Source: Marsupella aquatica (lineage: Eukaryota > Plantae > Marchantiophyta). Taken from it: DNA of 64,000 nucleotides. A program made the translations under genes and the position numbers. Under the pieces are notes generated by a model. It had not been told where the DNA came from. It was given only the letters and a program-made list of their open reading frames with translations, and did no database searches. Of the stretch, positions 1-64,000 are shown piece by piece (within the stretch, counting starts at the first letter, position 1; every line of letters begins with the position of its first letter). The stretch is from positions 9,094,283 through 9,158,282 of the forward strand of contig OZ316892.1 in assembly GCA_973895155.1 (NCBI GenBank), given 5' to 3'.

Positions 1-422
1 ATTAAGGCATTAACTGGGTTGCGTTTATTGTCAATCTTGACTAGCTCAAACAAATCAAACAACACCTGTATGATAAAATGATAATATACCTAATGTCAAT
101 GTGCTTTAGTCTATTGTCCATCACCTATGAAAGCAAGGTGGAGTGCATTCCGACTATCACAATGTAGCTTCACATTCCCCTATGGCAATCTTTGACTTGG
201 CAATGAAATATCTGACTATGCGCCAAATTTTATCTCACTTTGATTGTTTTGCATATTCTGTCAATCTGATAGGGGAGCCCGCAGCGATTGTAAAGCTTCC
301 AGTACTGGATGATATGATACAAAAAGGGATGACAATCCCATCTCAATGATAAATCTATTCAACCAAATTGCTTCCTTTGCTGCTTCCGATGCTGCAACAT
401 ACTATGCTTTTGTAGTAGACTA
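1..422 (-). pseudogene. Degenerate Ty1/copia RNase H fragment, same family as the element at 3724-10182, split by a ~140-bp insert
   Basis: Reverse complements of 330-422 and 1-190 align by eye with 9242-9333 and 9328-9515 (STTEAEYVAAAEAAKEAIW...KLHCDS..ALHL...KHIDVRY...ELVKID). The insert at 191-329 is flanked by a near-duplicated GATTG(T/C)CA. Confidence 0.85.
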
Positions 423-988
423 ACGTCGAGGGTGCAAGTATTCCGGAAGAAGGCATTCTTCATTGATGGCCCTGGAAATGATCTCAAGAACAACCTGAAC
501 TCCTTATTTGGCAAGTTCTTTCGGGAGTCCACCTTGGTCTTATTGCCCATCGGCAATCCAAATACTTCTGCAATCACTTTGGGAGTGAGATAGAATACCC
601 TCCCATACACCTTGGTTGCATCCGAATTGTGGTCCAGTGATCCCAAAAATTCTAGTAGCTGTGAATCCAACACCTCCTGCTTCAGCCAAGGTAGCCAAAA
701 AAAGGTCTCCAAGTCAGATCTGGCCATGAAGCCTTGGTATTTTTGGGACAACATGGCCGTAAAACATGCATCCTCATCTTGTACGTGCAACTGCACCTCC
801 TTTGGTAGAACCTCCACCCAACACCTCCATGTGTCATTTTTTGTGGGGATGGCATTGACTAGGTCAACCTCTGGTTCTCCGGCCTCCTCCTGCCTCTTTC
901 TCCCCTGTTTGACAGTCTTTCTTGGTGCCGTTAACCTAGTTCTTTTTGCCGGGGTGGCCTCATCATTGATTGGTACCTTTCTCTTCAT
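423..988 (-). pseudogene. Truncated transposon-associated ORF (plant-mobile-domain-like motif), 3' end replaced by the copia relic
   Basis: Part of ORF 359..1147, likely ATG at 988 (MKRKVP...), with a basic NLS-like N-terminus. The motif GRVFYLTPKVIAEVFGLP resembles the T..dv..llGLP motif of plant TE accessory proteins. The last ~20 codons of the ORF are out-of-frame copia sequence. Confidence 0.45.
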
Positions 989-1195
989 GGTGGCCGCTCT
1001 TGATCTGACTCCCCAAGCACAGTCAACTTTGTCCACACCGCCGTGTTCCCCTTCAAGTCCCAATTTTTTTGTTGCATGGTTGATGGCCTCACGAATGCCA
1101 ATGATTCTTTCTTTGTGAAACAACAACTCAACAAGAGTAATGCCCAAGTGATATTCTTATTTTTGGCCATTCTTGTTGAGTTATTCTTTGCGAAA

Positions 1196-3672
1196 CGGTG
1201 TATCCCATTTGGGATTCAATCTTCAAAAATCCAGTTTGGGTGTCATAAACGTGAGAAAATAAGGTTGAATATGAAACATTTAGGTGCGAAATGCAGGAAA
1301 TTCAAGGTTGAATGTAAAATGGGATACCACGTATCTCACTTCGGATTCAACCGGAAAATCACACGTATTCTAGAATCAAAAGATAGAAAATTCCATGTTT
1401 AATGTGAAGTGAGATACCAAGTATCCCATTGGTATTCAACCTCTGAATATCTTTCACGTTAGGGTTGAAATGCAGAGTTTGAATGCGAAGTGAGGTACCG
1501 CGTGTCCCATTGGGTATTTCACAATAAACACAATGACGGACCAAATGACTTCTAGTTTTGTCCACGGAAAAAAATGTATATATAAGGCAAAAAAGTGTCA
1601 GATACACATTCCACATTCCTTGTAAAAACCAAGTTTTTTGTTGCAAAAAAGGGGAAAAGAAGTAGTTAAATCCAAATGTGGGATCACAAACGATAGTCAA
1701 ACCTCTATGGTCATATTACCTGCAAAAAATATTCCCCCAAAATTCATTTTAACTGTAATTTTTAACCAATTGCGCCTCAACTATGGTCAAAAACTAACAA
1801 AAAATGTAAATAGAAGTGCTTTGACAAGAAGATAACATTCATTTTTCTTTGAGTTTGTTTCCTCTTCCTTTTCCTCTCATCAAATCCCAAATCTTAATAC
1901 ACTTTTATATTCAATCAAAATAAAAGCAATAAGGAGGTTGGATTTGGTGATATATAAAATTATGAGTTGAAATCAGAAGGAGGAATGTGAAGTGGGATAC
2001 GGCGTATCTATTTTGGATTCAACCCAAAGATATGAGGCTTTTGGAATGCACAAGCCGTAAGTTGTGGAGTAAGTTGAATACGAATTGGGATACCAGTCAC
2101 TTATCCCACTTTGGATTCAATCCAAAGATATGAGGCTTTTGGAACGCACAAGCCATAAATTGAGAAATTCAATCCAAAGCTAGTGAGATACCGGGTGACC
2201 ATTCTTAACTTTGAGCCCCTAAGCTTTCAATTATTTTTTCAAAGTTAAATCCAAAGACCCTATAGCTGCCCAATAGCCTTGAAATGATCCAAATTCATAC
2301 TTAACATCTTCATCACTAGTTGTGACAAGAATTGATGTGTTTAAGAATAAGTACCCGTTACGTCATATGGATGACCTCTTTGGTTGCCTCTCTGGGGCTA
2401 AGAAGTTTTCAAAGGTGAACTTGCGGTCTGGGTATTGCCAGACTATGTGTAACTCAATCAAATTCATATAGTGGATTTGAAAAGATTTCATCATAGCACA
2501 TTAAATTGGTCCATAAAAAGTCCAAAACGATGAAAGATTAACTAAGATATGATCAAATTAAATTGTGGGGTGAAATTACAAAATTCCAAAAAATTAAGTT
2601 TGTACCCTCTCACGCTTTGGAAGCCATATCTTTGTCGGTATTTATCCAAATCCCTTATAATTGATACAGTTAGAAAGAAGAGATTGAGACGCTTTAGTTG
2701 CTTCACTAGGAGCTACAAAAATAGAAAAATAAAAATATGAGACCAGGCAAATCTTGCAAAAAAAATCAGATTATATTTCTCTTGAAGAAAATCAACAAAA
2801 GATGGAAACTTTAAGAGGAATACCAAGTGGGGATGAGGAGTATCTCATTTGGTATTCAAACATGTTATTTCACAAATCTATAAAGAAAAAAAGTCATAAA
2901 AACTTGTATGAATATATAATTTGGTATAAGAACATGTTGTTTGATCCCATTTGGTATAAGAACATATTATTTTACATATCAAAAACTTTATAAAGAGTGA
3001 TAAGAACTTTACAAAGACCAAATGGGATCCACTTTGGTATTCAAAGTGAAAATGGACAAGTGTCTAGCTTGTGGACGAAGGCCAATTCGGGACTTTGAAT
3101 CTGAGGTGGGGTCCATAGACCCACTTGGTATTTGCCTCCATTTTTAGGTAGGTCGGTTGATTTGTCCTACATATTTTGAAAGAGTAAAAAATAGATGTGA
3201 TTGGGTTGTGATGAGCAAGGAAAAATATGAATTTTTTTTGAGATTGGATAGACAAATGGGACTCACTCATGTATTCAAATTTGGGGGTGACTATCACGTG
3301 GGATCCGTGGATCTCATATGGTATTCAAAGCCCAATATCGAGTTGTTTGTAGTAGTTAACACATTATTTTTAAAATTTAAACCAAATGATTGGGATCCAT
3401 GGATCTCATATGGTATTCAAAGCCCAATATTGAGTTGTTTGTAGCAATTAACACATTATTTTTAAAGTTGAATACCAAATGGGATACGTGGATCTCATTT
3501 GGTATTCACCCTTGGTTTTGAGAGGGTTATTTTTGGACCTATTTAGAAAAATTAATGGGATCCGTGGATCCTTGTTGATATTCAAACCTTGATTTAGGCG
3601 CATGGCGCGATGATCAAGTATTTTGAAGTCGAATACCAGATTGGATACTTGGATCTAAATTCATATTCAAAT
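1196..3672. repeat. Field of ~15-18 dispersed imperfect hairpin repeats (consensus ~TTGAATACCAAATGGGAT-N5-6-ATCYCATTTGGTATTCAA)
   Basis: Best copy is at 3468-3508 (gaataccaaatgggat acgtgg atctcatttggtattc). Others lie at about 1308, 1400, 1480, 1983, 2075, 2818, 3016, 3297, 3390, 3555 and 3630. The motif resumes after the copia element at ~10328-10592. Confidence 0.8.
2343..2441 (+). pseudogene. Isolated Ty3/gypsy reverse-transcriptase fragment (~100 bp)
   Basis: Translates to [33 protein letters not shown], matching the gypsy RT consensus KNKYPLPRIDDLFDQL.GA..FSKIDLRSGYHQ. No flanking gypsy sequence was recognised. Confidence 0.85.
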
Positions 3673-3723
3673 TGCATTCCGGCCCCAAGATGCGCTTGGG
3701 TTAACTTAACTAACTGTGAGAAT

Positions 3724-4126
3724 TGTTGGGTATTTACTCTTACGTCTAGGTTAGGTATGACGTGGTTGGTACAACAACGTGGGTTGGTACAACTACGTGA
3801 TTAGGTACAACTATGTGGTTAGGTACAACTACGTGATTAGGTACAACTATGTGGTTAGGTACAACTAAGTTGCACACTATATCATAAGAGGTATGTGTGC
3901 TTGGAGAGGTAGAACCAAGGCTCATTGTTATGGAGCCACTTGAGAGATAGGGAGAGCTTACACTGTGGAGACTCGGTATAGCCGACGGGCTTAGAGTTCA
4001 GTAAAGCTCTCTTGTGTGTTCCCGTGGACGTAGCCTCAAGGAGGTGAACCACGTATCTCTTGTATCGACTATTATGCGTTGGATGGTTCATGGGCTTGCC
4101 GTTGCGATCGTCGTCTATGCTCAACA
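3724..4126 (+). repeat. 5' LTR
   Basis: TGTTGGG...TCAACA. Two differences seen versus the 3' LTR, both transitions. Confidence 0.97.
3762..3870 (+). promoter_or_regulatory. Six tandem ~18-bp repeats in LTR U3 (GRTTAGGTACAACTAYGT), each with a GTAC core; also present in the 3' LTR at ~9818-9926
   Basis: The tandem array is directly visible. A regulatory role is inferred from its position in U3. Confidence 0.7.
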
Positions 4127-4128
4127 AT

Positions 4129-4140
4129 TGGTATCAGAGC
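4129..4140 (+). other. Primer binding site (initiator tRNA-Met)
   Basis: TGGTATCAGAGC, 2 bp after the 5' LTR. Confidence 0.95.
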
Positions 4141-5280
4141 ATGCTTGGGAGGTGACGTGTGTTCGTGACGGGATTTCATGACGGTTTTTCCAGCGTTGAG
4201 TGTTGGTGGATTTTCCAGAGTTCCATCGCATGGAACTTGGAGTTTATGGGCTCAACGGATAGATCAGGGCAAGAGCTTTCTAACGGTGTGAAGAAATCGT
4301 TGAACGGAGCTCGTGGTGCAGAGAGATCTAAGTTTTCGTCGTTCTGGATTTTGTGAAGAAAGTTGGCAATCGACTCGGAGGGAGAAGCGTCAAGTGTTTT
4401 GACTCAACGGAGAGATTGAGGCAAGACGATTGTTTTTGAGTCCGGGATTGGCTCTTTGATGCAAAGAGGAAGGCTAAGCAAAATCAATTACCTTGTTGGA
4501 CTTGGTGACGGCACCAAGTGCAATTGATCAACATTCGTTGTTGACAAGGTACCATTTTTTTCTCTTTGAAAAACTGATTCGAAATTGGCTATGGCAATTG
4601 AGAGAAATCTGTCATCTTTACCAATTTTTTTCTCCCTCGTTCTTTCCTCGTTTTGGGTGCTTCTTATATCGATCTTCATCGCCTCGGAGTCTAGTTTCCA
4701 AATCTGAAATCGGATCTTGATTTCGTCAAAACCCGAGTGAGATATCTTGCGTTTGGTGTCGAGGGGTACATTCTGCCGTGTGTATTTTCTGCGCGCGCGA
4801 CCAGATTTCGACGACGAAGGGTGGTAGGGGGTTTTGGGGGTTCGAGGACACATGTCAGCCCCTCGATTGTTCTTCCAAAATTCCCACAGGGCCTGTACAA
4901 GGGTCATAGAATATTCCAAAAAACCAGAGAGCTATTTTTTGACCGTCCGACAAAGATTTCATCCGCCGAACGGTAACTTTTTTGGTTATTTTTCGGCGAG
5001 GTCGTAGCCATTGAAGTTGGCAATGCAGCGCACCAATCACATCGCAATTCCGACAACGGGTTGTACTTGGTATTTCGGTTATTCCCTGAGGTGGTCAAAA
5101 CGGGGGAGTTTCCCAAGGTTTTACCCACCTCGACCGAAATTTGAATAACTTTTCCGTCAAATTTCGATTTTGATTTTGGTTTTCAGTATTGGACTCCTAG
5201 CTTTGTGGGCTACGCGGCGGTGTTGAGTTTCGATTTTTTTGAGAAGTTGTGAAAAACAACATTTTTTGTGATTTTTTCAT

Positions 5281-6315
5281 ATGAGTGATTCGGAGGAGTT
5301 TTTCGAAGACGTGGAACTTGAAGTACGAGGATCACCGCGGAGGTTTCAGGGGCAGAGAGAGGAGCAGGAGGAAGAGCACGTGACACCGATACCATCACCG
5401 GTGTGGCGTGTGGTGGAGGAAGCAGTACTACTACCGGAGCTCACGGTAAAGAAGAAGATGGGGACTTTCAAGCTTGGGGGACCCAAGTATGAAGTGACAA
5501 AGTATGATGGGCGTTCTGACTACTTGCTATGGGAGAAGCAGGTGAAGGGAGTGCTTTATGCGTCAGGGATGGGCCAACTGCTAAGCCCTCGTGAAGACGA
5601 TGTTGATGAGAAACAATGGGACCGCATGCAGGAGCAGGAAGTGTGGTGTGTTACACTCTATCTCATGCCTCCCATCATCAAGCAGTTAGGTGCACATAAG
5701 GATTGCATGTCCTTGTTTGCGGAATTGCAGAGCAAGTATCACCGCAAGGAGTTGTCGAACCGGCTCTACACTTCCTACAAACTGATGAGTTTCAGGATGA
5801 AGGAATCTGGTACGAAGTTGCAAGACCATGTGGATGCTTTCAACGACATGGTCGTTGACTTGGAAAACCTTGGGGAGACTTTGAATGATGAGACGAAGGC
5901 TCTGCAGCTTCTTAGTTCATTGCCTCCATCTTACCAGTCCCTATCACGAGTGTTGTTGCATCGTGATAGGGATACCATTTCATACAATGACGTGGTAAGT
6001 TCTCTGCTTAGTGATGATCTTCAGCAGAAGATGCACATCACGTCACAACCTTCATCATCTGGTGCTGCCCTCAATGTTAACCATGGGAGGAGTATGCAGC
6101 GACCAACTGGGGACCGTAGAACCCAGTTTAGATCTAAATCCAGATCTAAGTCCAAGGGTAAATCCCCTCAGAGGAGGCAGGTGACATGTTGGAAGTGCAA
6201 CCAAGTTGGACACTTCAAGCGAGACTGTAAGGGAAAGGCAGCGGAAACTTCATCGGCAAATATGGCTAGGGCTGATGGAGAAGCTGATTTACTCAATGAT
6301 GAGTATGTTTTATGA
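5281..6315 (+). CDS. gag: Copia Gag with CCHC zinc knuckle
   Basis: 344-aa ORF with KYDGRSDYLLWE, a retrotransposon gag core and CWKCNQVGHFKRDC. It ends at a TGA in frame with the protease start. Confidence 0.9.
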   Translation: MSDSEEFFEDVELEVRGSPRRFQGQREEQEEEHVTPIPSPVWRVVEEAVLLPELTVKKKMGTFKLGGPKYEVTKYDGRSDYLLWEKQVKGVLYASGMGQLLSPREDDVDEKQWDRMQEQEVWCVTLYLMPPIIKQLGAHKDCMSLFAELQSKYHRKELSNRLYTSYKLMSFRMKESGTKLQDHVDAFNDMVVDLENLGETLNDETKALQLLSSLPPSYQSLSRVLLHRDRDTISYNDVVSSLLSDDLQQKMHITSQPSSSGAALNVNHGRSMQRPTGDRRTQFRSKSRSKSKGKSPQRRQVTCWKCNQVGHFKRDCKGKAAETSSANMARADGEADLLNDEYVL

Positions 6316-9300
6316 AGCCGGGGGTATGCCCTGTGCACGTCATCTAGGAGAGCAGATGATGTGTGGATTCTTGATTGTGCTTGCTCTTTTCATATTTGTT
6401 ACATTCGTGAGTTTTTTCAGTTCTTACTCTATTTAAAACGGTTCAGTTCTGATGGGAAATGATCACTCCTGTCAAATTGAGGGAATTGGGTCTGTGAAGA
6501 TTCAAATGTTTGATGGCGCTGTGCGCACAGTGTCCGGAGTCAGGTATGTACCTGGCATGCGTAAGAATCTGATTTCACTCGGTGTGTTGGATTCAAATGG
6601 TCATCAATGGAGCGTTATTGATGGTGAACTTCAAGTCAGGTCGGGAGAGACAGTGATTTTGAAGGGGAGTAGACAAAAGAATTTATATATGTTACAGGGC
6701 AATACTGTATGTGGAGAGGCCAATGTAACCAAGTCTCACGAGGAGATGACTCAACTGTGGCATTCACGGCTAGGTCACATGAGTGAGAAGGGTTTGGCTA
6801 TCTTACGAAAGAATGGACTCATTTCTGATTTGCAATCTTGTAAATTAGAGTTTTGTGAGCATTGCATTCTTGGAAAGTAGCATCGTCGTGCTTTTGGTGT
6901 TGGAACTCATCGTTCCAAAGCGGTTCTTGAGTACATACATAGTGACGTGTGGGGTCCATCCCCGACTCCCTCACACTCTGGAAAGTTGTACTATGTATCA
7001 TTTATTGATGATTACTCAAGATTTGTGTGGATTTATTTCATGACGCATAAGTCTGATGTCTTGTCCATTTTTAAGAAGTGGAAGGCCCAGGTGGAGAATC
7101 AGACTGGAAACACGATCAAGTGTTTGGATACAAGGGTGAAGAGTCTGAGGTCAGACAACGGCGGGGAGTACACTTCAATGGAATTTGAAGAGTACTGTTC
7201 AGAACAGGGGATAACTCGCCATCTCACCACAGTTTATACTCCGCAGCAGAATGATGTCGCTGAGAGGCTCAATCGGACACTGTTGGAGCGGTCACGGAGT
7301 ATGTTGAGCCAATCAGGTTTACCATAAGAATTTTGGGCAGAAGCTGTCAATACCGCAGCTTATTTGGTAAATCTTTCTCCTTCTAGTGCTATGAATTTCA
7401 AAACGCCGTTTGAGATGCGCTATAAGCGGCAAGCAGACTATCATGGCTTGGTAGTTTTTGGAAGTGATGCATATGCTCTCACACCGAAGCAGAATAGGAC
7501 CAAGTTGGATCCTACCTCCAAGAAATGTGTTTTTCTTGGGTACCAGAGTGGTGTGAAAGCCTATAGGCTATGGGATCCTATTGCCTGTAAGCTCGTTGTC
7601 AGTAGGGATGTTTCCTTCAATGAATCCAGATTATTGAAGGAGGGGGAGAATACTCAGGTCTCCCGTACTGACAAAGGAAAATCTCCTATCCCGGATCTCG
7701 TTGAGGGGGAGATTGGTTATGAGGTGCATGACCGGAGAGAAGGAGTTGCTCCAATTATGGAGCTGGTTCCTGTGCCAGAGGAACCATAGGAGTTTGTTGA
7801 TGCTGGTGAGCAGCAAGTGGATGTTGTTGAGCTTCAAATTGTACCAGCACACGCAGATCAACCGAAGTCATCGGCTAGAAGAACATCTGGTCGCACTGTA
7901 CGTGCTCCACCAAGGTATGGACAGTGGGTTGATTCATCTCAACTGCAAGAAAATAATTTTGCAGCTGATGATGAGGGTGATGCGTTAATTTTGGAAGAAG
8001 GGGAACCTTCTTCATTTCATGAGGCAAGTGCTTCAAAGGAGAAGCAGAAGTGGACTGCAGCAATGCAAACGGAGATGCAGTCACTAAAGGACAACAAAAC
8101 TTTGGAGCTTGTTAAGCTGCCTAAGGGTCAGCAAGTGGTGGACAGCAAGTGGATTTACAAGCTGAAGGATAATTCCATAGGAGGTGGATCGAAGGTCTAC
8201 AAGGCTAGGTTGGTAGCAAAGGGATTCACACAAGAGAAAGGTGTGGATTACAATGAGGTCTTCTCACCAGTTGCTAAGTACTCTACAATACGACTATTAT
8301 GTGTACTTGTTGTAATGTTTGGTCTGCTGCTAGATCAGATGGATGTTGTCACAACTTTCCTCTATGGCACATTGGAAGAGGTGATCTTCATGAGACAACC
8401 GCTAGGTTTTGTGAAGAGAGGACAGGAGGAATTGGTTTGCAGATTGCTGAAATCCTTGTATGGGTTGAAGCAGTCACCAAGACAGTGGAACAAGCGGTTT
8501 GACGATTGGATTCGGTCACAAGGTTTTCACAGAAGTGTATTTGACCCTTGTGTGTATTTGAAATCGGTAAAGAATATTGTATTTGGGTTCATTGTTTTAG
8601 TACTTTATGTGGATGATATGCTAATTGCAGCCAAGGATAGGTCTGAGATTGTTAAGCTCAAGGCACTGCTTAGTGCAGAGTTTAAGATGAAGGACTTAGG
8701 GCCAGCTAAGAGGATTTTGGGTATGGAGATCACTAGGGACTTGAAGGCTGGCAAGCTATGGTTGACGCAGAGCAGTTATGCGAGGAAGGTAATTGCAAGG
8801 TTCAACATGGGGAATAGCAAGCCAGTAAGTACCCCGTTGGCTCCACACTTCAAGTTATCATCAGCGTTCTGTCCTACGGATGACACAGAGAAGGGGTTGA
8901 TGTCAAAGGTTCCGTATGACAAGGCAGTGGGGAGTCTCATGTATTTGATGACTTGCACTAGACCTGATCTTGCCATGGCTATGGGCAAGGTAAGCAGGTA
9001 CATGTCAAATCCAGGGAAGGTACACTGGGAAGCAGTGAAGTGGATTATCAGGTACTTGAAGGGTACCGTGGATCATGGTCTTTTATTTGATGCGAATGCA
9101 AAGAATGCTAAATCATTGATTGGCTATGTTGATTCTGACTATGGACAAGATTTGGACCGAAGGAGATCAACAACAGGATACGTGTTCACACTTGGCGGTG
9201 GATGCATAAGTTGGAGGTCTACTTTGCAGAAGTGTATTGCTCAGTCTACTACAGAAGCGGAGTATGTTGCAGCTGCGGAAGCAGCAAAGGAAGCGATTTG

Positions 9301-9589
9301 GTTGGATAGACTTATCACTGAAATGGGATTGCCACAGGGGAATGTGAAGCTCCATTGTGATAGTCAAAGTGCGCTCCACCTTGCTGTGAACCAGGTGATG
9401 GACAGCAGAGTGAAGCACATTGACGTTAGGTACCATTTTATCAGGCAGGCTGTGTTTGATAATTTGTTTGAGCTAGTCAAGATTGATGGTAAACTCAACC
9501 CGGTTGACGCATTTACCAAAGTGATTCCTTTGGAGAGTTTCTCTAGACACCGTGACGTATTGCAGGTTTTGCAATTGCATCACAAGTAG
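6316..9589 (+). pseudogene. pol: Copia Pol (protease, integrase, RT, RNase H), disrupted
   Basis: Motifs WILDCACSFH (PR), WHSRLGH..CEHC, HSDVWGP, SDNGGEY (IN), LYVDDML (RT) and DSDYG..STTEAEY (RH). Lesions: a +1 frameshift in the T-run at ~6412-6417 and in-frame stops at 6434, 6878, 7325 and 7787. Confidence 0.93.
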
Positions 9590-9768
9590 AGTTTTCTTAA
9601 CATTCATTGTAATTACTGATATATGCTCTTCCTCATTCCTATGTATTAGGCTACGGCTTAGTTCTGGTTTGCTCTAGTTAGAGAGGGAAACCGGTTTGGT
9701 TTTTGTCCAGAACTTCCCGCTGAGGGATCATATACATTGGCAGTATTACTCTCCCCTAGACCAGAGTC

Positions 9769-9778
9769 AAGGGGAAGA
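9769..9778 (+). other. Polypurine tract
   Basis: AAGGGGAAGA just upstream of the 3' LTR. Confidence 0.9.
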
Positions 9779-9779
9779 T

Positions 9780-10182
9780 TGTTGGGTATTTACTCTTACG
9801 TCTAGGTTAGGTATGACGTGGTTGGTACAACAACGTGGGTTGGTACAACTACGTGATTAGGTACAACTATGTGGTTAGGTACAACTACGTGATTAGGTAC
9901 AACTATGTGGTTAGGTACAACTAAGTTGCACACTATATCATAAGAGGCATGTGTGCTTGGAGAGGTAGAACCAAGGCTCATTGTTATGGAGCCACTTGAG
10001 AGATAGGGAGAGCTTACACTGTGGAGACTCGGTATAGCCGACGGGCTTAGAGTTCAGTAAAGCTCTCTTGTGTGTTCCCGTGGACGTAGCCTCAAGGAGG
10101 TGAACCACGTATCTCTTGTGTCGACTATTATGCGTTGGATGGTTCATGGGCTTGCCGTTGCGATCGTCGTCTATGCTCAACA
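9780..10182 (+). repeat. 3' LTR
   Basis: Near-identical to 3724-4126, followed by TSD AGAAT. Confidence 0.97.
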
Positions 10183-12473
10183 AGAATCAACCGTGGTTTG
10201 GAGGAAATGCTTTGTGGTAGGTGTTTTTACGCTTAGTAAATATTGAAATCTCACTGGTTTACCCTTTCTGGTAAATATGTCCGCCAAACAGTTAATTTAG
10301 CATGTTTTTGATTGATTTTTTTTGAACGAATGCAAAGTGGGATACGCGATACATCTCAGTTTGTTTTGCACTACTTGATTGGCAATTAGAGTTTTTTTGT
10401 ATTTGGTTTCTTTTGAGACGCATTGATTTAGCTTTCAGAGACAGGACTTGGAAATCGTTGTTTTAGGTTTTCAGAGTTTTCCCTCAATTTAGAGAGGAAC
10501 TGTTAGGAAATTATAAATTATAGAGATTTGCCTTTTTTTGGTTAGAAAGTATCCCAAGCTTGAATCCGATGTTGGATCCAATTTTGGATTCATACTAGAA
10601 TTCATGTCTTTTAGGTAAATTTATAGGATTTTTTGCCATTTTCTGCAAAATCCAAAGCACACTTCTTGTTGGGTGGTCACACTTCCCATTTGGTCCATCA
10701 CTGTGTTGTTGATGGTTGGACAACCATAGAATAATATGTATAATTATTTAGTTTCATGGTCTATGGACTATATAGGAGATGTAGGATGTACTGTCAAGTG
10801 AAAAGGTGAAGTAAATTGCATTGAGTGTAAAGACAAAGAAAATTGAATGATTGCAAAATTTTAGGTTCCTTAACTTATGAGAATGATACTTATCCTTTTT
10901 TTGTAGGTATTGTTTGATTCAAAACAAAACTTTACTTAAAGTTTTTTAAGGGTAAACATAGTGGAAAAATGGCTGCTTTAACATACATAAGGGTGAGAAA
11001 AAAATTATTTTCACTTATAAGTTAAGGAGTCTAGACCTAAAAATGTCGCACGTGATGTAGTATCCTTCATACAGTGACCCCCCAAGGGTATGTCAAATGA
11101 TATACATATTTTAATAATAAAATACAGAGTATATATATGTGATAATCCTTATCTGACAGTGTAATTACAAGAAATGATGTCTGACATCACCTCAAATATG
11201 TCTTTTTATTCAAGTATGAAAGTACACAGGTTGGAAGGAGAATCTTTTGGGGTATAAGAAAGTTTTTGGATTTTGCATAGAGTATGAGTATGAGACTCTA
11301 GAAGGAAGAAAAATGGGTTAATTTTGCTTTCACTCCCTTTTTTTGCTTCTTCTGTGTATTTAATTGTGCATTTTTTCTGTTTATTTAATGGTGCGAAGGT
11401 AAGAAAAGTGGGGAGGAATGGAGGTGGCACAGGAGTGAAGAAAAAGGAAAAAGGAGAGAGAAAAAATTAAAATGTTCTCCTCCCAATTATAGTTTTGTGC
11501 AACCACATGCACATTGACCCTGCAAAGCATGAGGGCCATCACCTCTCTTGGGCTCCCTCGCCCTGGCTCCCACATCCTTGCTCTCCCCAACAACATAGCT
11601 TTCACAACAATAACAACATCTTTTTCTAAAATCAAGTAAAAATGCAAAAGTGAAGGCAGTTGTTTCTAGTACCTTTTTTGATTGATTGATTCTTTTTGTT
11701 TGTTTTACCTTTTGTAATAAAATGGTCCCAAAATTTGTTGTTCCATCTAAATCTTCAACATTCTTTTTAAAAAACTTTTCAAAAAATGGATCTTTAATGA
11801 TGGGCCAATAAGATTTTTAGTCCACAACATAAGCTCCCAACATTTCACACAAGACCTTTCTTGCTTGACATGCCCCCTCATCTCTATTAGTCTTGTCTAG
11901 CACGAGCATTGGGCTACTTTAGCATATTATGCATGTAGCACTTTAGCTTTAAATAATTAAGATTTTGCAAAATGTTGTCTACCGCAAAATAATTGCAAAA
12001 CGAAACCCAATGCGCATATGTGTGTAAATGGGGGGTGTGCAGTTGGATTACTACTGTAGCTTTTTTCTCCAAAACAGTTGAGAGGGACTATTTTGCATCA
12101 GATCTGCAAAGAGGGATGAATTGAAAATACACATATATAAGGGATTGCTTTGCAAATTCTGCAAAAACAAAATACTCACAAAAGCTTATGTCTTTCGCAA
12201 AAGTGGGCTAAACAAGTGGAGTGTTAGCAGCCGGGTTCTGATCGAAGTTTCTCATTCTGATCGAAGTTTCTCAACTATCAAACTATATTTATGAACACCA
12301 GATATTTGACTCTTAGTTTGGAAGACGGACACCATTAGCTACTTATAGATCTTGAGCAACTCTAACTCGCCACTCAGATCGACCATTGTATGAGGGCGGT
12401 CAGCCTAGTTTAGGAACTCCTGAGATTTGGAAGGTCTGCTGTCATAGTATCGATAACCTGCACTGCCTGCTTA

Positions 12474-12710
12474 GTTTGGTGACATGTGCAGCCTGGGGTA
12501 CATGGAAGGTTGCCCCCTGAGGCTGGATCTACTGTCTACTTCGTTTGGAGTGTCTGCTTCGTTTGGAGACATTTGCAGGCTGGGGTGGATGGAAGGTTGC
12601 CCCCTGAGGCTGGTCGGACTGCACCATCGTTCTAACGAAGCTACTGCAAGAACCGTCGATGCGGTAGGGAACAAGCTCCGAATCAAGTGGGAACAAGCTC
12701 CGAATCAAGT
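12474..12710. repeat. Local tandem duplications at the 3' end of the AP2 gene (87-bp period x2; exact 22-bp x2 at 12667-12710)
   Basis: gtttgg(t/a)gacat...cccctgaggctgg at 12474 and 12561; gggaacaagctccgaatcaagt twice. Confidence 0.85.
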
Positions 12711-15203
12711 TGCCTCGTCATATGAGGTATGGGTTCCACCTGATCTACTCTCTTTCTTACGGTGAAATATCTGGGAGCTCCGATGTCCCTTGGAGGTTCT
12801 TGGAGCTCTGTAATTGGTGGGTACTCTGGGAACTCAGTTCCTTGTCCAGCACTTTGCTTCCGTAGCATTCTCACAAGTTGAGAGTCTGATAACTGCACCA
12901 ACTGAAGCAGATGAAGCAGTTCAAAGTTAATCATTCTGGCAATGAATAGTACCCAAGAACTATCCAACAACGGCATTTCGATATGCATATGAATATTGCG
13001 AAATCGATATGCATATGAACATTTAAGCATGCTACTTTAAAAAACCCTCACCTGCCACAACTCTCCTTCGTAGTCTTTCAGGTGAAAGTTAAGCTCTGCA
13101 CCCGATGATCTGAAATATATTGCTGCTCTATCATATGCCCTGCCACAGCGAAGCGTTAGTCATTATTTGTTTCAGTGTCTTTAATGTTTCCAACTTACAA
13201 AACAATACTCAAATTCTATATGAATGTCACTAGAGGGAAATTAAAACAGTTGACGTATAGACTGTTCTGGGTTGTTAACTAATTAACAGAACCAGGTTTA
13301 GGTCAGGGTTGCAGTCTCTAGCTGCAAAGGACAAAACAAGGGTGAAAAGGAGGAACCGCTGATAAAGAAGATATTTTCCAGAGTGTGGCGTGTTTATTCC
13401 ATGTCCCATATAGACAAAATTACTAGAGTACCGATTGAATATCACTTGAAAGAGACCAACCCATCAAATTTCCCCATGAGGCGTTGCACACCAAACACAT
13501 GAAGTGACTCGGACAGAGTTGAGAGACCGGCTTACCTTGCGGCTTTCTCTTCAGTAGAAGAAGCTCCTGCGATTGCATAGACAATGCTCTTAGTCTGTCA
13601 AGATATTTCTATTATGCAGGAAAGTCGCATACACAATGCTCTTAGTCTGTCAAGATCGATATCTATTATGCAGGAAAAACGACTGATGAACTTGAAATGG
13701 ACTTCGGGCATAGTTTCTTAAATGGCTGTATAGAATACATATATGTACACTCGTACCTAGATAGATTTGTTTTCGTTTGTTCCTGCAAAGATTGATGATG
13801 CACAGGTCAAAGGCTGGTAAATGACATTAGAAGAAAAACAAAGAGCGACGTCTTTACATCCTATCCCACGCGCCGAAGGTCATTTTGAATCTAGCGGACA
13901 CTCATGACGAAGATTTGATACGGCCAGACAGGAGTGCAAAAGCTCAGGGGTCGACCAATGATCACGGTAGAGAAAAACTACTGCAAGAAAGAACGTCAAC
14001 TTCCCAACTAGGCAGCATCAAATTTAAGAATGTAAGAAATGTTGCAGCAAGTCACTGTGATGACCAGATGGATTTCAAAGATCCAAATTACTACGCTACT
14101 ACGAGACTGGAAAGACGATCCGACTGCAGTAGTCGAGCAAGCTTTCAAGTGATCGAAGTAAAACTTTACTTACGAAACTCAGTTTTATGCTGACGGTCTT
14201 AAGCATCATGCAGAACCATTTTATTACGAAATTAACTTAATTTGAACCACATCTTACCAAATGTGTGCTTCCCATCTCCCTGTCCTCTTATAGTGCGTAA
14301 CTCCCTTGAAACACGAACTGCTCTTTCGGGGCCCAGGCCGGGCTGACGGTCTGCTGTTGTGATTAAACATGAACAAATTCAAAAGGGAAAATGTCAATTC
14401 AATTTCATAAATATGGAGTACATAGCGAGTATAAGAACTGAATTGCTTTCATTTCATTTTGAGGGCTGGCTTACTTACCTATGAAATGGACAAGCCGGTC
14501 CTTCAATATTTAAGGATCACGATCAATATGATGAGCACGCACACTAAGAAGTACTTGAACTGAAAGGTCTTTTCGTCATGCCGTTAAGTCTCACATCTTA
14601 GATTTGAAATATAGAGGGATCGAGGATATGTAGTTACCTCTTTCGAACTGCGCGAGCACCCAATCGTCCCTTTGTTGTGGGATCCGATCGAGAACCCCGC
14701 CGGGAACCGGTTAGAGACAGCTGTGGTGCATTCATAGCTGATGCTCTGGATAGTGCTGATCGCTTTGATTTTCGGACAGACGCTGATGCTCCTGATGGCA
14801 ACTCTGATCCTTTTCGTTTTCCCACAGACGCTGATGCGTTTCTGAATGGGGTCTGCACATCAGTCTGCTCTTGCGCAAATTGTAGAGTCAGTAAAGTGAG
14901 CACTGAAGATGCCAACGAGGGAACACTCCCATCCCCTGGCTCAAACTCGCTTGCACCTCTGCTTGCAACCACTCCGCGTGACTCTTGCTCGTTTATTTGC
15001 TGTGTGGCCTCGCCGGAGAAGCGTCTGACAGAGTTGTTCCTCGTCCATCGTTTGAGGGCTGATTTCGTTGGAAACAAACTCAAGAGCTTTGCTTTTACTT
15101 TCGATTCATGTAACCAGTTTCTCCCGAAATCAATGCACGGGATCTTTTCAAAATTGAAAGGAATGGAGCTGCCACCAGCGAAAGCTTGATGTCCGGGATC
15201 CAT
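12683..15203 (-). CDS. euAP2-subfamily-like AP2/ERF transcription factor with a single AP2 repeat, ~340 aa; exons 15203-14638, 14350-14258, 13782-13757, 13566-13536, 13139-13052, 12901-12683
   Basis: All five introns are GT-AG and phase-consistent. The spliced product reads ...[95 protein letters not shown]..., i.e. AP2 repeat 1 plus the euAP2 linker. The 26/31/88-nt internal exons match the exon sizes of Arabidopsis AP2. The C-terminal end is less certain. Confidence 0.9.
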
Positions 15204-15808
15204 TGCGATAGTTTCTTATCGTGGGGACGACCCTGCAGAACATCCACGACTAATGAGTTAGCAACAGAGTCTCTCATCGGAAAATTGTGAGAACCCCATA
15301 TGTTTTCTCGGCGACAAGATTGAAACTCAATCAAAATTTTAATCCTGATCGAATGTTGGTCCTAAGATACTGTCTCCTTGAGAACTTTCTGAAAGCATCG
15401 GTACCTGGCTTAATTGTGAGGACAATAAAATACAATTGAAAGGTCACACCGTAATTCATGCATTCAACTAGCTTGCAGCTCCGACCTTACTAAACTACAA
15501 CATCAGGCCTAGATTGGATTCTGAGAAACTAAGTTATTGTGATCAGCAGTGACTAGTGACTGATACGACTCAGAAGAGAATCAGTAACTAAGTAGGGTCC
15601 GGCTATCCAGCTGAGTCAGGTGTTGCGTAATACCTGCTTGTCTTGCAGAAGACTTCGATATTCACAGTTCCACGATCTTCGAGACTGAACGTTATGCGGC
15701 AACAGATTTTCAGATCTTCAATGCTGAAAAAAGTAAGCAAAGCCACACCATTAGCGACGGTGAGATGATTATACAGATCGATGCAACAATAAAAAATCTT
15801 GGAGACCG

Positions 15809-17705
15809 ATCACAGATTCCTCCGTCCTGGCAACAACTGATATTGCGTCCTCTCTGTCTATAGATGTGCTGATCTTGAATGAACGATCGTCAAGAGGTAT
15901 ACTGTCGTTAATTTGGTGCCATTCAGCTGTATAGATAGGCATCCAACCGCAAGGAATCTCAATACTGGAAAACATTCTTGCGGACTAACGGCTCAGGTGG
16001 AAAGGGGAGTTTGGGCCACCAGACTCCAATTAACAGAGACTTAATTAAGTGAAGGGTGATACCATGTACTAAAGTAGAAGAGACTGTGAGACGGATAACA
16101 TGGAACTATTCTTAAAGCTATCGATACATATTATCCTACGACTGCTCACAGGAATGCAAATGAACCTCCGGGAAACCACAGAGAGAACTGAACGATGTTT
16201 GCAAGCATGTACAGACTTTTCCCTTCCTCCTGCGCGTGTTGTTAGAAAACAACGGAAAACATCGTTCAGTTGTCTCAATACGTCGGCAAACAAGTGTAGC
16301 AAGCCGAAAAGCAGTTCGCCGCCAGACCGCCGAAATCAGTGCCGTTCAATTCCTGGACGATTCATTAACAACTGAAGAGGAAGGAACGAGTCGAACGCTC
16401 AGATAAGAAGTTAGACGATGGCAGTGCCGTTCAATTACTCGGCGATTCATAAACAATTCACGAGGAAGGAACGAGAGAAACGTACCCTCAGCTAAGAAGA
16501 CGACCAAGCTAGGTCGGACGTTCGCACCTGGAAGTCGGGAGCGCGGTTCACTCTGTCAAGCTAATGCTATATCCTCTTTCTACTCGACTAATGCTTGTAA
16601 ACGTGTATTCTATGGCGAAGAGAAACTTTCGTTACCATGCAGATTTACAAGTTACAGGAGAACGATTAGATGAATTGATAAGGTCGATTAGACTGGAAGA
16701 AAACAATGTTATGGTCAGCCTGAGCTTACCTTGCAAAAGTTTTGCTTTGAAGCTAAACTACTTTGATCGGCAGTCGAATTTTCACGCAGACTTCACCGGC
16801 TCTCGCTATAGCTACGTGATATTAGGCTCAGTGAGATAAAAAACAAAAACAAAGTACAAGGCCGGAAAGCCAACTTTAGTTAAAAATCATAAATAATGGC
16901 AAAGTATGAGACTGAAACCTATGATAGCGTAGAAGGAGAAAACACAAATGCCTGAATATCAAACGCCAAATTGACATCACTTGCAGCGAAAATTGAATTA
17001 GGGATTGAGAATTTGCATTCCATCCCCCGAAAATTGTTTTTGTTGGTACTGAGTAGTTTTTCTTTAACAGACCTTTGGGCCCGGCTGGACTCACTCTAAA
17101 CTTTATTTGCGCTGTGGTACCATCAGCTTTAGTACGTACTGCCAATCTTCAGGTAACTCCCCCCTCCTCTCCCCCGTCTCCCTCCGCCTTAGACCATCTT
17201 TCTTTAATTGATAATGGCTCGTTTAATAAGGACGAAGACACTATAGCATACTCTCGACATGGGTTCTTGCAGATGCTCATTTACATATAGCTGGCACGTA
17301 TTCCACTGGCGTCCTTAAATTCCTCACAGTGTACCAAGCTCTGCTCCTCAACTTACACCTCGATCACTTTCACCTCAGGGTCCTCCCTTAAATCTATCGT
17401 TCCTGCCCGGCCTTCAATGTGTCAACCAGGCAACTTGGGCTTATTTACCACTTAGAAGTATCAGTGTACCAAGCTTTACCTCCTGAACTTACACCTCACT
17501 TAATTTCACCTCAGGGTCCTCCCTTAAATCTATCGTTCCTGCCCTTCAATGTGTCAACCAGGCAACTCGGCGTTATTTACCACTTAGAAGTATCCTGATT
17601 TCGATATATGGCAACACAGAAAGGAGTAGGTCAAAACATTGATGAATAAATGAGGTACTTACTTGTCTTATCTTGCCACAGTACTCATACTTAAAACGAA
17701 CGCAA
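15809..17705. repeat. Duplicated block A, copy 1 (others ~28800-30430 and ~35868-37255)
   Basis: Shared co-linear motifs, e.g. gggccaccagactcca, gccgttca(a/g)t(t/c)cc, aaatcataaataatggcaaagtatgagac. Diverged with many indels; no conserved ORF found. Confidence 0.8.
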
Positions 17706-17857
17706 AACTCGGATCCGTACTAGTAGTTAGCTGTCAATTTTAGCAATACTGACTTTGGTTGGAAGGGCTAGGCCAAGTAGAGAGCTAACCTATTAATCGC
17801 AGAATTTCCTACTCATCTCAGGACATTGAGTGCTTCACAGCCCTCCAATCAGCCCTC

Positions 17858-20255
17858 CCATCAGCCCCTGGTAGAAAAGAACAGAAGAAAGCAGTGTGGA
17901 AACCTCTGGCATTCGGGTCAAGTAATTAAACAAAAGGGTTGCTGGTCAAAGCCGAGGTGACTGCCTACTTTAGGCAATGATGAAAAGAGGCTGCCTCATG
18001 ACAATACATCTAGTGAGTACTCCACTCAGCCAGGGTTGCCCCTAGTTGGCCACCGGGAAAGGACAGATCGACCCAGCGTTCACCATCCACCTTGATTTGC
18101 TTCACAGAACTGTATATATACTAGTATCATGTACCTAAACCTGTTATGTGGGTGAGAGTTTGTAGCTATGTCAATTGAAGTGATATCTCTTACGCAGATT
18201 TAGTGAATTAGTGAAAACAAATGAACAGATGGTGAGTATATAGATCCATTTGATATCAATCTCCTACAAGAAATTGTTCTCATGCACCTTCATCTCCGAG
18301 GTCCAATCTGTGAAAGTTTGTAACTATGTCAATTGAAAGTGATATCTCTCAGTCACACTTAGTGACTATGTGAAAAAAACGAGCTACCGGTGAGAAAAGA
18401 GATTAGCTTCACAACATTATCCTTTAACAAATCGCCCTCCCACCTTAGCGTCACCTGAAAGGTTCAGACGCCGAAAATTAGGTTCAATTATAATATGGTC
18501 AGTTGCACTAGTAGATAAGGTACGGGTTTTTTTCTTGAAACACTAGCTGTTGTGGTGGGACGTATCCTTTAAAGTCGGTACAGCAATGCCGCTGAATCGG
18601 CGCTAATTGTTCCCTTGAGTGAGCGAGTTTGATGCGACTGGCCTCTACCTGCGATGCAGCGATTTCAGAAACGTTTGATCGGACGCTCCCTTGCCAAACT
18701 AGTCCCGCATAGCTGATCCCTGCCTCGTTCTTACCTTCAAGACCTACCGCTCAACTATCAGGACGGCTTCCTTGTCCTGTCTCATTCATCATGTGGTCTG
18801 GAAATGCGCTACTTCAATATATATACACAATGGGATTTCGAGAAGAGCAGCGACGCGGGACCCACGGAGTCAACGCCAATAAATGTTTTTCAATGGAAGC
18901 TGAATTATATATGACCCCGCTTCGCATCCATTATAGGGTTAATAATTTTCAGCTCACACTCAAAGTATTCCATGAAGGTTTTGGGATGTATAGGTATTTC
19001 CAGAATACTTTAACAGGCGTTTTCATATCATCCAGAGTTATAGATTGTGCTCTTGTTCTACTGCTTTAATAATCCGTGAGCTTTCACGTCATAATTTCCT
19101 TACAAAGTAGGATTAATATAAGCTCGGAAAAATTAAAAGAAATAATTTTTGGAAAGAACACTTTTCATCCGTGTAAAACGCTCATTACACGATTGAAACT
19201 CATAGCTCGACTTTACTGCATTGTGTTGAACGCTGAGTCTCAAAACCAGTCACCTTCGTTGTTGACCTTCATCGATCTGAGCTCAGGGGCCTGGCAATCT
19301 GGACAGTGTCGCCCGTCGTTGGCCCCAGCCTGAAGCCAACGGGCTGGCTTGCTGCTGTAGCCTAGCCTGCTAATTAAGCTAGCGGTGGAATGTGAACGAG
19401 TAACAGCAACTAAAATAAATTTAAGAGCATGATGGAAACTAAGGCCGTGACTCTTTGAAACAGTAATGAGTAGGTTGGTCAGCACAGCTTCACTCAGTCC
19501 GAACATATGGAAGTCCGTGGATGAGCGAGACAAAATGTCGAGAGCAAGGACCCCAATTCGAAAGGCCAAGCTCATAATTTCAGTATATGAGTAATGCAAG
19601 TAGTGCTTGCATGGGTCCTAAAATGCACTCAGGAAATCATCTCGCCTTCAAGGCCAGGATACATGTGTATCAGTGATCCATCTAATCGTCATTTTGGGTG
19701 TGGTCCGCTCAATTTCTCCACAGTACTTCAAAGGGAAGAGATAGTGATATATACCAACTTGCAGGCTGGGGCATAATCCTGAGTAATCATGAATATGCAA
19801 TCCCTTGGACCCGGGCCCTTGGACTCCGGGCATGGACTATGAGTTAATTACCTGTGGTTTCACGGATCAAAATATTAAATTCTCTTTGAATTTCCAGACT
19901 GTGCATATATGATTCTCCCAAAGGGGATGTGGAGCTCGGATCGACAAAGAGATTCATGCAGGATGGCTGTAAAGCAAGGCACAGCCAAAACCACAGCCAA
20001 AGTTGCAGGTGGCCAGGTAGGGGAGTAAACTTTAGATGGGAGAGGGGAGCAGGCATGAAGGTCACACGGGATTCATGGTTAGTTACAAACTAGAGGAGAG
20101 AAGGCGGAGGAGAGAAAATATCGAGGGAGGTGAGGGGGTGGAGCCCAGAAAGGAGTCATTTACTAACAACTCTTTTTCAATTTCTTTTCCTTGCCCCCTT
20201 AAAGCTTTCCTCTTGCCTTAGATAGGCTTCACAGAGTTTGTCCTCCCCTCAAAAC
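17858..20255. repeat. Duplicated block B, copy 1 (others ~21381-23595 and ~30454-31690, the last 3'-truncated)
   Basis: Shared ccatcagcccct(g/a)gtagaaaagaacagaag, gtggtctggaaatgcgctacttcaat and taagctagcggtggaatgtgaacgag in the same order. Confidence 0.85.
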
Positions 20256-20814
20256 TTTGATTCGTACTGTTGCCAACCACAAACCATACGTAAACCTGCA
20301 ACTCTCAATTGGAAGCTCCTTCCCACATATCCATGCATGATATATGCTTGTCTAGGTTAATTAATGAGAGTCTTATGCTCACAATTCAAGGCAGCCCTCT
20401 TCCATATTGAGCATCACCATACCTTCCTCCCTATTTGTGAACCCAACCTATTCTACCTTCCCTACCATAAATTGTAAAATGTTCTTGTAAGGTGCCCGTT
20501 TAGTTTTCAAAGGCACTTGTCAACCTTTCTTTTGCTGCCTCCTGGGGACTATGCTTGACTTTGTTGCGTACATTGTTATGACAACCCCAGATTTCTGAAT
20601 GTGCGTAGTGTCTTTCTTCCTGCTAGTGTAGTGGTACACAAGAACACACAATTTGGCGGCCTTCGTGGTATATCTTTTATTTCCTTGGCCCATTGAATTA
20701 TCACACTGGCTGGGCACACAACGAGAGTTGACAATAAAGAGAACATCAGCTTTCGTGTTCACATTTGAATGAATCAGGTATGTCACGTTCTTCTTCTGAA
20801 AGGCCTGGACTCAT

Positions 20815-21030
20815 ATGGAAAAATTAGACGACCAGGCTTGGGGGCATGCAGGGGCTGTCTGCTGATCCTGCTTTTGGTGACTCCGTTATCGCATATGTCT
20901 GCTGAAGCTAATCCACAATAACAGCACTAGCTCGATCAAACATGTTAACTCCGGTATGAGGATCTTCCAAGTAGGGGACCTGCATAGAGGAACACGGAGG
21001 GAGCCAGCAGTCATCATAAAATTTGGATAC
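20815..21030 (+). pseudogene. Probable frameshifted relic of exon 1 of a diverged paralog of the secreted-protein genes at 26146 and 34085
   Basis: Across frames it reads GCLLILLLVT / KLIHNNSTSSIKH / GDLHRGT, versus LCLLLVLLT / TLVHNSASFDIIH / STLAQGT. It follows a B block, as the intact copies do. Confidence 0.4.
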
Positions 21031-24000
21031 GTTACTGATAAATAATCGACACTAGTTTCTGACGGGAATATTAATTGATACTTCTAGCAGCAGCGATTCT
21101 TAAGAAACCCAGTGCAACTATTGGGGTCTTGTCCAAACACCAATTAGGGTGAGAGACATGGTTACATGATTAGAATATCTGCCAGAGAACACAACAGCAA
21201 GTTTACCTTTCAAAATGTGGGTTCGCTCTAAATTATACACTTTCTGTTAAGAAAAATCTTGCCAGTCATTGACCTTGGAGCACGTCCCAATATCCTTGAG
21301 AGGGCCCCAATATATCACAACATCCTACATGTGCCTCCAGCAAAGCAGAGTTTACTACTCATCTCAGGGCATCTAGTGCTCCATCAGCCCCTAGTAGAAA
21401 AGAACAGAAGACTGCAGTGCGGAAACCTTAGCCTTAATTTGGGTCAAGTAATATATTAATTTAACAAAGGGCTTGCTGGTCAAGGCCGAGGTGACTGCCT
21501 GGCCAACTTTAGGCCATGATGAAAAGAGGCTGCTCGTGGCCTGATGACAGCAAGTACTCCACTGACCCGGGGTTAATTACCTCTGGTTGGCCACCGGGAA
21601 ATGACAGACCCGCGTTTAGTTACCATAACTTTGCTTTGCATTCAAAGAGCTATATATTTACTAGTATTATGTACCTAGACCTGTTCTGTGGGTGAAAGTT
21701 TGTTGCTATCTCAATTGAAGTGATATCTCTCGACCACTCGATCACGATTAGTGACTGAGAAAAAACAAGGGACGGGTGAGAAAGAGATTAGCTTGAAATT
21801 AGTATGCATGCTAAAACAAGTCGCCCTCCCACCTTGGCTTCACCTGCAAGCTAGGTGAGACGCAGAAAGTGAGGTCAATTATAATACAGTCGATGAGTTG
21901 GTCTCGTAGGTAAGGTACGGGTTTTCTTTTTGACATGTCGTTGTGGTGTGGCCTGGCGTATCCGTTACAGTCGGTATACAAAAATGCCGTGGAATCGTCC
22001 GCTAATTCCTCAAATTGTTCCCTTCAGTGAGAGACTATGATGTGACTGGCCTCTACCTGCCATGCAGCCATTTCAGAAACGTTTGATCGGACGCTTTCCT
22101 GTCTCATTCATCACGTGGTCTGGAAATGCGCTACTTCAATATACACAATGGGATTTCGAGAAGAGCAGCCATGCGGGACCCACGGAGTCAGCCTCAATGA
22201 AGATTCTTCAATGGAAGCTGCATAATGAGCCCGTTTAGCATCCATTATAAGGGGCCATAATTGTCAGCTCACAGTGTCGTCCTTTTTTTGGCCCCAGCCT
22301 GACGCCAACGGCCTGGCTTGCTATTGTAGCCTGGTAAGCTAGCGGTGGAATGTGAACGAGTGACAAAAAATAATTAAATTCAAGAGAAGAATGCAAATTA
22401 AGGCCGTGACTCTTTGAAAACGTACTAATGATTGAGGTTGGTCACCACAGCTTGAATCAGTCCGAACATATTAGAGTCCGTGGGTCAGATAGACAGAATA
22501 TCGAGAGCAAGGACCCCAACTCGGAAGACCAGCTGGTAGCTAGGTCATAATTTCAGTCCTTGCAAGGGTCCTAAAGATCGAGGACATGCACTCAGAAAAG
22601 CATCTGGCCTTAAAGGTCAAAATATATCTGTATCAGTGATTTATCTAATCTTCATTTTGGGTGAGGTCCGCACAATTTCTCGACGTACATTACTGCAAAG
22701 GGAAGAGATGGTGGTACCAACTTGCAGGTTTGTAGGGGTGGGGGGCTAGATACTCGGCGTCATCTGATCGACTGACTGCTTAGTAAATTAAATGGAACAA
22801 AGGCTACGTACAAGTACAGTGCTGGAGCCAATTAGTTACGGAAGTTCTGATTAATTCCTGTGTGCTAGAAGGGACACCTACATTAGAACCCCACTCAAGC
22901 AATATAGTCAGCTGCTCTCCAATAATTTTCCGTTTCACCAGATTTTTCTTGCAGCAAATTTTTCACAAATTTTAAACACAGTATAATTGATGCAGATTTT
23001 TGTTATGTTAGGAAAATCTACAGTATTTATAACATTTTTTGTCCAACCTTATTCTTATAATTTAAAACGAAGAATATTAAACCCAATGGACCATGAGTTA
23101 CCTATCGTTACAGGGATCAAATTAAACAGTTATCTTGGATTTTTCCAGCCTGTGCATGATTCGTTCAGAAGGGGATGTAGAGCTCGGACAAAGTGAGTCA
23201 TGCAGGATGGCTGCATCCAGGCATAGCCAAAACCCGACAGCCAAAAATGAGTTGCTGGGTGGCCAGGTAGGGGAGAGGATTTTAGATGGGAAGAAGGAGC
23301 AGACATCAAGGTCAAAAACCAGGCCGGAACCACGAGTGTGGCTTCCCCGGATGCATGTAGTGGGTCTTGGTTAGTTACACACTAGGGGAGAGGGGAGGCA
23401 AAGGAGAGTAAAATTAAAGGGAGGGGAGTGCAGGGGTGAGGGAGAAAGGAAACAGAGGAAATGGGGCCCGGAAAGCCCCGCGGAAAGCACTCATTTACAA
23501 TTTGGTTTTGTAAACATTTTTTCCCCTGACCCTTTGTAGCTTATTTCCACTTGCCCTAGGCTTTAAAGAGTACGGTTGTCTTCACCTCAAAACTCTTGAA
23601 TCATATCATATATCTGTATCATTGATTCATCTTATCCTAAAACGGTATCAAAACGCCCTAATGTCAGCAGGGAGACCCGACAGCCCGCCAGATATCCAGC
23701 TCTTCCCCAGAATGTCACACCCTGTCTACGTACTACTGAAATGAACCTTGGGCCTATATAAGAGGTATGTCACACCTTGTGACTGACTCTTGTGGTTAGA
23801 GAACAAGCTAGTCCTTGCTGGCCTTCCCATGAGTCCTAACAAGCTAGAGTTTTGGGGCCCTGTCCCACTGAGAGAAGTTTTGGCGCGCCTCCTGGTTTTG
23901 ACTCGAGGGCCTCAAAATATCTGGTAGCCAGGCCTCGTGAATCTTCTTCACTCATCCAGCCCTTAACTTCCACGTACCCATGCGGCTGGATATACTGGAG

Positions 24001-25755
24001 TGCTGGAGCTGGACATGGATCCCCAAAAAACAAGCCAGTCCAAAGGTACCACGTTTCAGAGGGATCTCATAACGGTGATTCGTCTTGCCCTACAAGACAC
24101 TCTTGTGGCAGGCTAATTAAATCTATCCATTCTTCCCCAAAAGAAAACTCCAACCAGAGGCCACCTCCTGTCATCCTAGTCACTAAGCTAGCCCACCATC
24201 ATTATCCTTTGTCTACCCTTGAGGGTTGGAGTCATTTGCGTGTACGTACGTGCATGCCCCCGCTGTCCATGCATGCCCCTCGTTGTCCATCCTTGCGTGG
24301 GAACCTAACTAAGCCTGAACCTTCCCTAGCCTGGATCCACTTGTCAGCCCCTTTCACGTCCCTATCTGTAAATACGTACCCCAAAAAACTAACCAGTGAG
24401 AGTCATTACCAGGCCAATTATCCAATTATCCATTGTCAAGGAAAGCAAGAGCTAAATGCCTGGGTATTTAACTCTCCTTTTTATAAGACAAGTTCTAAAT
24501 TTCTTATACTGACCTTATTTCCAATTGGCCATGTTAAGTTTCATTTTTATTAGCCTACTAAACTAACTCTTCCGTTTCTCAACTCATGAAATCCAAAAAT
24601 ATAACTTATGAACAATTAAAACAAGTTTTGATAAAAAATAAGTTCATCAAAACCAAATTTTATAGTACAACCAAACTTGCCAGTATTTTAATGAAATTAT
24701 AAAAAAACAATTATGTGGAAAAAGAAAAAAACCAAAACCTTTTCTATGAGCTGAAAAAAAATCGGGTGCAAAATCCAAGGTTTTTCAGATTTTAAATTTC
24801 TTTACGATCAATGTTTTAGTTCTTAAAAAAAATGCAGACCTACCACCTATACAACTTATACAAGATTTGCATACCCTCAACGTACATTCTTTCATCTGGT
24901 TCCTCACTCACAAGCCTTAACTTTTCAGCCCCGTTCCCTCATGCGCGCGGTAGTCAAGTAAAGATGGATTAGATAGTGGTGAGCTGGCATCGATCAGCTG
25001 TTGCTTGTGCGGACAGCTGAACGCCTTGTTGGACTGCTCAGAACGTGCGAAATCAGCCAATTGCTCATATCCAAACTTACTGCCTGTAAGACTCCCGCAG
25101 ACTCCATTGTCTACTTTTCTCTCATTCTGTTCCAGTTGCTTGATTCTCTTAGCACCTTCTGTTTTTTTTAGGTTAGATATATATTGCATGCCAAGGTTTT
25201 GGAAGTGCGCACATTCAACATTATATATCAGTCCTATATCCTACCATATATCCAGCCCTACTCAGAACCGTCACACCCTCGCTGTCTACTCCTGAAATGA
25301 AACTTATGCCAATATATTGGTATTTCACGCTTTGCGACCAACTATTGCTGTTAAAGAACATGACCTTGCTGGCCTCTTGGCTGGACTTCCCATGAGTCCT
25401 ACAAGCTAGAGTTTTGGGACCCTGTCTCATTGAGAGGAGTTATGGTGCGCCACAGATTTTGACTCCAGGGCCTCCAAATATAGGGTTTTAGTTTTATTCC
25501 TTTTCCACATGTATAAAAAAATTCTCTATGAGTTCAAAATTTTTAAAAGTGGAAAAGCGGGTGGAAAACCAGTGTTTCCAGAATTTTTTTCTTTTTATGA
25601 TCAATTTTTTAGTTCTTATAGAAAAATGTAGACCTACTTCTTATACAACTTATACAAGATTTGCATATCCTCAACGTACATTCTTTCATCTGGTTCCTCA
25701 CTCACAAGCCTTAACTTTTCAGCTCCGTTCACTCATGGGGTAGTCAAGTTAAGAT

Positions 25756-25917
25756 GGATTAAAGACTGATGATCTGGTATCGATCAGCAGTTGCTTGCGC
25801 GGACAGCTGAACGCCTTGTTGGACTGCGCAGAACGTGGATTAGAGACTTGTGATCTGGCATCGACCAGCTGTTGCTTGTGCGGACAGCTGAACGCCTTGT
25901 TCGACTGCTCAGAACGT
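25756..25917 (+). promoter_or_regulatory. Two tandem 81-bp repeats upstream of the secreted-protein gene, containing CAGCTG E-boxes and ACGTG
   Basis: Period 81 (25756, 25837). The same pair is at ~33695-33856, and a single unit is at ~24966-25046. Confidence 0.55.
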
Positions 25918-26145
25918 GCGAAATCAGCCAATTGTTCATATCCAAACTTCCTGACTCCCGCGTACATAAACACCACCTTGGTCCGCAGACTCCATTGTCT
26001 ACTTTTCTCTCATTCTGTTTTCCTTGATTCTCTTAGCACCTCCTGTCGATCTCTTTGCTTTCTTACGCAGTGTAGTTTCTTCCCATTGTTAGACTTGGCA
26101 CACTTTGAAGTTCTGCTTCTCTGTAGAAACAGCGAAGACGTAGCT

Positions 26146-27096
26146 ATGGCGAAAACAGGACTTGCATCGCTCTGCCTCCTCCTGGTTCTCTTAACCTTTG
26201 CACAGTGTGTCCTGGGCCAGTCGCTCGGATATACCCTTGTTCACAACAGTGCTAGCTTCGACATTATACATGCTAAACAAGTTACACACCATGATGGTTC
26301 TGAAACAATTATCCCCGATTCCACGCTGGCGCAGGGCACCACGGAACAGTTCCAAATTCCTGTGGACGTGACATGTGTTCGCACTTCGTGAGTTAGCTTA
26401 ACTTCTCATTTTTGCTGTTGTTGTCCCTGTGTACTCATTTTCTCACCATTTACGAACACTCTAAATAGCAAGTGACAGCGGTAGTCTCCCTTTGCCTGAG
26501 AGTTAACACTATAACCCTTATTTTGGTGGTTTTTCTCGACGGTGCGATTTCTTTCACATCATTTACAGTCAGTATATTGACATGGTGCTGTCACTTTCCC
26601 TGATTCGGCAATGCTGCTTAAACTATTTTTTCAGCGATCAGTCTAACAATGATCAAGTCTGCGCTTCTGCTCTGATTCTCAGTAGTTGCCTGGCAGACAT
26701 ATCAATACAGTACAACGGCTCAGTGAATACCATTAATGTGTCCATGTAAACTATTGTCTAGTCTATCCTGGGTGTTTTGAAAAGAGCGTTGTTATCTGAA
26801 TAAGATCGTTCTTAGTGAGTGTTTTACGGCCTCGATATTTTCCATCATCCTGTACCATGCACATGCACTCTATAGACTGCTTGACATGTCCCTTGAACTG
26901 GTGGCGCAGGTATTTGCAGCTCCCTGCCAAAAATGTCGGTCAGGTCGTCCTCGACTGGTGCGAAATTGGCATGACAGTTAATTGTTTGCCAGATTGTTTC
27001 TGGATAATCGATGACACCGGATTCTCAGTTGCAAATTCTAAATCTGCTATCCTGCAATTTGTAGCTGCTTGGAAACCGATTGATGAGCTCCTTTAG
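26146..27096 (+). CDS. Small secreted Cys-containing protein, SPH/S-protein-like, 142 aa; exons 26146-26387 and 26910-27096
   Basis: Signal peptide MAKTGLASLCLLLVLLTFAQCVLG. The phase-2 donor TC|GTGAGT and acceptor GGCGCAG|G restore the frame. C-terminus is ...DWCEIGMTVNCLPDCFWIIDDTGF...AAWK. Of 15 differences between the two copies in exon 2, 9 fall at codon position 3, 5 at position 1 and 1 at position 2, and the stop is shared. Confidence 0.72.
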
Positions 27097-30000
27097 TTGT
27101 GCTAGAAGAAGAAAACATTGGCGCCTACGTACTTTAATATGCATACTGGATTAATTGGTCCGGAGGACAGTTTCGGTTGATCTGATCGACATCTGAGCTA
27201 GGAACGGTTTCTTGAATCTTCTTTATCATCACCTATCTAGTTCAGAGTTTCACAATAAAACAACCATTCCAGTGGATGTAAGACTTCGATATCGCGATCT
27301 CTTGTGAATCACCTGGTAGATCTTACTGAAGGGCTTAACTTTGCTGCAACTGATATGTTTCTTTCTTGGCATGTTTTCATTCGTGGTGTCTCGATCACAT
27401 TGACATTTCGTTCATTACAAATTCCAATCCCCCATATGACATCACCCCGGTTCATACGAACTTTGATCCCTTATATATATTACCGTGTATGACATGTATT
27501 GCCCTAACCCGCTTGCCTCATGGTTTTATCCTGATCCAAAGGTTTGGAGCATTTTGGGCTCGATATTAGGGAGGCAAATCTCGTCATAATTAATTAAGAG
27601 CCAAGAAACTTTAACTCTACTTAGCATTGTATCCAGAGTTAGTCCACTGGTTGGAGATCGACATAGATCGATTATGTTAATGAGTGCGGTTTAGGGCAGA
27701 TTTGTTAAGCAGTTACAAGAGGCTCTAAGCTGAGACTAAATCATTCTGGTATGATGAGGCTTAGTCGATAAAAATCGGTGGTCCGTCCCATACTTTCTGT
27801 GCTATGATGGCTAATGTTGTTGCATTCAATCTTGAAGCTAAGTGTTTCGATATTAAATATAGCTGTTTTGTATGCCTCTTGGGGCTAAGTGTTTCGATAT
27901 TAAATATAGCTTTTTTGTATGCCTCTTGGGTGGTCAGGCTCCAATGCTTCATTTAATCTTGAAGCAAGTGTTTCGACATCATTATAGCTTTTTTTGATGC
28001 CTTTGGCTGGTCAGGCTCCAGAGAGTTTTAGCACCAAAATATAAGCATATTTAATTAATAACATTTTCATAATTTTGTAAACCTTGAAATATGCACTTTA
28101 TATATGATGGTGGTAAAAAATGAAGTCATTGATCAGAGTTTATGTCAAACTCAACGTGTTATAAAATATCACCCTACTTAGGATCTACTAGCCAGGATCC
28201 AACGCTCTGACAGAGTCCCTCCATCAAACTAATCTAATCCAAAGGTATCCATCAAACTAGTCTAATCCAAAGGTACCGCTTCCAGAAGTCCCTGCCATCA
28301 ATCCTGGAACAGCTGCAACCCCCTCAACCACACCATCCTCTCCGGCATGAGTAATGTCCCCTTCACTCTCCTCATTAGTATCCCCCTGTCCGTCTTACTC
28401 TTCAATATATGTTAATTATTTGCAAGGTTATATAAGAATACTCCCTTTCAACACACTTGTCCGTCTTCCTCTTCAATATATGTTATTGGCAAGGTTAAAA
28501 ATACTCCCTTTCAACACACTGCTCTATGGCTCATCAATCTCAATATATGGCAACCCAATGTCTTTCCATAGGCAATGCTTTCACATTGCCAAGGATATAT
28601 CGAGGATGTTGCGCTCTTCAATCTCAATGGCAACGCAATGTATTCCCATATGCAATGCCTTCCCATTGCCAAGGATCGAGTATGTTGTTCCTGTCCCAAT
28701 CTCAATCAAAGAAATATCTAGAACTCAATCTCCTACCTGACTAAAATGAATTAATTCCCAATCTACAATGCAGGGGGTCTGAAACTAAGTTGTTTGGCTG
28801 CATCCATCCGCAAGAAATCTCAATACCGAAAAACATTCTTGGGCACGAACCGCTCGGGTGAAGAGGGGGGTTCGATCGGGCCACCAGACTCCATTCAAAA
28901 CAGACTTAATTAACTGAGGGTGATGCCATGTACTAAGTAAAGACACAGTGACGTAACATGGAACTGATCTTAATTGCTATCGATACAATTTATCCTACAA
29001 CTGCTCAAAGGAACGCAACAACCTTCGGGAAACTCCAGAGACAACTGAACGATGGTTTCCGTTGTTTCAAAATAACACTTGCAGGAGAAATGGAATCTGT
29101 ACATGCAGAAACGAAATTTAGGCTGTAATCAACTCGTCGACAAACAAGATGTTTTCCATTGTTTCATAATAACATTCGCAAGCGAAGGGAAAAGTCTGTA
29201 CATGCAGGTACTAAATTTAGATTGTCATGAATTTCTGTCTGCAAACAAGTGTAGCAAGGCCGACTTAATAGCAGTTCACTTTCAAACTATCGAATCAGTG
29301 CCGTTCAGTTCCTAGGCGATGCCATAAACAATTCAATACAAGGAACGAGTCGAATCCTCTATAAGAGCTGATCGAGTCTTCAGGTGCCTTGAAGCTAAAC
29401 TACTTAATTCGATCGGCACATCGAATTTACTCACAGAATTCGTATGGTAGCCAATGTCTCTCTCATAGCTCCACGTAGCCCTCTCTCTCCGATACATTAC
29501 CTTGGTTACAAGCAAGGTTCATGGTTATTAAGTTACTTACCTGGTCCCTCAGGTCGAGATAAAGTTGAAAGCATTGTCAGTATCTTTTCCGCGCGATGTT
29601 TTAATTAGTTGGAAGGGCTGGCACACGAACTTTTCTGAAGCATCGCCGTGCCTGTCACTATAAAATACGTACTGGGCCGTGATATTGGGGTCAGTCGGAA
29701 AAAAACAGAAGGCCATAAAGCCAACATTAGTGAAAAATCGTAAATAATGGCAAAGTATGAGACCTAAACCTAGGCTAACCTAGAAGGAGAAAACACACAT
29801 GCCTCGATATCAAAACGCCAGATTGAACTACTTCTCACGAAAATAGGATAATTAAGACATAACCATCCCCGAAAATTGATATTTTGGGGACTGAGGAGTT
29901 TACTTTTACAGAACTTTGGGCCCGGATGGACTCACTCTAGAACCCGCTCTAGAATTTACTTCTGCTGTAGTACCATCAATTTAGTTACTGCTAAGCTTCA

Positions 30001-33000
30001 GCTAAAACCCCCTCTCCCCCCCTTAGACCATGTTTCTTTGATAATGGCCCGGATAATGGCTTAATTATATAATTAATTAATTAATGAAGGAGGCACTATT
30101 GCATGCCCTCAACATGGGTTCTTGCAGATGCTCATTTACATACCACCTGGCAGATTTCCCAATAGAGTCCATAAATTCCTTACGGTGTACCAATCTCTGT
30201 CTCCTCAACTTACACCTGACTTTCACCTCAGGGTCCTCCGTGAAATCTATGGTTCTGGCCCTTCAATGGGGGAATGAAACAAGGGGGCCTTCTTAACCAC
30301 TTAGAAGTATCCGGACTACCATGGCAATCCAAAAGGGGGGTAAGACAAAACAAGGATGAGTAAATGAGGTATTCACTTGTCTTATCTTGCCACAGCATTC
30401 ATGCTTAAGATTAACGCAAAAGTCGTAACCGTACAGGGCATATATCTAGTGCTCCATCAGCCCCTAGTAGAAAAGAACAGAAGAATCAGTGCGGAAACCT
30501 TGGCCTTAGCTAGGGTCAAGTAATTAAACAAAGGGCTTGCTGGTCAAGGCCGAGGTGACTGCCTACTTTAGGCCATGAGTAAAAGAGGCTGCTCGTGGCC
30601 TCATGACAATAGGTATAATACTCCACTCAGCCCGGGTTGCTCCTAGTTGGGAATGCACCGGGAAATGACAGACCCCGCGTTTACCATAACTTTGCTTTGC
30701 ATTAACAGAGCTATATATTTACTAGTATTTTGTACCTAGGCCTGTTCTGTGGGTGAGAGCTTGTAGCTATCTGAATTCAAGTGATATCTCTCGGTCACTC
30801 ACTAGTAGTGACTGAAAAGCTAGAAATAAGCGAAGAAAAGAGATCGCTTCAAATTATTATGCTACAACAAATCGCCCTCCCACCTTGGCTTCACCTGCGA
30901 GGTTTAGACGCAGAAAATGAAGTCAATTATAGTATAGTCGATCCATCAGTTCTTCTCGTAGGTAAGGTACTGGTTTTCTTTTGAAATGTAGTTGTGGTGT
31001 GGCGTATCCGTTTTTATACAACAATACCGCGGAATCGTCCGCTAATTCCGCAAATTGTTCCCTTGAGTGAGAGAGTTTGATGTGACTGGCCTCTACCTGC
31101 GATGCAGCCATTTCAGGAACGTTTGATCGGGCGGTTTCTTTCCAAGCTGATCTCTGCTTCGCTCGCACCTTCAGGGTGCACGGCTCAACTATCAGGACGG
31201 CTTCGCTTTCCTGACTCATTCATCACGTGGTCTGGAAATGCGCTACTTCAATCTACACAATGGGATTTCGAGAGGAGCAGCCATGCGGGACCCACGGAGT
31301 CAACGCCCATAAAGACTCTTTAGTGGAAGCTGCATTATGAGCCCGCTTCGCATCCATTAGATAAGGACCATAATTGTCAATCCCTTTTTGGCCCAGCCTG
31401 ACGCCGACGGGCTGGCTTGCTTCTGTAGCTTGATAAGCTAGCGGTGGAATGTGAACGAGTGACATGCAACAGAAATAAAGTAAAGAGAATTTTGCAAATT
31501 AAGGCCGTGACTCTTTGAAACAGTTCTAATGACTGAGATTGGTCACCACAGCTTGACTCAGTCCGAACATATTAGAGTCCGTGGGTGAGCCAGACAAAAT
31601 GTCGAGAGCAAGGACCCCAACTCGAAAGGCCAGGTAGGTCCTTGCAAGGATCCTAAAGAGGATAATCATGTACTCAGCAAATCATCTCCCTGGACCGTCA
31701 GCATGCATATCAAGAACTATAATACACACTTGCGCCACTTTTTAGAGTGGTAAATTTGCAGGGCACAAAAATAAAATAATCTGGTCAATGGTAAGCAAGA
31801 AAGCCAAAGTGAATTGAGTTTAGTGTGAATCACAAAAAGTTGCACCAGTGCCCAAGACAAGCAAAAATAATCACAACAGACACCCAAAAAAAAAAATAGT
31901 GAGACTTTAAATAACACAATGCACAAGGATCAATCCACGTAGATTAAGGAGGATACATCCATGCAAGTATTGTACATACTCACATGCAAGTTTGTATTGA
32001 CCATATTCATTTTACATATTCAATATTGTGTGCATCATAATTTTGTGTAATAATGGTAAGAGTAGTTTAACTAATAATATTTTAGTACTAGATCAATAAA
32101 AAAGCTATTCTCCCAATATTTGTGGTGATTTTTACAATCATTTGCAGTGTCATTTTCAATGTCAAAAACAAAAGTAAATAAGGCCCAAAGACATAGTGAA
32201 GCGCATGGTGTTGATGGCAAGGTGTCGGGTGAGGGGCACACTCACAATGTACTAGCTAGGGTAGCCCCTTGATCTCACATGGGTGGGGAGGGGGAGCGGC
32301 GAACGAGTGGAGTGATGGTGAATGTGAAAAAGAGAAGACTAAAAATAGGAAAATGGGGACGTTAAGGTTTAAAAGGAACATAAGAGAAAAAAAGGAAGAA
32401 AAATGAAGAAAAAGGCACCTCTCATTTTGTTATGCTTTTGTGATTGTCATAACCAGTCTTTTGTGTAACGACATCTTTTATTCAAGAAGATTTTTGTGCA
32501 AAGAGAAAAAAGAAACAAAGAAAAGTGAACTTTTGTGGCTGCCATAGCCACTATTTTGCACAATGATATCTTTCACCCAAAAGCTTTTGTGCAATAATAT
32601 ATTTTAGCAATTTTTTATTCAACTATATATATCTTTTGCACCACGATCTATTTCTCAACAACATCTTTAACCAAACAATATATTTTATGCAACACACGGG
32701 GATTGAAAGGATACCATCAAGGATACCGTGCGACAGAATGGTCATCTTTGCTAAACCTGAAACTGATAATATAATGGTGCGCTAATTATTTAAAGAGTGG
32801 TAGTCATTCTAATGCAGGGGCATTTTGGGTAAAAAAAGAAAAACAAAGAAAAAGACTCTCTCTTTCTTTCCTTGACTTTTTATTTCATAAATTCTTTGGC
32901 CGCCTTAATTATAACTTGATGATTGTCACGGGTGTTAAAATGACTTTAGTTTTTCACCTACAAGCTAGGCAACTAGAGAATGAGGAGACATGAAAGAACA

Positions 33001-34084
33001 CAAGCCTTAATATTTCATATTAAGGTCAAAGCAAGCTTGAGGGGTAGTGAAAAATCTCTCATTTTTTCCACAAAAGACATAATTCTTGTCCATATTCCAT
33101 GAATATTTCATAATGACCAAAATGTGACATAGAATGGTTATGATTGCTTGGAATTTTTTTTAGGTTAGATATATATTGCATGCCAAGGCTTTGGAAGTGC
33201 GCACATTCAACATTATATATCCAGCCCTGGCTACCCAGAAACGTCACACCCTAGCTGTCTACTCCTGAAATGAAACTTATGCCAATACATTGGTATTTTA
33301 CTCTTTGCGACCAACTCTTGGTGTTAAAGAACAAGGCCTTGCTGGCCTCTTGGCTGGACTTCCCGTGAGTCCTACAAGCTAGAGTTTTGGGGCCCTGTCT
33401 CATTGAGAGGAGTTATGGTGCGCCACAGATTTTGACTCCAGGGCCTCCAAATATAGGGTTTTAGTTTTATTCCTTTTCCACATGTATAAAAAAATTCTCT
33501 TTGAGTTCAAAATTTTTAAAAGTGGAAAAGCTGGTGGAAAACCAGTGTTTCCAGAATTTTTTTCTATAGACCTACCTCTTATACAGCTTATACAAGATTT
33601 GCATACCCTCAACGTACATTCTTTCATCTGGTTCCTCACTCACAAGCCTTAACTTTTCAGCTCCGTTCACTCATGGGGTAGTCAAAGTTAAAATGGATTA
33701 AAGATTGGTGATCTGGTATCGATCAGCAGTTGCTTGCGCGGACAGCTGAACGCCTTGTTGGACTGCGCAGAACGTGGATTAGAGACTTGTGATCTGGCAT
33801 CGACCAGCTGTTGCTTGTGCGGACAGCTGAACGCCTTGTTCGACTGCTCAGAACGTGCGAAATCAGCCAATTGTTCATATCCAAACTTCCTGACTCCCGC
33901 GTACATAAACACCACCTTGGTCCGCAGACTCCATTGTCTACTTTTCTCTCATTTTGTTTTCCTTGATTCTCTTAGCACCTCCTGTCGATCTCTTTGCTTT
34001 CTTACGCAGTGTAGTTTCTTCCCATTGTTAGACTTGGCACACTTTGAAGTTCTGCTTCTCTGTAGAAACAGCGAAGACGTAGCT

Positions 34085-34739
34085 ATGGCGAAAACAGGAC
34101 TTGCATCTCTCTGCCTCCTCCTGGTCCTGGCAACCTTTGCAGTGTGTGCGCTTGGCCAGTCGCCCCGATATACCCTTGTTCACAACAGTGCTAGCTTCGA
34201 CATTACACATCGTAAACAGGTTATACACGGTGATGGCTCTGAAACAATTATCCCCTTTTCCACGCTGGCGCAGGGCACCACGGAACAGTTCCAAATTCCT
34301 GTGGACGTGTCATGTGTTCGCACTTCGTGAGTTAGCTTAACTTCTCATTTTGTTGTTGTTGTCCTTGTGTACTTATTTCACACCATTTACGAACATTCTA
34401 TGTAGCAAGTGACAGAGGGAGTCTAACTTTGCCTCAGAGTTAACACTATAATTAACACTATAACCCTTATTTTGCTGGTTTTTCTCGACGGTGCGATTTA
34501 CCGTGCACTCTATAGATCGACCGCTTGACATGTCCCTTAACTGGTGGCGCAGGTACTTCCAGCTCTCTGCCAAAAACCTCGGTCAGGTCGTCCTCGACTG
34601 GTGCGACATTGGCATGACAGTTGATTGTTTGCCAGAATGTTTCTGGATAATCGATGACACCGGATTCTCGGTTGCAAATTCTAAATCTGCTATTCTGCAA
34701 TTTGTAGCTGCTTGGAAGACGATGGATGAGCACGTTTAG
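34085..34739 (+). CDS. Second paralog of the small secreted SPH-like protein, 142 aa; exons 34085-34326 and 34553-34739
   Basis: Same exon lengths (242 + 187 nt) and splice sites as the 26146 copy, with a shorter intron. Confidence 0.72.
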
Positions 34740-37700
34740 TTGTGCTCAAAGAAGAAAACACTGGCGCATACTTACTTTAATATGCATACTGGATTGTGTT
34801 AGGAGGACAGTTTCAGTTAATCTGATAGACATCTGAGCTAGGAACGGTTTCTTGAATCTTCTTTATCATCACCTATCTTGTTCAGAGTTTCACAATAAAA
34901 CAACCATTCCAGTGGATGTAAGACTTCGATATCGCGATCTCTTGTGAATCGCCCGGTAGATCTTACTGAAGGGCTTAACTTTGCTGCAACTGATATGTTT
35001 CTTTCTTGGCATGCTTTCATTCGTGGTGTCTCACATTGACATTTGATTCATTACAAATTCCAATCCCCCGTTTGACACCACCCCGGTTCATAAGCTAGGG
35101 CTTAACTTTGCTGCAACTGATATGTTTCTTTCTTGGCATGCTTTCATTCGTGTGTCTCTCATTGACATTTCATTCGATCATTACAAATTCCAATCCCCAG
35201 TTTGACATCACCCCGGTTCATACTAATTAACTTTGATCCCTTAGTTTACAGTAACCCGCTTGCCTCATGGTTTTATGCTGATCGAAAGGTCTGGAGCATG
35301 TTGGGCTGGATATTAGGGAGGCGAATCTGTTCATAATTGATTAAGAGACAACAAACTTGAACTCTACTTAGCATCTTATCCAGAGTTAGTCCACTGGTTG
35401 GAGGCATAGATAGATCATGTTAATGAGGGAGTTTTAGGGCCGATTTGTGAAAGTCGGCCCTAAGTTGGCTCTAAGTTGAGAGTAAACGTTTTGGTGTGAT
35501 GAGGCTTAGTTCATTAAAAATCGGTGGTCGTCCGTCCCGACACTTTCTGTGCTATGATGGCGCGCTAATGTTGCTGTATTCAATCTTGAAGCTAAGTGTT
35601 TCGATATTAATATAGGTTTTTTGTATGGCTTTGGCTGGTCGCTCCAGTCCAGATCCCTATATAATGTTGCTGCATTCAATCTTGAAGCAAGTGTTTCGAT
35701 TTCATTATAGCTTTGTTGAATATATGCATGTGGATACAAACGAATCTAATTGAAAGTCCACAATGAGAACAAGTCCTTGCTGGCCTTCCCATGAACATAC
35801 ACCAAACACAGTCTTAGATCGAGGACTTCTACAGTACGAGCTTCAGAAGCAAATTTGGAAAATAGCAATCACAGATTCCCCCTCCCCGGCAAGAACTATA
35901 CCGCAACCTCTCTGTCTATAGATGTGTTGATCTTTAATGAGAGGTCGTCATTTGGAACTATTCGATCAGCTCTATAGAGACATATACATACGCGAGAAAT
36001 CTCGATACCGGAAAACTGAGGAATAACGGGTAAAGGGGAATATGGGCCACCCGACTCCAGTCAAACAAATCAAGTGATCGGTGATACCACGTACTGAAAT
36101 AGCAGAGACTGAGATACGTAGACTAAGATGGACCTGTTCTTAAAGCTATCGGGACATATTATTATCCTACGCTGAAGAATGCAACAAACCTACGGGAATC
36201 CCCTGAGGCAAAGGAACGGTGTTGTTGGTTTAATTACAATAACACCGCAGGAGAAAGTACAAATTCTGTAGTTGCAGAAACTAAATTTAGGTTGTAATCT
36301 GTTAAGTGGACAAAAATATGTGGCAAGCCAAAAGCCAAAAAGCAGTATGCCGCCAGACTACCGATCCACTGCCGTTCAGTCCCGTGGCGATTCATAACAA
36401 TACAAGCGGAAGGAACGAATTTAACCTCACAAAAGAAGATGATCCCGATTATCGACTCAAGATTTTAATGCCTCGTGAAGAGCTCGGTCGGGCGTTCGCA
36501 TCTGGACTCGGCGCGCAGTTACTCTATAAAGCTAATGCTAGACATTCTACCTGACAAATGCTTGCAAACGTGAATTCTACGGAAATTGTAGCCGATCAGA
36601 CCGGCAGGCAACAATATTAGTCTCAGCCAGAGCTTGCCTTGCAAAGGTGGTGCTAAACTAGCTAGCTAGTTCGATCGGCAAGTCTACAGTTTCGATATGG
36701 TAAACAATGCCCCCTAACAGCTCCACGCATCCCTCCCTCTCTCTCTCCGAATTGAGCATTGTGCGCTACCTTTGTTTACAAGGTCCATGGTTGTCAGTAT
36801 AGTACTTTACCTGGCCCCTCCAGAGTAACCTAGCTTAGGAGGAGAGAATGTAGATCAAGTTGCCTTCCTCGGTATAAAGAAAGTTAAGAAAGATTGGAAG
36901 CATTGGTCACGAGCTTTTCCACGTGCGACATGTTTTTTTTGTCGGAAGGATTGGTCCATGAAGTTTCTGAACCTTCCGCGCTGACTCACTACAGGTCCTG
37001 GGCCGTCATACTGGGCTCACTCAAAAAAACAAAGCACAACGTAGGGAAGCCAGCTTTATTGAAAAATCATAAAATTAATAATGGGGAAGAATGAGACTTC
37101 AACCTAAGGCAGGTTAGGAGTATAAAACACATGGATATCAAAACGCCAAACTGACAACTATTCGAACGATATCAGATTATAGATTGAAAATTTGTCTTCC
37201 TTTCCCCCCAAAACTGATTTTTGTTGATACTGAGGAGATTTTCTCTAACATAACTTTAGGTTGGCTAAAGTAACTATAAATTTTACTTATGTGGTGCCAC
37301 ACAAGGCAAAACTGTCACATGCCCCTGGTAGGAAATCAAATTTATACTATCTTGTGTGCCTTTTTATCTAGCTTGACATTGGTATTCTTAAATCCTACTT
37401 TAAAAAAGACAACCCTAGAGAATTTGTATTTTCCTTTGTTAATAAGTGGGGTTCTGCCAATTTACTTGTGTTCAGACAGGAATTTTTAGACTTACTTACA
37501 AACACTAAAACTGCCCGTAAATTTTCAACCAGAGCATCAGTTTGGGCTACAAAAATGGTGTCAATGAATCCCAAATGGGTAATTGTAGTGATGCATGAAT
37601 CATTACCTAATAAAACCATTCTACAGTAAGTAATACAGGTTCTTGCACGGGTTCTTGTTCCTCTTAAAAGTCCCAGCCCAAAGACATCCACTACCTCATG

Positions 37701-37914
37701 AATTACTACATAGCATTCTGGAAAATTTTCCTAGCCTGTAGCAATATTGGGGTGTTCCACTTTAAATCACAACTATGAGAAACTCCTTATTTCAAAAGTG
37801 GGAATGTGTGCAATTCTACCTCTTTGGGCGTTCTACTACTTCTTTGTTAAAATGATGGGAGAAATCTCAACAAAATGGGAATATATATGTCCCCCATGGG
37901 AAGGCGACAGATTT

Positions 37915-38180
37915 AAGTTGTACCATTTTGGGTGAAGGCATGTTAATATGAGGGTGGGGTACCATTTTGGGTTCAGAAGGCATGTTAATATGGGCAAGGG
38001 ATACCATTTGGTGTCAAGAGACGTTAATATATATGGGGGCCGGGTACAATTTTGGGTGTAGGCATATATGTTAATACCAAGGCAGGGTACCATTTGGGGG
38101 CATGTCAAAAAGCACAAGGTGTACCATTTGGTGTCAACTCTACCTTAATATTCATGACGGCAGGGTACAATTTGATGTGA
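37915..38180. repeat. Degenerate ~40-45-bp tandem repeat (GGGTACCATTTTGGGT...CATGTTAATAT), ~6-7 copies
   Basis: Directly visible; probably TE subterminal sequence. Confidence 0.65.
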
Positions 38181-38273
38181 AGTTATCCTAATCCGTGCAA
38201 GTGTAATTGTTCAAATTGAATCAACTTGTATTTTTCAACTATGGCTTCATATGAGGACAGGTATTGTTAGACA

Positions 38274-39030
38274 GTGTTTGGGCTGGGTGAGCTTGCTTTC
38301 AATGTATTAGGCAACAAACTGACAGGCATGTTAAATATACTGACTGTTGCAGGTCACATGCATGCCTTATTCCATGCCGTCAAGTGCACTCTTGGTGGAC
38401 CAACACAAATTATGAAGGTGTTCGTGGAGAATGTCATCATACCTGATTTGCTCTTCAACAAGGTCAAGCCAGAGTGTGTTGCATGCTCTTTTGTGTATAA
38501 TCTGCCATCATGCCGACTGAACCAAAGGAATGATGTTAGTGTCAATACAAATGTTTGCGCCTACAGAATGGGTTTGATTTCATCAACCCAAGAACCCAAT
38601 AACAACATGCAAGTTTGGCAAGGTCATTCCTGCAAAGTTTATCATGGATTGCGACAATTTTGATGGCCATGGGAAACCGCTTCAAGAGCCAATGGTGCAC
38701 ATGCAAGCTTGGGTAATGCACAGACCCAATTGTGCCCGGGATTGTGCCAACAACAATAGTGGAGGAAAATACGCACAACAGCGCTATACAGGGCCCTCAC
38801 ATGAGGAGACGGTCTGAATTCTGATATGGGAACAAATGCGCAACATGCCGAATTGCTTGGATGTGGATGCGATTAATGGTATGTCACTTCCCATACAGTA
38901 TGGGATACACATTTGGTTGCAAATTAATTTGAACGCGGAGACTACATGAGCCAACTGGATTTTGTTTAAGCAGTTATTTAGGGACCCGGTGTATGATATA
39001 CAATGCATATCCTTGCCTTGTGACTTTTTA
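38274..39030 (+). pseudogene. Possible decayed ORF of unknown, probably TE, origin
   Basis: After ORF 38274 and one frame change, a ~170-codon frame is broken only by TGA codons, consistent with CGA>TGA. No family recognised. Confidence 0.3.
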
Positions 39031-42000
39031 AAAAATATTTTGAACTTTTAATCAGCAGTATTCCTCATGATGCAGACCAATAAAAAATTGAAAATACCTT
39101 GGATACACATGATCCTCCAAACTGGATTGGGGGATCCACTTTTTCCAATGAATTAACTCCAAAAATGCAATATTAATATTACAATGGATCCTTGCATCTA
39201 TTTTTTCTGACCGACTCCAAAAATACTTTCAACAGAATCACACCTTGCCTTAGAGTTGACCATAGTTGGTTAGGGATAATCACAGTCGTGCAACATATTG
39301 GAATGACCACATGGATGGGCGATGTAAATTTTGGTTGATGTTTACATAGGTTTGGGCTTTTTGAGCGTCCAAAATGCCCGATTCCTTGTTACTTTCTTTG
39401 ATTTTTTTCATAAGGGCTTTTTATAGGGCTTTTTCCTCAGGAATTCCCCCTCAAGAATCACTTAGAGTAAAACCCCTAAAACAAGAACAAACCAATGAAA
39501 TTTGAAAAAATTATTAAATAAAAACTTTAATTAAAAACACACTTGTACCCTTTATTATATGATTTTGACAAATTCTTAAATATCTTGCTAAATAAAAACA
39601 CTAATATTTTTACCAAAATTGGATGTCTAAATGGCCTTAGTATAGATTTTGATTATAATTATTATCTTGACAAGATTAAAAATGATCTTCATTTGTTTTC
39701 ACTCCATTATAATAATCCAACAAGTGATTCCCCATAGGGAATGCCAATCCATATTGGACCAAATGTTCCCCTCGCGAATCACCTGTTGGATTCTTAGAAC
39801 CAGGTGCAAACAAATGAAGGGTATTTAAAATCTTACCCAATTAATAATTATAATCATAAATTTGTAATGAAGGTGAGTTTTTATTCCTATTTAATTTTAT
39901 AATTTCACTAAGGTTTTTTTTATTTGGTCAAAATATTATTTTTATTTCTATATGCAAGGGTATTAGCACATAGTGTATGCCGTGCGTCAGAAACAGATTG
40001 GTCCATGTGTCACTTGTTTAGTGTAGGTCATGTATTAGTAGTTTAATTTTTTAACAATGGTATTAGCGGTTAAGCAAGAACTATATATGTGCACTTGATT
40101 ATGTCTTAGTACTGTAAACTATACTTTATAAAGACACAAGGGGTTTTACAATGAGTTTCCAAAGTACGTACTTAAAAATGACTCAAAGGGTGTTTTTAAT
40201 ATTCATATTGAAAAATATTTATTATATTTTTCAAGGGTATTTTAAATTTGTCATATGAAAATTAATGAGGGGTACGTAACATGTAAGTGTTCACAGGGGT
40301 ATTAGTAGTTTTAGCCTAAATGATTCCCTAAGGACCATTCTTTGCCTTAGAAAATATTTTTGTCAGCTGGAAAAATGATGAGTGTATTCACACTTTTCTT
40401 CGATCAGTGTGTTGGAGGTGCATTAAGAAAGATATGGCCCAATTATTTTGACTTGTAGGTAAGCTTGTAACTGGGACTAGCAAGTTTGGCTTTGGGTTTG
40501 GTGTTGTCCATGGCTTAGCTTAGGTGATTATGGCTATCAATAGCTTAGCTTAAAGGTAACATTGGCCACGACTTGAATTAGATCAACTCGGCTTCAGCTT
40601 CCCGGTTGAGCTTAGGCTGGTCGGCCCTGGGATTTGGGCTAGCTTGAACTGGGGCCTGGGTACCATATGGTAGCTCAGGTTTGCTTCAACTTAGCCTAGG
40701 TTGGCAGGTTATTATGTTAGCAGGTAGTAGCTTAGTGCGGGGCCACCAATAGATCCAATCGGCGAGCCACTCGGATTAAGATAGATAGTTGGTTATTTAA
40801 CTAGCTGAATTTGGGTTAGCAATGTCACTTGAGTTAGCTCGGTAGTTTGTATCCCCTCTTGGTTATAGGGGCATAACTTTGTCTGAATTTGACCAAATTG
40901 GCTATAATTCAGCTCGTTGGAGAGAATACAAGAACTAGGTGAGAAGAAGAATATCTAAGTCCATACATTCCTCTTTCAAAATACTATACCAACTACTTGA
41001 ATGTTGACATTTGGCCCACTGATATTATGACGCATTTCACTACTTATTAAGGTCCTTTTCCAAAAAATTATTTTTGACCAATTCATAATATTCAATAAAT
41101 ACACTACATTACTTACCCTTAGGCCCTTACTCTTAATATATAATTATGTGGAGTGCGTGCAAAATCTTGAAGACTTGTTTTTATAGATTTTGAGCTAATA
41201 ATTATTAATATTACCGATAACAAGACATTCACTGGAATTAATTTTACTGACTGAGGGCCCGACCCAGAAACAAAAGCCTGGATGGACTGGCACGTTTGCC
41301 CCGGTTATCCCCATGGACTGTGATAGGGGACATACCATTTTACACCTAATCATGAGATAATTCAGCTGCAAATGGATGATAAATTCTCTCATAATTGTTC
41401 ACCTATATTTATGTCAGTCTAAGAACATAATGTGCTAACCTCAAAGCCAAATTGAGAATGTAAATGGAATGGAGTGAAGATGCACATTTAAAATCTTCCG
41501 TAGCTCCAAAACGGCAAAGTACTCAAAGCGCTTTTTGTAGCAAGAGCAGCGCTATATGAAAAATATAATTTTTGGTAGCTTTGTTTCTAAAAACTTACTT
41601 GTAGTTTTCCTCTTAGAAATTTCAGTAGCGCTCTCTGAAAAATTGAATTCATCAACAATACTCCCTCCAAAAATTCTCAAGTAGCTCTGTAGCAATAAAT
41701 TAATAAAAAATACTATTTATAACAAGAACAATGGTCTCTGAAAATAGTATTCCACAACAATGCTTATGCAAATTGGAATTTTCTTGGCTCCATAATGAAA
41801 AACATACTATAATATATCCTGGTAACAAGGGCAATGCACTCTATAAAAGTCAACATTATGTAAAAACATTTTTGGAAGTCATATAGTCATTCCGTAAAGT
41901 ATCAATGCACTAGAATCTCAAGAAAATAGGTAGAACAATTGTAGTTCATTTATGAAAAATTGAACTTATTTTGGCTTTAGATTTGATCCCCTAATCCGCT

Positions 42001-42964
42001 TGGTGGGAATTTTTTCCTTGGTTCATGAGTCATTGTGTAACTACTTTAGTCCCCCTTTCTGTAGGATTTATAAACATATTTAAAAATATATTTTTGAGTG
42101 AATTACATTCATTTGGTTTTTACCATTGAGCAAATTACTTTAGGCAGTATGAGTAAAATGTGAAGCACTCAATCTACTCAAAATGTCATCTTCAAAGAAG
42201 GCTAGATAAGGTATTTATATAAGTACCTAAATGTGCTTTACATTTTATCTTTTTTATCAAACTCTAAAAAAATGCTTAGAATAACTGTGTGGAGGGGAAA
42301 GAGTAAGTTGGAAGAATGAACGTAGTCTTCAATTAAAGTGCTTTGGCCTCTGTCTATGTATCTTTAAGAAAAAAATGGTAACAAAGTTTATTGACAAGGG
42401 AAATACTGGGACAGAATTGATGATTTGGTTGCTTACTTTGCGTTTTTTGGACAGAAGAGTAAAAAACAATATGCAAGCATATTCTTACATTTTAGTCAAG
42501 TCCATGCAGGTTTTTTAGTCAAGTCCGGATTTTTTAGTCAAGTCCGGATGAGAGCTTCATGGACAACATGCAGGTCCATCCGGGCTTTAAGTTCGAGGGC
42601 CAATGGTTACTTACACATCATGTTTACCATAAATATGTGGGTTGCATAGTTGTAACCAATTTCCAAAATTCACTCAAAATGAAAAATGACCATACACAAC
42701 TTTTTATAGAAAACAGAAATAACCGGCCGGGGAAATAACAAGGGGTAAAAGGGATGCGGTCATGATCAATGGGGGGTTCACTTGGGGGTTAAGTTACTAA
42801 TTTTACTTGGAGTGAGGACCCACATGGGGTATCCTTGTTTTTGTCTCCCTATTGTTTCATCATACTCAATACACTAATATTGAGTGTAGGTTGTTCTCTG
42901 TATGCTTGCATTAATTTTCTGTAGATTATTTGGATGAATTTTACTATAAAATTGTTTAAATCAC

Positions 42965-43155
42965 CACCCTATTCATTAAAACTGGAATTTCTCTAGTCCA
43001 GAAGTTGACCTTCAAATTTATTATTTTACCCCCAAAAATTCTATAACTTGTTCCCCAAAAGCATACATTTTAGTGGCCAAATATACACTTTTTGAGGTCT
43101 AAAATTACAATTCTAATGCCCAAATTATTAATTAAATAATTCATATATCAATTAT
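42965..43155. mobile_element. Degenerate relative of the MITE at 49462-49800
   Basis: Starts caccctattcattaaaa and shares the internal aaat(a/g)tacacttttt...tgcccaaat motifs. Confidence 0.5.
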
Positions 43156-43655
43156 AAATACTTATTAATTAAAAGATAATAAAGTGTTCTTATTATATAC
43201 AATATAAACAATGGAAAAATAGAATAAGACAATATAATAAATTCAAATGACCCGTGATAACCAAGTTACACAAACAGGGAAGGTAAACCGGTGATGTATT
43301 ATAAAAGTAAAAAACTTATTTTTACAGGGTCGAGACCACGTCTGCCCCAATGCAGGCTCTAGATGGTTTTGATCGGTTGTTGAATGTATATCAATTACTA
43401 TGTAAAAGTCTATGTCAAGATTATCTTGAGCCAAATGTAGGGTCCACATAATTTTGACCCATTGTTGAATCTATATCTTTAGCTATTCTCTTTGTATAGG
43501 GTCGAGACCCAAATAACCTTTTTTTGAGAACATATTTACAAGTAAAAGAGGATCAACAGCATCTAGACCCAAATGGATAGTACGCATAGCTTCACTCTTT
43601 TTTCTAGTAAGAATATGTATATCTACAACTCACATCGACACTGTTCAGTGCAGGG

Positions 43656-44692
43656 TCAAGATAATCTAGACCCAAATCTCATGCTCCTCCACCCCGCAGA
43701 ATTCATTGAGCAAGTAAATCTAGACCCTGATGGGTCATATTTCATATTGCGATTGCAGAAATTGAGAGGCTTTATATTCCAGAACTTCGTGGTGAGGTCC
43801 CTACACCTCAGGACTTCTGAAAGAAATCCCCAATGATTGTCTCTGTAGGGTCCTGTATACTGATCTCCAATTAATGTTTTTGCAAGGTCGTTGATTGCCT
43901 CCTCCGTCAATTCCTCCATTGGTGGTAATTGTTGCACTTCATTCTTGACATCCCAAGGAATTTTGTCCGCTTTGACATCCAAGACTGAATGGATAACAGA
44001 ATGAACCCATACCATACTACCCCATCGCTCTGTCAACAACGCATAAATGGCAACTTGTTGATCTCTGTCCGATAAAACATTTATCATAGACCACTTTGGA
44101 TGATTGATAAAAAGGTAGTGCTAAAGATTGAAGGCATGATACAATTTCCTGAGCAGAGGCCACAGTATTTCTGGAAAGAATGTATCATCCGTGGAGTGAT
44201 GCGAAAATGAGGAAGGAAACAACCCACAATTCTCTGGATTTGCAAACCCCTTCATTGGAGTGTCATCAAGAAGGAGTGTATTAGTTTCATCGTATAATCC
44301 ACCATAACGTTTCCAAACAACCCTCAAATCCTTCAAATGAATATTTGCCTTCCCATCGGTAATGTCAAGCCTCTGGATTCCAGTATCGAATGTATCTTCT
44401 TGTGTGAGAATAAACTTGAATTGCTCTTGCTCTTCTTGACTGAAGATCAAATGAATCATTTCATTCGTCCTGGGTTTCCTTGCACAAGTCCAAATGGCAA
44501 CATCAAATATTAACAAAAAAGCTGCGATTAAGAACTCGTGAAGATGGGACGTTGCTCAACATACATAAAGTTAAACCCTCCATGTCTCCCCGAGTGGACA
44601 CCCTTGACACTTGTCGCACTACGGCGCGGTCCGGAACTTGGCGTTTTGACAGAATCCCAACATATTTTGTTGAGGTCAAGAATAAATAGCTT
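43656..44692 (-). pseudogene. FCP1/NIF-family (HAD-like CTD phosphatase-type) domain protein, disrupted
   Basis: KLFILDLNK (cf. KLLVLDLNG), then after a frameshift FDVAIWTCA and TLLLDDTPMKGFANPENCGLFP (cf. LLIDDSPYKA..NP....FP). An in-frame stop at 44121-44123 reads on into ORF 43656..44087. Confidence 0.75.
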
Positions 44693-45004
44693 CCATCAGA
44701 TCGGACCATGATGAAGTGGAGGCAAGGGTCCTGCAAACAAAAAAAACCAATGTTAGAATTGTGGGAGATAAAACAGAGGAATGCTCGAGACGATCTCAAG
44801 CATCACAAGTGAATGAACAACAGTCAATGTCATCATACTTGTTGTTGGTTGAAGGCCAGTAGTTGAAGAAATCTTAGGACATCTTCGAAGATTATTGTCG
44901 ACGCACTCCATAACTGGCAAGGGCCCGCCTATTTCTGTGAAGGTAGACATAATAATTTAGACGGCTGAATTTTAGGACTGTTCAAACTAACTTGGGTTTC
45001 AACC

Positions 45005-48000
45005 TCATGTGCTGAAAGACCCAAATTCATCTAGAAGGTTATCTCCTAGTTGGTTTTGGATGTCCAAATTTATCCCTCCAGGAAGGGTCTCAACAAGAGC
45101 TGGTTCAGACCAAACTGGCACTAATTTGAACTTATCCTTCCTATACTTTCTAGATCGAATAATCTTCTCAGACTGCTCTATACTGACTTGTTGACCTTTC
45201 GACGGTCCATCAGTCCAAACATAATGAGTAGCACTTGCTTTGAGTGATTTGTAACCAGTTCTACCAATTTTAGTCCCCGGTTTCCTAACAAAAGGGAGAA
45301 TTACTGGGCTTCCAGTAGAAGAATCTGTGAAAACAAGCTTATTCTCTGAAGCGCAAAACATTTGGTCCAAGGGAGAGGACAATGCACCTGCCTCGTCCTG
45401 AGGGGGAGTATGGGAGCGACTAGCTTTCTTAGTAGAGAGAATCTCATATAGTTGAGGAGGGCTTGGAATTGGTTGACTAACTGCGTCCTGCAAGGTGGAT
45501 TCCTAGCCAATGTTCATCCAAGGTTGAAGAGTGTTGTTCACATTGTGCGTCCCCAAGGCCACCCGATGAAGGAACACCTGGAAGGTCGAGATCATCTCGA
45601 GCATCATTTCCAAATTCAGGCAGTATTTCACCCTCCTCTTCCATGTAGCTTGGGATTTTTGGGCCCTCCGTTTTGCGATGCTCTACATTCTCCGCAAATA
45701 CTTCCTCAAAAATACTGGTTTCCACCGGAGCTATGTCTGAGGCCGCCTCTTCTATAAGAACGAGGGGACCGGCAATAATTTCTTGAGATGCTAACGACTC
45801 TGTGGGTGGTACATATAAAACCTGCTTGTTGTCATGGAGGAGCTGAGCAAAGGCTTCTATGCATTCCATCTCTTGGGCTGTGTCCAAATACACAAAACAA
45901 TCCCAACCAAGAATGACACAAGCTTTCAATGTCTGTCCTCCAGAGAAGAAATCCAACATTGTGTGACCTGGGCCGGAGAAATAATCAATAAGACGCTTTG
46001 TCATTCGCAAAGGCTTTGTTCTCGGGTTTACAAAGCCACCCCGCCGACCGACCATCTCATAAGATGGGGTCATCTTCTCCAAAACTTTGACATCAACAAT
46101 ACATTCATCGAGCTTATCTTTCCCCTTTGATTGGTCTTTGTTGTTCCCAGTAGGGGCCTTCAAAGACAAGATTGTGAAGTCTTTGTCCCACTTCTCACTG
46201 TAGTTCCAAAACGCATAAAAGTCATCAAAGAAAATTTGGGACCAGTTTGGTTCCTCTTCACAACAAATTCCCCCAAAGATGATTGAGTCTCGGGCTCCAA
46301 TGAGAAAATCTCCCTCCTCCTTGGGCAGGTGATCACGGTAGTAACTCCCGTACTCCAGCTTCGTGTGGACTTTCTTCTCATGACAAATCTTTTCAAAGGC
46401 ACTCTGAATCTGGCCTATCAATGGGCCTTGACGGACAAAAAAGATTACCAAGAGCTCAGTCAAGTTCGCCATCTGCAAACAATACTCCAACAAGACAAAA
46501 AAATTGGCATCTGTCCATTGCTGTTGTCGAAGATGACCAAAATTGACAATGGAAAGTGAGCATGTCCTTTGCACCGAGTCAACAATCTCAGGCTTCATTG
46601 TCCTCATCAAATTATCGCTAAAAAATGTGCGATAAGGAGTATCCTCCATTGAAAGGCATCCCGCCAAATACCTTACAATATATCTGCTCAAGCCTAACAA
46701 TGAGACTTTGCGGAAATGGGTCTTTTGGCCTATTTCTTTTTAGGAGGTTGGAAATCTAAACCTCTCCAGCAAGTTGTCTAAGTTTGGGCAACTCACCACA
46801 ATCCATAAATGCAGACAAATATTGAGTTAGCTCAAACCAAGTGAGTGAATTGGCAAACCGATCCGGATACTTCAAAACGAAGTACTCCACAATTTTTGCC
46901 CTCAGCTTGGTCATGACTTTGAAAGTACGAGCCATATCACTCATTGATTGAACATCAGATTTGTTGGTTGGGTCTTTCTTCAATAAAACCTTCTGATGTT
47001 GAACGGCAATAAAAACTTTTAGAATGTCGTCAATACTCAGGTCTCCTTCAAAGCATCTAAACAATGCCGGCGTAATCATTTTTGTTGTCCAGGATTTCCC
47101 ATTTATTTTTGAACCTAACTCCCCTAGACCATCCGAAAGAAGTCCCTTGACCCAATCGATGCACATTTGTCTCCAAGACTAGAAGAGGTTCTCTTCCGAA
47201 AAAAGCAACCAAAAACTATTCCTCACATTGGATTTTCCAGTCGTTATTTTGGCCAAGGCCATAAAATCCTGATCCAAACAGTACAAAGAAAATCTGAGGC
47301 TGGAGACGATCTCGAGGTAGAATTAAGGAACTATGTTGAAATTTATGGGAGAAGACATGAAGATAAATCAAATACAAAAACTTGACCTCGAGGCTCGAGA
47401 CAATCTCGAGCTAGAAGTGGATTTGAGTTTGAATATACCTAGAACTTTTGATGATCCGTTAGTCTATTGGATCCAATCACGGGTCTCATTTGACGGCCAC
47501 ACTCGTCAAACTGTCGACGGGCATGGACCATAGTATCAAGAACACAGGACTCATACTCCATGGTCTTGTTAACAACATTTGCCCTTTGTGAGTGTTGAGC
47601 AAGTATTGTTCTTGGAGTTTTGTCCAAAAGAATTCGTGACTTTCGATACTACAGACTCTTGCAACCTCCTTCAACTTTGCATCGCTCTTAGCCCAACCTA
47701 TGATCCAAACAGCTGCATTTGCTGAGTGTTGTCCACTAATTGCAAGGAACTGCACCTTCTTATTCTTAACACCCCACTCAAACTCCTTTCGATCCTCAGG
47801 AGTATTCTCATAATGGACCAACTATGAACTCTCTCTTGAATACGGAATTAAATCCGCCACAGCTGGTACCATTCCAGGGTTTCTAACCATGGATTTTGCA
47901 ACCTCAATGGCATGGTCTTTATTGACATCCTATATACCAATACTGTAGAAGGTGAATCTATACTAGTAACAAGAATGTCAAAATTTTCATTCATGCCAAA

Positions 48001-48379
48001 TGTGTAATACTCCTCAATCTCCTTAAGAACTTTGGCTCCTTCTTTAACGCTCTTTTCTCCCAGAGCATCTCCTGGAGTTTTGTCATCATTGGTATGTGCA
48101 CTCACACCCAAGGAAGATGCCGGAATGAGATCTACCTTGGGTGGCGCGGAATTTTTTGGAGGTGGAGCCTTCTTCGCTTTGCTTTCGGGTTTGTCAACCC
48201 TCTTCCTCTTTTGAGACACCTTTGCTTCCTTTTTGTCCAAACCGGACGTCTTGTCTCCTACAGCTACGGATTTCAATTTACCTGTTTGTCTTCAATGAGA
48301 CAACACCCACTTTTTACAAGCATCCTCGTCAAATTCTCTGGCTCCAAACACAAAATCAGGGGATATGGATTCAAACTCC
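45005..48379 (-). pseudogene. ParB/sulfiredoxin-like domain fused to an N6A/N4C (beta-class) DNA methyltransferase-like domain with an acidic tail; disrupted and 5'-interrupted by the CACTA element
   Basis: Joined frames give YR-DVNKDHAIEVAKSMVRNPG...FLAISGQHS (GQHS at 47723-47734) and VNPRTKPLRMTKRLIDYFSGPGHTMLDFFSGGQTLKACVILG (~45900-46030; cf. HPT.KP..L...LI...S..GD.VLDPF.GSGTT..A....G). There are several TAG/TGA stops and frameshifts and a probable intron at ~47271-47438. Confidence 0.7.
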
Positions 48380-48680
48380 CACTAGTAGAAACCGGGGGGT
48401 ATTTAGACCCCATTAAACGACTATTCAGTACCGTATAGGACTTGGAAACGACTGGGAAGGACTCTAGTCCTTTATAGGACTGCGAGTCGTATGTTTTGTT
48501 ACTATAATCAACTGAGTCCTTTATAGAACTGGTTTATAAGTCGTTTAATAGACTGGATTTTCAGTCTATTTTAGTCTTTGTGTGGGTAGCTTTGGTGAGT
48601 CGTTTTTAGTCTTTTATGGGCTGCGATGATGAGTCGTTGGGAACGACTAAAAAGGTTATGGAGGGTAGTCTTTAAATATA
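48380..48680. repeat. CACTA TIR and subterminal AACGACT/AGTCGTT repeats
   Basis: Multiple direct and inverted copies next to the TIR. The preceding trinucleotide TCC (48377-48379) is the predicted TSD. Confidence 0.85.
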
Positions 48681-49205
48681 CTTTGTGGGGTATGTATAAG
48701 TCTTTTATGTCAACTAGATATGAGTGATGAAGACCCCACTATACTACTTGGAATGAACCCACTCTTGTGCACAAATAACATATTGCATTCATGTTTTATT
48801 GTGTACTTGGAATGAACTCACTCTATAAGTTCACCATTCATCATGTTAACATTAGAATACATAGTTTCAGAAAGCCATCTTCTATACCATGTACACTAAT
48901 ATGAATTCACAGATTCAAACTTCATAGACTACAAAGAAGGTCACAAAGTATTCCTCTATACCATACACACTAATACAGAAATGATAAAATAGATTCAAGT
49001 ATCATAGACAATCACCATAGAGCCATAGTTTGACATCAATCACTTGTTTCATACATACAGAATTCAGAAATATCAATGTCACACACAACGTCTCCTTCAT
49101 CCTCTTTACCAAATGGAAAAATTGGTACAGATATTTCTTGGATCTTTCCAAGGCAATGTCAAAATGTGACACAATTCACATGATGCTATCTACACTTGCA
49201 TTCAG

Positions 49206-52200
49206 TCACTGCAGACTAACACACTCTGATGGCCAGAGCACAAGAGATCCTACTGCATCTGCAATTATTTCCTGAGGTGGATCATCGTCTCTATTCGGAA
49301 ATGGCAAATTACAATCAGATACAATCACTGTAGTCAACAACACTACTACATGGTCATCCGGGACCACTTTGCCATGGAATTTTGCATGATCCGGTCGCAA
49401 AATGCCTGTACCCACACATACCTGCGAGTCATCCTCCCATGATAGAAGATTATGGACTGATCACCCTATTCATTAAAAGTGTATTTTATTTTGTTCACTT
49501 TTAGGCCTCGAAATGTACACTTTTTGGTCTCTAAATGTACACTTTTTAACCCCAAAAGGTATATTATAGTACAATACTCTACACCTAAATAGTCAATTGT
49601 AAACTTGAGAGAGAAAAAATGATCTTTACTAGAAGGAGTCTCATCCTAGTTCATTTATAAAAGATGAACATGGTGATATGTCTGATGGCCATCACCTTTA
49701 TTTCTTGCCCAAATGTTTACTTTTTGAAAGCCAAATGTACACTTTCTATTGCCCAAATGTTCACAAATTGAATAATAATTCACTTTTAATGAATAGATTG
49801 ATACTGGCTCTGCTGTGGCTATCACCTCCACCTTACCCTGGCTGTTTTTCTTGGCTTTCCTGGGTGGCTTATACATGACATTATTCATACCTTGGTTGCG
49901 AGTCATGACTTTGGCACGAGTGTTTTGTGCTGGTGATCGAGAATTGGCTACACTCTTCTTCAAAGAATCTGCATCCATATTTGACACTTCTGATTGTGTA
50001 GCAGGATTTCCCTGCGACATCATCTCAGTATCTGCCAACATTGTACTTGCTTCAATTGAAGCATCTACAATCTTACTTGCATCCAATGTTGCTCCCAAGT
50101 TTCGACGTCGCTTCACCCTACTCCCACTTGGTTGAGAGTCTATCAACTCTGCATCAACTACAATTCAGTGTCATGTCCAACATAAGTCAATCACTCATCA
50201 CATGTGCTAAATGTACATGTCACCAACCACAAAGTTGTCACTATCTCCTTACCATTATGAACAGCCTTCTTCCCCTTCTTTGCCATTGCCATATGCTCCA
50301 TGTCTGCTTCTGTTGATCAATAAACACACCACAATATTCAGGTTGAATCTATTAACCACTGAATTGTTGCTCAACATTCATATAGAGGAATTTAAAGCAT
50401 CAGCTTACCTGATACCTCCTTGGCTATGGTCACTGAGGCACTGGGCACATCTTCTTCATTATTGCTCTTTGAATCACCTGATACATCAATCATGATGTCA
50501 CTTCAGATCCCAGTTCATCCAACCAGTTCTTACAGAAAAGATTACCTCCAACCGGCTTAAGCTTCACAAAACTCCATGCACTTTTCAAATGTAATGTATT
50601 GGATCATAGCAGGTTACCTGTCTCAGCAACCTTCTTGCCCTTGTGCTTACTGATTACAGGGTCCTTCTCTGCCTCCACTCTTCCTGCATTCAAACCATTC
50701 ACTCAATTCATGAAAACTTACTTCTAACATTTGAACATAGGACACAATGAACAATGGGCCGGTGTCATTTCCATACCTGTGTCAGATTTGCCAATTCCCT
50801 TTTTTGTTAACAAGGGCACACTTTGTACAATGTTGCCCTCATTGTTTGGTTGGGAACCACCCAATTTTTCAATCACAAGCTTGAAATTAGACTCCACTGA
50901 TGCAAGAAGGTTCGCTACAGATGCCTCCACAATATCCAAACGATCAGCCAATTTACTTTCCACTCGAGGGAGTCCACACTCTAATGACTTCAACCGTTCA
51001 CACATCTCTGTGAGAGTTGTAACAGTTCCCTGTCATAACACAGCTTACATATCTCAGATAACTGTCCCCAAGAACTGGTTGCTTACTTCCTACTACATTT
51101 CTTTCTGATGCTCAAGGCCAAATAGTCACAGAACATACAGAATTACAACATAATCACCTGTTTGGAAGTTACACTTGTCACCTCACTCCTTTGTTTCATG
51201 AACTCCTCTCTCACTTCTTGTGCTGATGGTTCTTCACCTGTCAATTTCTTCTGCAGTCCACATCAACATACATATGAATGAAACCAAGTGTTGATTGTCA
51301 ATGAAAATGTAATAATGGTAGCAAGATGATAAGTTTGAAGCTTACTATCAGGCATGTCACTGCCTTACCAATTGTTCTTTCACTGGAGCATAACTTCCTC
51401 TCCCAGCCTGTGAAAGGTGTTTCACTTTGCCTCGAGCATTTGACATCAGTTCACTCTTGCTCTGTCCAGCCTCCGACATGAACCCTTTGATTAACCGTGT
51501 CCATTGATCCAGTTCCAATGATGGGGGTGGTGGCATTCTCCTGTTAGAACCATTGTCTATCCACATCCTTTTCAACCTATGCCTCTCTTGTTTCAAAATC
51601 CTCATTGCATAATCTGATATGCAATCTTCAACTGGGCCCTTACCATCATTACCAACATACTCCCATCGTTCAAGAATGTCCTTGCAGATAGCAGCCCAAT
51701 CAGCTTTGTTCTGACTCCTAAACTCTGTAATGCTCAAATCTAACCAACGCAATACTTCTCCTCTTAGGTCAGAATGCCAACGGTTCTTACCATCACATGT
51801 GGGAGTTATCCAACCTTCGGAATTCACTTCTACTTTACCAAATTTGTTACTGTCTCCTGCCTTGGTACTCCCTGAAGCGCTACTAGGTGTCCCTCCACGG
51901 CCTGGTGTCCCCCCACGGCCTGGGGTCCCTCCACGGCCTGATCTCCCCCCACGGCCTGGATTGCATTGTCCAAACCTCCCTGGAGTCCCTGCACATTTAC
52001 AGGATCCATTTACAGTCACTTACATTAGGTAAGTATGAATCATAAATCCCGCTGCCAAATATACAGTGGACTTCAGAGCAATTCTGCAATGACCAAGTTA
52101 CCTCTCCCTTGGCGCATAGATGGTTCTGGACCACCTGTCCTATTGCTTTGTCTTGATGAATTAGGGGCGTTTCTCCCGCCTGTGAATGATTGCCTCCTAT

Positions 52201-52724
52201 CTGAACGTGGATGGCCTTTGTTGTTTTCGTGATTGTCCCAATCAGAGTCTGCATACCAACAGGTACATGCCACACTCATGGACCTATAAGATAAACTCTT
52301 TGCCCTAGCTACACATCAGATAAGTGCATATTGAGCTAAATCTCTACTACCATCACAAAATCACTAGCACAAGGCACTTACTTGTCCAATCATCCTCCTC
52401 ACCTTTCCATTGCCCTCTGTACCCGTCTCTACCACGCTCTGGGTGTTCATATTCATTCCATCCATCTTCTGCTCCATCATAGTCATCATCATAATTATTA
52501 GGCGTCCCTTGCCAATAACTCTGGCTCCTTCTAGGGTATGGATTATGTGATTTCTCTCTAGCTGCCCACCTACCTGGGACTTGATGAGGGCCCTGTGCAT
52601 CTTGCACAGGTGCATTTTTCTGTGAGCCCCCTGCATCTGGGTCTCCATCCATATCCAATCTTTCCTCTTCACCCCACTCTCCAAGCCCCATGTTTGTCTC
52701 CATGTCATCACCCTCTTCCCCCAT
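49206..52724 (-). pseudogene. CACTA ORF2 (TNP1/TnpA/Ptta-like), multi-exon, last exon split by a MITE
   Basis: Exon ~51367-52020 has PGRGGT repeats and PPPSLELDQWTRLI...KSELMSNARGKVKH...GRGSY. The terminal domain reads FHGKVVPDDHVVV...LPFP...IADAVGSLVLWP. Many small minus-strand GT-AG exons lie between them and were not fully reconstructed. Confidence 0.75.
49462..49800. mobile_element. 339-bp MITE with ~20-bp TIRs and apparent 2-bp AT TSD
   Basis: TIRs CACCCTATTCATTAAAAGTG / CACTTTTAATGAATAGATTG. Removing the element and one AT restores the ORF2 frame (EPVSVHNLLSWEDDSQVCVGTG). Confidence 0.85.
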
Positions 52725-52901
52725 AGCTTTTGCACAACACCCACAACCAAACAGGGAGAATCAGCACACTAAATTCAAAGTATCAATCAATTTCATGCAT
52801 ATCCAACTATCCTAAACATCATTCCAGGCAGCAATTCCCGTTATGTGACTCTGTGCAGGTAGTCATCCTCAACCTCATACTTGTCAATCGCCAGCTGTTG
52901 C

Positions 52902-55900
52902 CTATTGCAAATCATCAACCTCATCATATTCCATTTGCCCAGGTTCATCATATGTCTCTCTCAATGTTAAGGGGATGTAGTCAGTCTCTGCCCGAGTTGG
53001 AAGTACAGTCTCATGACTAGGATGCTCGAATGCAGCATGGTCATCCAAACTGAACTCTACTTTACTTCCATCCATCCGCCTGTTCCGTGCTTGGCTATGG
53101 CATACCACCCTCCAGCCATGTGACTCCTCCACATCTGCAAAGAAAGCCTGTTCAACTTGGCTAGGGAAACAAAAGGCTCAGACCATTCTGGTACTCTGGA
53201 CCTAAAATTGGCCAACAAGAACCCATCATGATCACGCTTCATGGTGGCCCTTGGTCTCTGCCACTCTGATTTCACCCATGATCCCTTCATCAATATCACT
53301 GGGACACTTGTGTTACCATAATTCAACACCCAAATATCGGTCAACTCCCCCACGTAACCCATCTTCATCCACCCCCTCTGTTCTTCAGAGGTTCTCTGCT
53401 CAAACACAGAAATCAAACCACAATCATATGATACACAATGGTCACCCTGCTCATCCCTCACTCGATAATGATTTCCATAAGCTCTCATCCGTTTGTAGGT
53501 CAGAATAGACAATCGTGGTGGCACAGATAGAAGATACAAATCCTTCTCCATATCTGGGTGATGTCTACTATGCTCTCGAATTGTCACCCGAATCCACTGC
53601 TCGAACTGTGGGAAGGGATCCTGCTGCCCAGAGTGTGCAGCTTTTTGCATATCATATTCCCTGCATTATGAGGTACAGGCATAGTTAGGTCTAAACAACA
53701 CATGACAACCTAAGATCACCCTTGGAACAGACAAGAAGCATCACAACAAAGGCAAGTCAATTCAATCACTCACCTCCACCATGGTTGCATAGGCTCTGTG
53801 TTTGCCAGCACATATGAATGAGCCTTGTCTCAAATCGCAACAGGCAGCTGAACAGCACGTCCCACACCTTCAACAACCTCGCCACTCACTCCATCATCTT
53901 CACCAGATTTCCAAACTCTTGTCATAGCTTCACCAGACCCAGCCATGTACTCTGTTAGGAATCCCAACGTCTCATCCTTAATGTACCCCAATGCCATGGA
54001 AGCCTCTGGCCTGTAGTATGTTCTCACATGACCTTTCAACAACTTCATGTATCGCTCCATAGGGTACATCCATCTGGTACTGACTGGCCCATACTGCCCT
54101 AGCTCTTCTACCACATGGATTAGGAGATGAGTCATAACATCAAAGAAAGCAGGGGGGAAGTATATCTCCAAGTCACAGAGGACATAAGCAGCATCCTGCT
54201 TCAACTGCTCCAATCCTTGGGGATCCCACACTTTCACACATATACGGCGAAATACATTGCACAGTCGAAGAATGACATTACGGACTGATTTCTGCATGAG
54301 ACCTCTGAGGCATAGGGGCAGAATGTGCTGCATCAACACATGGTAGTCATGTGTTTTCATACTGCCAAGTTTATTCTTTGTAATATGCTTCTTGAAGGCA
54401 CCAGCATAGCCAGAGGGCACTTTCAGACAGCTCAATCTATACAAGAATGTCTTCCATTCATCCTGTGTGCACACATAGGGAGCTTGGAACTTGAGAAGTA
54501 CATTGGGATTGCTTGCATGGGGCTTCAACCAAAGGTGAGGGCGAATCCCCTTCTGTTGCATATCAGCTCGAACTGCTCCTGTATCTTTCTCACCCGACAA
54601 GAACTTCAGCAAGCTCTCACAAATATTTTTCTCAATGTGCATGACGTCCACATTGTGTTTGCTGGACTCGAATTCCTGCACTCCACAAAGCAAAGAATTC
54701 AACAACAGAAACACTAATTAACCACATAGGAGGATTGTAACCAACATCAATCCACCATTGCTCCAATCTAAAATTGCAATCATACAGGGGCTGGAGGCTA
54801 AGTACATTACCCTCCAGTACTCCAACTCCAAGTCCATCAAGGTCTGTCTTTTCACACCGTGTTTCACCACTGGATCCTCAGGTTCTCGATCAGTGGCACT
54901 TCTCTTGTCCCAATCAGCCTTCCTGGCTGCCCACCTCAGGACTTGCTCTCTGGTGACCCTCTGTGGTGGGCCACGAAGCTCTGTTTTGTTGTTGAAGTGT
55001 GCAATTTGAGACCGTGTGTGCCTGTAAGGATGATCAACAGGCAGATACCTTCTATGCCCCTGAAATTTCATACTGTGCAGGGCATGCGACCACTCACTTG
55101 TCACATTTTTCCCACATGGTGTGCACCCCACATAGCCCTTTGTCACTCATCCAGATATGATGCCATGGCCTGGGTAATCTGCTATATCCAGCAAACAAAT
55201 TGCATGCAGTCTAAAGGGGCTGGGTCGAAGAAGCCCCTTCAGAACATCATGGGTTAACACCCCTTCTATCCACAAAGTCTTCCACTCTTCCACTGCTGGA
55301 GCCAACATGATATCTATGAATTGCTCGGTCACAGAAGCTGGTCTAGGGATTAACAGCACCATCATGACAAAAAACCTCTTTGTAGTCATCCATGGGGGAA
55401 GGTTGTAATTTAGCAGCGTAACCGGCCAACATGAATAACGGTTGTTTTTGTCTCCAAATGGGTTTACTCCATCCAGTGATAGACCAAATCGAAAGTTCCG
55501 CTTCTCTGCAGCAAACTGTGGCCACCTCTCATCAACAAATTTCCAATGGTTGGAATCTCCAATGTGACGTTGCAGGCCATCACTGCTCTTGTTATCAGGA
55601 GTCCATGTCATCAGCTTGGAAATGGCAGGGCATCTAAACAGACGTTGTAGTCTAGGAATGAGAGGAAAATGACGAAGAACCTTGGCAGGGTGTGTACATT
55701 TCCCTACATTCTTGTACCTGTGCTTACCACAATGAGGGCATGTCAATTTATCTGCATGCTCTTTGCGAAAGAGAACACACCCATCAGGGCATGCGTCAAT
55801 AGACACATAGTTCAGCCCAAGGTTAGACATCAATTTCCTAGCCTCGTACATATTTTTTGGAATTGAATTACCATCTGGTAACACATTTCGGCGCAGGAAG

Positions 55901-56601
55901 GTCAACAACTCTGTCACAAATATATTGGGAACATTGTGATTGCCATAGATGTTCAACAACAACACGACAAAACCCAGCTTGGAGCAGTTCGACCCCTCGT
56001 AGATAGGAATGCAAGCTTCTTTGATGTGTTTTGGGCCCCCAAACACCCACTCCCTCTCTGCTGCACCTTCCCCAATGTCAAAGTCAGGTTGAGCTTGGCC
56101 GTCGCCAGTGTGTGGCTGCGGTTCATTGTCCTCTTCTGATTCCACTGTGTCGTAAAAAGCATCAAGGTCTTCAAAAATCTCTTGAACCATTCTTGGGACA
56201 TCCATCCCACCGTCCTCAGTGACTGCCTCTGCATCTCCATCTTGGTCATCCACGTTCTCATGTTGGACCCCAGGACCATCCTCTGCACAGTCTATGTCCT
56301 GCTCTACGTAGTCTCTACGCCTAGCTGTATTAGAATCCACAAAGTCAGCTCTCCACTCTTCATCAGAGGAGTCTTCTTTTGCTGGTACATTCCAAACCCT
56401 CCACCGAGGGTGCCTTTCATGCTGCAGCAGGTGAAGGTGCACAGTGTTCAAACTCAACGACTTGAATCCTTGGCACTGTGTGCATGGGCATCTCATCCTC
56501 CTACTCCTACCTTGGGCGGCCCGGGCTTGTTCACGCATCCACAATTTAGAATCATGATGCCTAATCCTAAATGGGTTGTGAAGAGGCAACCTTGGAGCCA
56601 T
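52902..56601 (-). pseudogene. CACTA transposase TNP2/TnpD (Transposase_21 with DUF4218/DUF4216-like regions), disrupted
   Basis: Motifs CPCTQC, IDACPDGCVLF, LRHFPLIPRLQRLF, LSLDGVNPF, YNLPPW, DYPG, HNVDVMHIEKN, MKTHDYH and RWMYPMERYMK. Introns at ~54676-54810 and ~53661-53773. Premature TGA at 55147 and 53830, and a frameshift at ~53165. Confidence 0.95.
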
Positions 56602-56927
56602 CACTATACACACGCACTCAGCACCCTGTCATTTTATTATGCAAGTGAAAAATACACTTCCTGTTAAGGATTTCACCCCCGACTGTACTTGCCAAAATAC
56701 GTAACGTTCCAAAAAAACAAAAAAACAAAAAATATAGGTGCCTGAGTCATGTACCTATTCTCAAGTGAATGAGACAAAATTCCTAAATTTTTGAGGGTGT
56801 CAACTCCTCCGCTGTCCTCACATGTACTGCCTCTGCACGTACATCCATGACCATATCAGAGTCCAATCATGTATAGTCATAGACACAGGTGCCAGGTGCG
56901 AGACCGGTGTGAGATGTCCTCATCTTA

Positions 56928-57461
56928 CTACCACATCAAATACGGATACCAATCCTGTTGTCGATGCCACTCAGCCCTGAGGTACTCAGGCATGTACATT
57001 AAGTCATCAAGGTCTAAACCCTGCTCATGCCATGGTGGTCTTCGATCCGTGCCTACAAGCAGTGGCAGCAGTGCCCTCCATGGTGCACATGTTGCTACCA
57101 AGTCCCTCCATTGGGTACTAATTAGTCTATATTTGCAGATATCTTGTGCGCCAGACACCACAAGAACCCTCGGCCAGACATGTGTAAGAACTATATCATC
57201 TGCCAAATCAGGCAACAAGGAACCACCTACAGCATCGTGCTTGTCTAACTCATCTGCTGAAAAGTAAATGTCCTCTTCCGATTGTGCATCCTCATTCACC
57301 ACAGCATTCACAACACATCCAAGGTCTGCAGGCATTATCTCGGATGGAGCTACACTCTGTCTGGTTACCAATCCACACAAGTAAGCCCAAGCAGTAGCCA
57401 TGCACGATGCAACCCGTAGGAGGACCCTACATAGGGCCTGACGGTCTGGAAGAGGCAGCAT
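56928..57461 (-). CDS. CACTA cargo: small F-box-like protein
   Basis: SLLPDLADDIVLTHVWPRV...ICKYRLISTQWRDLV fits the F-box consensus LP.LP.di...I..rl......r.vsk.Wr.lv. The frame is open; the start codon is uncertain. Confidence 0.65.
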   Translation of the reverse strand: MLPLPDRQALCRVLLRVASCMATAWAYLCGLVTRQSVAPSEIMPADLGCVVNAVVNEDAQSEEDIYFSADELDKHDAVGGSLLPDLADDIVLTHVWPRVLVVSGAQDICKYRLISTQWRDLVATCAPWRALLPLLVGTDRRPPWHEQGLDLDDLMYMPEYLRAEWHRQQDWYPYLMW

Positions 57462-57637
57462 ACCCACCAAAGTCTTCAGCCAAACAGAGCCCAGCAAGTA
57501 GATTCACAGTCACACCCCACGCAGCAGGAAACAACAATCACTTCAACTGCGACCAACCATGACAAGATGAGTTAGTTCAAGGATCACATTTATTACAAAA
57601 TTGTGTTTTATACAAAAATATGAGGGACTCCTACTCC

Positions 57638-58486
57638 TCACTCTCTCCCACCTTTGCTAAGCATACATCTCCGCTGAATCTTGGAGGGCCAGGCCTCAAA
57701 AATATCAAAGTCCCAAGCATTCTGTCGCTTCCCTCTAGCTGCTGATTCCAGAAGCCAATCAGGGGAAAGCACCCAAAGATTGTTGTTCATGACAAAATCA
57801 CGCACTGTTGTCTTAAAGAATTTTCTGCATATTTTCATGTATGACAGACCTACAACATGAGTGGAGGTTTCTATTAGACTCTCCTCCACTGTCCCACCTA
57901 GCTCAACAACTATAGACTTGTACAGTCTGCACTTAGTCTCCCCAATTCCTTCTTCTGCAAATACCACACTGAACCCCTTCATAATGGTATTTCTCTCCTT
58001 GCCATGCTCATTCAATATAGCATCTGCACGCATAGGATGGTGTCCTATGTTGACAACAGGTCCATATTGGACAGAAGCAAAGTTGGGTTTCTCTGCCGCT
58101 GCTTCATAGGCTTCCTTTTCAGCCAAAGCCTCTGCAGTGGCCTCCTCACTCTCCCACAACTCATATTGCTCAGTACTCTGTACACACCTATGTTTAACAG
58201 AATCGGTCAGCCAAGAGACTTCAACTACTTTTAGACCTTGGTTGGTAATGGCAGAATCAATGAAGGACCATGACCACTTGTTCATCACATCCAGCCATGT
58301 CCCCGCAACAACATGTGTAGTCTGTGGAGTGATGTCCTTGACTTCAGTCCCATGGAACTCTGAGAATCGTTTTTGTACGATTGGCCAACTCACTTGGGTG
58401 AACCCATAGTGGCCAGGAATCAAAATGGCTTTGATTCCAGCCAACAGAGGCGGGTGGTCAACCTTTGTACGTTTCCTAGAGGCCAT
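57638..58486 (-). CDS. CACTA cargo: intronless tandem-BRCT protein (~282 aa)
   Basis: Two repeats: TTHVVA...VVEVSWLTDSV and ELGGTVEESLIETSTHVV...VLSPDWLLES. Basic N-terminus MASRKRTK. ORF is intact. Confidence 0.85.
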   Translation of the reverse strand: MASRKRTKVDHPPLLAGIKAILIPGHYGFTQVSWPIVQKRFSEFHGTEVKDITPQTTHVVAGTWLDVMNKWSWSFIDSAITNQGLKVVEVSWLTDSVKHRCVQSTEQYELWESEEATAEALAEKEAYEAAAEKPNFASVQYGPVVNIGHHPMRADAILNEHGKERNTIMKGFSVVFAEEGIGETKCRLYKSIVVELGGTVEESLIETSTHVVGLSYMKICRKFFKTTVRDFVMNNNLWVLSPDWLLESAARGKRQNAWDFDIFEAWPSKIQRRCMLSKGGRE

Positions 58487-59078
58487 GTACACACGGGCCA
58501 CCTAATCACTGCAGACCGGAAGATAATGCGTTCACCTGATAATCGGAGGGCCCTTAAAATGCTGCGTTTATAACTTGGTCCAGTCCAGTCGTCTGGTGAG
58601 TCTCTGCTCCGATTCCAAACGGGAGAAATATTGGGACAAACGTACTAGACACCTGCAAGCATGCACCTCATAGTTTGAATATGTGCCTTCACAATATTGA
58701 AGGTGACAAGTGCAATTGTTTTGTGATGCCACATACAGATGTTGTAAATGGGCAGACATTCAATGAGAATACAAAATGTTGGTACACTTTAAGGGAATTC
58801 TCGCAAATTAAATAGCCTTGTAACTTATATGCTCATAATGAGAAGTCCTGATTTAATTTAAGCAGTGTCATGTAAGTCGTGATCAAAATGATTGCAGAGT
58901 TAAAAAAGTTCCTAGAAGGCTTAAGGGCAGTTTTTGAAGGCATGTACCCAGGAACAAGTAATGAACTTAGGGTACTTGTTGCCTAAGCATCCTCTCCTAC
59001 AGAGGTCCTTCTTCTCAAAATTGGAATGTCTGCAATCTCCAAGGTATCCACATCAGGTGCACTATGCATGTATATTAT

Positions 59079-59699
59079 TCAGGTTCTAAGCCAAGAAATG
59101 TGATCTCTCATGGGAGTGTGCAAAGTAGGATCTATGGCATGGCGATGACAATAGAAGATCCATCGATCAACACCATGTGCAGAGTGATCATAGATGTGTC
59201 TGTCACAAGCATAGCCTTCTGCTTGACGCTCCTTCAAACAATGAAAGTGCCACATGGTGGGACACCTAACACAGTGGACTATGTCCACCCAGAAATCTTC
59301 ATCGTGCTGACCACATGCCTTGCACTTCTGAAGTGGGCAAGCTGTGGCAAGATCGGGCAAACATGAAAAACAAAAGAACCTCACACAATATCTGTCAGGG
59401 CATTTCCTAACAAGTGGTGGAGCATCAACAGAGCCCTCGTAAGACCCCAACTTCCCACAATGTGCACACTTAGCCTGCTTCTCCAAACAATCAGTGCACA
59501 TCTAGCCTCCCTGGTGTGTTGACGGGAGGCCCACCCCTGGACAGTTGTTTTCTGCAGCAAGGTCAGACTCCGGGTTGAGGTGGAAATGCCTCATGCAAGG
59601 GCCCTCACATATGGCTAAGCCACTACCATCTGGCCCAACTACACCTGTGTTGCTCACCTCTGTCCCCCGCTTCTTGGCTCGGATTTTAGGGCGTGCCAT
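59079..59699 (-). pseudogene. CACTA cargo: stand-alone EDM2-type composite PHD finger protein (~206 aa, one TAG at 59502-59504)
   Basis: CEGPCMRHFH..C..CTDC..CAHCGKLGS..C....C..FF...C..CPLQKCKAC..CVRCPTMWHFHCL..IFYCHRHAIDPTLHTPMRDHI. This parallels the EDM2 PHD region, including its IYC..HEID..L.TP.RDH tail. Confidence 0.8.
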
Positions 59700-60368
59700 G
59701 CCTACGCATGAGACAGATAGTACAATTTAGCAGAGTGCACGGACAATACAATTTAGTGCAGTGTACAAAAAGTACAGTGTAGCATATAGACTAGAGTGGC
59801 AATTGCTACTGCAATGAAATGTTCACACACATGTGCAGAGTAGACATACTTTTTGGTTTGTTGAGCCCACACTAAAAACTGATCCCCTCGTACAATAGCT
59901 CCACCTACACCTCAATTTTGTGGCTATGATTCACCAAAGGAGATCTGCAACAAGATTTAATGCATTTGAATCACATATAACAGTCGTGACATGTAAAACA
60001 GGCATTTTTTGAACAGGATTGGTATCAAGCACTGTGATCAGGGTTGTAATTTATACATCCTAAATAGGCTATGATAGTGAATGAGACAAATAAGTTAGGC
60101 AGAAATCACTTTTTCCAGGTTATCACATGGCCCATTAATTCCAGTCTTTGAAAGGAGACTTTTAAGTGAGCTTGCTAGCCTCTTAAATTAGGATATTGTA
60201 CTTAGTGCAGCCATAATAGGATAAGTTATGTACTGTTGACCCTAAACCCTGGACCCAAAATAGGTCATAATTCAAAATCTTAAGTAAATATCCTCTCTGT
60301 TCAAGTCAAAGTGTTAAGTTATAGGTCAATGGTCTCTGGTTTGTGCATGCGGTGTGACAAGTGGTCCT

Positions 60369-60818
60369 CTAGAGCGTGTGATCCAAACATGTGTAGACAC
60401 CAAAGTGACCGGTGGTGGGGTCTGGGAGGGCAGGACAAGTGACATCGCCAGGCACACTGCAGGATGGCGAGTGGTTCCAGATGATACATTGTGCTCTGTG
60501 AAAAAACCGACATCCAAGAGAACGGTCATCCAACTCTAGGCCAGAAGCCCTACAGGCAGGACAGTCATATTGGCAACTGTGCACACACCCTTGGGCCCTA
60601 ATTTGTGGCGGGTCATGTATGAGAGACAGAAATACCAAGGATGTTGGGAAGGGTGGAGAAGCAGGTACAGGCCGGCTGTAGTTGTTCCTGGCAACAACTG
60701 GGTACTCAAAGTACCATGCAGACTGGGCTGGAAGGATCCCAAGTCTGACATACTCAAGGCGCAACATCTCTGCCTTGCGTGCAAGCCGCACATGTTCAGC
60801 GTTGCGGGTCCTCACCAT
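60369..60818 (-). CDS. CACTA cargo: small Cys/His-rich ORF of unknown function
   Basis: 149-aa ORF starting at ATG (MVRTR...), with CVHSCQYDCPAC and further Cys/His residues. Same strand and spacing as the neighbouring cargo genes; no family recognised. Confidence 0.4.
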   Translation of the reverse strand: MVRTRNAEHVRLARKAEMLRLEYVRLGILPAQSAWYFEYPVVARNNYSRPVPASPPFPTSLVFLSLIHDPPQIRAQGCVHSCQYDCPACRASGLELDDRSLGCRFFHRAQCIIWNHSPSCSVPGDVTCPALPDPTTGHFGVYTCLDHTL

Positions 60819-63800
60819 AAGTGTTGCTTTTGTGGAGATGTCGTGTGTTCACGTCCTCTGATAAGCACCTTCGATCAGCAAGGTGAGCAGGAGCTGTACT
60901 TGCCTCACCAACAGCAACCAACCTTAAATTATCAGTTCCCACTCACTGTGTCATTCCATTGGTTCCAGCTAGGGGTCACAGTGTAAACATAGCATGAAAC
61001 ACTCCTAATCAACTTGCTTACAAACTACAATATCCAGAAAGAGTGAAAGTCTCACCCTCCAGTGAGCAGCAGAGAGGTAGTTCACTAGATGTGTTGATGT
61101 GCAGTTAAACCTCCACTATTGCTTACTTCTGGTGTATGCTGCTCAGAAGAAGACATATTAGTAGCAGCAAATTGCAAATAATGGCCATAAGCAAACCGTG
61201 AGAGTTTGCAGAATGCTACGACAAATCCATCACAGCAGTGCTCCACAGGAATGAAACCAAGCAAAATTTGGTGACCTCGGCCAATGACAAGGCCAATGTA
61301 GTGAACAATCCTTGACCGATCAGGATATGGATTGGAATTACAATTAGTCAGCTCTTCTTCTTTGTTTTCTAACTCTGGGGGAAATGAGCATGACCAGGGA
61401 ATTCTTTGAGAAATAGAAGTGCACAGGGAAAATGAAATTGGCTCATTCAGCTGCGCAAGACCGGCCATTGCAGCAAACTTGGACAGTTGTTCCGCAATAC
61501 ATAAAATACCCTGACTTACATGCAATCGATACAATCTGCTTCTGTTGGCTGTCCTACAGCTCACGGTAGTGCCGTTGGGATAGGGTAAGTGAATATTGCC
61601 ATAGCTGAAGCACATTGAGCTTGCAGCAAGAAGTGAAGGAGCATGGCCAAAAGCAGAAAAGACAGACAGGTTTTACAAGAAGAAACTAACAACCGCCAAT
61701 CTGCTCAAATCCGCTGCATAGATCAAACCCTCCAAACTACATAGCCCTCCTTTGAAAACAATCCAATGTGCTTTGGCTGGTGGATGACAAGGACTGGGAG
61801 AAGAGGAAACGTCTACACAATCAATCCAAATGACGGGACACAGAGACCAGGCACAGAGAGGATTTGTGCTTAGACAAAAACCACAAATTGTAGCATGGGC
61901 GCCATAGCATTGGGCGGCAATGGGAAGAATTACATCAAATGAGTGGACAGAGAATGAACAGTCCGGTTATAGGCAAACAGCGACTGATGCCCTGATGCAA
62001 TGAAACACGCATTGACATAGCGGAGGGACATAAAAACTACATAAGCCAACTTACTGACCTTTTAAGGCCCACAATTTCAAGGGGAGGGACAAAGACAGCA
62101 ATAACAGACGCAGAGACAAAGCTGTACTCTGTCAATTGAGTAGGCAAGTGGGTGGGTGAAGATCAACAACCAATGTAGCAGCGCAACCAGAGTAGCAACA
62201 AAGAAGCAGGTTGCCCTCAGTCTCCTATTTTTCAAGCAGCTCGTGCTCGCGGTCAATCTCCTATTCTGCAAGCAGCTCACACTCGTCCCTCTTGTTCTGC
62301 AAGCAGGTCATTCTTGTCGGCGATGGTGCAAGCTGTCCTCCTAAACTCTGACACTCAAAATGAAAAGACCAAGCACCTCCAATCTGTTTGATCCCTTCCG
62401 CAAGCAGCCGAGCGGCAGACGATAATGTAGGGATCAAGAACCAAGTGCCAGGCGGACATTGCACAAAATGAGGACCGGGGACAGAGACAAAATCTACCGA
62501 AATCTACCAAAATCTACTTCTTGGGGTCCAGCCCACGGATGGACATCATGCAAGGTGGTCAAAAATGGTAAGTGCAATTGTTGGAGAGCTGTACTCGCGA
62601 TTACTAACGGTGCATCCACAAAACGCGTCATCAAGTTGTCAGTGCGGCCACAACAATTTTGACAGTCTCAGGATCACAGGTCCACAAACAAGTTGCAAAT
62701 GAAGACACACAACGTCCAGGAGGGAAAGTCCGCAACACTAACCCTTTGTAAAGCCCCCGAGCTTACCTTCTAGCTGCCGACGCAAAGAGAAAACCTACTT
62801 GGACACTGAAGCAACCCTAAACTCAAAGTCTCACTTTAGCGCAACAACTCCTGGATTGGATTCAGCTAGCTCAGGCTCAATGAAGCATGTCGCCTCGGGC
62901 TCTCCGGATCCTCCCAAGGCAGCAAACAAGTTAGGGTCCACGGTCCTTGTACCTTCACCGCACCGTTGTGTCCTTCCCAATGCCTCCTCTGTAGTTGCGT
63001 CTTGTCTGCAACTCTACAGCTCCCCGTGTTGCTCTGCCGCACTTAGTTATATTCCAACGCCCGATCGTGACCAAAAAGAGTTTTCTCCTGCTGGACAGCA
63101 CTAGGCATTTGTTCAATCTCTTGATCACGCGTAAGCAGCTACAGGTATGAATCACTCAGTTGGCAGCTCAATACGCTTACAGCAAGAGGGCGCAATAGGT
63201 AGAAGCTCGCGCTACCTAGACCAGCACAAGGACAAAGCATTAACATTGAAACTGTACCATGGAGCTGGAGAAAACCACAGAGTAATTGAAGCCTAACAAT
63301 ACCCTTCTTAGCTCCCGACTCCAAACTCTCGGCTCCCAGTTTGCAAGAACAAGCACTATGAAAATATGGATTCCCACATTGACTGTGTCCGCAGAACAGA
63401 TGCAACCCGCATGCAACTTCACCAGCTCAACGGCAGCTTGACAACTGAAGGACCTCCCAATGAGCCTCACGGCCTCCCGATGCTCGTTATGGGTGCAGCA
63501 AAAGGGTCTATACCACAACTGTGACCGAGATTGTCACCCAAAACCTTGAAGAAACCCCAACCTCCGACTCCTCAAACTCTGACAAGCTCCTCACGAACGT
63601 TGCAGCAGCCACAACCTTCTTCGCCCTACCAGCCAAAAACTAAATGTCCCTAAAGGAGATCGAGCAGGAATGCAGGTCTATGAGTAGACTGCAAGCGCAA
63701 GGTTAGATCACTGCAACTGCCTGAACACTGCTCCTCGAGAGCATAAACAAGCACATAACGCGCGGGAAGTTCACTCTGCAATGGTCGCAAAAAGTGGGCA

Positions 63801-64000
63801 ACACTGAAAGGAAAACCCTACGTAAAACCCCGAACACTCCACCCCTCACGTTCTAAGTTCAATGACAATGGCGAAAACTCCAAAGAGACTCCCAAAGTGA
63901 AGTTTAGTGCCTGAAACCGAATTAGGGGAAGCCACTCAGCCTTACCGTTTGAGTGAGCCGTTGAGTGTCACCCAAAGTGGGACAAAGCTACAAAGTGTTA

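Follow-up and report, generated by a model that had tools for sequence, protein, structure and literature searches.

Prokaryotic-type amino-methyltransferases (MTases) have been described in eukaryotes in few cases. Marchantia and Adineta are the 4mC acquisitions named in PMC12344493; in the published descriptions, MpDN4MT1 is without extra domains (PMC8885841) and N4CMT carries a chromodomain. For CcrM and N4CMT, PMC10406627 describes a motif IV that holds the target amine through its first residue and its first proline, while its aromatic residue stacks on the base. DndB is placed in the ParB superfamily by PMC10853773, and, as described in PMC4619093, the D and R of the DGQHR motif are near-invariant and in the related GmrS the motif is proposed to bind NTP. 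Among DNA transposons, the CMCT clade is reported in PMC12730594 to have 5'-CA..TG-3' ends, with target-site duplications (TSDs) 2-5 bp long.

Here we analyse a stretch of DNA of 64,000 nucleotides (the window), in which an earlier note had read a ParB/Srx-like domain fused to a prokaryote-type amino-MTase. The gene represents a diverse lineage (42 clusters below 50% identity) with a ParB-like fusion, predicted to be spliced and carried on a repeated element of early land plants, and is apparently an undescribed variant of the beta-class MTase-fold proteins; a search within one literature library returned no description of this ParB-like and MTase-fold family.

Architecture and decay of the locus

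All motifs named in the earlier note were recovered by six-frame translation on the minus strand, from 48378 to 45005. The features of the locus and its surroundings are as follows.

42965..42981, plus strand: terminal inverted-repeat sequence (5'-CAC...), one end of the host element; the 17-mer equals the MITE ends
43060..43110, plus strand: subterminal repeats in common with the MITE (repeat family D16)
43330..43725, plus strand: five TC(G/T)AGAC half-sites near the element end
43656..44731, minus strand: another broken gene, distinct from the main one, with a NIF/FCP1-like HAD phosphatase domain and a C-terminal part (PF03031, E 5.6e-10, over the cut-off)
44784..44800, no strand: palindrome copy 1, between the coding parts of the two genes
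45005..48378, minus strand: main gene, by six-frame translation
45005..45400, minus strand: conserved C-terminal domain and true stop codon (45005-45007), by tblastn to homologues
45401..45830, minus strand: acidic spacer, poorly conserved, with a frameshift near 45511 (pLDDT below 50 in the P0046 model)
45585..45601, no strand: palindrome copy 2, within the acidic spacer
45831..46652, minus strand: beta-class (permuted) amino-MTase fold with non-canonical motifs IV and I, by profiles and a homologue model
45936..45953, minus strand: motif I (SAM-binding loop) DFFSGG, one residue short of FxGxG
46533..46544, minus strand: motif IV position, NFGH here, DFG(R/H) in near copies, D-F-x-R in the family
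46654..47268, minus strand: all-helical conserved linker, with in-frame stops at 47179-81 and 46756-58 in the window copy
47269..47438, minus strand: predicted phase-0 intron of 170 nt, GT..AG
47300-47316 and 47394-47410: palindrome copies 3 and 4, within the intron
47439..48054, minus strand: probable ParB/Srx-superfamily-like domain of DndB/DGQHR type, YR box and SGQHS, by conservation with P0046 and P0050
48055..48378, minus strand: Lys-rich, low-complexity N-terminal region, with a stop at 48292-94; the P0050 N-terminus is similarly Lys-rich
48380..64000, right limit open, minus strand: nested CACTA/EnSpm, terminal CACTAGTAGAAA at 48380 (Transposase_21, E 5e-40; DUF4218, E 2e-27)
49462..49800, no strand: 339-bp MITE with the host element's terminal repeat, inside the CACTA (inverted repeat I14, family D16)

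The joining of broken frames into one protein, on which the first reading depended, is borne out by two homologues, P0046 (1009 aa) and P0050 (1219 aa), in which the ParB-like part, helical linker, MTase fold, acidic spacer and C-terminal domain all lie in a single open frame; the fusion is therefore not an artefact of frame-joining. By tblastn both run collinearly with window positions 48126 to 45008, and excision of 47269-47438 restores the register with them, as expected for the intron-bearing gene that had been proposed. The similarity of three further homologues (P0003, P0051 and P0052) starts at one residue, matching the intron border, as would be expected of gene calls entering from an intron. 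In tblastn comparisons the linker is 34-41% identical to the four long homologues P0001, P0003, P0046 and P0050 and 29% identical to P0051; it is helical in the P0046 model (residues 291-420, pLDDT mostly 80-95) and has no Pfam match. The C-terminal domain matches P0001 with E 2e-25 and P0002 and P0019 with E about 1e-13, and the gene ends with TGA at 45005-45007, at a motif where P0001 also stops. Blocks 941-980 of the P0046 model have pLDDT above 90, and part of the domain (window 45008-45400; P0046 938-984) forms a confident small beta-hairpin/helix unit with no family match.

The window copy of the gene is dead. It carries four frameshifts and six in-frame stops, the one at 45503-05 being counted only under one register choice at the neighbouring frameshift; the ParB-like part alone has frameshifts at 47924 and 47660 and stops at 47822-24 and 47439-41. 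Related copies were sampled in contigs of four public DNA runs (three organism labels, three studies), where compensating indels were found at 47924 (four of four runs), 47660 (three of four), 46652 (three of four, the fourth run having 46651) and 45511 (two of four, as four letters absent in runs X1 and X2).

A divergent beta-class fold and a ParB-like domain

A HMMER search with the 286-aa MTase piece against 1.84 billion representatives (E<=0.001) returned 43 proteins, the best at E 3.5e-52 and 37% identity. One of these, the prokaryotic MTase P0038, carries DPPF and aligns with the C-terminal block only; it was left out, leaving 42 hits; this prokaryote-type protein of 1598 aa, from an 11-kb contig, has three tandem DPPF beta-class MTase domains after a long N-terminal region. 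Among 30 proteins looked up, three carry organism names, Riccia sorocarpa (P0041) and Calypogeia fissa (P0015, P0019), and no Marchantia name occurs among the 30. These names suggest a liverwort or a close bryophyte as the source of the window. Riccia sorocarpa has a near-identical second copy, P0048, on a contig of other length than that of P0041, and the other homologues looked up are on contigs of 0.9-6 kb. At least 42 clusters below 50% identity retain the same motifs. In an alignment of 25 rows with a median identity of 31%, 50 positions of the window reach 80% conservation or more, and the fold is therefore under selection for some role.

The prokaryote-type beta-class amino-MTase domain suggested from the letters is upheld by fold matches and by motif order: the fold is permuted and Rossmann-like, with motif IV ahead of motif I, complete and confidently modelled. 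The model is that of P0046, which is 23-26% identical to the window in the MTase domain; the window protein's own single-sequence model is poor (pLDDT 34.6). At the profile level, the PF01555 comparison that the earlier note had asked for gave E 3e-4 for the window protein (21.2 bits against a cut-off of 26.7), with four of 12 homologues above the cut-off, six below it and two without a match. The window protein also matched PHROG 3008 DNA methyltransferase (E 9e-6), M.RsrI (E 0.028) and, weakly, 126 phage proteins, of which all 20 listed are annotated as DNA methylases; these matches, like that to PF01555, span the motif X-I block only. The best matches in a viral-library fold search included Pandoravirus N4C-MTases, and a phage ParB/Srx-annotated protein was third.

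The atypical reading (IVNFGH) at the expected DPPY/SPPY site proved to be one instance of a motif altered throughout the family. In the P0046 model, the last residue of strand 492-496 (CAIVD) is the Asp of DFAR, in the position of motif IV's first residue. The canonical beta-class topology puts the first motif IV residue at the end of that strand. This topology is consistent with the account in PMC10406627. The placement rests on the predicted strand end; in a global HMM alignment made from sequence alone, DPPF fell about five residues earlier. Among the 18 of 42 hits that span the site, the first residue is D in 17 and E in one, the second F in 17 and L in one, the third mostly small, and the fourth R in 15, K in two and Q in one. 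None of these 18 has (D/N/S)PP(Y/F/W), and both prolines and the aromatic residue are absent in all of them.

Near copies in the four public runs carry D for the window's N in 44-92%, and R for its H in 59-97%, of summed contig depth, which is not the same as copy number. The F and G codons had no change listed at a 3% share, and (D/N/S)PP(Y/F/W) was absent among the variants listed for these copies; a more diverged subfamily failed to align across motif IV. This subfamily (runs X1 and X2) is less than 80% alike over 46501-46591, the motif IV region, and aligns on both sides of it. A consensus of other copies would thus not restore motif IV; judged by the homologues and near copies compared, loss of the prolines and the aromatic residue is a trait of the family. 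At motif I, DFFSGG is exact in 18 of the 42 hits and leaves a one-residue gap in the alignment to M.RsrI, and D/E-x-F-x-G-x-G occurs at this site in none of the 42. When aligned to M.RsrI, the acidic residue past the next strand is shifted or absent.

The ParB-like part in the window, P0046 and P0050 has in common a YR box, a helix, NPG and F-x-A-(I/V)-SGQHS. One of five pieces matched Pfam PF14072 (DndB) at E 0.017, which prompted a direct comparison with a DndB-type profile of 15 proteins. The hhalign score was 25.3 (probability 10%, far under the cut-off) with both boxes in register, against 12.2+-2.5 (maximum 21.3) for 39 column shuffles and 13.7 for a reversed control; in a search of three sequences, all three matched the profile over the same region at E about 0.002. 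A ParB_N profile of 27 proteins scored 14.6, within its shuffles (maximum 16.3), and, the PF14072 match aside, neither Pfam (ParB_N, PF02195 included) nor the other profile libraries recognised the ParB-like pieces. The near-invariant DGQHR is not kept, both D and R being Ser (SGQHS) in the window, P0046 and P0050, and in the P0046 model this part has an alignment depth of 2 and pLDDT mostly below 50. The ParB/Srx-like domain of the earlier note thus stands in part: likeness to the superfamily has moderate support from the DndB score, while likeness to ParBc is at the level of noise. On these comparisons the part probably belongs to the ParB/Srx superfamily, DndB/DGQHR type.

The host element and its candidate binding sites

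That the gene lies in a repeated, mobile-type element, as first supposed, is supported by multi-copy contigs, a terminal repeat and a deletion form. The region from about 42900 to 48400 is fully covered at high summed depth by contigs of the four public runs, with 146-3502 aligned contigs per run, many of them 90-99% alike. Contig depth jumps at the bin containing 42965 in all four runs, and an X5 contig ceases aligning at that position. The terminal 17-mer has four matches at up to three mismatches, against a mean of 0.38 and a maximum of 2 in shuffles. An internal-deletion form that joins 43051 to 47869 is seen in X2 and in X3 (two of four runs), with a single contig in either case. A terminus starting 5'-CA and subterminal repeats are present at one end of the host element (42965), and its second end and its own transposase do not lie within the 64-kb window. 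The flanks of the MITE are compatible with a TSD of either 2 bp or 4 bp. A CAC terminus combined with a TSD of 2-5 bp would suit the CMCT clade, with which we tentatively file the host element. By hand reconstruction, the MITE interrupts the CACTA reading frame, and an empty site with either TSD would leave that frame open.

One X2 contig passes 48380 without the CACTA, which was therefore inserted later. Its transposase is at 53833-56628, and no CTAGTG marking its far end occurs past position 36000 in the window. Inside or beyond it, an ORF at 57641-58501 has two BRCT domains (PF00533, E 5e-13), another at 59082-59501 has NSD-like PHD fingers (E 3e-5, below the cut-off), and 56931-60983 (both strands) also gives weak F-box and FYVE matches; the BRCT and PHD ORFs of this interval are possibly chromatin-reader cargo of a CACTA. 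The phosphatase-like gene of the host element matches TIGR02245 at E 2.9e-9, far below the cut-off, and its first motif reads DLN. It has stops at 44696-98 and 44121-23, other copies are two letters shorter at 44549, and its C-terminal part was not assigned to a known family.

A 17-bp interrupted palindrome, CTCGAGA-N3-TCTCGAG, occurs in four copies with at most one mismatch each, three of them outside coding sequence; each perfect half contains TCGA. No further copy was found in the 64 kb at two mismatches (shuffle mean 0.07). The pattern was first picked by eye, so the largest palindrome family was also sought without a preset pattern: this gave a family of four in the element against at most two in 100 shuffles and at most three in nine other window tiles, one of which holds a family of three, so that such repeats are not unique to the element. 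TC(G/T)AGAC half-sites, picked after viewing the data, number seven in the element against a shuffle mean of 0.69 (maximum 5, n=200). Together, the palindromes and half-sites offer a candidate target for a dimeric protein encoded by the element.

Elsewhere in the window, 3722-10077 (plus strand) is a Copia-type LTR retrotransposon by ORF content, with LTRs 100% identical over 300 nt (D2) and a pol frame with stops. Segmental repeats at spacings of about 3.4, 7.9 and 9.1 kb lie within 17300-35400, and two ORF copies among them at 25753-26388 and 33692-34327, possibly for a secreted protein, have no Pfam match. Short GGGATCC/GGGATAC palindromic repeats (D20, I7-I9, I11; three members in the unbiased palindrome test) lie at 1189-3669 and 10315-10349 and adjoin an ORF at 362-1156 (minus strand).

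Interpretation and comparison with known systems

We report as directly supported the architecture, the beta-class fold, the D-F-x-R replacement, the short SAM loop, SGQHS, the terminal repeat and the four palindromes. The reading we favour, to which we give about an even chance, takes the locus as a degenerate copy of a spliced gene; the multi-copy, CAC-ended element that carries it is likely a DNA transposon of liverwort-like plants, and the intact product is likely a DNA-binding pseudo-methyltransferase and not a 4mC/6mA writer. A prokaryotic ParB-type and beta-MTase module from mobile DNA would have been captured once, would have lost standard methyl transfer and NTP chemistry, and would have been kept by selection as a DNA-binding scaffold. 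The MTase fold would dimerise like other beta-class enzymes and, jointly with the helical and ParB-like parts, would recognise the 17-bp palindromes and the half-sites of its own element. Bound to them, it would aid transposition or protect the element against 5mC silencing by the host, much as VANC proteins do for VANDAL elements. Of the two options raised by the earlier note, a derived DNA-binding MTase fold fits best, while non-5mC DNA marking is weakened by the family-wide loss of (D/N/S)PP(Y/F/W).

The conserved motif IV Asp (17 of 18) and the exact DFFSGG (18 of 42) are evidence against a pseudo-enzyme, and a clean 'dead' call is opposed because an active or SAM-binding site would also conserve an Asp and a glycine loop. 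The intact protein could accordingly be read as an active non-canonical amino-MTase, in which the Asp of D-F-x-R would hold the amine, a basic residue would replace the aromatic one, and the palindromes would be marked with 4mC or 6mA against 5mC silencing. We regard this as a credible minority reading. The beta-class fold is complete and confidently modelled, 4mC exists in Marchantia according to 10.1101/2021.02.12.428880, C5-MTases carried by transposons can be active as described in PMC5890265, and Iyer et al. describe eukaryotic permuted clades with unusual strand-4 motifs; but both prolines and the aromatic residue are gone in 18 of 18 homologues, the glycine loop is one residue short, the post-strand acidic residue is shifted or absent in the M.RsrI alignment, and SPPY is retained, in the published descriptions, by Marchantia DN4MT1 and rotifer N4CMT. 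A bolder version, which we consider unlikely, would have a widespread liverwort DNA-transposon lineage whose phage-like ParB and beta-MTase protein, with a new D-F-x-R active site, loads on parS-like palindromes and writes 4mC/6mA or another amino-base mark, a self-marking against silencing; such a lineage might also be a reservoir from which plants obtain 4mC enzymes. In another reading, which we hold to be quite improbable, the fold would still bind SAM/SAH, or else a base that is flipped or modified, but as a sensor or inactive partner subunit (like METTL14 or MTA9) acting on RNA or a partner protein and not on the palindromes.

Two further readings concern the origin of the gene. It is very improbable that the locus is what remains of an endogenised virus, or of prokaryote-like DNA of another kind, amplified later, and not a transposon gene: the spliceosomal-type intron, the terminal repeat in common with the MITE and the internal-deletion form speak against it, no virus hallmark gene was found among the scanned ORFs and no relative in three further viral scans, and these outweigh in our judgement the Pandoravirus and phage proteins among the best viral-library fold matches and one viral-collection stretch reported, without a locus, as encoding a relative. 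Least probable of all we consider passive, Pack-type capture of a host liverwort gene, decaying without function for the element. The four frameshifts and six stops of the window copy would fit such a course, as would the short contigs (0.9-6 kb) of most homologues, on which genomic context is not visible, but the same motifs are kept in at least 42 clusters below 50% identity, the frameshifts are absent from near copies, and in Riccia two or more near-identical copies sit on contigs of unlike length. If the favoured pseudo-enzyme does bind the palindromes, it would add a new kind to the accessory proteins of transposons, with a candidate binding site in hand; if the protein is active, its amino-MTase active site would differ from the standard one. 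The intact homologues P0050 and P0046 are suited to direct tests of both readings.

Compared with the prokaryotic beta-class enzymes CcrM, M.RsrI, M.PvuII and M.MboIIA (PF01555), the family has the same permuted fold and the motif order IV...X-I, at 8-14% identity, but is without (D/N/S)PP(Y/F/W), has a shorter glycine loop, and adds the ParB-like, helical and C-terminal domains and an intron. MpDN4MT1a/b and bdelloid N4CMT keep SPPY and are active host genes, whereas the family is without SPPY, MpDN4MT1 being set apart here by its published description. By its motif IV sequence the family would thus fall outside both the active beta-class and the SPPY-type eukaryotic 4mC writers. The phage ParB-terminase MTases of Iyer et al. 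2016 (Group-1 clade 6; chlorophyte-type Dam with ParB-HTH) likewise combine ParB with an amino-MTase from prokaryotic mobile DNA, but the clades described there, in haptophytes, chlorophytes and chytrids, have unpermuted or Group-2 folds, whereas the fold here is permuted; the account of these clades lists no land-plant, transposon-borne fusion of ParB/Srx with a beta-class MTase. The DIRS1 N6A-MTase domains are also a transposon-borne amino-MTase fold, judged inactive throughout by Iyer et al., but are a PCIF1-derived Group-2 fold in a retrotransposon polyprotein, in contrast to a beta-class fold in a TIR-type element.

In DndB/DGQHR proteins (PF14072, TIGR03187) and GmrS, a QR-like box and the GQH box align in register with the family, but the near-invariant D and R described in PMC4619093 are both Ser in all three family sequences and the profile scores are far below the cut-off. 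In function the closest counterparts would be elements that carry a gene handling host DNA methylation, such as the DNMT-retrotransposons (PMC5890265), the TET/JBP fungal DNA transposons, CMCT included (PMC12730594), and VANC, although the folds of these proteins differ from the MTase fold here. The inactive DIRS1 MTase domains are a further counterpart of this kind. As reported, the motifs that VANC binds recur within its own VANDAL element, and a comparable role may be inferred for this gene, which by analogy would work most like those accessory proteins of transposons that act on methylation by the host.

What the first reader, a model, noticed from the sequence alone, without database searches (positions are those of the whole stretch)
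56928..60818. CACTA transposon with a compact co-oriented cargo cassette: F-box + tandem BRCT + EDM2-type PHD + Cys-rich ORF
Seen: four short, apparently intronless ORFs, all on the transposase strand, packed directly upstream of TNP2 with gaps of ~0.15-0.7 kb. Three start with basic NLS-like N-termini. Established: CACTAs usually encode TnpD/TnpA (sometimes a ULP1 protease), and passively captured host fragments are typically truncated. Some Mutator-like TEs encode dedicated anti-silencing proteins (VANC). Inference: each ORF is trimmed to one interaction module (SCF adaptor, DNA-repair adaptor, heterochromatin reader), which suggests a selected TE-encoded host-manipulation toolkit rather than random capture.
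Basis: partly seen in the sequence, partly recalled or inferred. Interest (0 to 1): 0.85.

Follow-up and report, generated by a model that had tools for sequence, protein, structure and literature searches.

The report
Plant transposon carrying chromatin-adaptor mini-genes
A broken copy of a plant jumping gene carries, in front of its transposase, four small extra genes, one of them a stripped-down copy of the histone-binding module of the host protein EDM2, and the element likely keeps them to help it escape host silencing.

Summary
The four ORFs are real and lie on the transposase strand, 326 bp upstream of TnpD in a CACTA element (left end 48380; no partner end in the window). Two BRCT domains and an EDM2-type PHD cassette are confirmed. 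The F-box stays below Pfam's cut-off. The Cys-rich ORF has no family. The PHD gene starts at 59699, not 59501. This copy is dead: two stops and a frameshift in TnpD; a stop and a 22-aa deletion in the PHD gene. The cargo is repeated along with the transposase in runs labelled as three organisms, at like contig depth, and a diverged high-depth family in a fourth shares the PHD, F-box and BRCT stretches. Diverged open homologues exist for BRCT (61%), PHD (72-73%) and Cys-rich (54-56%). Stand-alone EDM2-type PHD proteins form one old clade (100/99) apart from host EDM2. They lack the acidic residue before PHD1 (0 of 12, against 115 of 122 host rows), so histone reading may have changed. Not shown: a contig bridging two ORFs, the right end, low dN/dS (small test not significant), expression, function. 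Verdict: retained accessory genes of a CACTA family; an anti-silencing role is plausible but inferred.

The parts
48380..48391 (+). Left terminal inverted repeat, begins CACTA; no partner in the window
48400..48700 (.). Subterminal short repeats (ACGACT/AAGACT/AGGACT type), the only such cluster in the window
   Evidence: 7 and 12 motifs in the 500-bp bins from 48001 and 48501; at most 3 per bin from 56501 to 64000
49209..52275 (-). TnpA-like multi-exon region; exon chain not worked out
   Evidence: Transposase_24 at 51357-51605, E 0.002, below cut-off; frames
52905..56601 (-). TnpD/TNP2 transposase, broken in this copy: TGA at 55147-55149 and 53830-53832, frameshift near 53166
   Evidence: Transposase_21 E 5e-40, DUF4218 E 1.9e-27; stop contexts; all four runs carry one more base at 53166
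56928..57461 (-). F-box-like ORF; only about 56928-57251 keeps its frame across copies
   Evidence: Pfam F-box E 0.06-0.1, below cut-off; 43-bp skip; diverged high-depth family in X6 aligns over the motif
57638..58486 (-). ORF with two BRCT domains and a basic N-terminus, 282 aa
   Evidence: Pfam BRCT E 4.4e-13, two stretches; homologue P0001 61% over 270 aa; Atlas hits for P0001 mostly BRCT, best 0.88
59079..59699 (-). Stand-alone EDM2-type PHD cassette gene, basic N-terminus; this copy has a stop at codon 66, a 22-aa deletion and a lost terminal stop
60369..60818 (-). Cys-rich ORF of no known family, basic helical N-terminus, 149 aa
   Evidence: homologues 54-56%; no Pfam or PDB hit; poor model
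60819..61825 (-). Upstream continuation of the repeat, with a 176-aa ORF (61085-61615) of unknown status
   Evidence: X1 depth about 1700 to 61825, then 600-1040; no Pfam hit under E 0.03

Best explanation
The four ORFs lie inside a multi-copy plant CACTA transposon and are likely accessory genes kept by selection on the element, with the stand-alone EDM2-type PHD protein predicted to dock on chromatin as an adaptor or decoy that would help the element be transcribed despite host silencing. Shown: position, domains, repetition together with the transposase, diverged open homologues of three ORFs, one old clade of stand-alone PHD proteins, and the decay of this copy. Inferred: one capture of the PHD cassette from an EDM2-like host gene, followed by loss of the flanking domains and a change at the PHD1 pocket; expression with the transposase; the BRCT pair likely recruiting or diverting double-strand-break repair factors at excision or insertion sites; the F-box-like protein possibly engaging the SCF ligase. 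The Cys-rich protein would be a metal-binding partner; no target can be named.
For: No TIR or subterminal cluster between TnpD and cargo. In X1 long near-identical contigs have about the same depth on TnpD (1912, 1817), F-box (1772), BRCT (1768) and PHD (1978). Median cargo/transposase-side depth ratios 1.6, 0.75, 0.75 in X1, X2, X5 (8 and 11 bins). A second lineage in X1 (depth 1290-2140) differs in BRCT, Cys-rich ORF and spacers; X6 holds a diverged high-depth family over PHD (bins 1140-1600), the F-box motif (3157 at 57111) and BRCT (105). BRCT stays open at 61% identity; 0 of 2000 neutral simulations did; 10 of 10 Trp invariant (p 0.008). PHD: 19 of 19 Cys invariant against 139 of 197 columns overall (p 0.001). 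Stand-alone PHD rows: 14 of 141 form one group, SH-aLRT 100; 11 of 43 in the careful tree, 100/99, stem 0.93. Long hits include named EDM2. EDM2 binds H3K9me2 chromatin at TEs and promotes full-length transcripts (PMC7529245, PMC7472560, passages). Transposon-encoded anti-silencing has precedent: VANC/KIU (PMC13317346), TET-carrying EnSpm (PMC12730594).
Against: No listed contig bridges two ORFs or TnpD and an ORF; the nearest stops 49 bp short (tables cut to 8 records a run). Contig depth is not copy number, the runs were found with a query holding both TnpD and cargo, and one may be the window's source. Right TIR not found; depth falls 2- to 20-fold right of 61.8 kb. Listed variants are not clearly biased to synonymous: 5 of 14 and 3 of 10 codons, overlapping sets. 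Open frames of PHD (P 0.12) and Cys-rich (P 0.06) homologues are not significant alone, and the database holds only called ORFs. No genomic context for any homologue, so their link to transposases is not shown. The acidic residue before PHD1 is absent in 12 of 12 stand-alone rows with the motif, so EDM2-like histone reading may be lost. F-box below cut-off, no homologue search run for it.
Confidence: 0.5

Rival explanations
1. The genes are kept by selection but serve target choice and repair, not anti-silencing: the PHD protein tethers the transposition complex to a chromatin state, and BRCT brings repair factors.
For: Same conservation data. The changed PHD1 pocket fits a new specificity. 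This copy sits in a TE-dense stretch, against another repeat. Chromodomain targeting in LTR elements is a recalled analogy.
Against: The PHD is a separate gene, not fused to the transposase. One insertion site says nothing about preference.
Confidence: 0.2
2. The cargo block is its own mobile unit or was added by a nested element, and is only linked to this CACTA in a recent burst.
For: No right TIR; no bridging contig; X1 depth about doubles at 59071-61274; X6 depth differs more than tenfold between PHD and BRCT.
Against: No repeat pair bounds the cargo. The extra depth fits the second lineage seen in BRCT, Cys-rich ORF and spacers. GC3 (0.45-0.53) and CpG loss (0.25-0.41) match TnpD.
Confidence: 0.15
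3. Passive capture of host fragments (Pack-CACTA type) that ride along neutrally or only camouflage the element from silencing.
For: Known mechanism and usual fate (PMC13317346, passages). DNA-level test not significant. F-box N-terminus not frame-conserved. Several stand-alone PHD rows look truncated or frameshifted.
Against: Stem of 0.93 changes per column from host EDM2 with zinc ligands kept; open BRCT at 61%; basic N-termini recur in homologues. Camouflage needs DNA similarity to the host gene, which so long a branch would have erased.
Confidence: 0.12

Closest known systems
CACTA/EnSpm elements (CMC superfamily; maize En/Spm recalled)
   Same: CACTA end, subterminal repeats, TnpD (Transposase_21 + DUF4218) followed by a TnpA-like region on one strand
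   Different: Four further same-strand ORFs upstream of TnpD; at least 13.4 kb long; right end not seen
EDM2 and its liverwort paralogues (PMC7529245, PMC7472560; proteins)
   Same: Whole PHD cassette down to the closing TP-x-RDH motif
   Different: About 220 aa against 690-1560 aa; no DNMT1-RFD N-terminus, nothing after the cassette, basic leader, no acidic residue before PHD1; own clade
VANDAL/VANC and KIU (Ulp1-carrying) MULEs (PMC13317346, PMC6446971, passages)
   Same: Plant DNA transposon with extra ORFs, one from a host domain; the model for anti-silencing
   Different: Other superfamily; VANC recognises short DNA motifs; no similarity to VANC or Ulp1 appeared in Pfam scans; function here untested
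TET/JBP-carrying fungal DNA transposons incl. EnSpm (PMC12730594, passages)
   Same: EnSpm-type element with a separate gene for a chromatin-acting protein
   Different: An enzyme in fungi; here non-catalytic interaction modules in a plant
Pack-CACTA (PMC13317346, passages)
   Same: CACTA element with host-derived sequence
   Different: This element has its own transposase genes, and the cargo is far diverged from host genes yet keeps its fold residues
Rehavkus elements with a PHD finger (PMC6446971, passages)
   Same: PHD finger on a DNA transposon
   Different: One finger inside the transposase, animals; here a separate EDM2-type multi-finger gene

Membership tests
CACTA/EnSpm transposon | Terminus beginning CACTA | tested here: met
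   48380
CACTA/EnSpm transposon | Matching second TIR | tested here: inconclusive
   none in 48500-64000, best 10 of 13; may lie beyond the window
CACTA/EnSpm transposon | 3-bp target site duplication | not testable with these tools
   needs the right end; no genome held
CACTA/EnSpm transposon | Subterminal repeats | tested here: met
CACTA/EnSpm transposon | TnpD transposase domains | tested here: met
   Transposase_21 E 5e-40, DUF4218 E 1.9e-27; broken in this copy
CACTA/EnSpm transposon | TnpA-like gene | tested here: inconclusive
   Transposase_24 E 0.002, 18.7 bits against cut-off 28.7
EDM2 family | EDM2/NSD-type PHD cassette | tested here: met
   profile hits named EDM2 at E 3e-19 and 5e-16 over positions 39-224; NSD2/3 in PDB E 5e-10
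EDM2 family | N-terminal RFD-like domain and long C-terminal part | tested here: not met
   RFD in 6 of 15 scanned rows, all long; none in the 3 short rows; protein ends with the cassette
EDM2 family | Acidic residue just before PHD1 Cys1 (role in histone H3 binding recalled from AIRE/BHC80) | tested here: not met
   115 of 122 host rows, 0 of 12 stand-alone rows; motif found in 122 of 138 and 12 of 17 rows
EDM2 family | Binding of H3K9me2 chromatin | not testable with these tools
   needs a binding assay
BRCT proteins | BRCT domain above Pfam cut-off | tested here: met
   49.7 bits against 21.3, two stretches
Phosphopeptide-binding tandem BRCT (BRCA1 type) | Packed pair with phospho-pocket | tested here: inconclusive
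   model failed, pLDDT 31; PDB hits weak: ligase IV E 0.006, BRCA1 E 0.05 on one domain only; long linker between the domains
F-box proteins | F-box motif above Pfam cut-off | tested here: not met
   13.8 bits against 20.5; no PDB hit to E 10; motif visible by eye and region kept in X6
F-box proteins | Skp1 binding | not tested
VANC-type anti-silencing factor | Induces hypomethylation of its own family in trans | not testable with these tools
   needs expression and methylome data
Pack-CACTA | Recently captured fragments close to host genes | tested here: not met
   stem 0.93 from host EDM2 rows; donors of the other ORFs not identified

The most novel reading that the evidence does not exclude
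An old lineage of plant CACTA transposons encodes a multi-gene counter-silencing kit: a miniature EDM2 mimic with a rewired histone pocket that hijacks or blocks the host ASI1-AIPP1-EDM2 read-through complex, plus a BRCT repair adaptor, an SCF adaptor and a new zinc protein, the CACTA counterpart of VANC but built from host chromatin modules.
Probability: 0.3. Interest if true: 0.85.

Novelty: new variant of a known kind. Interest (0 to 1): 0.62.

Why it matters
Known transposon counter-silencing factors in plants are few (VANC; transposases themselves). A transposon that keeps a cut-down copy of EDM2's histone-binding cassette, the host module that lets transcription pass through TE heterochromatin, would be a directly testable case of a mobile element turning a host tolerance pathway to its own use. 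The stand-alone clade also offers natural variants of an EDM2 PHD pocket. Nine literature searches listed no description of EDM2-type PHD or BRCT cargo on a CACTA element; Repbase and subscription journals were not searchable.

Tried and rejected
No genome held, so copies could not be collected. Two metagenome scans gave no locus (0 of 222 and 0 of 102 pattern hits confirmed). No RNA holder listed; this says nothing on expression. X8 and X10 (small shares) were laid and show only thin cover, depth mostly under 20; not used as evidence. Both structure predictions failed (pLDDT 31 and 42), so no fold search was run. The Atlas answered once (P0001; best 0.88, a lead only); PHD, F-box and Cys-rich queries got no answer. 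A recalled likeness of the BRCT domains to plant DNA polymerase lambda could not be confirmed (nearest: TdT BRCT E 0.42); the two domains are 23% alike; donor left open. A liverwort-paralogue donor for the PHD is neither shown nor rejected (p-AU 0.475), though liverwort proteins are the best-scoring full-cassette long hits. Splicing of each ORF to a shared leader: acceptor-like sites lie just before PHD and BRCT (scores 12, 13; background 90th percentile 12.5) but not Cys-rich or TnpD; not above chance overall. Two primary EDM2 papers were not held. No complex prediction was run. Earlier findings by place and sequence: none.
Full report
Observation. The four ORFs are present on the minus strand at the stated coordinates, and such packing is beyond chance (0 of 500 resampled sequences). 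They sit 326 bp upstream of TnpD, with gaps of 176, 592 and 669 bp. The element's left end is at 48380, with a cluster of subterminal repeats; no second TIR or such cluster lies anywhere to its right in the window. TnpD and a weak TnpA-like hit follow on the same strand. No genome is held, so the right end and the TSD stay unknown.

This copy is dead. TnpD has two in-frame stops and a frameshift at 53166, where all four laid runs have one more base; whether the stops are private was not shown. The PHD gene really starts at 59699. Its TAG at codon 66 is TGG in all covering contigs of X1, X2 and X5, and they stop at codon 205 like the homologues. It also lacks 22 aa with the first CxxC of PHD1. 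X1 loose ends at 59622 and 59630 read by eye as that missing stretch; whether the deletion is private to this copy is not resolved.

Other copies. 11 of 13 listed runs hold part of 54500-61000, four of them half or more of its words; kinds are mostly unrecorded. I laid six of the 13. In X1, long near-identical contigs have depths of 1768-1978 on TnpD, the spacer, F-box, BRCT and PHD. Cargo/transposase-side medians are 1.6, 0.75 and 0.75 in X1, X2, X5. X1 has a second lineage that differs in BRCT, the Cys-rich ORF and spacers; X6, labelled as a fourth organism, has a diverged high-depth family over PHD, the F-box motif and, at lower depth, BRCT. Limits: depth is not copy number, the query held both parts, the tables are cut, and no listed contig bridges two ORFs. 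Depth falls right of 61.8 kb, so the element is at least 13.4 kb and its upstream end varies or is interrupted here.

Selection. Word-index searches found 1 BRCT homologue (61%, 294 aa), 2 PHD homologues (72-73%) and 2 Cys-rich homologues (54-56%), all unnamed Logan proteins on contigs of 1-2.9 kb. None of 2000 neutral simulations kept the BRCT frame open at that distance; PHD and Cys-rich did so in 12% and 6%. All 19 PHD cysteines and all 10 BRCT tryptophans are invariant (p 0.001, 0.008), and 7 of 9 Cys in the Cys-rich ORF. The DNA-level test used only the listed rows (40 of 251, plus one): 5 of 14 and 3 of 10 codon changes were synonymous against 0.21-0.29 expected, not significant. So constraint on fold residues is shown; low dN/dS is not.

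The PHD gene. A profile search gave 238 hits, best 150 listed. The top seven are short proteins of 166-245 aa. Long hits include named EDM2 of Neltuma and Mangifera, a Ceratopteris protein and liverwort paralogues. In a quick tree of 141 rows (12 of 153 dropped for short cover or long span) 14 short rows form one group. A careful tree of 43 chosen rows gives 100/99 for 11 of them, with a stem of 0.93; the donor is unresolved, and long branches may attract. The clade ends right after the cassette, often has a basic leader, and has no acidic residue before PHD1 (0 of 12 against 115 of 122). That this residue contacts histone H3 is recalled from other PHD fingers. The genomic context of these relatives is unknown (searches found no locus).

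The other ORFs. Two BRCT domains are secure; a BRCA1-type phospho-reading pair and the donor are not. The F-box is below cut-off. Its first ~69 codons lose frame in copies with a 43-bp skip, while X6 keeps an equal-length, in-frame variant inside the motif (read by eye). The Cys-rich protein matches nothing (model poor).

Mechanism. EDM2 binds H3K9me2 chromatin at TEs and, with ASI1 and AIPP1, favours full-length transcripts (PMC7529245, PMC7472560, PMC4980392; passages); edm2 mutants alter TE silencing (PMC3632883; listing and passages). I infer that the element keeps the cassette as a chromatin adaptor or decoy that aids its own expression (0.5 for this reading; about 0.8 that the cargo is an integral, constrained part of the family). 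Rivals: target-site tethering (0.2), a separate linked unit (0.15), passive capture (0.12). The host is a land plant; a liverwort-like host is only suggested by hit scores.

Comparison. It is a CACTA element by left end, subterminal repeats and TnpD. It works, on my reading, like VANDAL/VANC-KIU (PMC13317346, PMC6446971; passages) or TET-carrying EnSpm (PMC12730594; passages), but is a member of neither. The PHD gene derives from the EDM2 family but fails its architecture test. PMC13547354 had no mention of PHD, BRCT or F-box in its main text; its supplements were not read. Earlier AI notes of PHD or RING cargo on other transposons (unchecked) suggest the theme recurs, which lowers the novelty of PHD cargo as such. 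Nine searches listed no description of this set.

Verdict. Real, family-wide and probably undescribed accessory genes on a plant CACTA element; the EDM2-derived mini-gene is the strongest part. New variant of a known kind; interest 0.62.

Noticed in passing
window 43656-48291, minus strand, abutting the left TIR: A decayed multi-ORF repeat with an N6/N4 DNA methylase-like ORF (45477-46649; Pfam E 2.7e-4; M.RsrI E 0.045), a NIF/FCP1 phosphatase-like piece (44121-44459, E 4e-6) and an ISGQHS motif near 47740 that recalls ParB/DGQHR domains (no Pfam hit). High depth in X1 and X2 at 47500-48379 marks it as a repeat. A plant repeat carrying a bacterial-type DNA methylase deserves its own look.
   Followed up: partly
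window 3722-10077: Copia-type LTR retrotransposon with LTRs 100% identical over 300 nt, so very young, though its pol frame is split.
   Followed up: no
window 49456-49802: 347-bp segment absent from the main contigs of X1, X2 and X5, with 22-bp tandem units and a 26-bp inverted pair: likely a small element inserted in this copy.
   Followed up: no
window 61085-61615, minus strand: A fifth same-strand ORF of 176 aa; no Pfam hit under E 0.03; the second X1 lineage appears to diverge at 61000. Not searched for homologues.
   Followed up: partly
window 61826-64000: Lower-depth repeat segment (X1 600-1040, X2 7000-15000), T-rich on the minus strand, no ORF over 120 aa: 5' leader of some copies or a nested element.
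   Followed up: partly
window 17300-35400: Two families of kilobase-scale direct repeats (three copies near 17.9-19.6, 21.4-22.5, 30.5-31.6 kb; two near 24.8-27.7 and 33.2-35.4 kb), 85-99% alike: probably solo or nested LTRs.
   Followed up: no
proteins P0036, P0039, P0060, P0103, P0105, P0130, P0133, P0030, P0046, P0051, P0053, P0153: A second set of short (255-386 aa) EDM2-PHD proteins nested among host EDM2 rows, suggesting a separate origin of stand-alone forms; hosts and context not checked.
   Followed up: no
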